The translations under genes were made by a program, and so were the position numbers. Positions 1 to 64,000 of a DNA stretch of 64,000 nucleotides are shown here, in pieces (positions within the stretch are counted from its first letter, which is position 1; every line of letters starts with the position of its first letter). This DNA comes from Lytechinus pictus. Its lineage: Eukaryota. Below the pieces are notes generated by a model. It was not told the origin of the DNA. It ran no database searches and saw only the letters and a program-made list of their open reading frames with translations. The stretch covers positions 11,286,001 through 11,350,000 of the forward strand of contig NC_087245.1 of the NCBI RefSeq assembly GCF_037042905.1, written 5' to 3'.

Positions 1-877
1 TAAAAGCAAAAATGCCCCCTCTCGAACGTGTACTGTGCCCCTTTCACCTGAAAAGTACCCGTTTTATGTGTGAGCAAGTGCCCTCTCTCGAATCAGTGCC
101 CCTTTTTACCCAAGAAAGATGCCCCTCACGAACGTGTTCTGTGCCCCTTTCACCTCGAGAAGGACCCGTTTTATGTGTGAGCAAGTGTCCCCTTGCCTTC
201 TTGTAAGTGCCCTTTCTCGAATCAGTGCCCCTTTTACCCAAAGAAAGGTGCCTCTCACGAACGTGTTCTGTGCTCCTTGAGAAGGACCCGTTTTATGTGT
301 TAGCAAATGCCCCCTTGCCTTCTTGTAAGTGCCCTATCTCGTAGCAGTCCCCCCCCCCCCTTAACCAAGAAAAGTGACCCACACGAACATGTTCTGTGCC
401 CCTTTCACCTGAGAAGGACCCCCTTTGAAACAAGAAAACAATATTCTCATTTTTATATGTTACAACAAAACTTGTTAGGATAATCCTACGTGCATTAAGC
501 TTCACAAGTCATGTGACTGAGGTAGATAAGCAGAGTCGTGCTGATGGGGGCTCTAATTGGCCCCTCCCCATACTTTTCACGACCAAGAGAAAAAAAAAGA
601 GAAAAGGAAAAAGAGAAGGGTAAAATATGATATAATTTTCTGAATATCAGTTGTCAAACTCTATCACAAATTTGAATTTTTGTTTACAAAATGTCAAATT
701 TTTGCTCGCTCGCTTCGCTCACTCGCAGCTTCTTATAAATTTATGTGATACGACATATCTAGCCCCTCAAAAATTTTGCCCCATTACGCCGCTGCAGATT
801 AGTAATTTTGTCTTTTTTAAGATCGTGCCCTTTTCCCTGTGCCCCTCCCCCCCTTTCGATTTCGGTCTCCGCCCCTG
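1..877 (-). mobile_element. Partial non-autonomous hAT-like element with an internal ~118-bp tandem repeat (1-420); inverted relative of 23347-24468
   Basis: Units like GTGCCCCTTTCACCTGAGAAGGACCCGTTTTATGTG recur 3-4 times in 1-420. The end ...CTCCGCCCCTG (877) is the reverse complement of the CAGGGGCGGCGGAG start at 23347. Confidence 0.6.
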
Positions 878-1049
878 GTACGTGCATGCATGCACATTAT
901 TGCATTTTGAAAAGGGGCGCCTCTTGAAATATACTTGATTATGATTTGATCTGTTTGCATAACGTATAAACATGATGAATACTATTGATACAGCCTTTTG
1001 GAAAAAAATACAGATTAGAAAAAAATATATATATAAAAAAATATATAAA

Positions 1050-1086
<37 letters not shown>

Positions 1087-2113
1087 CCGACAGATCGTGA
1101 GTCATGGAAATATCATGAAGCCGAAGAACTTCTTAGATCTACTCCTTTTTTCTGCAGTTTCATCTGCATCCATTACAAAATTAATCGCGTAATTTCTTTT
1201 TGCATTACATGATGATAAAGTAATTACCGTTAATGGTTAATTTTCATGCCATATGAGAAACTAATCATCGTAATTTTGAAAACAATTTCATCTACAGCTG
1301 AACCAAAATCAACGTGATATGATGAAACAATTGTGTGCAGAATAAACGGTACAGTACTTAATATTTTGTTACGGATCATTTACAAACTGTTTCAGCAATT
1401 TCTATTCGCAATACCACATAGATGCCAAAGAGTTGAAGTCTCAATCTTTTACCTCAAAACTCTAACTCTTAATCCAGAGTTTGACTGATCACATGCACTC
1501 ATACTCTCAACGCCCAGTATTTGATAATTCGCTACTAAAGTCATTGCCGCCCAAACTTTGTGACATGAGCCCCCGCAACCGCCCCCGCTCCTCCAAAATG
1601 ACTTCTATATCTTTACGAATTATACCTATGAATCCAAATCTTATGACGTAAAAATCACTTACGCTGCTACCTTATTCTCTAGTTGTGAATGTACCACCAA
1701 GAATACATTGGAATACGGATAGACAATCAATATATGAAGTGAATATTTGAAGTCACCATCTCTCTTTACAGCATCGTCTTTCATGGAGATCTAATTTGTC
1801 GAATAAACATTTCCGATACTTCTTTCTCCCACCATGACCGTGATGCATGCTTTCAACCCTTTCGTAACTCGATAGACGATTGATATATTATTGATTCATT
1901 TACATGAGAAATAGGTTTTATAACTAAAGTTGGAGTCTACATTGTAAGATTTATTTTTGTAGATTGTGTGTGGACGTGAGAGGGTAAGGGTGTGTGTGTG
2001 TGTGTGTGTGAGGGTGGGTGAGTGTGTGCGTGTGAGGGTGTGAGGGGTGAGAGTGGGTTTGTATGTGTGTGTGCGTTGCATGTTTTGCTTGTCCTTGTTA
2101 AATGTACATACAT

Positions 2114-2380
2114 CAGGGGCGGATACAGCTTTTTATAAAGGGGGGGGTGGGGTGGTATGCGAGGGAGCGTAGCGACCGAGTCCAAGCGAGCGGAGCGAGC
2201 GAGGGGGGAGGGTGTGGGAGGGGGGTGTCCCCCCTCCCACAGTAGGGAAAATTTTTGAAAATCTGTGTGTGAAAATGGCGTTTTCTTGCATCAAAAAAGA
2301 TAAGATTTAAAAAAATGGTCCCCGGATTTTTTTTTGGGGGGGGTTGCAACCCCCCCAACCCCCCTCTAGATCCGCTTCTG
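2114..2380. mobile_element. Short CAGGGGCGGAT-type MITE
   Basis: TIRs CAGGGGCGGATAC...GATCCGCTTCTG. Same terminal family as 41883-42089. Confidence 0.55.
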
Positions 2381-4329
2381 TACATATGTAGTTTATATCC
2401 TGGCTTAATTTTCCTTCATTATTTACATCTCATTTTCCGTAGTGAAGGACATCACTCACAACATGCACAAGTTTGCTTCTTCTTAATCTTAGGGGTCCTC
2501 AAAAAATTGCAGATTTAACTTGAAACTTATTTTTATTTATTAATGTACCAAGAAAAGTGTTTTTTGTTTAAGTACTAGCAATATATGACTTTACATGAAC
2601 ATGATAATAGGGCAAAAATCGGACGTTTAGGAGGGTAGGGTTTATAAGCAAAAAGTTTACTATTATTTTTCATGAGGCATTCAAGGACGCTTTCATATTC
2701 TTTCTCCGCCTTAAGTGATCAGCTGTGTTTTATTCACAGACCATTGTATTGTTTTCATTTTAACGGTGAACTATATAAATGCTGAAAACAACTAAATAAC
2801 TTCATTGCAACTATCAACAATATTTGGAGTATCAACGAACTCACTGCATTTTCTGTCGTTTCTATAAAGTCATTTACATATTGCAAGTAAGAACTATCTG
2901 GATGCCATGCTATGGAATAGGGAGTGAATTTCATCAAACACCTAACAAGGACATTCTTTTTAACATCTATATGATAGCCGAGATAGGCCCAAGGCACATA
3001 TCACTAAAGAAGAGAGAAAATCGATTTTTCAAATCAATTTTTAAATCATGTATTTTGTTATTCATGAAGCTTCGTTGGAGGTTGAGAAGCTTCACTTTTC
3101 AGTATCAATGTCTGACCTTTCAAATAGACATAAAGTCACGGTGAAACTATGGTTCTGATTTTTTCCCCTCCAATATGGATAAGCATATAGTGGAAAACCC
3201 CGTTAACAGTAAAAAAAAATATTAAAAATAAATAAAAAAGAGGCTATAAAGGTTTGATCATGAAATACACGCACGCAATCTTCCCACCTTCTCCTTCACG
3301 TCGATTTTCCCAACCTTTAAGTAAGTTAACATACTGATTTTGATCATATTTCACATACAAAGGATGATTCGATTGGTGGAAATTGATCACGTGATGAATT
3401 GTAGATTTTTCTTTCTTACACAAGGTGTTGTTCTGCTTTCTGCTAGTATCTCATATTAGAAATGTTTTCCATTTTATCTAACTTGTTTTTTATTCCGAGA
3501 TAGAATATAAAACAAATAATCACTCTTTGTTTTAGCAGTTTAGTGGATCAGACAAACTATCAATTCCTCGATGATAGATGGTATTTGCCCTCAGCTATTC
3601 TTGCCACAGAAAGATATATATCCGAAATATTCTTGGTAATTAGAGTTCCCCATCCCCAATCACTTTCACCAAAATTATTTTCTATCTCTCAATACTACAT
3701 TATTCTCTGAATTCGATTACTTTTGTATTATCAAATTATGCTGTTCACAATACACTTGATCGTAAACCAAATCGAGTAGATAATATTATCACGTCATTTC
3801 GCTATCTGACAAAAAAATCGATCTACAAACAACGGTTGAAAACAACAAGTGTATATACTTATTCTAATCTCGTAGTACTCGGTTGAAATTCTTTATATTC
3901 CTTACACATAACAGACGACCACCACTGAAGGTTATAAATCTTTACAAATCTCTTTTTACTAACATCATCAAGAAACCACGCAATTTATTTCAATATCGAA
4001 TTTCATTTTAGGACGCCGAGGGCAGCGTTATGAATTTTGTGCGGTTTAACCAAAATTGAAGTACAATGATATATTTGCAATAAAGTTCGTAGAATAGAGA
4101 TCAAAATATATCCATGGCTGTGCCCTCTAGCATTTAAAAAAATCAATAAACAATATCTTACAATTTATACCAAACAAAACGACATGGTACAAGTTCTTGT
4201 ACAATTGAAATATATCAATAATTGTACTTATTTATGTCTTAGAACATTCTTGATCATATTTTTTTGTTTCTTATACAGGAAAACATTTGCTCATTGCACA
4301 GTAATATTTTTTTCAAGCGCTTGTATATA

Positions 4330-5146
4330 CAGTGCGTCCCAGAAAAAACGAAACCGAGATTTAGCGATGATTTATCATAACTTACTCATAAAACAAATAG
4401 ACAAACGACCTACCAATGTAAAGCTTAGAATCTCCTCTTTTATCTGGTATTACTTAGATTATTCCTCATTCACGCATGATTGAGCAAAAACAATTCGAAG
4501 AAAGGATGCCAAAACTCATTTGGCGGGGGGTATCTGAATTTCAAAAAGAAAATCACATGACTAAAAAGTTCAATATCTTCTCTTTTCTTTGATACCTAAA
4601 TCACAGAAAATGGTCAAGTAGTAAAAAAGTTATGATCCCTCGAAACAATGCTTGTATTTCCATAATTTCATTAAATAAACGTGTTTTCACCGGTTTCCCA
4701 CTGAAGCTATCGCACGGTAACAAAAGACTTAATGCATGGCTGATCGTCAACAAAACGGAGTGTCGAGTGAGTTTGAACGCTAGCCTGTAAAACCTCTTCA
4801 TTTTATGAAATTATTGAAATTTGAGCCTTATTTCAAATAACCAGAACTTTGTTATTTCTTGACCATTTCTGTAATTGAGGTATCAAATTAAAGAGCAGAT
4901 ATTGAACTTTTTAAAAATGTGGTTTTCTTTTTAAAACCCAGATACGGCCCGCCAAGTGACTTTTTGGTATCCCCTTTTCAAATTGTTTTTGCTCACTCAT
5001 GCTTGAATGAGAAATAATCTAAGTAATTTCAGATGAAAAAGGAGATTCTAAGCTTTAAAATGGTAGGTCATTTGTCTATTGTATTTGCGATTAAGTCATG
5101 ATAAATCATCGATAAATCTCGGTTTCGTTTTTTGTGGGACGCACTG
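4330..5146. mobile_element. Tc1/mariner-type MITE with long imperfect inverted arms
   Basis: TIR CAGTGCGTCCCAGAAAAAACGAAACCGAGATTT / AAATCTCGGTTTCGTTTTTTGTGGGACGCACTG, with TA on both sides. Inverted similarity extends about 300 bp inward. Confidence 0.85.
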
Positions 5147-7214
5147 TATAGTTATTTTGTAATCTTTTTCATATTTGACGGTTAGTAAAGGGGAAGGACA
5201 ATTACGCGACAATACGCGTGATCCCTTTAGATTTGTGATATATTTTGACAATATTCCACAAAATAATATTATTCTTCAGCCTTTTCTTTTCATTTTTTCC
5301 TTTTCCCCTTGGTCTGGAACTTTCGGAGGATAGCATACCCCCTCACATCCCCGGCTCCTCATTCTACGCCAGTGCTTCCCTACCCCCCCCCCCCTCCCTC
5401 TCCCCCTCTCTCTTCTCTTTTCTTCTCCCTCGGCCTATCTCTCTCTCTCTCTCAAACGCTCTCCTCCACCATGATATTCCTCTATACTACATCTTCTCAG
5501 GTGAAAACACTTCCGAGAAAAAGTGCAATGCAACCTACTAACTGATGTATCAAATTTGCATGGTTAGTCTCTTAGTGGATGATGTGCTCATCAATTATTG
5601 ATGTACCAGGGAAGGTATAGCTTACCGCAGGAGAGGTGTCGTGTCTTAGGAGAATGACCTCTACACACCATGGACCTGATAACTGATAGTATCATCTACC
5701 ATTACTTCACATCATGGCTGATTAATGAGACCCGTTATGAAATAAGAACAGACTAGAATACTGAATACCACCGCCAAAGCAGCGTCCGAATGCTAATTTT
5801 GTTTACGCGACATGCAAATGCTTGAAATGGTTGCATTGAAATAACAGCATTGGCTTTTTGCTTATGGTATAGCCTACCACCCACCCCCCTGGAAAATGAA
5901 TTTCTGGGTGAGTTTTTGTTACCCAAATTACCCTCATTTCGTAGTAAAAATCCTTTCCTTTTCTTTTTTTTTTTTTTTGCTTTTCACATTTCTATAGGAC
6001 AAAAAAAAAACTCATTTTGTATTGAAAAGGTTTTTTTTGGGGGGTGTCAGATTTAAACCAGCACCCCCCCCCCCTCCCTGTTGAAAAATCGCTCCCAGGT
6101 CAAGATGATGGTGAACAATGGTAAACCGTAATCCTTAGCCTTTTTTTAGCTAGAATTCATAAAGAAAATATATATATTATACATATGATACTTCCACGGT
6201 TTAATCTTTTCATTGCCTAGGCCAACTTATACGTAATATTGGTTATGGTTGTTGGCAAAATACATGTCTATATATAAGCATTGTTAATTCCCCCCCCCCC
6301 CCGGAAAATCTTTTGAGAAATTGTTCAACCATTTCTTAATGACATAGGAAATACATTTGACAAAACCCAAGAATCCTTTGCACCATGTAAAGTAGACAAA
6401 TATGATATTAAACAAGAATGTATAAAAATCTAGGATTACTAAATAATTTTTCAAACTTGCTTTCGTAATTAATGATGGCTTGGAAGGAGTTGTTTGCAGT
6501 GTACATACAAAAGCTGTGCTATAATTCATCAAGTATATGACTGCTTACTTCAAAAGTAGACGCTCGATTGAAGAGAATGCCCCACGCTGTACTATGCTTC
6601 GCCGCAATACATCAGCAATAGCATTGACAAACACTTGAAGATAAAGGAAGAAAAAAGGGAATATCGGATTTTTTGCAATCATACAGGCCTGACTTGATGT
6701 ACGACGAGGCGCAAACAACGAAATGAACATGCTGGAAATAATGGTTCACTTCGTGTTCCCTGAGGCAGGTAATGTAATCATAAGGTGCATAAAAAAACCC
6801 TCCTAAAATATCCTAAAATATGCTGAGATTGTGAGTCAGTGCTGCTCATTGGCGCAACCCACCATATCCAATAGATGACACCCCCCCTCCGCCTCACATC
6901 TACGCTCCTGATGATTCAACCGAGAGAAAAAAAAGTTAAAAAAAAAACGGTTATGATTACTAGATGGGGATGCCTGGGGACACCGCCTCACTCCCCCTCC
7001 CACAACCAAAAAGTTTCATATCCAAAACAAATAGGAAAAAAAAACACGATGAAGGAGGAAAATGTATCGAAATATATCACAGATTTGATTTTTTATTTAA
7101 AAAACTATTTAAAAAAAACTCGCTCTTTTACGAATTTCGAAAGAAAATGTTCCCCATACGCATTATCGCGGCCCCTCTAAATCGGGCTCATAACCTATAC
7201 GCCATAGACTGGTT

Positions 7215-7530
7215 CTGACGATGATGAAGATGATAAATTGGTTAAGGGTATGATAACTACCATAATTTTGTTGGGAGTGGTGGGAGCGTGGGTGGTCATT
7301 GGTTGTTTGGGTATCACCGTGGCTCCAGTTGGATATGGCAATGACGTTGATAATAATGTAATGATGACGTCGATGATGAAAATGTCGACAATGACGGTAA
7401 AAACTATGTTAATGATGATAAGTTGGTAATGAAGATGGTAGCGGTGACGACGACAACAACGATGATGACGACGACGACGATGATGATGACAATTAAAGCA
7501 TTTTGAGGTGGCGATGATAATGATGAAGAC
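7215..7530. repeat. Degenerate (GAT/GAC)n trinucleotide microsatellite
   Basis: Runs of GATGATGAC/GACGACGAT. Confidence 0.7.
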
Positions 7531-9583
7531 TATTCAGCAGGTTGATCGTTGTGATCATGAATATTAGATTATGATTTTGAATTATCATGATTGATAAAAT
7601 GTGATGATTGTGGTCACAATAAGACTGACAAGAATCAAAATGATAATGAAATGCACGATATTAAAGTGATGAATAATTGATTGTTTAATGCTGACGTTCG
7701 GAGACGAAATGTAATTTTCATCAAGGTCAAGCTTTGAGTAGTAAACTTAAAACTTGTCAAAAATATTTATTTTATTTTCTCTGCAGTTTTTTTCTCATAT
7801 ATTCTCTTGACCCACCTATGTGTGGAAACTATACCGTTTGGTATATTCGGCATCCCTCCGGCTCTATAAACAGTCGTCATAATTAATGGGGAAAAATCTT
7901 TTCTGTGTAATTGAATATCATAAATATTCGCGACATGTGTTTCATGACGTTTTAGTGAAATAAAAGAGTTTATAAATGACATTAATTGACACGCTACATA
8001 GATTCGCCGAAAGGGAAATGTCTACAATGATTCTTTTGAAAAATAATCAAACATAATATATATATATTTTTTTTTTATTATAAAATATTTATTCAGGATA
8101 AAAATATCAGCTGAATTGCTGTTTTACATCAATGTCCTGATTTAACAGGGATAAAAAACATATAAAGTTACAATAATATCATGATGCAAAATACATATAA
8201 ATTTTTAAACTTAGCTACTAAAATATGATAAAAAAATACTGTAAATAATTATGTTAAGACATTAAAGAAATGGGATTATTTAGCTACTGAAATATGATAA
8301 TAAAATATTGTAAATAATTATATTATGACATTAAAAAAAATGAAATTCAGTTCGAACTAGTTAAGTAATCACGGCAAGATAATCTGATAACACCACCCCA
8401 ACCTTTCACAAGCAAACCCAGACCTGTCCCCGACCAGTAGAATCGTTACAATGATGCTTCATATGATAAGTATTAATGGAGAATGAAACCCTTAGAACAA
8501 AATAGCCCGTGTGAAATCAGAAAAATCAAAGAAACAGACCAACGAAAGCCCGAGAAAAATCGGACAAACAATGAGAAGGCCATATTACTTGTATCACATC
8601 GTAAAAATAAAAGAAATCCAATTTTTGCGTTATCTATCTGTTGACATTAGATATTTTCGGACCGTGATACCGCTGCCAGTCCCCGTTTTTATTTCTGGCG
8701 AAAACTATAGAATTATTAAGTCGAACTTGGACCATGCGTGCATATATATGAATGACGATGATCTAATTAGATTTGGGGTCACAAGGTTGATGGTTCAAAG
8801 TTAGTCCATGCATTATGAGAGCTAAAGACGTCGTTGGGTCAAATGACAAACGGTGATGTGGGTCATTGCTAATTGAAATTGGCTTATTCTTATTAATGGA
8901 GAACCATTTGAAGGATCAACTTCACACTTTGTGCATGCATGTGGGAGGGATGATGATCCGATCTGTTTTGGATAACAATTTTAAAGGTCATAGAGGCAAT
9001 ATGTCTTGTTATTACAAGTGATCCAATAAATCAGAATAAAAGTGGTTACAAAAATAAAGAGTGGTGATTTATTCAGATTGTGAAAAAAAAATCGTTAGAA
9101 GAGGGCAAACTATATTTTTCTGATCTTAATTGCAATGGCGGAGGCAATATCGATGTTGTTCTCCCTATTCAATTTTGTGTGTCGGTGTGAATATCTACTC
9201 TTAAAAACCCTTTTATATCAGGAACTTCTGTTTGTCTTTCTGTCTGTCATCTCTCCATCCCCCCTCTCCCCCCCCCCCTCCCTCTGTCTCTCTCTCCCTC
9301 CCCCTCTCTCTGTCTCTCTCTCTCTTCTTTAAAGGTCCACTCGTGGCATTATTTGTGCAATGTTCTTTTTAATTCATTACTTGTAAAAACATGAATGTAA
9401 AGTAATGCTTTCCAAGATTTTTTTCTAAATGTATTTTTATACTGTCATAATATTTTAACTTTTAACACGCCAAAGTTGCCAGCTGACTCCACCCATTACA
9501 TTTTTTTTTCGCCAAAATTTCAAAAGTTCAAAGTAGACCAACCCCTCCAATAAACAACATGTGTTTTGCATTGACATTGCAGA

Positions 9584-9817
9584 ATGGCTACTGAATCCTC
9601 CGACATGCAGATGATGCAGCAGCTGGTTGTTGATACACCTTACCAAGCCTTAGAGCCCAAGGTATCTTACAGACCACGTTACAGATCGACCGTGGCCATG
9701 ATCACCGGTACCATCCAGCTTCTGTGTGGCATCATCGTGTTCGTTCTCGGAATCGTTTGTCACGCAATGAACCTGACCTGGTCGATGGCCATCATTGGTG
9801 TGTGGGCTGGTCTCGGG
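9584..9817 (+). CDS. MS4A-like paralog 1, coding exon 1 (N-terminus, TM1)
   Basis: Acceptor ttgcag ends at 9582, ATG at 9584, donor GTAATT at 9818. Confidence 0.85.
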
Positions 9818-12800
9818 GTAATTATCATGTTATCCTTGATTTCATTAAAAGTTGTACACATATCATATTTTCATGATACATCTGAAGATAAAATGTGGCA
9901 AGTGATTTGTTATAAATATGTATTCGATTTTTTAGAAGCCACGCTGAATCAATATTCATTATATCAGAAGGCTATATATGCGTAAGGATAGTTTCATTGT
10001 CGTTATGGGATTGTGGCCCAGTGGGTTGCCCGTTAGTAATATGAGTTTTTTAGTCGAGACTCACATGATGTCTGAGATATAGGAAAACTTAGTATTTTTT
10101 TGTTTCACTCCTTGAAAATGTACCGTGAAATAGCGTCATGCAATCACTAAACCATAGCATAAGTTTTAAGATCCAATTTCGTCAATGTGGCATTTCATTC
10201 CTGTCTCCTCTCTTATATTCGTAGACTATTTATCAGTCATGTTTACCACAGTATTGGTTGTGGTTGCGAAAAGTAAAACCATGAAGTACCACTTGATGTC
10301 ATGGTTTGTTAAAATCTGATGAAAGTGCGGTTACTATGTAGACGATATGACCAGTGGCGTTAATACTCAATTTTCTAAATAAAGAGTTTTTTTCCTAATC
10401 GTTTGGAAAAGAGTTTAATGTAATAAAACTCTCATACTCCTGACAATACACGAATTTTTCCAATTTAGACTTCCGTTGAACAAATATTTTGATAATTTCC
10501 TCTCAAATTGTCTCTTTTTTGCATTAAGATAACCGTGATATGATAATTTTATTTATTTTATTTTATTTACATGTATTTCGTTTTGTTTACCCAGGGTAAC
10601 CCCATCAGTGGACTAAGCACTGTTTAAAGGACAAGACCACCCCAACAAAAAGTGGATTTGAATAAAAAGAGAAAAATCCAACAAGCACAACACTGAAAAT
10701 TTCATCAAAATCGGCTGTAAAATAAGAAAGTTATGACATTTTTTATGTTTCGCTTAATTTCACAAAATAGTTATATTCACATCCTGGTCGGTATGCAAAT
10801 GAGGGAACTGATGACATCACTCACTCACTATTTCTCTGTATTTTATTACATGAAATATGAAATATTCTAATTTTCTCCTCATTGTCCTGTGAAGCAAAGT
10901 TTTATTTCGCCCTGAACATGTGGAACTACCATTGTTTAACATTTTATGTGTCAGTCAAGTTGGTCTTAATTGTCAAATCTGCAAAATTTGAAACATTCTA
11001 GAATTCAAACAATAAAAAACAAACAAAAAATGAATGAGGGACATCATCGATTCTCTCATTTGCATGTGACTAAATTGTGCATATAACTATTTTGTGAAAA
11101 GTAAGCGAAACTTTAAAATGTCATAACTTTCTTATTTTACATCCGATTTTGATGAAATTTTCAGCATTATGCTTGTCTGATTTTTCTCTATAGATTCAAA
11201 TCAAAAATTTTCTGAGGTGGACTTGACCTTTAATTATTACATTATTACATTCATTGTATTAATTTGATTATAATTGACATTGTGTTCATTCATTATTATA
11301 CCCCAATTCTGATTTTTTTTTTCTTCCTTATATACCTGCGCATTGCATTTCATTTCATATAAACATTTTATTTTCTCCCATTTCACAGATTTCTTCATTT
11401 TTTTAAACGTAAATTTGTACAAAATCAGATGGTCATAATAAGAAGAAGGCGTAAGTCCCTATATAAAAGCATAAAGCTTGTTGTGAGATTTTACTGTGTA
11501 CCCATCATACTTTTAAGCTAAACATATCATTTAATTCCTAGGGGTAAACTGCTGCTTACGTGATGAATTACGTAAAAGAGCAAAGGAGAAAATTGAAAGA
11601 AATTACAGAAAGAAGACCCCTCCCCCATTACTTCAGATCTTATTCCAGCATAATGTAAGGAATATTTTAGGTCTCCTCAACCCCTTGGTGCTAAAGTGCC
11701 CCTCAATCGTCATCCCCGGTTTGATCTTCATATTTTCTCATGATGTCGGAGATATCCCCCCCCCCCTTCCCCACGGGAAGCCGTCTTAATAACATTTCAG
11801 TAGTTTACGATGTGCGTGATATAATTTAGAATGATTTAAGGGGCATCTCGGCAAATTAGTGTTCAAAATATCGATCTCTGGGGGACCCTCTAGTTGATGG
11901 AGAAGGGTTGGAAAGGATGGTGGAAGAATTTAAATAGAAGGAAGACAAACATTGACACAATATATGAAATATTATGTTTCACCAGGTATCCATCTTAGAA
12001 GAGACTAATAAAATAAACAATTTCCGCGCAGTATATTAATTAAGGCCTAAATAATTTTATAGAATGGAAATATTTTGTTCGAGAAATAGGTCCCTAACGT
12101 TGCAGTAAAATATATATTTTAATTTTGTTATCAATTTGAGTTTAAAGTCAATTCAGTTAAATTTTTCATTTTCATTTCGATTCAGACATAATACACAAAC
12201 TAATATAAATCACATATAAATTAATGGATTTGCTTTTTAAAGAAAAGCAGTAAAAAATAGAGCATATTGAATTACAGTCTTTGTGACCATGCACTAAAAT
12301 GCATGAAGTCCAGTGGCGTAACAGGCGGGGGGGCAGGGGGGGCAAGTTGCCCCCCCCCCCCCCTGGCGGATTTCACCGGGAAAATAAAAGAAAAACGGGA
12401 AAAAGAAAAAAAAGGAGGGAGAAAGAAAGGGAAAGGGGAAGGAAAGGAGGAAAGGAAAGGGAAAGGGAAAGGAATAAATGAAAAGAAAATGAAGAAAAAA
12501 CTTTTTTTAATAGAAAAGGAATAGAAGGAAAGCGGGAAAATATACGAAAGAAGAACATTTGAGAAAGAACAAATCATTCCGAAATAGGCCTATGTAATGC
12601 AATAGTACGGTTGGAAATAAATTAAAAGATGACAAAATGGCAAACAATAACGGGAAACGAAGGTAGAATGTAATTAGTCAAAAACTAATTTTTGGAAAAC
12701 AAAGAAAAGGGACAAGAAAAAAAATAACACGACCGGGCTGCCGATGATTGAAATGAAAGAGCGGGGAGAAAGATGGACTGCATACAACATTGTGCTATAA

Positions 12801-15800
12801 GCTTGCTAAATTTTATGCAAATAAGCTACCGGTGCTTTGCCCCAGACCCCACGCAGTAGGGGCTCTTCATTTATAACCTTCAAATGGCTCTATAACGCCC
12901 CCGTTCACAATCACGTTCAATCACTGCACAGGCGCGAGGGGGGGGGGGGTCTTGGTTCCACACCCAAGAGGAAATAAAAGAAATTATAGGAGACAACGTA
13001 TAATGAAATGAATGGAAACATTGAAATGTGTTATTTGCTTAATATAATGGAAAAATCTATCACATAATTAGAATGTAATTTCAATAGGCAATTTTTTCCA
13101 GCTCGCTTTGCACGCTGGCGACGTTTTACAGATTTTTCCCACATTACTATGTTTTGCCCCTCAAAATATTTGGTTCATTACGCAACTGGGTTGAATAAAT
13201 GTGTCGTGTAAAAGCTATATCCTGTACATGCCCGCGATTTGATTAAAATAACGGCAATCTGTGAGGTTTAAATGGCTTTGATATCAAGAAGTTCCGGGGG
13301 CTCCGCCCGGACCCCAACCGCACAGCACTTCGTATGGAAGGGTTGGGCCATGGCCCCAAAAAGTTCTACAAACAAGAACCAAAAAAAAAGGAAGAAAGAA
13401 AAGCAAAGGAAAAGTGTAGAATATGATTTTATTTACTGAATATAATATCAAAAAATAGCTCAAAGTTAGATTCTTCTTTGTTTGCAGTATGTGTATTTTG
13501 TTTCCTTTATTGCAAAGCGCGTAGAGAAACTTTCACTTTATTATGCGCTATATAAGAGAAGTATTATTATTAGTATTATTATTATCATGAAAAAGTGATT
13601 TTTTTCTCGCTCGCTTCGCTCGCTCGAGACTTATATAAAGCAGCTTTTTAGCTCATGTGCTATACTGCGCCCCTCGTTTTTTTTTACTCTTCACGCTACT
13701 GCCACAAAGAAGAGTGAAATATATTATTCTCTGGATATCATGTCAATGATCTATCACAAAATTGGATTTTTGTATTAAAAAGTCAAAATTTTTGCTCGCT
13801 CGCTCCGCTCGCTCGCAACTTTTTTTTCAAGATAAATTCTGCCCGATACGCAATATCTGGCCTTCTCAAAATAGTCGCCTCATTACACCTGTTCATACCA
13901 TGATATGACCGGGAAATTTTGGGCTCTTGCCCTCCCTGGCCACCGACCCCTGTTACGCCGCTGATGAAGTCATCCCTGTGGATAGAGGCGAGTTTGAAGT
14001 TTTGACATTTAATGTAAATGTTAACCTTTTCTTTTACTTAGCATCTGTTCAAAGATATACCGGATTTGGATCCATATACACTACCACACACAAAAAGTAA
14101 ATAACTACGCTGGGGACAAAATCATACAAATAATCCTATGACATCTTCTTGGCTTTGACATGTACCTATTTATTTCAATACGGATCAGTAAAGTCCTAAA
14201 GTTTAGAAAGTACACAGCTGCGAATATATGTTGAGCAATTGTGTGATATAACTCTACAGTATCAACAATATCATCAATCTCTCTTCCTTTTTTGCTATTC
14301 TGGTAGTTCTTCTCTTTGAGTGGAGTGCTTGGGATCACTTCAGCACGAAGGCAAACAAGTGTGGTAAGTATATGAGCTCCGACACGGCGCAGCAAAAGGA
14401 AGTAGAGTCTAAAGTGCTCTTCTTCTAGGCCAAATTTTATGCAGAAAATTATATCTTTGTGAGAGATATGCCAGGCAAGGTTTGATTGTATTAAATTGAT
14501 ACCAGGGTATATGACAAATACAGTCATGTGTAATTTTACAGGGGAATTGGTGGTTGTCAATTGCTACTATTTGTTGATTAATTCAGTTACTAATTTCCTA
14601 CAAAGAAAAAAAAACGTAAAAAGGGGACACGGCGTATACATTCTGTATTGGTTTACTTGTTGATTCAACACTGTATCACGATAAATTCAATGATTCTGTT
14701 TTAGAGTAAGTTTGTTCCAGAGAGGCATGATTTGATGCAAGAAATATCGAGGGAAAATTTTAAAAATATATCAGTATAGACGTTTAGTTTATACCACGCT
14801 TAGAATTTGAAATTAAATATCCATAGTTTGATAGTGCTAAGAATTTGTGAATCTTGTGGACAGAAAAGTCAAAAGATAATAATCCACAAGGTATAAAGTT
14901 TCAAGACCGAATACTCTTTACAATTTACCGATTCGAGATGGGAAACCTGCAACGGCCAATCACAAAGACAGTCTAGTCTGCTTTGCAAACCCTTCACTCG
15001 GATTAAGGGACTGAAGGGACAGCCTATCTCATGCCTTACGTACCGAAGGCCCTCTCGCTCAACAGCAAGTTTTATATATGTTAGTCTTTGCGTGGAGACA
15101 TACTTGTTGATCAAAGTTTCAATCAGGGTCTGTGCCTGCAGACTAGAGACGGTCCTGCATTCAGCGTGATATTTTGGATCAGTAAACATGGCAAAGAACC
15201 CCGATTATTTGACCTACGAGCCGAGGTCTAAGATTCAAATCCACCTAAGCATTTTGCAAAAACATGTACCAGTAAGACGAAAACTGAAGATCGCTGTAAT
15301 AGACATAGCTAAGCAATACAGGTAATAGTCGTATTGGAGCGCCTTGTTCTTGGTGTATCAGAAACCGTGCGCTTTGTCTAATATCATCATCATCATTATT
15401 ATTATTATTATCATTATTATTATTATTATTATCATCATCATCATCATCATTATCATTATTATTATTATCTTTATTATTATTATTTTTATTATTATTATTA
15501 TTATGAAGCTTCCTGTTGGGTGAAAATTACTATTAAATAGATATCAAGTTTCGTCTGGCATCGCATTCTTGTAATAATATCTGAGTCAACTTGGTAAATA
15601 CATTGGGGAATATGACATGAATGACATCTCGTGTATACCTCCCAAGATAATGAAGACGCCACAATTTGAAATGCAATTGCAGCCGTGGGATTACGTTCGA
15701 TTGTGATCATCAGCTTTCTGGGTCGTCCCTCAGAAATATTCGTGTATGCTTGTGAAAGTCTGAATACATATATTTATAAATAAGGAAGGATGGAGGTGGC

Positions 15801-18800
15801 AGGGATTGTAATTTATAGGAAAAGACATCTTAAAATTAAATTAGAAGATCAAAAGAGGGCAACGTCCACACCCTGTCTTATCCTGTCCGTACAATTACTC
15901 TGCCACTACCTTATACACAATATAACTCACCCTCCCACCATGGAGCTACTAAGTAGCTCCATGCTCCCACACACCTTCACACACGCTCACACTCTTTTTT
16001 TTTCTTCTTTTTTTCTTGCTTTTTAGCCTTTATTCAGATACTATTACATTTTTCATACATACAAGGGTAATAAATCAAATACATGTATACAAATTAAAGT
16101 GAAGTACACGTATACAGCAATATAACAAATGAAATAATATACATTTTGATATACATTTTGATAAAAAAAATTCGAACAAATATTATCATAACCCATAATA
16201 CCAATAACAAAAACATCGTAATTTCACATGTATTTACTGTATAATAATACACTCACGCGCTCACACATGTGCGCACACACACACACACACACGAAAAACT
16301 CACCCATGCATATCCCAGTGATCTAACAAAAACTAATCATAATTATACCACGGTTAAATACAGCCGTTGACCAATTTATCTGAACTTTAAATGTCTACTC
16401 CACTTTATCATGTTTATAGCGCTATGATTTGTTGAAAATAGGATGATAATAGGGAAAGACACGGTACGGAACACAGAATCAAAATAATTCTCATAATTTA
16501 CATCTACCTGATCTGATTATTATTGTGTTTGTGGTGGCTGACAGCTTTGCTTCGAATCCTTTGTTTTCCAAGTGCTCTTTTTGCGGGTCAACAAAACTGG
16601 TTATCTTCAAAACTGACAACCAGACAATTTATTCCAAACATGAGTTCAGTGGCATGAAAAATGAATTTTTTTTGTTGAGTTGCGGTAGGTCTTTAAATGC
16701 CATTTCAAGTACCATGATTTCATATGTCAGTCAGGAGCACACTATCGTCAGTCGCAGAACAATTTCGGCTGAATACTCACGTAATTTGCAAAATGTTCAT
16801 GTGCGATCATTCCATATCCATTTATTTATTACATGTATATATTATTCAGCTCACGTTGCATCGTGGATTTTCATTCTTTGAGATAATGTGGCACTTCATC
16901 ATGTTCATACATTCACCTTAACAAAAGAGCAATCTTTATTATTCTGCTTGTGTATACCTTTTTGTTTCATCATTACGGAGAAAGTAATTTGCATAATTAC
17001 GATTGATGAAAGCCTTTCAATCCCAATTCTGAATCTACTCAATAGAATACAATTTACACACAATACGTCATTCTATCGATACGTATACCTACGCCAGTCG
17101 CTTGGAAACTTTTTCATTACGCCAGATAATGTCAAGGGAAATTTTAAGAGGTTTAGCGATATGGAGAGGATCAAGCTGAGAATTGAAGATGACGGAAATA
17201 TGAAAGTGGTTTGATCTACAAGTGGATGGCAAGAAGGGAGACCAAAAATAGTATATATTGTAGAAATAAAGTAACACATCATTCTGGCTTACCAACATGT
17301 TCATCATTATGATAAGCCCCGATAAGGACTGTTATTATTGATTATAACAGTTTCCTGAAAGACCATTGAAACTTAGCATGTTGTACCAAGTGTACAATTA
17401 ACATGGTTTATGGCCGCGCTTCTCAATCTTTTTTACTCGAGGACCACTTTGACTAGGAATTTTTTCGAGGACCACCTACCAAAATTTTAAGAAAGCGAAA
17501 TTACTACTTGTCTCGACTCAAAGATACACAATGATTATACTGAGCATAGTGCGTAACTTTCAGTAGCCTCCAAACATACAACCATGACAACATAATAAGA
17601 ATGCTGAATACCTTCAACATTCGACACACATTGATTTTAGTTTTGGATCACTGCTGCCAGTCATAATGCACATAATGTATGTATTGTGAAATTTGAACAC
17701 AAAGCTCTTGAGCACATTCGAAACAAACAGTACGAGAACTAACTGCATTCGCAAAGGTCCGGCAAATGGGCGACAATAATACACAATATGCATGCACAAT
17801 GAGGTTCACATCAACGTTAGATCGAAATAATAATACAATTAATGTGTATGCATATTGCAACATGCACGTCCTGGTTATTATGATGATGATGATTGACCAC
17901 AAATTAGGAAGAAAAAAATTTAAAGGTGGTGATGACTATCAACCGTAACAATATGCAAAAATATATATTCCTGCTTAAGCAAGACTACCATGATGAGGCG
18001 CTCGAGCATTCAATGAATATCTTTCTAGTATCGCATGTATGGTAGTGGATCGTATTACCGAACACTTTTCATGAATTCAATCATATCAAACACATTATTC
18101 TCATAAAATTTACCAAACTTTCACCATGAATACTCAATTACCTACAAAATATAAATATGTAAAAAATTTGCCGAAATCGTTTTTCCTTTTTTACGATATT
18201 AGCTTCCAATCGGACCCCTCTTTGCATGTGAAATATTTTGGTTACTTAAAAAGGTATCGTATTACCGAACGTCTGTTTTCTATGGGAAAAGTTGAAAAAA
18301 CAACAAAAGCACTGATGAGCTATTTTGACCATATTTTGTTATTTTTATAATATTAAGACATGAAAAATGCGTTTTTTACCATTTTTTATCATCTTTCTAT
18401 TCAAGTTCTCTTTGGAAGGATGTTGCAAAATTTTGAGCGTTGAAATTATTTTCTGATGCGTATGATGCGCGCGTTCGGTAATACAAGACCGGTCGGCAAT
18501 ACAATCATTCACTATACTACACCTGACATGCCTGAATTGACAGTGACCACCTTCTATTCAAGCTATAAGACGTGAGTGGTGAGGTATAAAGCCCGGACCT
18601 CGTGCATGGTTAAACATCCAGAGACTTTTTCACAGATCTCCAGCATATCTCATGACTGCAATAAAAACTGTTATTTATGAATATATTGCTGATCAATAAT
18701 GTTGCTGCTTCTGGTGATGAAGAAGACGAGGAAATACCAGAAGTTCCGAGTGTTGTTGTCTTACTATAAGGGTGATTTTGTTTGATTTCACATCATAATC

Positions 18801-21615
18801 CGTAGCTCATTTTAAACATGAAATGAGCAGCTCAATACACTCCTTAGCTCCTTGAATCATGTGGTAAATACATATTTTTGAATATTGTAAAGCAATTGAT
18901 CTGTAAATATGAGCATTGTAGAAAAAAGTCAAGGAACATTACATTGAAAACTGTTTGAACGGGGTAAAGGATGATTTCTGGGCAGGGCATTGATGAGGTT
19001 TCAACGAAAGTGAACGATTTGTAAAGAGCTTCCATTCTATAGTTCCAACTAATTCGAATTAACCCACATGGAATCCACCAGGGACGTCATTTGCAAATAC
19101 CTAATGGCAAATAGTTTTGATGACTAAAGCTTATGGACTGATGAGAATACACAATTTACTTTTTAATGATGGAAATTCACTTTCACTATCATTTCACTTT
19201 CTTCATTTTTTGGTTTTGCATTTTTTTAGTAATAATGATTATGCTGTATGTATAATGCGGATTTTAAGCGCATGATATTAAGCATGTACTATAGTGTTAT
19301 AGGCCTACTAAATACAAATACGCAGAGGAAGATCACTTTCTTCAGTCTGAAGCTCTTCTATCTGAGTTATTTTAATTGATAAAGATTATTAATTTCTAAT
19401 CTTAAAAAAATAGAATGAGTTTTCTTTTTTGATAAATGTCAACATGACGTCATGGTAGAATCAATGAAGCTTTATTGTCCATGTGCATATATTTTAATCT
19501 AGTGAGTGCATTCAAGCTTTATAACTAAGTGAATAATGCCTCATTCTAATTCCACTGACATCATCGCTATATCATTTTGTAGATCGTTGGCTACATGACG
19601 ATGTCGATATTGTCAGCTGTAGTCGCCTTGGTAGCTGGGTGCACATACGTTTATGTCGTCTGTGCTGTCAAAGAAACTTGTCCCTTGCTTGAGGAACTTC
19701 ATCTGGACATCGAAGTGCCAACGGACGTCATCAATTGTGTAAGTGATTATGAAAGGGGGTTCCAACCTGAAGTTGCAGTCTATGTAATAATAAAGAAGAA
19801 ACGTATCAATAAAGGTTAACGAAGATCCTGTAAAATATAACTATATACGTTAGAGGCCTAATGAAAGTTTAATCTGTCACTTTGTCACTTATGAGCTGCT
19901 ATTTTGTAAGTCTGTATATACTATAAGATCCATAAATTACATTTGTTTAAGATGAAATATTGAGCTTTTCGAAGAAAAATGGGTTGGCAAAATATGTATA
20001 AAGTTCATCCGATGCACATTAATTCAAAATATGTTATGATGAAATATCGCTTACAGTTCACAAACTAGACCTAGGAATCGGTACTGCTAAAGGACCATTA
20101 TACATGTTCTAATTTCATCCCTAAAATTGCGATTTATACATAAATGTTTAATTGAGAGCTTTTGTTCAATATCTGTTGGCAAAAGAACAGATTGCTATTT
20201 CGTTCAATGAGTATAAAAAGTAATAACACTGATAATGATGATGATTTTGAATCTAAAAAAATATTTTCTTTCGAACAGTCGAGACAAGCTGCGGACATTG
20301 CCATGAATGGAACGTTGGCTGCCATCTTCTTTGTGGAACTCGTTTTTGCGCTCATAGGGTCATGTATTACGTGTAGTGGGATATTCTGCAACAGAGAACT
20401 ATTAGTAGCCACAACACTTATGACAGTAAGTTTGATTTATTAATGAATGTTTGGCTAGTTGATCGCTGTTCTCAAAGGGGTAACGCGGTACTAAAGCGGT
20501 ACGCCTATTAAATACATTGTTGTCACCCTTCGAAAATACCAGCCATATACTCCTATTTCTGAATTATAAATTATCTAAAATCTTAGAACAAAATCGTTGT
20601 AATTTATTTTCTTCAATATGTCTGTCATGATTACACAAATATTTATAAAAGGTATTGATGATAATATGATTTCCAGGCGAAATCTTTCCGGTTTTTTTTA
20701 ATTTGAATTCATTTGTTGTGCATTCAAGATAGCGCAGATCGCTTTTTTTCTTCCAGTGACTGGTATTCCCGGTTTTATTTTGATTAAGGATTTCATATTA
20801 TCTAAATGTTTATTTTGGAACTGCTGAATTAGCAAGCAAAACAATTACTTGTTTAAACGTCATAGGCCTATGTTCACTAGTGAATACGTCATAATAGACT
20901 AAGGGATTTTTCGTGGCAAACAGAACAGTTGTTGGACATCATGGTGGAGGGAAGCAATGCAAGACACTGATCATGCCCAAACTCTATTAAGGCTGCCTGA
21001 CATAGAGTCGGTGTTCATCCGAATTGTTGTATCAGTCAATTTTGGTCAAAATCCGATTTTGTCGTTAACTTAAAGGTAACCGTGTTTTTTCATCATGATT
21101 TTTTGCATGGTGCGGTTGAAAAAATATTGAATCGGATGCAGATGTTGCCTTGAATACTTATTAGGCCTCATGTAACACTGTTTCTGTTAATGAAAAAATA
21201 AAATAACCATTTTGAATAAGTTTCTCTTCAACGTTTACATCTGGTTTGAAGCGTGTGGTACTTTGGCATGACCTACCCTGCTCCATAAAGGCGCTGGAAT
21301 CTGGGGGAGCCGCAGTGGGAAATCACGGCACCCCCCCCCCCCTCCCCCCCACTTGTATCCCTTTATACCTAATTAAAAGAAATTGCCCCCATAAAACGTG
21401 TTTAGCGCTCCTTTTATTTTAGAGGGACCTATTCTATCTCGTATCTTTCTGTCAAAATATAATATATCGATATATTATATCAATTAATTTTTCTCGAAAT
21501 GGTGTGTAATAAAATGAAACTTTTTTTAAGCGTTTGTCTATCATTCATCCACTAATATATTATTCTCTTATCTCTCCAATCTTTTATTTCTCCTCTGTAG
21601 GACGATTATGAATAA
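9584..21615 (+). CDS. MS4A/CD20-like four-transmembrane protein, paralog 1 (~202 aa; exons 9584-9817, 14307-14363, 19583-19738, 20279-20425, 21601-21615)
   Basis: All introns are GT-AG and phase 0. Spliced protein: ...ITGTIQLLCGIIVFVLGIVCHAMNLTWSMAIIGVWAGLG|FFSLSGVLGITSARRQTSV|IVGYMTMSILSAVVALVAGC...INC|SRQAADIAMNGTLAAIFFVELVFALIGSCITCSGIFCNR...MT|DDYE*. The GxxQLxxG TM1, WAG motif, Glu in TM4 and Cys cluster after TM4 match the CD20-like family. Confidence 0.8.
10628..11229. mobile_element. Kolobok-like MITE (TTAA target)
   Basis: TTAA|AGGACAAGACCACCCC...GAGGTGGACTTGACCT|TTAA with long internal inverted arms. Related copies at 31669-32469 and 40165-40707. Confidence 0.8.
12311..13963. mobile_element. 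Non-autonomous hAT-like DNA transposon
   Basis: TIRs CAGTGGCGTAACAGG / CCTGTTACGCCGCTG, perfect 8-bp TSD ATGAAGTC (12303-12310 and 13964-13971). Confidence 0.85.
14307..14363 (+). CDS. MS4A-like paralog 1, exon 2 (57 nt, TM2)
   Basis: Polypyrimidine tract + tag acceptor, FFSLSGVLGITSARRQTSV, donor GTAAGT. Same length as exon 2 of paralog 2. Confidence 0.85.
15200..15503 (+). repeat. Degenerate SINE-like remnant ending in an (ATC/ATT)n microsatellite
   Basis: GAGCGCCTTG...GTGCGCTTTG followed by about 120 bp of ATT/ATC repeats. Confidence 0.45.
15939..15963. mobile_element. 25-bp palindromic insert with 7-bp TSD (candidate transposon footprint)
   Basis: CTCCCAC|CATGGAGCTACTAAGTAGCTCCATG|CTCCCAC. 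Confidence 0.75.
19583..19738 (+). CDS. MS4A-like paralog 1, exon 3 (TM3 + second extracellular loop)
   Basis: ttttgtag acceptor, IVGYMTMSILSAVV...VINC, donor GTAAGT. Confidence 0.85.
20279..20425 (+). CDS. MS4A-like paralog 1, exon 4 (TM4)
   Basis: gaacag acceptor, SRQAADIAMNGTLAAIFFVELVFALIGSCITCSG..., donor GTAAGT. Confidence 0.85.
21601..21615 (+). CDS. MS4A-like paralog 1, probable terminal exon (DDYE*)
   Basis: Strong polypyrimidine tract + ctgtag ending at 21600, in-frame TAA. Confidence 0.55.
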   Translation, partial: DDYE

Positions 21616-22304
21616 CATCCATTCGATGTTGTCATGCTTTCCCTGAGGCATTTGAAAGACAATTGATTTAACATCACGGATGCCACTGAAAATGGATCTA
21701 CAAACGCCCAACGAAGTTTTGAGCGTCGCAATCACATCAAACTCATTCGACTTATAAAATATTTGACAAGTCGAATTTACAGAAGTTGAAATTTCTGAAG
21801 CTCTTTTATTCTCATTTGGGTTTGATTTCAAGGCAGAGAAGGAGTACGAGACTAGTTCTAAAAATAGGTTATGCAGTCTCTCCCGATGTATAACAGCCAA
21901 ATAACATCATTCATGCAAGAATGTAAATGCTGATCACTGTATTACCTTTTTTGTTTTAAATGATTACGGCAAATGTATTACGGCAGTAAGGTATTTTTGT
22001 ATAGCGCCATCTGACGGTTTGAAATTCAAGAAGGGGCGCATTGGATGATGCATTTTAATTGTATCTTGTGAAAGTACCTCGCTGTGATTGGCTTCCTGAA
22101 ATGACCACGTGGTACGTGACGTATGGATGCATGCACGCGTGAGCCCGCAGTGAAAGAGGCTTGATATCGCGGTCGGGAAGGTTGGGGCCGGATGGGATAT
22201 AGAAACAGTGAGTTAATCTGAGATTCCGCGACATCTTTACTCACACCTGTGAGCCCAGCCACAAGACTGTGAGTCAGAAAATGGGTATCGAATTGATCTG
22301 AACT

Positions 22305-23135
22305 CACAGAAAGCAAGACCTCTGAAAGACTGCTGTAAGACCATGAAATTTGCTTGATCTTTTAATGGTATATCAATGAACTTTTAAAGATCTCCGATGT
22401 CTTTCACGATTCCTGATTGATCGTTCAGTAGTCTTCGTGGTCCCCATGATCTCCAAAACTTTTTGAAACGGTTCAAAACAGTCTTTCAGCGGTCTTACAG
22501 GAAAATGGTCTTTTGATGGTCTTTCAGCAGTCTTTCAGCGGTCTTTCGATGAACTTTCAAAGTTCTTATTAGTCTTTGCATGATCTTTCGACAGTCTCTC
22601 AAGATTTTTGCGGAGATCACTGTAAGACTTATGAGAGATCATTGAAATGTCATGAAAGATCATTGAAAGACTAAGCAAAGTCCATGGAAAGAATTCTGAA
22701 AGATCACTTGTTGCATAAAAGATCTCTGAAAGACCTTTGAAAGATTTCTACAGGACTAGTCTTAGACCAGTAAGACAAGATATATCCATCAGTCTTTCAG
22801 AGTTCTTTGAGGGGTCTTTCTGAACCATTCCACAGAGATGACAAATTTCAATGATCTTGAAGACTTTTGTAAGACCTTGCCAATTTTTGGTCTTTCAAAG
22901 GTACTTCAAAGGTCTCCCCTCTGTGGAATGGGGCTTAGAAAGATTGTTTTGAACCGTTTCAACTGAAAAAGTTTTGGACTCACGAGGACCGCGGAGACCA
23001 CTGAAAGATCCTTCAGGAATTATGAAAGACCTCGGAGATCTTTGAAAGTTGATTGAAAGACCTTTGAAAGATCAAGCAAGTTTGATTGTCTGAAGGCAGT
23101 CTTTCAGAGGTCTGGCTCTCTGTGGAATGGGGGTT
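22305..23135. mobile_element. Foldback/PIF-like MITE built of GAAAGAC/GTCTTTC microrepeats
   Basis: 22305-22490 is an imperfect inverted copy of 22940-23125. CTGTGGAATGGGG termini recur. Confidence 0.6.
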
Positions 23136-23346
23136 TCAGTGGGATTGTGTGGGCCTAGTGTTGTTTCTTGTTGGTCCCTGATTTAATTGTTAATGTTTAC
23201 TGATTATTGTGTGGTATCTTCTTATTTTATGTCATGTGCGCTTATTGACGTACATATAGCATTGGGTTTGGGGACCATGGCCTCAAGAAAGTTTCGCGGC
23301 CGAGAAAAAGAGGAGAAAATGAAATTGAAAGGGGTAAATATCATTC

Positions 23347-24468
23347 CAGGGGCGGCGGAGCGAATTTGAAAGTGGGGGGCACAGGAAAAAGGGCGTCTTT
23401 TCTTTCGAAAAGGGCACTATCTTATAAATGGCCATATGCATATTTTTTTATTCGCTGGGGGGCAGCACGCTTAAACTTTTTGGGGGAAAAGCGAGGGAGC
23501 GAAGCGACCGAGCTTATCATTGAAGCGCTTTTGCATTTTATATTTTGTGAAAATCTACAGTTAAATAATGTGAGTTTTCAAAATTTCGTGGGGGGGGGCA
23601 ACTGCCGCGTACGCTGCTTACGGCCATGATCTTAAAATGCAAAGAAAATGACTACCCCACTCACATGACTAATATGATTATTTTTTAATCAAGTTTTTCA
23701 TTTATCATGCACTCTTGCAGAAGGAAGCAGAATGGCGCGAAAAAAAGAAACCGGGTGCTCATCGGGCACGAAAAGAGTAGTTTTCCCTGAGGGGCAGTTT
23801 TCCCTGACAACTTATCTGATATGAAGAACAGGCACCTATATAAGAAGGCAACGGGGCACTTGCTGACATATCATAAAACGGATCCTTCACAGGTGAAAAG
23901 GGCACAGAACACTTTTCTTCGGTAAAAACGGGCACTGATACGAGAAAACGCACATAATTTAAGAAGGCAGAGGGACACTGTCTTGCTAACGGCATAAATG
24001 GATCCTTGTCAGGTGAAAAGGGCACAGAACACGTTCGAAGGGGCAATTTCCTTAGGTAAAAGGGGGCACTGATTCGAGAAAGGGCACTTACAAGAAGGCA
24101 AGGGAGCACTTGCTAAGACATAAAACGAGTCCTTCTCAGGTGAAAGGGGCACAGAACACGTTCGTGAGGGGCACTTTTATTGGGTAAAAAGGGGCACTGA
24201 TACGAGAAGGGCACATAGAAGATTGCAATAGGGCACTTTCAAACACGTAAAACGGGTCATTCTTAGGTGAAAAGGGCATATGGATCACGTCCTTGTAGAA
24301 AAAAAATGGCACTTGTACGAGAAAGGTCACTTGGTAGCACCTAAATAGGGTCCTCTTCCGATGAAAGGGGCACAGTACTTTCTCTTGCGTAAAAAAAAGA
24401 AATACTTTTCTGTGCTTCAAAAAGTTGGGGGCACTGTGCCCCCCGCCCCCTTCCGATCGCCGTCCCTG
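23347..24468 (+). mobile_element. Non-autonomous hAT-like element with internal ~120-bp tandem repeat (AGGTGAAAAGGGCACAGAACACG units)
   Basis: CAGGGGCGGCGG...CGCCGTCCCTG termini, imperfect TSD (TATCATTC / TATAATCATTC). Tandem units at 23780-24380 are the reverse complement of those at 1-420. Confidence 0.65.
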
Positions 24469-26029
24469 TATAATCATTCTTTCTCTATTGATGTCAAAAT
24501 CTATCCCAAAATTCAATTTTGTATTAAAAAATAGTCTACAGAGTGGCGTGAAATCAAGGACCATGCCCTTTCCCCTTTTCTCAAATTCTTTAAAGATGAG
24601 AAGTTTAATTTTTCGGAGGAAATAAGTTTTCCACATAAAGATAATAATTCAAGCAAACGCTCCTAGATATTTTTGATTATGCGATATCATTAATAAATAC
24701 TTTTTCCAAAGCTTTGGAAGATGCATGAAATTCGCACTACTTTATGGAATGAACGACAAGAGGAAAATTTAGGTCTATAGGTTTGACAAAATGTGGAAAG
24801 TTATTTTTTTTTTTCATTTTATGATTCCTACACTATATAACTGCACACAAACGAATAGTCTGTTTTTCTTTGTTCATAATCTCAGCTAATAATAAAAAAT
24901 TAATGTGCGATTCAATGGAAGGAGAGTGATTGTTAATTGTAGCCATAGGGTATTGGCTTTCAAGGGCATTATAAGGATTATTTTTGTTATTTTAGTGATA
25001 TTTTCACCCTTCTTTTTTTTGTACATAAATTATGGATTATGAATAATGTTGTTTATTGTTTTTTTTTAATCGTAGGATTTCTGCTCTCATTGACTTTATG
25101 GTTGATTGTATTCAATGTTCCATATTCGGTAATAATAACAGCTTGTATTCTTAGTTTATACCAAGCCTCCAAGATAATTGTTTAAAAAAAAATCTTTATT
25201 GGAACATGAGTAAGGAACCTTCCATTTAAAACAATTACAGTGCTCTGAATATCATTTACCACGAAGAATTTCCCATGGACGCTTACTGTGTTAGCAATAT
25301 ATACAGTGGCTGATCCAGGGGGGGGGGGCACATCCGGCCCCCCCCCCCCCCCCCCCCCGGCCCCCCTTCCAGAGGCATCAAAGGATTTTTTTAGTGAAAT
25401 ATGTTGAAAGCTGTTCTTCTAAGGGGTTGAAAATTCTTTTCTCGGGGGACTTTTATCATGTAAGCCGACGATTTTGTTCGTACACTTTATCTTGCATGTA
25501 TAAGTCACAACATAACCATGTAAATCGATATAATTGTAAATGTGTTTTATCTTGCAGTGTAATGATGTTTTTTTTTTATTATCATTATTATGATGATAGC
25601 ACTTTGTGTCATTTTCATCTAACCTTTCTTTGATACTGTTTCATTTTTACGTACACTGGGTTTCATTTTTATCATCATTCTGATAGGAAAAATATAGGGA
25701 TATTTCATTTTCCTGATGGTTAGAATAATTGTTGCCTGTGATTGTTTAACATTCTTCCTAAAATTCAAAAGGGATTATTATCTTGACAATATTCTTTCTT
25801 CTTTCTTTAGCTTTGATATCAAACAAATTACATTAAAAATAATGGAATTTGTTCTGTCATTATTGCTTATTATCGAAAGTAATGTTATACATGTTATATA
25901 GAAATGAACTGTGCATTAATGATTCAATTTCGCATTATACCCAAAATGTTTTAATGATTACATTGATGAAGAAAAATAAGTGCAATAGACAAGAAATTAC
26001 AATCGACATAATAACATTATGATGATGAT

Positions 26030-26327
26030 AATATAATAATAATGATAATGATAATGTCTATTTATAGAGCATAGTTACTACGTGCATATACTCAACTGCG
26101 CTTTGATACTTGGTATCATTATTATTACCCCGGCTGTAGCTGAGCCGCCATATCAATAGACGCTAGAGCTTTCAAGAAATAAATCCTACCGGGTATCCAC
26201 CTGGGTCGAGTGCAGCACAATGTGGATAAATTTCTTGCCGAAGGAAACTACGCCATGGCTGGTATTCGAACCCACGACCCTCTGGTTCAAAGTCGGGAGA
26301 CTAATCCACTGGGCCACAACGCTCCAC
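26030..26327 (-). mobile_element. tRNA-derived SINE
   Basis: The minus strand starts GTGGAGCGTTGTGGCCCAGTGG (A box)...GGTTCGAATACC (B box) and ends in an (ATT)n-like tail. Confidence 0.85.
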
Positions 26328-27633
26328 ATGATGAACAAAACAAAATATTCATTGTAATTTTTTAAAGAATAAATGAAAATTGTATAATAAAAAAGCTTTG
26401 AGAATATTTTTGTGTCGTATATAAGAGTGCATTTCCCTTGGGGTTGTGCTTGTGCATAAAACTTTAATCCCGACTACTATGAAGTGGTCTTCTTTTCATA
26501 TTCCCCACTATCTCCCTCCTTTGCCCTAGATACATAATAATTGATATACTCTGTGATATAATGCGGGACGTGTGCCCCCCCCCCTCAGCAACGCCTGGAA
26601 ATGAAGATGTAAATATGACATTTAGTGCCAAAGTCATTTTTTTCAATCGTGAAGACCCATCACCCCCTTTTTATTTGTTTATTAGTGATAATTTCACTCT
26701 TGGTCTAGACAGCAAATTAAAACAAAATCAAACCCCCGGATCAAACTACCCAACAAAGCGAATGCATTCAACTTGCTCGGTGCTCCCTCTAACTTTCACA
26801 TTTCGGACCCTTTTTTGTCTTTCTGTCACCGTATACTCCATTCTCTCCTCGCATCCATAGGCGGCGGAAGTGGAGGGGGGGGGGACGTGTCCCCCCTAAA
26901 TTTGAGGTGGGGGGACTTTCCCCCCCCCCCCCTAAATTTTTAGTTGATAACCTTTTTTTTTTTGCTTGTCAATTTTACTCCCAAAAAAAAATGGCATTTC
27001 TATATACGCCCTCCCATTTTTTTTCCCCCGAGCTGAGCTGCGGGGCTGCGTGAGCCATGCCTACGCTTGGGGAAGCTAGGGGGGGGGGGGGTCGGGAGGA
27101 TCATCAGTGAGTTGAAATTGAGAATGATATCTGCCAGGCACCATTAATCCGGCTATCTCACTTCTGCGTGATATGATGAACAAAACAAGATATTGTCTGA
27201 TGAAAGAACATCCTCTATATTGGAAATGACTCGTGCAGCCGGGGGAGATGTAACAAATTATAATGTTTAGAACACTCCCGTTTCGAGGAATGGTGCGATT
27301 ATATTCAAATGAATTCACACGTGCTCAGCAAGTGACTAGTCCAGATTATATTTTAATGATGTATTGTGCAGTACAGTATACTTGCGAAATGATACTAGCA
27401 TTCAATGTCAAGCCAGGGCAGCATGGCATTGAATACGCTCACGTGCTCGCTTTGTGATCGAGCAAGAAGTCAAAAGCTTTTTCTGTTTATAAACACAAGC
27501 ATGCTGACCCCCAAAAATCGTTTGTCTCACCCGACCGACCCTAAAACATGCCGACTTTCTCTTTTATTCAAATTCCCCCCGAAAAAAAAATTATACGCAC
27601 ACACACCCACACCGAAGGTTCGTTGATATTATT

Positions 27634-27672
<39 letters not shown>

Positions 27673-27723
27673 TGATGATAAGTTTACTTCTACCAATCGC
27701 TGTTGAGTTGTGAATATTAAACA

Positions 27724-28985
27724 TAATGAGATGAGGCAAGGCCAACTCAACAGATGACGCAGGACACCATTATTTGCTTTAGCTTTCGTCTTTTAATTGA
27801 GACTTCGTCAGAAGCGTCTGAAAAATATAAGGAGATACAACATCCAAGTTTGTTTTGCACATCAATGAATTATCACCAAGTTGAATATATTCCATAATGA
27901 CAAATTAATGAATGAACAGATAAATAAATTAATGAATAATAAATAATTAATTAAATTAAAATAATAATGACATAAATGAAAAAGACATACCTGTAATTAC
28001 AGACTATTGTGATAGTTAAGTATGACCGTATCCTATCTCGTTCTTTAGGAAAGTGGCAAAAATTGCAAAAAGAAAACATTGGTTGCTAGGTGGTGAAAGC
28101 GCAAAGCGCATTGGTAATGCGCATAAAATTTATGTCACAATGAGTATGAATATTCATGATATTAGATATCGTAAGCTGGAGGATGATGACGAAAACATTG
28201 TTTCTTACAAGCATAGTATTAGTAATCAAATCTCTATGAAACGATATAAATTTTGAAATCAAATCGAGTAAAGATTATAAATAAAATTGTTGATAATTCG
28301 CGTAATGACCAAAAGTCTCACTTCTCAAGCTTGGGTCATCTAGAAAGCACTTAACAAATACATAACAATAAGTATAAAAAAATCATTTAATTAGTGACAC
28401 TGATGTAACAAATGTGACCATGCACATCAATGAATTATCACCAAGTTGAATATATTCCATAATGACAAATTAATGAATGAACAGATAAATAAATTAATGA
28501 ATAATAAATAATTAATTCAATTAAAATAATAATGATATAAATGAAAAAGACATACCTGTAATTACAGACTATTGTGATAGTTAAGTATGACCGTATCCTA
28601 TCTCGTTCTTTAGGAAAGTGGCAAAAATTGCAAAAAGAAAACATTGGTTGCTAGGTGATGAAAGCGCAAAGCGCATTGGTAATGCGCATATAATTTATGT
28701 CACAATGAGTATGAATATTCATGATATTAGATATCGTAAGCTGGAGGATGATGACGAAAACATTGTTTCTTACAAGCATTAAATTAAATCTCTATGAAAC
28801 GATATAAATTTTGAAATCAAATTGAGTAAAGATTATAAATAAAATTGTTGATAATTCGCGTAATGACCAAAAGTCTCACTTCTCAAGCTTGGGTCATCTA
28901 GAAATCACCTAACAAATACATAACAATAAGTATTAAAAATAATTTAATCATTTAATTAGTGACACTGATGTAACAAATGTGACCC
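27724..28985 (-). repeat. 3' pseudo-LTR region with 565-bp tandem duplication
   Basis: TGCACATCAATGAATTATCACCAAG starts at both 27856 and 28421. The units differ by only a few SNPs/indels. Confidence 0.9.
27776..27815 (-). ncRNA. Minimal type-I hammerhead ribozyme (sense strand of the element)
   Basis: Minus strand reads GCTT-CTGACGA-A-GTCT-CAATTAAA-AGAC-GAAA-GC-TA-AAGC: core CUGANGA and GAAA, helix I GCUU/AAGC, helix II GUCU/AGAC, palindromic AGCU helix III, UA cleavage site. Confidence 0.85.
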
Positions 28986-29010
28986 ACGATTGAGGTTAAT
29001 TAGAAAATAT

Positions 29011-30207
29011 CTATTCTTCTACATTGATGCCGTTTGGTACAAGTGTCTTAAGTTTCAGAATCCAATATGACTCTCGTTTGAGTATGATTGATTCATGCTG
29101 TTTTCTGATAAGTTCTATTCCTACAATTTGAATATCATCTGTGGAATGATTATCAGAACTGAAGTGGGCAGCAATTGGGATTTCCTTGCGTCTACTCGTG
29201 TGATATTTCTTTATGTCTGATCGTGTGTTGCACATTCTTGTGTACAGTGTATTAGTAGTCTTCCCGACATACTGTTTGTTGCAGCGTTTGCAAGTAATGA
29301 GATATAATACCCATGAAGATTTGCAATTGATTTGCTGAGTAATTGGGAATTTCTCTCCTGTTACTGTGCTTACGAAATATTTAGTGTTCAACATGAATGG
29401 ACAGATACAACATTTCTTAGCTTCGCATTTGGATGAGCCCATGTGTTCACTCTGATTGTTTTCAGAGTTGACTGAAACACGGGACGATACTAATAAGTCT
29501 TGAAGAGAGCGGCATCGTCTAAATGCGATAAGGGGTGGTTCTGGAAATATTTCCTTTGTCACTTCAGATTGATGAAGAATGTCCATGTGTTTGCGAGCAA
29601 TTTGGGCAACTTTACGCAGGTTGGGGTGATAGGTGAGCACAAGAGGTGTTCTCTTCATTGTTTTGTCTTTCTTCTTATAATGTAAGAGGTTTTCCCGAGG
29701 GATTTCTTTAGCCTTGTTGATGGCTTTGCTCACTGAATGGGGATTGTAATTACGTCTCTGGAGATGTTCTTGCAGATCTGCGATACTAGATTCAAAGTTG
29801 GCTTCTTCGGAACAAATGCGCCTTATTCGGATTGACTGGCTATAAGGAATGCTATTGAAAACATGGTGTGGGTGAGATGAATCGGGAAGAAGATAAGCAT
29901 GGGTGTCCGTCGGTTTGGAGTAGAGAGAAGTTTGTAGAACGTTCTCTTTCATGTAAAGTAGAACATCAAGGAAGGAAACTTGAGAGTTAGATGTTTCAAA
30001 CGTGAATTTGATTGTTGGATGGAATGAATTGGCAGCTTGGATAAATTGGTCAAGAGACTCCCTGTTTCCAGACCAGAGAAAATTAATATCGTCAATGTAT
30101 CTACACCAGGATGATCTGTAAGGCTGTTGTGAGACTGAGGAGAGAAGTTTCTCTTCTAAGTCTGCCATAAAGATATTGGCATAAGAGGGTGCAACTGGAG
30201 TGCCCAT
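29011..30207 (-). CDS. Penelope-like polyprotein fragment: C-terminal RT (YIDD), thumb, Cys-rich linker, GIY-YIG endonuclease; 5'-truncated
   Basis: MGTPVAPSYANIFM, WCRYIDD, HPTIKFT, FLDV, KPTD..Y....S.HP; CEAKKCCIC linker; VLYLITCKRCNKQYVGKT; RESYWI..L.T..P.G.N terminus. The first 19 aa of the track ORF (30208-30264) come from the inverted pLTR. Confidence 0.92.
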   Translation of the reverse strand: MGTPVAPSYANIFMADLEEKLLSSVSQQPYRSSWCRYIDDINFLWSGNRESLDQFIQAANSFHPTIKFTFETSNSQVSFLDVLLYMKENVLQTSLYSKPTDTHAYLLPDSSHPHHVFNSIPYSQSIRIRRICSEEANFESSIADLQEHLQRRNYNPHSVSKAINKAKEIPRENLLHYKKKDKTMKRTPLVLTYHPNLRKVAQIARKHMDILHQSEVTKEIFPEPPLIAFRRCRSLQDLLVSSRVSVNSENNQSEHMGSSKCEAKKCCICPFMLNTKYFVSTVTGEKFPITQQINCKSSWVLYLITCKRCNKQYVGKTTNTLYTRMCNTRSDIKKYHTSRRKEIPIAAHFSSDNHSTDDIQIVGIELIRKQHESIILKRESYWILKLKTLVPNGINVEE

Positions 30208-30976
30208 ATTCATTAATTTATTTATCTGTTCATTCATTAATTTGTCATTATGGAATATATTCAACTTGGTGATAATTCATTGATGTGCATGGTCACATTT
30301 GTTACATCAGTGTCACTAATTAAATGATTTTTTTATACTTATTGTTATGTATTTGTTAAGTGCTTTCTAGATGACCCAAGCTTGAGAAGTGAGACTTTTG
30401 GTCATTACGCGAATTATCAACAATTTTATTTATAATCTTTACTCGATTTGATTTCAAAATTTATATCGTTTCATAGAGATTTGATTACTATGCTTGTAAG
30501 AAACAATGTTTTCGTCATCATCCTCCAGCTTACGATATCTAATATCATGAATATTCATACTCATTGTGACATAAATTTTATGCGCATTACCAATGCGCTT
30601 TGCGCTTTCACCACCTAGCAACCAATGTTTTCTTTTTGCAATTTTTGCCACTTTCCTAAAGAACGAGATAGGATACGGTCATACTTAACTATCACAATAG
30701 TCTGTAATTACAGGTATGTCTTTTTCATTTATGTCATTATTATTTTAATTTAATTAATTATTTATTATTCATTAATTTATTTATCTGTTCATTCATTAAT
30801 TTGTCATTATGGAATATATTCAACTTGGTGATAATTCATTGATGTGCAAAACAAACTTGGATGTTGTATCTCCTTATATTTTTCAGACGCTTCTGACGAA
30901 GTCTCAATTAAAAGACGAAAGCTAAAGCAAATAATGGTGTCCTGCGTCATCTGTTGAGTTGGCCTTGCCTCATCTC

Positions 30977-30980
<4 letters not shown>
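30207..30980 (+). repeat. Inverted 5' pseudo-LTR copy
   Basis: Near-identical reverse complement of 27724-28503. Confidence 0.9.
30889..30928 (+). ncRNA. Minimal type-I hammerhead ribozyme (inverted copy)
   Basis: GCTTCTGACGAAGTCTCAATTAAAAGACGAAAGCTAAAGC. Confidence 0.85.
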
Positions 30981-31031
<51 letters not shown>

Positions 31032-31138
31032 TGTGTGTGAGGGTGTGGGTGTGTGTGCGTGTGTGTGGGGGTGTATTATAAACATTCGAACCTTCGGAAT
31101 TACGTATGTCAAGCGATAAAATTGGCAAATGGTCAGAC

Positions 31139-31162
31139 CATAGAGCTATTAATAGCTCTATG
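31139..31162. mobile_element. 24-bp perfect palindrome with 7-bp TSD (6/7 match)
   Basis: GTCAGAC|CATAGAGCTATTAATAGCTCTATG|GTCAGGC. Confidence 0.7.
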
Positions 31163-31668
31163 GTCAGGCCATGCGATAGAACATTGTCTATCATACTGAA
31201 AACATTTCCACTACAGAGATAGGAGCTCTTTCATAATTCGATTGACCCTATTTTTGCTCCTCCATTACTGCAAACAAACAATTTTTTAAGGTCACATTTT
31301 GACAATTGTTCGCTATTGTAACCTGGCACATAAATCATGGTAAAAAAAATAATGAAACTAAGAATTCAAAATATGAGTCGCTTTAAATGCCAGCATTGGT
31401 ATTGTTTCGTCCAATGTAGGAGACCATTGATCCTCAACACTAATAGAAACATGTATTGAAAATATAATTTTGGCAGGCATATCACCCTTAACTAATCTTT
31501 TTTACACGCTGTGTATTAGTAGATAAACATACAGAGGGAGAGAGAGGGGGAAGAAAAGAGGACAAGGGAGGGATGATGAAGAAAGGGGAGAGAGGGAGTG
31601 AGAGAGACTCCAGGATTATAGGGAAGTGGGGGGTTAGACTTGGCTGCTAGTGAGATAGATAGATCTAC

Positions 31669-32469
31669 AGGGCAAGTCGACACCAAAAAAAAGTTGGTTT
31701 GACTAAAAAAAAAATCAAACAAGCATAAGATTGAAAATTAAGCAAAATCGGATTTAAAATAAGAAAGTTATGACATTTACAAGTTTCGCTTGATTTCACA
31801 AAACGGTTATATTCACATCCTGGTCGGTATGAAATTAAAGAGACTGATGTCAATATTAGCTATTTCTTTTATTATGATTATATGAAATATTTAAAATTTC
31901 TCCTTATTGTCATGTGAAACAAAGTTTTATTCCTCTCTGAACATGCCGAATCAGTATATGGTCACACAACTAAGAGGGTCCTTAATGTATGATCTGTAGA
32001 AATTTAAAATCTATGTACAGTATATATCAGTTTCATAAAATAAAAAGCAAAGGAAATAGAGAATGAGTTACAATGATCGTCACTCCCATTTGCACACTGC
32101 AAAAACGCCGGTGTTAATTTAACACCAGCCTGGTATCTATATCGGTCCACACCAGAGAGGTGTTGAAACAACACCTGTTTGGCGTTAGGCTTACACCAAT
32201 TTAGCATTTAAGCAACACCAATTAGTGTTAAACCAATATCGGTTTGATTCTTAACTGTTGTTGTCTCAACACCTCTCCGGTGTGGACTGATATAACACCG
32301 GCGTTTTTACAGTGCATATATATTTACTGAGTTGTGCTGTTTGCGAAAATATAAGCGAAATTTCAAATTTTCACATTCATATTTTACATCCTATTTTAAA
32401 GAAAATTTTAGCGTAGTGCTTCTTTGATTTTTCTCAAATCATTTTTTTGTTCTGGGTTGGACTTGATCT
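31669..32469. mobile_element. Degenerate Kolobok-like MITE (family of 10628-11229) interrupted by a CACTG MITE
   Basis: Shares AAAATAAGAAAGTTATGACATT...CACATCCTGGTCGGTATG with the 10.6-kb copy and ends GGACTTGATCT|TTAA. Confidence 0.7.
32095..32314. mobile_element. CACTA/EnSpm-like MITE
   Basis: TIRs CACTGCAAAAACGCCGGTGTTA / TAACACCGGCGTTTTTACAGTG, 2-bp TSD CA, internal AACACC subrepeats. Confidence 0.75.
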
Positions 32470-32927
32470 TTAATCTAAGAGCTAACCGACAAAGGTGAGC
32501 GAGCGCCACGAGTAAGATATGTAGCGTTTCTCTTCTGCAAAATAATGTTCCTCTGCCGTAAAGGGACATGGGACAAGAATGGTTAGGTAAATGTCGGGGT
32601 AAATGTTTCAAAGGAAAAGAGGTGAACGAAATAAATGAAAGAAAAAGTGAGACTACAAAAACGGAAAGAATAGTGGTAATAAATCACGAATGAGGTTGGT
32701 GCTGTAAATGGTTTCTTGAGCAGACCCCTCCCATCCAGGGGCTCCAAAACGCTTGTAGAAGTTGGGGTGTTATACAAAATAACAATCAGATAGTAGTGTT
32801 CAGTTTTTGTACACATTTAAAGTTGAGGGGCAGGGGAGGGGCTGTAGATCCTCCACACCCGGTCCCGCGACCCTGCCTGCCCGTCTATCTGTCATGCGTA
32901 GGCCGGCCTATGATCTCGTTCATTCAG

Positions 32928-33065
32928 GGGGGCATTTCATGAAAGGACTTGTCGGATGTTTTATCCGACAGTTAACATAGGAACAGTGCCTCTCAGCCAA
33001 TCAAAATCATGGAAAGATGTCAGATCTGACAACTTGTCGGATGAAAATATTGATGAAACGCTCCC
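32928..33065. mobile_element. PIF/Harbinger-like small MITE
   Basis: CAG|GGGGGCATTTCATGAA...GATGAAACGCTCCC|CAG, 3-bp TSD. Confidence 0.6.
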
Positions 33066-33572
33066 CAGGTCAGGGCCAGCTATTTCGATAGAGGAGGGGC
33101 AAAAACGACCAAAAGGTGACTTCTCCCATTCAGGTGCTCCCTTTTTTTTCATGTTTCATTGCCTAAAAAAATTGCCCCTAGGAGCTGAGGTCGCCTTGTC
33201 TGCAGCGAGGGGGGGGGGGCAGTTACCCCCCCCCCAAAAAAAAAAATAAAAAAAAAAAGTTAAAACTTACTCTGTCAAAACCGAAATTTTTCGCAGAAAC
33301 CTTTAATTTCACTTCAGAAAATGCAAAAGCTAGCGCTCCCATTACAAGATCAGTCGCTTGAGTCCTCGCTTTCGTTTTTTTTGTTCAAACAAAAAATTGC
33401 GTACAACCATGGAAGTAAATCTCGTATAACCACCCCCCCCCCCGAATGACTTCATAGTGAAGTCAATCTCGTATTTTTTTAATGAATAAATTAGTATATC
33501 AATGAATACATATACATCACTTCAATTGATTAATTAATGTCTAAAAAATACTAACGATAGGTATCATAATAT

Positions 33573-34381
33573 AAAGAGTTTAGTTGCAAAAGGGGTTAGG
33601 TCCACTTTGGACCATTCCGAGAAAAACCATGTTTTTTTTCTCACTTATTGCAATATTCTTATGAGAAACTAAATTGTCATGATGTACTACCCTATCATGT
33701 GAACATAAAATATATAGAGTATAAAAGAAATTTACCTGTCTTCAATTTTTTTTCTATATATTTAAAAAAAATTATCACTGTGGACCTAACCCCTTTTGCA
33801 AGTATAAACTTAAATGAATCCAATCTCTTTTGATTAAAAAAGTGATTTTTCTTTGCCACTTTCATTTGAATTTCAAATTGTCTCTGGTATCATCAGAGTG
33901 ACTAAAAATTTAGAGGTTTAGAGACAGAAAACAATAAAATTTATGAAAAATTGACCTAACCCCTTTTGACAAATGAGTTCTTCAGAAGAGTTTAGTTGCA
34001 AAAGGGGTTAGGTCCACTCCAAGAAAATTCTTTTTTTTTAATTCTCCCATATTGCAATATTCTTATGCGAAACTGAATTTTCATGATACCCTACCATGAG
34101 AACATAAAATTGGGTTTAAGAGAAATCTACCTGTCTTCATATTTTTTAAGATATGGCAAAAAATTATGTGTGGACCCAACCCCTTTTGCAACTAAACTTA
34201 AATGGACCTAACCCCTTTTGAAAAAAAGTGATTATTCTTTGCCATTTTAGTTCACTCTTTAATAGGAATTTCAACTTTTCTTTAGTATCATCTAGAGCTA
34301 CTAAAAATCTATACATTAAGACATATTAAAAATCAAATTTGATGAAAAATTGACCTTACCCCTTTTGCAAGTGAGCTCTTC
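33573..34381 (+). mobile_element. Dimeric GAAGAG/CTCTTC-terminated MITE, copy 1
   Basis: Repeated TTGCAAAAGGGGTTAGGTCCA motifs, ATAT flanks, internal junction TTCTTC-A-GAAGAG near 33980. Inverted homolog at 43003-43831. Confidence 0.8.
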
Positions 34382-34490
34382 ATATACATTTAAAAAACAG
34401 ATTACACATAGTAGATATGGATGCCCCCCCCCCCCCCCCCCCCTCCATGCTGGATCTGATCAGGCCCTGGCATATCGCAAATCATCACAC

Positions 34491-36399
34491 CAGTGTTGTA
34501 GTCAAGGCATAAACCTCCAAGGCCAAGGCTTTATATACCCAAGGCCAAGGCTTCAATACCCAAGGCCGAGGCCAAGGCATGCATGGAAACCCAAGGCCAA
34601 GGCCAAGGCCTGAAAACCTCAAGGGCAAGGCCTTAATTAGGCAGCAGACATGGCACACAGGGCAAAATGTATAATAGGTGAGAGCGAGCGAACTGAGGGA
34701 GCAAAAACTTTGACCTTTGTACATGAAAAACAAAAATAAAAGGGGAATTTTTTCCCACAAGGATTTTTTCGGGGGGGGGGCAAGAGAGCACAAGTTGAAA
34801 TTTTCAAATGCTGACCTGAAAATGAGTCACTTTTAGGACTCGTGTCCGTTTCATGGTTTATTCCTGCTCACAACCCCTTTTTAATCTTCTACACTTATTT
34901 TACCTCAAAAACCGGAATAAAGAATACTAACAAAATAAATATATTCCCACTATCTCACCTCTTTACAAATATCAGAACCCCGCCCCCCCCCCCCCTCAGA
35001 AAGAGAGAGAAGTTCCACCACCAAGAACAAACTTAGAAACGGGAAAAAAGGAAAGGTAAAGGAATAATGTGATATCATTTTCTTAACATATTGTCACAAT
35101 CTATCACAAAATTAGCTTTTCTTATAGTAAGAGGGTGAAAAATATTGCTCACTCGCCCGGGGGGGCCACTTCCATTCACGAGTGGATACCATGCGCGACC
35201 ATGGGGTCTCGAAAAGCACCCTAAACACGTAATTTCCATATTCTGAAAATGCGCCCCTTAACAAGTATTGGCGTGTGAAACCCTACCCTTAACAAGTATT
35301 GGTAACAAAACGATACTCTTGGCAAATGTTCCCTGAAATGAACCCCTAAACAAGTACAGGAATGTTTTATTGTTACGGGTCCTTCGGTCGTCGGCTTTAC
35401 CTTATATTTGGTTTAGTACGACCCCGTGCACCTTCAACACCTCGCGCAAATCGGACTCTAAACACGAAGTGTTGGGGCAAAAAGGACATCCTTTATAAAA
35501 CATTTTAATTTTGTTTTATCATCCCCGCGAATTCGACCCTAAACACGTAATTTTCCTAGCAAAATAGATACCCTTTTTTCATTATTTTTGTGTTTTTGAC
35601 ACCCTTATCACGTTACGTACGTAACGTGCCCTATCGTGAAAAAGACATCCCTTTTACGTGTTTTTTTGGTCGCGCATGGTATCCACTGGTCAATGTAAGT
35701 GGCCCCCCCGGGCTCACTCGCTCACTTCAATCGCTTTCAACTTTTTGGCAGAAATTTTGCTCTATATATATATGCCATGCTTGGCCCCTCAAAACTTTTG
35801 ATTCATCATGCCATTGACATAGCCCACTGCATTTGGATATGACAAAATTGAAGATTGTGTTCAAGTTTACCAAATCTTTTCAGAATATTTAAGACTTAAA
35901 ACATTCTTCTTGGCCAGAGAAAATGATACAAGGAAAATCCTTGTTATCATTCTTTATGAAAATTGTTGTCAAAATTAGCTGTCAGATCTGTCAGAATTAT
36001 TCCTGTCATCAAATCACTGTAATCTTTATCATAATGATTATTACTATCATTATTATCATCATTATAGTCATGATTACAACACGTTACCAATAAATAATGT
36101 TATTTTTCATCATTACTGTTTTCTTTGCCACATACATGAATATGATGATAATTCTTGATGATGGTGATAATCACAATTTATGGCACTGCTAGTACACTTA
36201 CTACTGCTGACTGGAAGTAGTGCCATTGAATTTACAGAACAATTACTAATAACATAATAACATTTATAATTACTTAATATATATATAAAAACAAATGAAA
36301 GTAAAAAAAACACAAAATGCCTTGAAAAAGCTTTGAAAATGCCTTGAAATTTCAAGGCTCCTCAAGGCCAAGGCCGAGCATCAAGGCACTACAACACTG
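34491..36399. mobile_element. Non-autonomous hAT-like element with (CCAAGG)n subterminal repeats
   Basis: TIRs CAGTGTTGTAGT / ACTACAACACTG, perfect 8-bp TSD CATCACAC. Confidence 0.85.
35156..35712. mobile_element. CCCGGGGGGGCCACTT-terminated MITE nested in the hAT-like element
   Basis: ~45-bp TIRs including GTGGATACCATGCGCGACCA, perfect 8-bp TSD CTCACTCG. Confidence 0.85.
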
Positions 36400-37189
36400 C
36401 ATCACACATTACGTACACATGGCCTTCGTTTTTTTTAAATCGCGAACTCAAATCATAAACAGACTTTTGTTTATATTGTTGTGGAAATCCGGGAACCCAA
36501 TGTCACAAATGTGACCTATATTTTTCCGGGCGACCGTTCTAAAAATAAACGCAATTAATCCCCGGGCAAATCCCATCGTTGCCTATGAGAGCCAAGACAG
36601 CCAAGCTAAATTTGTACGAATTGTTCTTTGTATAGGAGCTGAGGAACTCAGATAATTAAATTTTATATGTGACATCGAATGAATTACACTGATGTTTTCC
36701 GAATTTGACATTCAGTAAAGCAGCCAGCTCTTGGAGCTCACATAAAATTATCGAGGTTGAAATCTCACTGCCCAGCACTGCACTGCACTGCATACGAAGT
36801 TGGACATGACGAATGCAATTTATGGGGTTTTGTCTTTGGTCCTTGGCAGCAAAACCTTTCGGTTAATGTAGTTTGGGTAGTAGTGGACAAATATTTTTAG
36901 TAAATAGGGCTTTATCACTTGCAAAAATATTCAAGAAGCAATGTTATTGATTCAAATCTTTTGATTTGTCCCACTTCGATATGTGATTAAAATGTACACC
37001 CCCTACTATATGAATGAATGGGTCCGCTGATCATAACTTTCCCACGTGCAGTCGAGTTGAGTGCATGAGTGACTTGCATGCTCACAACACGCAGAAGGTG
37101 ATCAGCTGTTTGCTTGACCTGGGAATTGCGAAACTTCATCTCGTGCACGCATTAATTGTATGAACAATGTGTTCGCACGCATGTAAACA

Positions 37190-37373
37190 CAGGAGTATCA
37201 GAGAGACGAGCTCAGCTAAAGGTTATTTAGCTGCCAAGTTACAGAAGACGAAATTATCAAATTTGAGTGTTTGCTTTCTCCAGTCTATACCACAACAAAA
37301 TTCCATTGAACCACACTTAAGACGTTTCTGATGTTATGGTCCGAAGTCTATTGATTCTTTAACATATGATTTG
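37190..37373 (+). promoter_or_regulatory. Putative promoter region / non-coding first exon of MS4A-like paralog 2
   Basis: CpG-containing segment ending at a consensus donor TTG|GTAAGT (37374). The next coding exon has an acceptor at 42228 upstream of its ATG. The start coordinate is approximate. Confidence 0.4.
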
Positions 37374-40164
37374 GTAAGTTGATTTATTTTAAAATCGTAT
37401 CGACTAGCGAGTATTGAACTTATCTTGAGACTTGATCTAGATCAGATCATCAGTCTTACATACACTCTTAGTCTTACTATAATTAAGCGATGTAGATCTA
37501 AGGGTTCTCAATAACTGATTGAATGAGCGAATTTTTTGTTTGGTATTTATTAAAACAAATGGTTGATGAACCTAGTACATGTAGTAAACAGTGAAAAAAA
37601 GGGGGAGACACTAGTATTTATATTGTAACTTAATATAACCTCCAAACTTTGCCTGGCTTTGGTCCAAATACAGTCCAAAACTGAACACTCCCACTAGCTC
37701 CCAGTTAATAACTTGATCTTGATGATCTCTGCAATTGCTATCAACAACATGAAAAAGAGGACAAGAGGTTGTCTAAATAAAAAATGTTAGAAGTAAATAA
37801 AAATGTAGGCCTAGAAGGCTAGATCTTGTAATACTAATTCAAATAGATCTCGGGTTTAACATTCTCATGAATGTTTAAACTGTTGGATCTGGACTAGACA
37901 GCTGGCAGCCGTCTGTTTCGAGGAGGATTTTAACATTTTTTTATTTTTTTTATTTCTCCTTGTACACAGACGGCTTGCTATCATGCAGCCACCATTAGGG
38001 GGTTAACAATGCAAAATCCCCTGACGGGGCTCATCGATTTTTGTCTTTATTTCATAAAAATATATAAAAAGAACCACCAAAATAAAGATTATTATTCGGT
38101 TTTGGCCTGAAATGCACCAAAACAGGGAAAATAGACTTAAATGGGGAAAAAACAGTGACTTACTTCGGGTGTCGCGCAACTTCACTTCCCTGTTTTATCT
38201 GAACTTAATACATAAACATATGGCCATTGAGTCCCTGTACAGATCGAGCTAGAACTTCGGTCTCTGTATTTGGTGAGTAGAGCCAACAGAGTTCAGCGGA
38301 ACAACCAACATAACAGAGACTGAAGCTTTTGGTCTAGATCTAGACTAGATCTAGTTTTTGTTATGTCATGATTAAGTAAATTTAAAGACTATTGTGGATA
38401 TTTGGACAGTCTGACCCTGGCTTTACTGCAGCATCCTGAACATCATGATCATGTCATGTTTGTGGTGGTGTCTCAGCCTCAGCTCTCAGGGTAGATCTAC
38501 CTATCCCTGAATTGCTTGATGATGGGATTTTTTAAAGATTAATACCCTTGACGGGAAGAGTTCCTTTTGGGACAGCCACGAAAAAATGAAAATAAAAATA
38601 TGGAGAAGGTTCAAAATAATATATCTAGCCCTATTAAACATAGAACATATATGATAGGAGAGTAGAAATACATACCAAAATATGGCTTTATTCTGTGAAA
38701 ATTTTGAAGCAGAATCAAGTGTGTGTAATTGTCCTTCCATAGACATCTTTTATTTAGTCAGTAAAGGGTCTGAAAGCCTAGACTAGTCGAACAATCGGTT
38801 TATCATCACTAAAAAACAACTTCCGGTATCAGCGTTTCTCGCTAGCATAGTGGGAAGAATCTTGACTGCAATTACAACGATATGAGTTTGAGTCCCAGCT
38901 AAGGTAAAAAAACACTATAAAAAAAAAATGAACCGGAAGTCTCAACAATCTTTTGTTATTTTGGGTGGCTGTTACAAGAGAAACTCTTTCCCCATTGACA
39001 ATTTTCTAGGCTAAATTTTCCACCCCCAAAAAATGTTGAAAATAAGTGAACAGTTCAACAGGGCATAAATTTTACCCAAGGAAACTTGGTTTTAAAACCT
39101 GTTGCATACATGTGTGAATAAATGCACAGTGATTAAGCACTCCTTTCCTCTTTCTGGAGGTAAAGTGGGCAACGGCGTAGCCAGAAATTAATTTTGGAGG
39201 GGGCGGTAAGTGCAATTGAAGTGTGCCAACACTCCAGAACGCGTATAACCCATTCTGTTGCAGTGGCTGCAGAACAGGGGATTGTCACTATGTATTCTAT
39301 TCTGCATTCCTGTTTTGTGTTGAGGAAGTTGATTTAAATTAAGAAAAAAAACAATATCAGAATTTATTTAAGAAATACGAATACTGAGCAGGCTTCAGTG
39401 ATTTTATTGACCTTCCATTGTTGAAAATTTGAAATCCATCAACACATTTCCGTTGTTTCCTCATACTCTGGTTCAGGAAGGGAAGACAGTTGAACCACAT
39501 ATACTGGTTGTTGTATTTGTATGCATATTTTGTAAATTGAATGATGGTTGAAAAAAATTAAATAGAAAACATTTGATTTGAGTGGTAGTCAGGGTTGGCA
39601 CGTTTTAAACGGTGTGTTTTAAAACATGTTTTAAAACGCGTTTTAAAACACCTGGTTTTTTTACAAAAAACCGTGTTTTAAAACACCTCATAGACTTGTG
39701 TGTTATAAATATGCATGGATGTGATTTTACATGAATATACTTTTTTTCTTACAGGTTGTAAGTGGTATATTATTTTCTTCTAACTAAATCTCTTTCTCAC
39801 CACCACTCTTTTTCTCCTCTCTCTTTCCCCCCTTATTCTCCCCTTTTCCATTGCTTTGTCATGTTCCTTTCCTCCTGTTCAATTATGTAGATCAATCTAT
39901 ATATTCTCATTTTAACAAGCATTTGAGTGTTGTGCTCACTTTTAGACAGGGAAAGAAACACTATTTAAAATAAGCTCAAATATGTAATAGTAGTACTTGA
40001 ATGAAATGGAAGTGTTGCACATGCACAATAATATTTTGCAAATAGACAGTATAACTGACATTGTAACCTTGAGGTACACACGAAAGTAGGTGAAACTTTG
40101 CGCTTTGTAAAGATGAAGAAAAGTAGTTTAATTCAGAATAAGATAATCAGCTAGCAAACCTTAT

Positions 40165-40707
40165 AGGACAAATCCACCCCAAGAAAAAGGTATTATGCTG
40201 AAAATTTCATCAAAATCGGATGTAAAATAGTAAAGTGATGACATTTTAGAGTTTCGCTTAATTTCGCAAAACAGTTATATGCGCATCCTGGTTGGTATGC
40301 AAAGGAGGGGACTGATGACATCACTCACTATTTATTTTGTATGTCGTTATTTTCTCATTGTCATGTGAAATATATTTTTTTCCTCCCTGAACATGAGTGG
40401 AACTACCATTGTTTTAACATTTTTTGGTTCAGTTAAGTTGGTCATTATTATCAAATCTGTATAAATTGAAATATTTTATTGTTCAAACAATTAAAAAAAC
40501 AAAAGAAATAGTGAGTGAGGGACATCATCAACTCCCTCATTTGCACATCACTGAGTTGTTATAAATGTTTTGTGAAAAACAAGCGAAACTTTAAAATGTC
40601 ATAACTTTCTTATTTTACATCCGATTTCGATGAAATTTTCAGCATTATGCTTGTTTGAATTTTCTCTACTGATTCAAATCAGCATTTTTCTGGGGTGGAT
40701 TTGACCT
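40165..40707. mobile_element. Kolobok-like MITE (family of 10628-11229)
   Basis: TTAT|AGGACAAATCCACCCC...GGGGTGGATTTGACCT|TTAA. Confidence 0.8.
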
Positions 40708-40845
40708 TTAACCCTAACAATCCCAGGGGACTGTAATGGACCCCTTAATAATTTCTATGATAAATCCATAAGAACAGCAGGGCCACGCCATATTGTTCAA
40801 GACTATTTTTTGGATACATGCATGGATATGCGGTTATGATATTAC

Positions 40846-40877
40846 CATGGAGCTATCAACACATTGATAGCTCCATG
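40846..40877. mobile_element. 32-bp palindromic insert with 7-bp TSD
   Basis: ATATTAC|CATGGAGCTATCAACACATTGATAGCTCCATG|ATATTAC. Confidence 0.75.
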
Positions 40878-41159
40878 ATATTACACAAGTAAAGCCAATG
40901 CAAATTTTTCGCCAACATTTTATCTGTATCAATATTTGTACTTTTTGTTAATGATTGGAAAATTATTGCCAATAATTTCCATTAAAAAACGATAAAAAAC
41001 CCAAAAGTAACCACAAAACTGTACATAAAAAATTATTTAAAAAAACAGTTAAAACAAACATTGAAAAAAACAATTTGATTAAAACTCCTCAATTAAAGAA
41101 ATAAGCAGTTCAAGGGCCTAATATTTATAGATTTAAACCCAAACTTATATTTCATGCAC

Positions 41160-41392
41160 TTGTGGGTACCCGGTAGGATGTGAAAGTCATTGTAGCTTGT
41201 CCAGTACTGTGTGCGCCTCACTAGCGACTGACTGGAATACTACCCAGGGAGTGGAGGATGTGCATACATTGTGTGCGGGATGACTGATTGAATCTGATGA
41301 CTGGGTTAATAATATATCTGTATAGCGCTTAGACACGTCGTTCCAATGGATTAAGCGCTATATAAAAGCGGACTATTATTATCATTATTATT
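41160..41392 (+). mobile_element. 5'-truncated SINE (3' portion)
   Basis: GGGTACCCGGTAGG core shared with the 26.1-kb SINE, and a AAGCGCTATATAAAAGCGGACTATTATTATC tail. Confidence 0.6.
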
Positions 41393-41882
41393 ACTTAAAA
41401 TTTGTATAATTGATACAAATGAAATAAAGCATATTGAGTAAATGAAATTAAGCTTTGAAAGCCTATAGTCTATAGATTATGTTGTTTTCTTACATAGTGC
41501 AACTTCTTCTCACCCCTATAGATTGATAAGACTAAAAAAAACCTGAGACTACATGTATGAGGAATAAACTTATAAAATGTCAACTTAATTTTTTGGCATT
41601 CAATTTCCTTGATTTAGTAATTTTGGGAAAAATATGAACTTTTCTGTTGAAAATTCAGTAACAAAAATTGTAGTCATCTCTTATTACTCCAAAAATGTAA
41701 TTAAAACATCAAGAGCTTAAATCATATTGTATAAAGTGTATAATTTAATTGATTTACAGGAAAATTACATTGTTCGTTGGAAAAAAACGTTTTAAAACGA
41801 TTTAAAACGTTTTAAAACAATAAAAAACGTTTTATTTGTTTTTTTTAATAAAACACATTTTTTATTACAACCCTGGTACACC

Positions 41883-42089
41883 CAGGGGCGGATCCAGGAT
41901 TTTCCAAGGGGGCGGGCACATTTTTCTGAGGAAAAATTTGACAAGCAAAAAAACAAGGTCTTAACTTCCAAAAGGGGGGCACACTTCTGTTTTAATGGCG
42001 TTTTTACATTACAAATTTTAATTTTGCTTTTCAAAAGTGGGGGGCATGGGCCGGCTGTGCCCCCCCCCCCCCCTCTAGATCCGCCAGTT
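41883..42089. mobile_element. Short CAGGGGCGGATCC MITE
   Basis: TIRs CAGGGGCGGATCCAG / CTAGATCCGCCAG, near-perfect 8-bp TSD GGTACACC/GATACACC. Confidence 0.65.
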
Positions 42090-42256
42090 GATACACCTAC
42101 ATGTATTCAATTTCATTTCAATCATAGTGTTGTTGATAAAAAACATCAGCAGGGTACAGCCTAATTGTAGATTTTTTTTTTCAAAATGTAACTTTTGGCC
42201 TGTTCAATTTTTTATTTTGTATTTGCAGAATCTCAGCTGAAGAAAACATTTCCATA

Positions 42257-42577
42257 ATGCCATCCAACTCAAATGACCGAGATCTTGAAGCCATGGCTGA
42301 TACTGCACGTACCAGCCACCCAACAATGCTTGTTCATGCTCATTCCAGCCAATATAGAGGAGGTTCTGTTGGTATTGGGGCCCAGCTCACCCCAGCAGGT
42401 AGCTATGTACCCCTTACCCCCTCTGCCAATGCCTACCACAACTACAACTCCAGCGTTGGTAAGATGACTGGGCTTCTGCAAATTCTTTGTGGCTCAGTAT
42501 CATCTGTGATGGGGCTACTGGCCCTGGTGTTGCATTCACACAAATACTTCATGGATCTACCCTTGTGGGCTGGACTG
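42257..42577 (+). CDS. MS4A-like paralog 2, coding exon 1
   Basis: Acceptor tttgcag ends at 42228, ATG at 42257, donor GTGAGT at 42578. Confidence 0.85.
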
Positions 42578-45500
42578 GTGAGTCCATTTATTTTGGTGAA
42601 TTTTTGAGCACATGCACAGTTGATCTGTGATCTCTCAAACATAAGCACTGATGTCCTTATACAATAAAGCTGGAAAACCATGTTGAAGATGAAAGGGGGG
42701 TACCTTCATATTGTTATTGTCTTTACTTTTTTCTCCCCCTTCTCAGTTTTTGGTCATTGTATGCTCATCCATATATGCAGAGATTATGGGATGATTCATA
42801 CCGTATTCCTTGGAACCTGTAAATAACTTAAATACTGTGAATCCAGTTTGTATGTGTTGCTATGTTTGTAAATCTCTGACAAGACCTAAGGTTACCAAAA
42901 TCAGCCACTGTTTTCAAACTATATGCATAAAATCTTCTCCTACGGCGGCCGTACGGCGAGTCAAAACGGCCGTTTTAACATGTTTATGTATCAGCTACAT
43001 ATGAAGAGCTCACTTGCAAAAGGGGTTAGGTCCATTTTTCATCAAATTTGATTTTTTTTTTTTTGGTCTCGATGTATAGATTTTTAGTAGCTCTATAAGA
43101 TGATACCAAAGAAAAGTTGAAATTCCTAATTAAAAGTTATCAAAAATGGCAAAGAAAAATCACTTTTTTTTCAAAAGGGGTTAGGTCCATTTCAGTTTAG
43201 TTGCAAATGGGATTAGGTCCACACCGAATTTTTTTGGAAAAGAATATTTTAAAAAATATGAAGGTAGATTTCTTTTTATACCCAATTTTATGTTGTCATG
43301 GTAGGGAATCTTGAAAATTTAGTTTCGCATAAGAATATGCAATATAGCAGAATAAAAAAAAATGATTTTCTTGGAGTGGACCTAAGCCCTTTTGCAAACA
43401 AACTCTTCTGAAGAGCTCATTTGTCAAAAGGGGTTAGGTCCATTGTTCATAAATTTTATTGTTTTCTGTCTCAAAACCTCTAAATTTTCAGTCGCTTTGA
43501 TGAAAACAAAGAAAATTTGAAATTTACATGAAAACGTGAAAAAAAGTGGAAAAGAAAAATCACTTTTTTAATCAAAATAGATTGGATTCATTTCAGTTTA
43601 CTTGCAAAAGGGCTTAGGTCCACAATGATAATTTTTAAAAGAATTTATAGAAAAAAATTGAAGACAGGTAGATTTCTTTTATAACCAATTTTATGTTCAC
43701 ATGAGAGGGTAGTACATCATGACAATTGAGTTTCTCTTAAGAATATTGCAGTAATAAAGTGAGAATAAAAAACTTGGTTTTTCTCAGAATGGTCCAAAGT
43801 GGACCTAAGCCCTTTTGCAACTAAACTCTTCATATACATGAAGGTGGTGTTAATATAAATGAATAAAATTGCCGTTTCGACTTGTTGTAAGGCCGCTGTA
43901 GGGGAAATGTGACTGCAGCATCAATAGGCCTACCCTTCAAAGAAAAGTTATTCTTTAAACTTAGCTTTGCTGAGGTTCACCAGACAAAGCAACAGATTTA
44001 CAAACAAACTTAATTAGGCCTGTTTATTCTGAATATGTGCTTACTTTTTAAACAGAGGATCTTGACTACCAGAAAGCTTGTAGAGGTTTTCCAGACATAG
44101 CAACAAGTATTGTAACTAGGCACTTCTTGATATTAAGCTTTAGCTTGACTATCTTTTTTAAAAGATTAAAAGTCCTGAGTGTATTTGACCTTTATAAACT
44201 ATCCCTTGGATCATTTATGTATTCTTGTCACAAAAAGATAATTCCTGAATCACTAAGCAGATATTTTTGTCTCAATACTACTACCCATTCTCACCAAACT
44301 TGTAGACAATTTGATTTTCACATGCCCTCTGTCCGTACTACTTTTACTAAAAAAACTATAATGTATTCAGGTCCCAAATTATGGAACTCTCTTCCCCCTA
44401 CACTTAAAAATAGTGTATCCCTTAATAGTTTTCAACGTCAGTACAAAGAAATTCTGTTAACAACGTTCGCATCCAATAACAACTAAGTAATTGTAACATG
44501 ACTATAATTTCTGTGTTGGCCCTTCTACACTTATTCTCACTAATTTCACTTGTCGATCTTCTGTGACCCTCCACATACGCTAGTCCTTTACCTTTTTTCT
44601 GTCATTTTCCTAAAAAGGCAAACACTTCATTTTAACTTTATTAATGTTTGTTTTTCCTTTGTATGCTTTTGTCTTTGCATGTTCTTTTTTGTATCCCTTC
44701 TTTTTCTTTCTTTACTGGGCTGGAACTTCTAAGATCCAACAGATCTTTAATGCCAGTCCACACACGAAGCCTGTTTTGTACACTAATACTGTATTATCAT
44801 TTTTGTTACTTTATTTTGTTCTTGTCATTATGTACAACAACATCCTTCAACTTTGTATTGTAACTATAGGATGTCATATTATACATTTAAAATGCAGAAA
44901 GAGGTAGCTGAGATTCTTAACAAAGTGCTGTAAGAAGTGGTACCTAGTAATCTGCTTGAAAAAAGAATATGTAGGTCAGGTCACTGCAAGGTAATCTGAT
45001 ATCAGTAAACTACTTCTTGAGTTGCACCCAAGTTTCAAGTAACATATTTTGGGGGTATTATTTCAATTTTTGTGAATTTATATAATAAAAGTTTCAATTG
45101 GAAACTTTTTCATGCTCGGTCAACTTGGATTCACTATTCAGATTTGTTGTGTTGGTCCTACCTGTAAGCTATTATCATTTTTTCTTCTCTATCGGGTATT
45201 TCCTTGTAATTTCTTTGGATATTTGAAAAAAAAATGTTTCTGATTTTTTTTCTTTTCTCCCAAATAGCTGTATCTCTTTGGAGGTGTATTTGGTGTGTCA
45301 ACTACAAAACAACAGACATTCATGGTAAATGCAATTTGATTTGTTCTTGTAAAGTCATCAGACCATTGGTAGTTTCTAGGCATTGGTGCTTTCAATCTCA
45401 GAAAAAATGGGAGCCATGTACCTCCCTTGAAAGACTGTGCAGCATAATGTATAAATCAAGTTTTGCACCCTTTTGAAAAAAGCCAAATGCTCACCAAACC

Positions 45501-48500
45501 ATTGAATATTAGGCTTAAATTTATTTCCAAATTGTAAAATAGGTCTGTTATAGCTGTGCTTGATGTGTACTCCTATATCGTGCATACACACATAGGTTTA
45601 GAACTTCTCAAGTGGAATGTATATAGGCCTACATAGCAAAGAAGTGTACTTTTTAATTTTAACTTAATTATTGGTGCCACAACATTTGCTCCTGCGACAT
45701 TTGCTCCGGTCTTAATATTTCAGAGGGCAAAGGGTTAGAGTTAGGATTGTGATTAGAGTTTTTGGTTCAGAATAATGTAAAGATCGCTATTAGGGTTTAT
45801 CAAGTTTTGGAGATTAGATTGTATGTGTGGCTTAACGTGCAGATTTTCCATCGGAGCAATTGTTGCCAGAGCAAATGTCATGGAACTTAATTATTATCTC
45901 ATTATGCATTAAAATTTATCATTTATTCCATGTTTTATATTATAGGTTGGTCTGTATCTAGTCTTTTCCATTGTCTCAAGTTTGTCATCTTCAGTGGTTG
46001 TTGTTACACAGGGTCATGCTACATTTATGGAAGCAAACACATGTGAATGTTCTATTTTACAGGTATGTACTTCCGCAATTGTCAAATTTCTTATGATGTT
46101 TTTTAATTTCATATTTTGTTTGATTTGTTTACACTTTTTGATTTATTATTCATTTATTTGTTTTTTTCATTCTTCCATTTATACATCCATCTATCCATTC
46201 ACTTTTTGTGAGGGGGGGGGGGGGAGGCAGAGGTAGACTTCCAGATGTGCCCCTGCTATTGAAACTCATTTTTTAAATAAGTATCAGGAAAACAAATATG
46301 CCAGTTTCTTTGAAAATAAATCTTGAAATGCAGGGTTATATTTGTTACCATTGAATGAAGATACTAATTCTATATGTGCACAGAATGTATTTGTTATTAA
46401 TTTCTTTTAGAGTTTTACATCAAATGTTGTTGGGCTTAAATCACAAATTTGATCTCTTTGTCCTGAATTTGTTAATAATTAATGTAGTGTCTGTAAAGTC
46501 CAGTGAGTATAACATTGCAGTATTTTGTGTTTAGTGTGCATTTTAAAACAAGTGTGAATCTCTTCTGCATCCCATAGTAATGCCCAAGTAATGCCTAGTA
46601 TGCAAGAGGTTAAAAGGGCAAGAGGAAAGGCCAATAATAAGAGTAAATGGTCTTATGTATGTCAAAATTATTTGTTCCCCTTCAGAACTTCCTTTTACTT
46701 AAATATAAAAATAAATATTCGGGAATATCCAGGGACATTTTATTTTCCCTGCACATAGTTGCATAGTCATCCTGTTTTGGTTTATTTTTAAGGATGTGAA
46801 TTTTGGCAGAGTTTCATGACTTGATATCAAATTCCCTCCAGAGATTCAGTGCTCATATAAGTAGGTCAGGGCCTTGGTCTTATAAAGAGTTGCAATAGGT
46901 TGAAATCGAACTCAAATTGTGATTGATCTACAGTGTAGATTTGTCTATTTGAGGGATAGGAATTGTAAATCAGTTGAAATTTGAGTTTTATTTATCTATT
47001 GCAGGTCTTTGTAAGGTGAGATTCAGTGTTGGTAGGCAAAATCTTGAATATGAACTTTAAATTTGATAGGCTCTCTTTAAAAAGGGTTCCAACTCTTATG
47101 GATAAGAAATAAAAATATATATTGTATACTCGAGAGTTGGTGACACAGTGATATTGGCTTTTACAAATTAATGCTTTTTATTTGCTTTCTTATTTATTAC
47201 TTGTTACTTTTTCTCTTTGGCCTTTGTCCTATTTTTAAATATTTTGTCTTTTTTTTTTTTTGGGGGGGGGGGTCTCTTTCTCCTTCCCTGATCACTTTTC
47301 TTCCCTCATTCATTTGTCTCACTCCCCCCTCTCTCTCACCCCTGTCAATTCATGCTTTCTTCCTTTCCATCATATCACCTTCCCTTCTCCTGTATCTCTC
47401 CTCCTTCCATTATCTTCAATCCACCCCTTTACCCCTTTTTCCATCCCTTTCCCGTTTCACTCTCCCTCCCTCTTTTCTATCCTCATATTAAACCAATCTC
47501 TCTACCTCTATTATCTTTCAGAGCACCCATATGTTGTACGATGCTACTGCTGCCCTAGTGTCATGCCTGGAGCTCCTCGTGACCTGTGTAGCCATCTATC
47601 ATTGCCTCTTAGGTCTTGGTTGTTGTAGCTGCTGCCAGGGTCCCATTCCCAGGGTAAGTCCATACGTGATGAGAGGTCTGGTATCTCCACACTTGATATC
47701 CAAGGAGGCTCAATTCACAATGGCAGAAATGTTGCTCTTAAATCTATTCAGTTGAAATATAGAAAAGGATCTTTTCAGAAAAATAGAAGCCAGCATGGAC
47801 AGTGTACATACAAGTGCGAGTAATACCTTTGCTTATTTGTGCTAGATCCATAATTTATCACCTGTTTTAAACCTGATGTTACTATATTTGTAGACTGTTT
47901 TGATGCCTGATCAAGGCATTATGCTTTGGGGTCATCCAGCCTTCCCTGATCAAATTTGTTTTAGGAGGTATCATGGTCAAAGGTCACAATTCAAATATCT
48001 TGTGCTTTTTGTTATAACTAAGGAATTGTTTAGTGGATCAACTTCAAACTTATTTCAATTTATACCATTGGATGGATGATGATATAGGGGTCACAATGTC
48101 AAAGGTCACAGAGGTCATAATATCTTGTTCTTGCGAGAAAAAAAGGAGCGTTCAAGGGACCAACTTCAAACTCTGCTTATTTATGCAGACATGAATTAGA
48201 GCAATTGAAAAAAAGTTGCAGATGAGATAGAGGTCTATAAGGTAATGGATGTCATATGTTGTTCTCATGATAATTGTTTGCTTAGTCATCTTCAAATATG
48301 GGGTTTAATATAATCTAATTAAATTTGGGGTCACAAGGTCGAATGTTACAGTGGTCATTATATGTATTTGAAAATTTTAGAATTGGATGGCTTTTTTATC
48401 ATTGATTTTTATTTTGTCTGACTTTGTGTATTTTTTTCAAAGCCAATTCATCTTTTATTTTCTTCTTTAAAAATGGCAATTAAAAATAACCATTTGACTG

Positions 48501-50756
48501 ACAAATTTCAAAGTTAAGCGGGTAGATGCACAATGTATATGCACAGATTTCCCTATGGCACTGACAATAATCCTCAATTTTTTTAGGGTTTTAAGTTCAA
48601 AGAAAAATTGTCTTGTAGGTTATTGTAATCCATGTTTATGAAAATAACTTATTCTTATGTTTCATTTGAAGAATCACAGGTAAAATCTTTTGTAATTTCT
48701 TAAAATGTTATTTTATCTTAATTTCAATGTAGCTTTTTTTATAATGCATCTTCTGTACACATCAGAGAATGATTTTGCTTTACAAATTTGAATAGCATTT
48801 TTGGTCATAAGAGAAAAGCTCTGAACTAAGTAATATGCAGTCCTGTAAAAATATGCTATACAAAAGACTTTATGTGTAGCAGTCTTTAAAAAATGTGGAG
48901 CAAATTGCGATGCGATACCAGGAAAATCATTCTCTGCACATTTACTGATTCAGACATTGGGCTCATATATTTAATAAATCTTGAATGGAATTGAATTGCA
49001 ATTAATGAATTGAATTTATGATTAAATAAAAATAACTTGGCTTATGATGGACATACACTGACACACACAATCATGTGCAACAATGATTGATTAGGACTTT
49101 ACTACTTTTCAACAGTATATTTCAGATCAGGCAATGGCATATACATTGAGAATCCATTCTAAAGTTACTCTTTGTTATCTATATTCTGAAGATCTCCCAT
49201 TCCAACTCTTGTATTATTCTATAATACAAAATGTTCCAGCATTTACATGCATTTTCTCTGTTGACTGAAAGAAGATAAATTTCCTTCAGTGATGAATCCC
49301 TACAGGGCAATTATATTTTTATTCTATTTTGTATGTTCGTATTTTAGTTTCTACTTTTTATCACCATATGTTTTTACAGACCGGTGGTAGAATATTGCTA
49401 TTACCTCAAAGAGTGATCATATAAGTAACTTGAACAGAAAAACAATTTGAATAATAGACATACTGGTATGGTGGTAGAATTATAGAAATTGGAATCAACT
49501 CCTGTTTTGAGCTCAGAAATTAATAGAAAATAGAAATTTTGCTGGTCCCTCATTTTTACATTATTTTGTTTAAACAAGGTAGGAGGAGCCTGTCCCTGAA
49601 ACGTAATCAACCGATTTTATATATGAGACTTGATTACTTGAACTTCATTTTCACTATCTGAATCATTCACACACAAAAAATGGTTAGACTGGAAGCAGTC
49701 TAATACTCTTTTTACACAGGATTTTCTTAGCCCCGGACTATCGCTAACCCCGTACTATTTTTTTTCCTTTTCACACATGCCAAATTGTTATTGCTAACCC
49801 CGAATAAGGAATGCTTGCTTTTCACACACAAAACTCGCTAACCCCGGACTAGTGGTAGCTCATGAATGTTCACGAGCGCACTGAGGGGTCATTCGGGTCA
49901 TATCCAAATTCGCGCGCGCTTTAAATACATTTGTCGATCATTCGTAGTACAAGTACTTCACTCGGAATTGTTTACCGGCTGTACGATAGACCTAATTACG
50001 TTATTTGCTTGATTCTCATCGCCGTGTTCGCTGTTCATGAATATTCATTATGCTTACCTCTGATTGGACAACAGGGCCGGCACTGTTGCGGGGGCATGAA
50101 TGGGAGCGCTTAGCCCACTTTCGTTTTACACTAGCGATCTTAACCCCGTACTATCGCTCTTAGCACCGCAATTGCTGGGATAACCCTGCTTTTTTGCAGG
50201 GCCAAATAATCCCGTACTAAAGGTGGGGTTAGCCCACTTTGCAAAAATGCTGTGTAAAAAGAAAGTGGGCTAAGCTTAACCCCGTACTATAGGTGGGGCT
50301 AAATGGCAATTTAGCCCCACCTATAGTACGGGGTTAAGGACATTTTAGCGTGTGTAAAAAGGGTATTAGTGTGCCCTTCAGAATCCCTCAATAGGCATAA
50401 GTTATTTTGGTTTGATCTATGTTTCATGTACTTCCATATTATCGGAAGACTATACATTTAGAACCCCAAACTAACAAAATTCAGTGAAATTCAGGGGTCA
50501 ATTGATCTACATATGAAATGGGTTGATTATTTTATGGAAATCCTAGTTGAGTTACATTTTGATCACTTAGCATTTTTTTATTTATTTGTATTTTTATCCG
50601 ATTTTCTTCTTTTGGTTCTCTTTTCTGTTTCAGGAACCAAGAAATGGCATTTCACATCCTCCAACCATGATGGATTTCAGCAACATTCCTCTCCCTCCCG
50701 CCCCCATCTACCCTGTCCTACCCCCAGAGGGCTCAGAGAAAGTGCCCCTTGAGTGA
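42257..50756 (+). CDS. MS4A/CD20-like four-transmembrane protein, paralog 2 (~249 aa; exons 42257-42577, 45268-45324, 45946-46062, 47522-47653, 50634-50756)
   Basis: All introns are GT-AG and phase 0. Spliced protein: ...KMTGLLQILCGSVSSVMGLLALV...DLPLWAGL|LYLFGGVFGVSTTKQQTFM|VGLYLVFSIVSSLSS...TCECSILQ|STHMLYDATAALVSCLELLVTCVAIYHCLLGLGCCSCCQGPIPR|EPRNG...PLPPAPIYPVLPPEGSEKVPLE*. Confidence 0.85.
43003..43831 (-). mobile_element. Dimeric GAAGAG/CTCTTC MITE, copy 2, nested in an older MITE (~42930-43918)
   Basis: ATAT|GAAGAG...CTCTTC|ATAT. Host element ends CCTACGGCGGCCGTACGG and GGCCGCTGTAGGGGAAATGTGACTGC. Confidence 0.8.
44150..44486 (+). pseudogene. 3' fragment of an L2/CR1-group LINE ORF2
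   Basis: FKRLKVLSVFDLYK...FMY...H.H.T......H.P..RT......I.YSGPKLWNSLP..LK.S.SL.SF, the typical C-terminal motif of this LINE group. Confidence 0.75.
45268..45324 (+). CDS. MS4A-like paralog 2, exon 2 (57 nt, TM2)
   Basis: Pyrimidine tract + aatag acceptor, LYLFGGVFGVSTTKQQTFM, donor GTAAAT. Confidence 0.85.
45673..45887. mobile_element. Merlin-like MITE with internal GGGTTAG-like repeats
   Basis: GGTGCCACAACATTTGCTCC...GAGCAAATGTCATGGAACT, 8-bp TSD TAATTATT. Confidence 0.6.
45946..46062 (+). CDS. MS4A-like paralog 2, exon 3 (TM3, loop)
   Basis: tatag acceptor, VGLYLVFSIV...CECSILQ, donor GTATGT. Confidence 0.85.
47522..47653 (+). CDS. MS4A-like paralog 2, exon 4 (TM4, Cys cluster)
   Basis: Long pyrimidine tract + ttcag acceptor, donor GTAAGT. 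Confidence 0.85.
49704..50365. mobile_element. PIF/Harbinger-like MITE with TAACCCCGTACTA subrepeats
   Basis: TAA|TACTCTTTTTACACA...TGTGTAAAAAGGGTA|TTA. Confidence 0.65.
50634..50756 (+). CDS. MS4A-like paralog 2, terminal exon (Pro-rich tail)
   Basis: tttcag acceptor, in-frame TGA at 50754-50756, AATAAA at about 51114 and 51904. Confidence 0.8.
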   Translation, partial: EPRNGISHPPTMMDFSNIPLPPAPIYPVLPPEGSEKVPLE

Positions 50757-51370
50757 GAAGGATGTTATGTAAAATGGGCCATCATACCACCACCCCTATG
50801 ATGAAGACTATAGGGGCGGGGTAAAACAGCTCATGGTTTAAATCAGGAAAGATGTGTAGAAGCTGTACTTAAGATTTCAAAGTTCAGTTTATCATACTAT
50901 TCTTTTGGGATCGCATAAATGAAGAGGATGTAATATGCTATTCTTCAGCTCCATACTTGCTTAGCACCAAAGTCGATGTGCTGTATAAGATTCATTAACA
51001 CTTTGTAATGAGTATATTGTGTTTATTTATGCTGGCACTTCTTAGTTAAACTATGTTTAATGAATGTGCATGCACTGTTGGTGCGGCAAGTTTGATCTCT
51101 GCATTCTTTTAGGAATAAATGGCAAGTGGCATTAGTCTTGGCCAAAGAAGTGGATGTATGAGGTCTTTTGCAGGAAGATGGAGGGCAGTTTGAGAATGCC
51201 GAATGAATAATCTTTAAAGTCTGATGTCATTGATTATTTGTTTATGGGGCTGGATATAAATTGACATGTAGACATGTAGAAAATGTATTCAAAATGGCAC
51301 AAACGATAATTCTATAATTCTGTGTTTGGATATTGCTTTATAAATCTTCCACAATGCTTCAAACAACCAG

Positions 51371-51654
51371 GGATCATTTCATGAAGGGTCTTGTCAGTTA
51401 TTTTTATTGACAAATATGATTTTAGTCAATCAAGGGCCCGTTTCATAAAGAGTTGCATCTGTTGTATCTTTGCCATTATGGCAACTACCCTGGCAACAGG
51501 GCTCAGCAGCCAATCAAAATCAAGGTTACATAGTAGTTGCCATAATGGCAAAGTTACAACAGTTGCAATTCTATATGAAACGGGCCCCAGGTTCAAGGAT
51601 TCAGTAGCCTATTTGCATCATCAGTGATGTTTTCTCCTTCATGAAATGCTAGCC
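51371..51654. mobile_element. Two nested PIF-like small MITEs (inner ~51434-51587)
   Basis: Outer: CATTTCATGAAGG...CCTTCATGAAATG. Inner: GGGCCCGTTTCATA...TATGAAACGGGCCC. Confidence 0.6.
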
Positions 51655-52454
51655 AGCTTTGTTATGATCATCTAAGATCACATCCCTGAGGCAACCTTTT
51701 CTTCCACAACAATTTTTCCAGAAATTTCCAATCTCATTGTGGCGATTTAATTCTTGACTTGTATTGTTTTTTTTTCTAATTTTTTATATTAAAAAAATTC
51801 TCAATCTGTGAGCTACAATGCCATTTTCAAGTGCTAAGGTCTTAAAGTCAATGTTGATAGTTTTAAGTGGCATTGAACTATTCTCTTCATCTTATAAGAT
51901 GTAAATAAAATGATTGAATATAATGCTCATGACTCTGAAATTTCATTTACGATGTCTTTTAGGACCCAATTTTTCAATGTAGTAAACTAAAATAAAAAGG
52001 AAAACAATCCCCTTCCGTGTTTTGGCCAGTTTAAATTTTGCAATTAGCTATTAATTAAAGTCAGACCATCATTCTTTGATTCACTATTTATCTGAATATA
52101 TTAAAATGCCTCAACACTACAAGTACATTATAGAAAATAACTTTTATCTGCACACTGCAAGCAACAAAGCTGAATAGATTTATAATGAATATGAAAAAAA
52201 ATAAATGTGCTAACAATTTCAAGAAATATGTGCTAACAATTTAAAGAAGCAATGGTTATAATTGAATCAATCTCATTGACACGTTGAAAAAACTTGGTTT
52301 ATTACTAAATTCATGTTAATCGTTCCTTTGCTTCTCACCACTCTGATAATTTGATAAAAGAAGTGTAACCCTACTTTTGTCTTTGAAAGACCTGAGCCTT
52401 GTATTATCAATCAACCTCTATCTCAATTGAGAGCCAGTGATACCATAGATCTAT

Positions 52455-55235
52455 TAGTCCAGGATAGGCCCCATAGACAAGGGGTCGAACCTTGTTTTTT
52501 TAGATATACAATGTTTTTTAATGGTTTCTTGTCAATTCGAGGGTGCTGATTCCGAATCTGAATGATGCCACTTTTGTAACCTTGAGCATTTTCCGCAAAT
52601 TGGCAAAATCCAATATGGCCGCCAAAATATGCAAACTACCCATGAAAATCATAAAATTGCCCACACATTAGCTATAAAATGCATGTAGTTGTTGTGCAGA
52701 AGTGAAATACCAATTGGAAAAGCGATATTTGACAAAATATATATTTCATTGATATTCAAAATGGCCGCCATAACCCCTGTATACTTTATTATGTAGAATA
52801 TGAATGGGGAAAAATATTTTTTCAACAAGAGCACTATTATTGCATGTGATTGTGACCTGCGAGTGGACTACTGTCTGAAAACATTACTATTAACAAAACT
52901 ATGCCATTTTTATACTATCTAATGTGATAAATGCTGTATTATGATATTCAAAATGGCTGTCATAGACCCCTTATACTGTGTACAATATATAAAAGGGGAC
53001 AAATAATTTTCACAACCTTTGAATTTGTTTGACTTTAAAATGCCAATAACTGCGAAATATTGGTGTAACACTGTCTGACAACAAGGATTTCTAACGAAAC
53101 ATATCATTTCTCTTGCAATTTCGGTAATTATGCTGCATGTTGACATTCAAAATGGCTGCCATAGGCCCTATCTGTATTATGAACAAAGCGAATGAAGAAA
53201 CTAATTTTCACAAGAGTAAAAACAATAAAATGAATGTAATTGTAATCTACGAGTGAAATATTGTCTAAAAACATGTTTTCTGGCGAAACATATCATTTCC
53301 TTTTTCATGCATGAGATAAATGCTGTATTGTAAAATTCAAAATGGCCCATATGGGCCCTTACAGTATTATCTACAATGTAAATGGGATAAATATTTTTGA
53401 AAGAATTAGGATTTGCCTGACTATGAAATCCATATAATTCTGTTGTATAAGGAAAATATTGTTTGAAAACGTGATTTTTTAAATGAAATATAACATTTCC
53501 TCTCCCATGTAGGTGATAAATACTGTATTTTGACTTTCAAAGCGGCTGCACAAGCCCCTACAAATTATGTAACATGCGTATAGGGAAACTAATCATCACC
53601 AGAATGAGAACCAAAAACGCACGTAACTATGTGATGTATAGGTAAAATTTGGTCTTGAACATGATTTCTGACTAAATACATAATGGTTGAGAAGGTAATA
53701 AAGGCCTTACTTTGAAATTCAAAATTGCTGCCATAGCCCAAAGTAGTATGTACATTGTAACTGGGGATAGATAATTTTGACAAAATTTTTACTATGAAAA
53801 TGGCTTAATTTTGATGTAAGTGTTAAGTATTGTCTAAACCCAATGATTTCTAACGAAATATATCATAGCTTGTGTCATAAAGGTGATGAATGCAGCCTTT
53901 TAAAAATGAAAAATGGCCGCCATAGTCCCTTATCTTAATATATAATAAAATTTGAATGGGGAAAGATAATTTCCATAAAGAAACATATTGCAGCCATTTT
54001 GAAATTTAAATATAGCATTTATCACCTAAATAACATAAGAAATGATCTATTTGGTTAGAAATCATATTTTCAGACGATATATCACTTATACATGCAACAC
54101 CATTTAGTCAAGCAAAGCCAAATTATGTTAAAATTATATGTTCCCATTCACAAAGTACATAATAGGCCTACCGCTAGAGCCTGTAGCGGCCATTTTGACT
54201 TTCAAAATACATTATTTATCACCTACCTGGCAGAATGAATGATATATCTTGTTAGAAATTATGTTTTCAAACAATATTTTACTCTTAAATCACAATTATA
54301 TGCATGTTATGGTGCTGACTCCTGTGAAAATTGGTTTCCCAGATCGATTGTACATAATACAGTCAATGTCTTTTGGCGGCCATTTTGAAAGTCAAAATAC
54401 AATCTTTAACACAAATATGAAACCCGAATAATATATTTCGTTGCAAATTATATTTGAAGACAGTATTCCACTAATTTACCACAAAAAATACGTTTTAGTG
54501 CTCACCTTGTGATTGTTTTTGTCCTCTCTCACATCGTAGATCATAATTTTAGGGCCTTCGGCGGCCATATTAAATATCAAAATACAGGGTTTATCATATA
54601 CATGGCATGTTAAATAATACATTTCGTTAACAATAATGTTTTTAGTCAGTATTCCACTCGTTTATCTTCACAAATTGCATTTTAGTGCTCACTCTTGTGA
54701 TTTTTTTGTGTCACCATTCACATTGTACATAATAGTTTTAGGGCTTTTGGAGGCCATTTTGAATATCAAAATACAGGATTTATCACATAACTGACATAAC
54801 AAATGATATATATCGTTAGCAATCATGTTTTCAGACATTGCTTCACTCATAGATCATAATTACTTGCATTTCAGTGCTCAATTTTGTAAAAAAAAATATT
54901 TTCCCCATTCATATTGTACAGGGGTCTATGATGGCGGCCATTTTGATATCAGGAAAATAAATATTTTGACAAAAATCATTTTTTAAGATATTATTTCACT
55001 CCGGCAGCACAATTGCTTGTACTTTATAGCCAATGTGTGGACAATTTTATGATTTTCATGGGTAATTTGAATATTTTGGCGGCCATATTGGATTTTGCCA
55101 ATTTGCAGAAAATGCTCAAGTTTACACGAGTGGCATCATTCAGATTCGGAATCAGCACCCTCGAATTGACAAGAAACCATAAAAAAACATTGTATATATA
55201 AAAAAACAAGGTTCGACCCCTTCTATCCTGGACTA
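52455..55235. mobile_element. Non-autonomous foldback DNA transposon (Academ-like TAG termini) with inverted ~190-bp internal arrays
   Basis: TAT|TAGTCCAGGATAG...CTATCCTGGACTA|TAT (3-bp TSD), with TIR homology over more than 300 bp. The superfamily assignment is tentative. Confidence 0.8.
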
Positions 55236-58200
55236 TATGTATAGAGTGAAGTACTCTCCAATTGTAATGCATTATTGATTTGACCAATGTTCATACATCT
55301 TTAACGACATTATGGTGGTACTGGCTTTCCATACTCCCATCGCAACTCTTTGTAAGACATCTCACTGCACCGTGCAATCAATGCAAACTTGCAAGCTCAT
55401 GAATATAGATTTGAAATGATTCTGTCAGATGTATGGATGTAATGTAATATCTTGCAAGTTTGTGTGCACTATTAAATGTGCATAGATCTATAAAAACAAT
55501 ACAAGATCATTAAATGGTGTTGTGTTCATGGCTCATGCATATGAGTCATTCCAAATAAGTGAAAACACTTAACGGCATGGCATGTCATGAAAATATCAAT
55601 ATGTTTAATACATCTAATAAGTTATACTATTTGTATTATGTAATGGGTTCTTGAAATGTATACCTACAACGACTACACATACAGTCTGTATTCCATTCCT
55701 TTTTTATACTTTTGATATGACATCTCATGAGAGTTTTTTACAGGTATCTGCTTTTCAGGGCTGGTAATTATTTCAATTCTGTTTCTCATATTTGCTTGAT
55801 ATTGTTCGCTTACTTTGAAAAGGTTATACAGATCAGGGAGAATGATTGTGACATCACAGTGGCAGATGAAGAACTATAGGCAATATTACACATAAATACT
55901 GCAAATTCACTTCAGACTGCTAAGTTCAAAGTGTTTACATGTAATCTATACCTGCTGATCAGCATTTTGATGTCAGCTTGGAAGGTGCTTTAGTCAAATT
56001 CTTTAATTGAATTTCAATATCAAATTGACTCGTTATTGTTCCCAAGTAAAAAGTAACAAACTAAATTTGTCTTTAGTCTAGGTAATTTTTCTTTGTTGGG
56101 CTCTTAAATGCTGGGGAAAGTTACCCTTACACCAAGTTTGTTTTTATGATATTACAGACAGTACAAACAAAAGAAACAATTTTGTGTACTTATCAGCGAG
56201 TTCCCAAAGAAAGGAAAAGTGAGATTTTTGCATTTATCATTCATGAAATAAGTTAATAGCAAGACTGTAAAGGGCAAATATCTTGGAAGGTCCTCCCCAA
56301 TTAAAAACTCAGACACTTAAATTACTTTAGGATGCGAAGGATATGTATTAAGGCTTCAACCAGGCCGAGTTCAAACACATAGTTTCAATGATTATATTTA
56401 GAATTCATGGATCATTGTATCGGGTGTATACCAGTTGGGAAAAATACAGAGGGCATATGGTAATTTGTACTAAAATATTAAAATAAATTGCAAAAATAAA
56501 TCCTGTAAATTGTGGATGGATTGTATAAAAATTACACAATTTCATTTGAAATGGTCTTCAGTGGCAAATGTTGTTACCTGTAAACTTCATTCAACAATCC
56601 AGTACTTTTTCCTAATGGTTTTTCAGTGACCCCATTTTGCTCCTTCTACTAAATAGACATTATGTTGTGGTGGACTTTGGGTCAATCAGTAGAGAAAATG
56701 TATAAAAATTTATTTTCAACATGTGTTTCAATATGGTACCAGGATTATTTTCTGTTTTCTATATTTAGTTCCATTTTTGTTTACTTTGTTTGGGTATTAC
56801 TGTTAGTATTACTTTTGATATTCAGTTTGTTTTTACTTTTATACATTTTTGTAATTAATTTTATTTTAAGTGCAATTTCATATGTTGGACAAATTGTTTC
56901 TGTTTGTATATATAGGTTGCAAGTCAATTGTAGAGTAAGTAACATATAATTGTTATTACAATTGATTTGATTAAAATTGGCAGCTCCATTGACAGACAAG
57001 ACAGAGTTTCAAATCCAAATTTACGCACATTGAATTGTGAATAGCAATTCTGTTTGTGAACTTCTGCTGTATTTCTTTTTGCTATGAACCAGCCAATACA
57101 TAAAAACTTTGTTTTGAAATTAAATTTTCACAAAAATAATCAATGACGGTTTGAGAGGGAGAAGATTTGCAATTCTTTAAGCAAGTTTTGAAAAATTCCT
57201 CTCTTTTTTTTTTTTAACAGAATATAGGGATGTTTACAATATTGAGTGTAGGCATATTTTGGGGTGCTACAATTTCTGGATTACTGTTATGTTTAGTTCT
57301 TTCACATTTTATCTTGCCAATATATCGTCTCAAAGGCTCACATGCTATTATTATATTCCATAACATTCTTTTTGGTCGTCTAACTTTCCATCATTTTTTG
57401 TACATCGATCCTATGATAAATATACCATTGTGTTAGGAAATAAATTGTGTGGTACATTAAGGGTTAGATTGCTTCAATCGAATAGAATGAAGTTATATTG
57501 TTATGTTCAGGTTATATATTATTTTTCAAATTCATCAATTTTGCCAAAAAGACAGGGTAGTCTAGTGTGCTTTTTTTCAAATAACATTAACATTTAATAG
57601 ATGTCTTTATTTACAAATTCTGGGTACACACTTTATTTTTTTCCAAACCACAGTACCAGTATCTAATTTATCACAAATTGAACTTTTATAAACCAAAAAT
57701 GTAAGTGTAATTTGTAAACATGATATAAAAGGTGGTGTCATTAAATCAAAGTGGTGTTACTTTTAACTGATTTTAGCAGATTATCTTTGTAGGAGTGTTT
57801 TCATACTAATTGACCAACTTCTACAAGGATAATTGACTAATTTGCCTTTTAATTAATGTGTTTGTTCGCTTCACTTGTACATGACTTTACATATAAATAT
57901 CATTTTACACAGGAATTAATAAGTAGCAATATTTCTCTTTCAGATATTTTGCTAAAATTTGTATTTGTAAGTTATGCCATTTTGATTTATGGGAATTGGC
58001 TTTTGTGTTTTTTCAGATTTTTTTCTTCATGCCTTATTGTACTTTATAAGTGTATAATCATAATTATTGTACTGCTATTTTATACATGACTGTTATTGAT
58101 AAAAGTAATTTCCCTCATGATGGAGTTGTGCTAGTATACCAATGATATAAACATAAGTTTGTAATGTAACTTGGAATAGTTTTGGGGTATCTGAAAGTTC

Positions 58201-58835
58201 TGAAATATTAAAATTCATGTGAAGGTATTAATATGTTTACTTAATGATATTTGGAAAATGCTAATAGCGTTTAATAATAGGACACAAAAATTAATATGCC
58301 CGGTGTTCCATTATTAAGACAAAATCCTGTTTCACATTATTTTCTATGTCAATGCCAGTGGTTATTGACCTGTTTACAAAGTTATTCAAATTTATGCATG
58401 TTTCTTGTCACAGAACATATTTGCATGGTATATTATAAAGTTGCAACTTTGGTAGCTCTGTCTGTGAAGTGGTTGGGTATTAATGATTCTATGTATTGGA
58501 ATAGTAACAATTTGAGTTGTATAATATGCTGTTACTAGAGAATTCACATTCTTCCTATTGAAATGCAATTGAATTGTTTAAAGGTCAACAGAGGGGTGTT
58601 GAAACAAATTAAATATGTCTACATTTACATGACAAAATCACCTTTTCCACAAGTCCTCCAAGCACATCCAATTTTTTTTTCTTTTTGAAAGAAACAATGA
58701 AAAGCATGAATGGCTATAATTTCAAACATTGGTTATTGTATTGATTTATCTCTCACTCCAATGTCATTTTGTACTGAATCTTAACAAAAATGCAAGAGAA
58801 TGTTCATATTCCAAGCTGTTGGTCAAATGTCCCTG

Positions 58836-59007
58836 GTGGGTGTTTCATAAAGCTGTTCGTAAGTTAAGAGCGACTGTAAGAACGACTGGTGATCCTTTCT
58901 TGTGGAATATTATATATTCATTGGCGATGGTTTAAGCGCGTAAGAAAGGTTTACCAGTCATTCTTAAAGTCGCTCTTAACTTAGGAACAGCTTTATAAAA
59001 CGGCCCC
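58836..59007. mobile_element. PIF-like palindromic MITE
   Basis: GTTTCATAAAGCTGTTCGTAAGTTAAGAGCGACT / AGTCGCTCTTAACTTAGGAACAGCTTTATAAAAC. Confidence 0.7.
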
Positions 59008-62000
59008 CAGGTCTTTAAATTAAACCCTAGTGAAATAGACTGGTGACTTGATCCAAAAATTTTATCAAATTTCTATAAGTCTGAAACAGTAATGACATTG
59101 TTGTAAGGCTTAGATAAGAATTAGTAGGTCTGTCAGGTCATCAGTTGTTTGTTGTGTTTACAATTCACTTTAATCCATATGGTACACCCTTTTCAAAAGA
59201 CATTTATTTACACCTTGAACCAGCATTACTGTTCTGTAAGGTTTGTATCACAGTAGGGAATCTAAGAATCTATGACCCCCCCAATATGATTATTAATGCT
59301 AAATACTTATTTATTTGTTTGCCACATTATTTATGAATAATATCAGTTGTAAGATTGTTTCTTAACAGGCTTTTTCCTGATAACCTGTTTGTTTCTTTTA
59401 TATGTATTGTTTGTTTTTTTCAAAAGAAAGAATTATCAATCATACTCGCTGGGTGAGAAAAAACTTTAAATTTTGAGATAAGTGAAAGAAATATGCCTCC
59501 ATGCACCATATTGGTCACTTGATTCTGAGGCAAACATTGGTGTAGCTGAATTCAGACTCAGCAGTATTCTTGGAAATTCTTTAGCAGGTAAAACACTCAG
59601 GGTTTATGAATAACTAGTTCTGATGTAGATTTGGTTTGCAACTGTCAAACCTGACAGTTTATTATATGTTATCAAAGTTAGGATGGGAATGTTACAGTGA
59701 TCATCCAAAAATACATTCTGGGTTTGGACTTTGGATAGGACATCAAAATAATTTTCCCAAAACTTATAGATGCAAAGTCTTGTCACCCCAACAGGCAAAT
59801 TTTAATTGTGCTGGTATCATAACCTTGACATACCAAGTTTCAATTTTATCTGAATAAAATGTTTAAATGAGGCTTAAAAACTGGTTGTGATTAATCCATC
59901 AGTTTATTTGGTTGTACTTTACAGTTACTATATATATACTTTTGTGCTCTCTGCAAAATTCTTTAAAAGTTTTTGCACTTTTTTTAACAAACTTTTTTGT
60001 TTCACCTTGAATGACCTTAGTATTAATGAAATACTGTAGGGAAACTGTGAATGATGAACTAACTCTTTAAGGGATATATTTTCACAGATGACTATACTAT
60101 TGTGAATGCTTATAGGTTGCATGTAAAACAGATCGTGTATTATCTGAAAAGAAAACCTTGGGCTCAATGTTCACATTATTTATTTAGAATAATTTTGTTT
60201 GTTCAAGAACTTGTCATGTTATTAAGGCAGAATAAAGTTTTGGCTCTTGCCAAGTTTTGTAACCAAAGTTTACTTTTGTAAAAGAAGTATACTCTGTTAT
60301 TATTTTCATAGTTCATGACTTGAATGGGGGGGGGTAGTCCTGTATATATAAGGGTTTCTTAACATCAAATTTTGGTGGGCTTTAGTTTCTACTTATTACT
60401 GATGACTTTGGTTTAATCATGGAGTGAAGTATGGAGATCACAAAAAGGAAGAAGAGTGTGTAGGTAGAAAGAGGATGGAAAGGAGAGTGAGAGACAGGTG
60501 AGAAGAGAAGAACTATTAGGGAAGTTGATGGCTAATGCCATGTTTAAGTGTTCAAAATCTTTCATAACTAAAGTAGAGCTTGGAAATGGTATAAGAAAAT
60601 GTTTTAATAGGAGATATAAGGATTGAAAGGGTTGGACATGAACAAATGTTTTGAGACTGTCCAAAGGTGGAGGGGGTGGTCCAAAGTGATTTACAATAAT
60701 GTACCTTTAGGACTGCGCTAAGAAAGGGCACATTTGCCTCTAAATAAATTTTACTCTTTTTCAAGTAGGTCCTTCCTGAAATTCAAAGTCAAAATCCACT
60801 CAACTAGACTGCCATTTTATTTTTCTCTGCTGCCATCTATTGTCAAGTTTCGTTCCAGAGTAACCCATATCTCACTCAAAACTTATTAGCAAATTTATTT
60901 GGAAATCTCAGAAAAGAACTAAGAACTATCAATAAGCCCTTGTCCCATACTTCATTTCTCTTTTAATATCTTGGTTTTTCACATTTTTGTTTGGTTTCCA
61001 TCTGGCCAACAAACCTCTCTCTTGGTCATCATTATATGAACTTGCGTTTATACAATTCCCTCTCTCTTCCTATTCTCTCATGTTCTATAGATCTCTCCTA
61101 CCAATGTATATACTCTCTCTCTCTACACACACATCCAGTCTTAACTCGGTGAATTATTCTCACCTCTTGTTTGTCTATTTCTTACTTTATTACGATTCTT
61201 CTTTGTAGACATGCATAAATCTTTTCCCTGTCCCCTCTCTCTATATCTCGTCATTCTCTTCTTTCCTCATCTCCATTTCCTCTTCTCTCTTCCCCTTCCC
61301 ATTTCTTCCTCTTTGTCACTTTCTTAAATCAAACAAAGCAAAAACAGAGACAAAGTGCTATTTCCTGAAAAGAAGTATATTTGGTGGGTCAATTTCTTTT
61401 CTCTCTCGCTAAATGTCACAAATTCTTGGTTCGCTAACTTAGATGGAATAAATTGTTGACTACCGGTACATGATTTATTAACGAATCATTCACATTCACA
61501 GTAAATGTGTCCTTTTATTTATTTTTATTTTTTGCCTTAAACATCATGCACTTATGACAATCTTAAAGCTCAACCATTATATTTCCATGAAAATTTTTGT
61601 CAACAAACTAAATTCTTTATTTCAGTTTAGATCTAAAATCCATATTTTCTTTAATACCTGTGTCACTGCTTTTATGATTGTATAAGATAACCAAAGTACA
61701 GGTATCAGAAATTGCATATTATTCTAAATGGCTCTGGAGCTGAAACCAGCTGAAGTGTTTGTAGCAACTAATGAAAATATGTACTCATTTGTACAAAAAT
61801 GTAAGCAAACATTCAGTGATTCCATCATCCTGGTCTAATTTAAATGAACTATGTACCAAAAAAAGATGGATGAAACTTCAAAGAATAAAGTCACTAAATA
61901 GCATCACAGGAGAACAAGAAATCAAGGAATTTCTTTGGTCACAAGATTGAATTGTGAAAGAAGCTTGAACTTGAACTCTATCTTATGGAGAGTAAAATGC

Positions 62001-62508
62001 ACTGCACAAATCATGCATGCACGAAACTACAAATAAATATTTGAGCAAAATATGTGTATGTCATTTTGTCATATCATGAATGTAAAGGCAAATGAAGAAC
62101 TACAATTTTCATTGGATCATTTGATTTTATATTCCACCCGACCCCCTCCGACAAAAATGAAATAAATATACTTTAAAAGAGGCCTTGCAATTCCCAATGG
62201 GTTTTTTTAACCTACATGTATCTCCCAACTTCAAATTCCTTTTAAAGTGCTAAGTATCATCTACCTCCTAGAGGGGAGGGACTCAATCATCCCTATGATA
62301 AGCTGGTGGTAAAATCCACCATTGTTTGATGTAATCTCACAGCCATTTGTGTGTTTCGATGCTGAAGCTTCAATCCAGATGACATCATCAACCAAAGTAG
62401 CAAAACCTCAGCTACAGAGGCCGAGTGTAGGTGGCACACCGGTGGCACACCATCATATCTGGAGGAAGAGCTCATGCTCGTTATTTCTCTTCTGTACAGC
62501 AGCAGTTA

Positions 62509-63234
62509 TCATTTCTTCACCTTGCACATCTGACCATAATAAAAGAGAGATGAAAGTCTTGATTGTTTAATTTTACACCAACAAGAAAAATAATGTACTT
62601 TAAAGGGAGTTCAAGTGCTCAACCCTAAAATTGTTTGTGAAAAAGGAAAAGAAAAAGAGAATATGAAGCTGCAAAATAAATTGGATAAGGAATGAGTTTT
62701 TTTAAGATCACCAAGAAGAACTATTTAAATTTCAAACTATCTATTTTGATTTTTTTAATCTGCTTCTCTGACTTTTCACATTCTTTCTTTCAGACTAGTA
62801 ACCTGATGGATTCCCTTTATATCCTTTGCTCTCCATGTAGTCTCAAGAACTTCACTAGCTTTAAAAACAATACCTGATAATCTTTATCATCTGGCCCATA
62901 TTTAGTTAAGAGTACTATGGTGATGGAATAACTATAATCAAAGTAGTGTATGAGGAAAATTTCCAAACTGATTCATTATGGGCAAACATGAAATTCCAAA
63001 AAACTAAGTGTCAATCCAAATTATTTTGAAGTAGTCTGAACTCAGAGGTATATTTTCTTATGATGTACATGTAGAAGATTTTTTTTTTCTAAGTTGAATA
63101 AATTATCTTAATTTCATTATTTGTTTGTATCTCACCACTTTCTGAAGACATTCCTTGTAGACTTGAAACTCTTTGGCACAGTCATTTCTACCTACATGGT
63201 CCTTGGCAGAAACGCATCGACCGTAAGCAAGTGC
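62509..63234 (-). CDS. NDUFAF8: NADH:ubiquinone oxidoreductase assembly factor 8-like (twin CX9C), last two coding exons 63234-63136 and 62529-62509; first exon not found, probably beyond the window end
   Basis: Spliced ALAYGRCVSAKDHVGRNDCAKEFQVYKECLQKV|MCKVKK* resembles human NDUFAF8 (A.AYGRCV...D.CA.EF.....C, recalled from memory). Canonical AG/GT junctions, phase 0. Not present in the ORF track. Confidence 0.8.
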
Positions 63235-64000
63235 CTTTATCACACAGAAAGAGAATCATAATAATTTTGGTTACTTAAAAAAGTTGGAAAATGAAACTGC
63301 AAAAGCTCCAATACCTAGGTAGAGAGGTAACAAGTAAGCTGAAAATAAGTTGAATGTCACAAACAATAATTGAAATCATCTTTAAAGCTGAATTTGCACA
63401 CCACCTATCGTAATTTGTGATATTTTGCTTTACAAAACAAAAGAAATATAACATAATTTTTTCAGTGTATCTATTGTAAACTTTTTATACAATGCTATAC
63501 AATTGCATGGTGTGGCCAACATCTGTGTATTTATTAGGAGTATATGCATTTATCAGATCAGAGCCCCATTCAAGAAAAGTTACTATTAAAGTTCTATTGC
63601 CATACGATGGTAACTATCATAGTTACGATGATAGACAGCAAATCAGAATCAAGGATTTTCTGGGAAGTTACTGTTGGATTGGATGGTAACATTGCAAATA
63701 GTAACATTATGGAGTGTTATACAGACTCTCACTAAAAGTTGGACGAGACTTCCACTTAATATGGCAGCCATCCAAATTGATTAAAAAAACAGTAGCCTAT
63801 GTAGATGTTTTGATCTCCTGGTGCAGACAGATGTGGACTAATCAAATTCTTGTAAGGTTTGTGCAAAATACGATTTAATAAGTAGCATGAATTTGTTGCA
63901 ACTCAGGAGAGAAAATGGCTTTTATTAAGACTGTGCAAAAAAATGTTAAAGGCATTCATTTTACAAGCAAGGGGTGGTTTTTTGTGTGTCATATCATCTG

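Follow-up and report, generated by a model that had tools for sequence, protein, structure and literature searches.

Outward-facing minimal hammerhead motifs at a truncated Penelope-like insertion in Lytechinus pictus: one element part present twice, behind a short intron

Why would one stretch of sea urchin DNA carry the same small ribozyme motif twice, on opposite strands and facing outward, and does either copy act where it lies? We asked this of a 64-kb stretch of the Lytechinus pictus genome, here called the window, in which a preliminary description had reported an identical 40-nt motif at the two ends of a Penelope-like element. The letters bear this out. The first copy (27776-27815, - strand) lies in the 3' pseudo-LTR of the element and the second (30889-30928, + strand) in an inverted arm, and the second is the reverse complement of 27776-27815 letter for letter. 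Our own parsing of the 40 nt reproduced the earlier one, a full core with helix III nearly absent: a helix I of 4 bp is followed by the CUGACGA box and one extra A, then by a helix II of 4 bp with an 8-nt loop, closed by a G-C pair beside the core, and by the GAAA box, with the self-complementary AGCU at the position of helix III and CUA as the triplet. The cut sites predicted earlier, after 30924 on the + strand and after 27780 on the - strand, agree with the motif so parsed.

Detection by hammerhead models, as the preliminary description had proposed, gave a divided result. A type-I scanner run over both strands returned only two matches in 64 kb, which are these two copies, whereas the Rfam hammerhead families gave no match in the window at the gathering score, nor at E-values up to 10. 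When the window was shuffled 100 times with a third-order Markov model, the scanner in its loose form found 0.18 matches per shuffle and in its strict form none (0/100). All testable sequence features of a minimal hammerhead are present, namely CUGANGA, GAAA, A15.1-U16.1 and an NUH triplet (CUA), together with the extra base between positions 9 and 10.1, the G10.1-C11.1 pair and a helix III that is a short palindrome, AGCU, as in the minimal hammerheads of metazoan Penelope-like elements. The motif also lies within the pseudo-LTR and in sense orientation to the open reading frame (ORF). As far as sequence can tell, both motifs are real members of this known class, and the earlier assignment to a minimal type-I hammerhead in a Penelope-like pseudo-LTR stands.

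Dual minimal hammerheads on opposite strands have been described before, with the extra base 9/10.1, the G10.1-C11.1 pair and a palindromic helix III (Cervera & De la Peña 2014, PMC4209133), and the legend of Fig. S4A in that report presents a 5'-truncated element with a second minimal hammerhead at its 5' end, on the opposite strand. The window motif shares with the metazoan motifs of that study the CUGANGA box with its extra base, GAAA, the palindromic 15.2-16.2 positions, the NUH triplet, a short helix I and a U-rich 5' flank. It differs in that its helix II is at the short end of the range (4 bp), and its sequence is not among the rows of Fig. S3 with which it was compared.

The element that carries the motifs reads, on the - strand, from the inverted arm through an ORF fragment, a partial repeat and a complete repeat with the hammerhead to a 53-nt tail. 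The ORF (29011-30207, - strand) is 5'-truncated and open to its stop; in a single frame it holds a reverse transcriptase from motif 4 on, a CX4CxxC linker and, at the C-terminus, a GIY-YIG endonuclease (Pfam GIY-YIG, E 8.7e-07; RVT_1, E 3.1e-06, the latter below its cut-off), the combination by which EN+ Penelope-like elements are recognized. Protein relatives number 27,005 at E<=0.001, the best of them 40-50% identical. Full-length relatives have ~860-980 aa and the fragment aligns from their residue ~470-590 onward; therefore, ~500 N-terminal residues are missing. To find the ORF start, a profile built on the N-terminal parts of 29 long relatives was run against all six frames of 27670-27817; its best E was 0.11, and no start was assigned there. 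The linker falls within the CX2-5CxxC pattern of the Neptune clade (a CX1-6CxxC motif occurs in 93 of 150 relatives), and TA tracts at both ends (27639-27669 on the left, 30982-31031 on the right) correspond to the microsatellite target of that clade. By linker and target the element appears to be Neptune-like; Nematis has the same linker. With the Neptune and Nematis EN+ elements (Craig et al. 2021, PMC8557442) it has in common the C-terminal GIY-YIG, the linker (CX4CxxC here), the CCHH residues, the TA-microsatellite target, the tandem plus inverted repeats and a one-sided tail, the clade being assigned by such features.

Two pseudo-LTR copies follow the ORF. The complete 3' copy (27723-28419, - strand) consists of an upstream part, the intron, the hammerhead and a short end at 27723. 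The partial copy before it (28421-28984, - strand; 564 nt, 8 mismatches to the complete one) ends inside the intron, 40 nt short of helix I, and so lacks the hammerhead. This confirms that each strand has a single motif, and with it the earlier point that cleavage would need two molecules. The tail (27670-27722, - strand) is present at the left end only and has an AC-rich end, and an 11-bp stem (27753-27743 with 27710-27700) bridges the short end and the tail. Partial-tandem pseudo-LTRs, an inverted 5' copy and a tail are all found, which fits the definition of an EN+ Penelope-like element. Published insertions include partial tandems and an inverted copy with 5' truncation, along with a tail on one side and a TA bias (Craig et al. 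2021, PMC8557442), and inverted pseudo-LTRs, tails and microsatellite targets are standard in Penelope-like elements (PMC8557442, PMC2377424).

The 3' end of the family appears to take two forms. In sequencing run X1, 161 contigs align on 27672-28420, and the summed word depth, which is not a copy number, drops from ~6,000 to ~1,300 across 27722/27723; contigs of X1, and of X9, which has another organism label, stop at 27723 in TA repeats. This depth step and the contig ends at 27723 indicate the two-ended tail pattern of Frangieh et al. (2024, PMC11167929), where it was tied to two start sites of reverse transcription. The Poseidon element of Anolis carolinensis also has its hammerhead shortly before two alternative 3' ends that are parted by the tail, with a stem-loop and AC-rich sequence at the ends and an AT-rich target (PMC11167929). 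It differs from the window element in clade and in that its ORF starts in stem II.

The second motif is accounted for by the inverted arm (30207-30981, + strand), which adjoins the point of ORF truncation and is the reverse complement of 27723-28503 with 0 mismatches and one 6-nt indel (arm lengths 775 and 781 bp). The two motifs are identical because both sit inside near-identical inverted arms. We rejected copy identity as a sign of selection, the whole arm being identical; arm identity is therefore evidence only for a young insertion. Thus, the motif pair is one standard part of a Penelope-like element, doubled by the inverted end of a truncated insertion. The opposite-strand layout at truncated Penelope insertions is already published, and the new detail is an intron that ends 2 nt before the motif.

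We consider it very probable that the locus is one recent, dead-on-arrival, Neptune-like Penelope insertion, whose source carried one pseudo-LTR minimal hammerhead behind a short intron. The layout, the multicopy family and the intron-less forms of that family speak for this reading. An inverted second copy of the 3' end would have been placed at the 5' junction, by which one motif comes to appear twice, facing outward. The tail of 53 nt sits less easily with it, being longer than the published 30-40 nt (PMC8557442), as do a family copy with a decayed motif and the limited frequency of strict motif matches in related loci, both described below.

Within the family, one substitution falls in the motif among the best 40 of the 80 substitution rows of X1; it lies at 27799, in loop II, and adds a U-A pair, and no change in the core occurs among the same 40. 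The indels considered (11 further rows aside) include a 2-nt deletion at 27794, in loop II, and an insertion behind 27815, at the motif edge. The core is thus likely to be unchanged across family copies, to judge from these rows. Five RNA reads of run X23 come from one family copy with an apparently decayed core G8 and helix II, which means that intact motifs are not universal in the family.

The motif recurs in part of the related loci. We searched the best 80 of 343 confirmed relatives on metagenome contigs and found a minimal hammerhead in 19 of them, against 3 matches in 20 shuffled sets; these belong to 14 sequence groups. Where at least 300 nt follow the ORF, a strict sense-strand match was present in only 12 of 33 loci, 159-535 nt past the ORF match, and of 29 further loci extending to the C-terminus 10 showed a looser core, the latter an uncontrolled count. 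We aligned the window motif with those of 14 of the 19 loci; four near-duplicates (L009, L012, L032 and L037) were dropped, as was L066, whose helix III is longer. All eight helix I and helix II pairs (8/8) vary on both sides over the 15 aligned sequences, an outcome that is partly circular since the motifs were pre-selected for pairing, and the G10.1-C11.1 pair is GC in 12 of the 15. The palindrome and triplet of L008 and L009 are the same as in the window motif, and in L032, as in the window, an inverted copy faces outward from a position upstream of the ORF. A scan of viral contigs gave 8 pattern matches and no relative.

Whether either copy acts at this locus is a separate matter. The preliminary description had suggested that the + copy, with a second molecule, could cleave host read-through RNA running between two MS4A-like genes. 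Those genes rest on weak Pfam matches of individual exons to CD20 on the + strand, with E-values (0.005-0.045) that fall short of the curated cut-off. In favour of the idea, an intact motif shares its strand with both CD20-like genes, each of which has an acceptor-like site before the ATG, and an upstream exon could place the element in a long first intron of the right gene. However, any + transcript over the element contains, 3.1 kb before the motif, a stretch perfectly complementary to it, and folding predicts -322 kcal/mol for the duplex of a 178-nt piece of the arm, compared with -30 for either strand alone. In unspliced RNA the predicted probability of helix I is at most 0.21 in 10 of 12 contexts, and the active dimer of the bare 40-mer is predicted to be ~3-5 kcal/mol less stable than two monomers (at 37 C, -10.1 against -12.8). 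In published experiments minimal hammerheads did not cleave as monomers and cleaved weakly as dimers (PMC4209133), and the Anolis hammerhead cleaved only with the protein of its element (Frangieh et al. 2024, PMC11167929). The insertion is moreover young, with identical arms, which makes use by the host unlikely. Searches for the outer exons of the CD20-like genes, the last of the left gene and the first of the right, were both negative (exons were located up to 20425 and from ~42230); with the outer exons not placed, no host transcript across the element is established. Given the antisense arm, the unfavourable folding, the need for a partner and the absence of a crossing transcript from what we found, cleavage of host read-through RNA is highly improbable.

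The RNA data are sparse. Two RNA runs of the same species label contributed 47 and 22 reads, most of them <90% alike, and the depth over the motif is ~1-5 reads, mostly from diverged copies, which is too few to test cleavage. No position has at least 5 molecules beginning or ending in the 47 + 22 reads, a result compatible both with cleavage and with its absence. Three first-mate-minus reads of X24 end near 27772-27773, 6-7 nt off the predicted cut; they are too few, and are indistinguishable from clipping at diverged letters. A variant in which the two arms supply each other would suit a single motif per strand: outward pseudo-LTR promoters in both arms would yield two short RNAs, begun 3 kb apart, that cut each other, the inverted arm being the missing partner. 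The internal promoter of a Penelope pseudo-LTR can drive flanking sequence (Schostak et al. 2008, PMC2377424), an RNA begun inside an arm would be free of the antisense arm, and exon, intron and motif are intact in both arms. Such a promoter and such outward transcripts are nevertheless hypothetical for both family and locus, the ~1-5 reads over the motif form no pile-up of ends, and a truncated copy would gain nothing; we regard this variant as improbable, if somewhat less so than cleavage of host RNA. Both hammerhead copies at the locus are most likely silent passengers, because there is one copy per strand and a crossing RNA folds back on 775 bp.

That the second copy is a fold-back artefact of assembly is least probable of all. 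The arms do show 0 mismatches over 775 bp, and none of the sequencing runs spans the insertion. Against this, the arms differ by the 6-nt indel and the tail, they abut separate TA tracts and different flanks, and the layout is the published norm. We also considered a non-LTR retrozyme. The animal non-LTR retrozymes likewise have type-I hammerheads tied to pseudo-LTR sequence and need two motifs for activity, but they are non-coding tandem arrays with a motif in every unit (Li et al. 2026, 10.64898/2026.07.22.740005); here the tandem copy is without a motif and an ORF fragment is present, and this candidate was rejected. A more serious alternative, possible though on balance unlikely, is that the motif is dispensable for transposition even in the source element, as a weak, protein-dependent or hitch-hiking ribozyme. 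Core mutants of the Anolis Poseidon hammerhead were without effect on insertion in vitro, and in the RNA-seq data of that report no ends fell at the cut site (Frangieh et al. 2024, PMC11167929); Naiads, too, proliferate without canonical hammerheads (Craig et al. 2021, PMC8557442). On the other side, core and helices are kept, with compensatory change, at ~35-45% protein identity, which points to selection on the fold. For an active source element we suppose that the hammerheads of two tandem pseudo-LTRs, present on one RNA, would pair through AGCU/AGCU and swap the strands of helix I, and by analogy with the published systems such a dimer, probably with help from protein, would trim the RNA.

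One feature is absent from the preliminary description, an intron just before the motif. A GT-AG intron of 173 nt with splice signals (27818-27990, - strand, left arm) ends 2 nt before helix I, and an identical copy lies in the inverted arm (30714-30886, + strand). Once spliced, the exon end before it (30700-30713, + strand) forms a perfect 16-nt palindrome with 30887-30888; the corresponding parts in the left arm are 28004-27991 plus 27817-27816. Two independent sets of diverging sequence ends support it. Three DNA contigs of X1 diverge at the acceptor, after which 12 letters agree with the exon ahead of the donor; therefore, intron-less copies exist as DNA. Five X23 RNA reads diverge at the donor and continue into hammerhead-like sequence, but their copy has 3 letters rather than 2 before helix I and a decayed core, and the source of these spliced-looking reads may be an intron-less genomic copy. 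No formal splice joint for the 173-nt intron is listed in the read mapping, because the second side is short or diverged. From its sequence signals we take this to be a spliceosomal intron kept in the genomic copy, as in EN+ Penelope-like elements.

A close parallel is Penelope of Drosophila virilis, in which a short spliceosomal intron also ends at helix I and genomic copies keep the intron (PMC4209133, PMC2377424). There, as here, spliced and unspliced forms place the motif in different contexts. The window differs in the length of the intron (173 nt, against 75 nt in D. virilis), in a helix I that is unchanged by splicing, in the 16-nt palindrome at the junction and in the Neptune/Nematis-type linker. 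Our literature search for a splice-made palindrome, or for a splice-dependent switch of a Penelope hammerhead, found nothing beyond the D. virilis remark in the sources it covered, most subscription papers being outside it.

The arrangement raises the possibility that splicing gates the ribozyme, as an extension of the insertion reading that would act in the active source element. With the intron in place, acceptor letters would pair with the CUGA box or downstream of it and misfold the motif, and splicing would free the core. At the spliced junction the 16-nt palindrome, lying against helix I, would form a hairpin that sequesters competing letters, and it may seed pairing between RNAs. Unspliced RNA would then stay uncut as a template and spliced RNA would be trimmed, which would help explain why the intron is retained. 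Folding at 25 C is consistent with this: helix I has a probability of at most 0.21 in 10 of 12 unspliced contexts and of at least 0.91 in 10 of 12 spliced ones. Shuffled exon ends match the real value in only 9/200 and 11/200 trials (p about 0.05, borderline), and two spliced RNAs cofold through the 16 bp at -53.6 kcal/mol against 2 x -20.3, a gain of ~13. Intron-less forms were found at these very boundaries, and the intron of D. virilis likewise stops at the 5' end of helix I (Cervera & De la Peña 2014, PMC4209133).

Several results weigh against such a switch. Two contexts in each set go the opposite way (unspliced 0.77 and 0.89; spliced 0.11 and 0.73), nor is it this intron in particular that lowers the unspliced value, since shuffled versions of its end score equally low in 148/200 and 96/200 trials. 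Perfect 16-nt palindromes are not rare, with 9 in the window. In the active dimer the strands of helix I are swapped, and the 16-bp duplex would cross that helix, so that the two together would have a pseudoknot-like topology; the folding measure of helix I is itself a monomer proxy for a helix that is intermolecular in the active dimer. The observed spliced RNA reads come from a decayed core. In related families an acceptor-like site stands at helix I in 3 of 14, against a background of 6.7%, which is unconvincing, and as a general rule in relatives we rejected it. We therefore hold splice gating to be a tentative and rather unlikely extension, less probable than dispensability. Its fullest form, in which the pseudo-LTR intron would be an on-switch for the hammerhead through the spliced palindrome and the inverted arm could supply the partner RNA, seems if anything a little more doubtful.

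The motif pair as found is of little consequence, because minimal hammerheads paired on opposite strands have already been published for truncated Penelope insertions. The junction of intron and hammerhead is the one part that merits a bench test. For this the family is a clean object: its 40-nt motif is intact, the intron is mapped to 2 nt upstream of it, intron-less forms occur naturally, and the folding prediction is sharp. Splice gating, if true, would link two traits of these elements, the retention of introns and ribozymes that are weak and act only as dimers.

The junction that truncates the partial, hammerhead-less pseudo-LTR copy of the Penelope-like element within its intron occurs in both inverted arms, at 28420-28421 and at 30289-30291. 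In contigs from X1, a sequencing run with DNA matching the pseudo-LTR, the repeat start is joined to the ORF stop region instead of to this tandem junction (loose end at 28418). Thus, the tandem junction looks specific to the present insertion or its parent.

Beyond the TA tracts, the flanks at 27595-27669 and 30991-31060 show an inverted likeness of about 80% over 75 nt, and they have in common one 11-nt word together with CA/TG repeats. A small inverted-repeat element may have been there first, and the Penelope-like element may have inserted into its central TA stretch. The window holds further inverted repeats. A MITE-like pair of about 185 nt (22305-22487 and 22938-23124, 82% identity) encloses a 450-nt core, an 850-bp repeat built from two 400-bp units lies at 33569-34385 and, inverted, at 42999-43835 (86% identity), and 52479-55222 comprises inverted arms of about 1 kb containing tandem units of about 390 bp, at 67-72% identity.

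Sets of putative plus-strand exons at 9584-9817, 14307-14363, 19583-19738 and 20279-20425, to the left, and at 42257-42577, 47522-47653 and about 50635-50755, to the right, likely represent two paralogous four-transmembrane CD20/MS4A-like genes; the CD20 matches are weak and limited to the first coding exon of each.

Two frames 3' of the hammerhead (27670-27817, minus strand) remain open into the tail, one of them starting with an ATG at 27724-27722, and neither scored in comparison with the N-termini of relatives.

Among related loci in metagenome contigs, the hammerheads of L002 and L013 carry U3-A8 in place of C3-G8, and the looser cores of L003 and L004 carry U3-G8. The U3-A8 form is reported for Schistosoma by Cervera & De la Peña (2014, PMC4209133). 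Additionally, 5 of the 14 related families (L008, L020, L022, L035 and L043) have a TATA-like box 32-45 nt 5' of helix I, which suggests that in these families the hammerhead would lie at the very start of the transcript.
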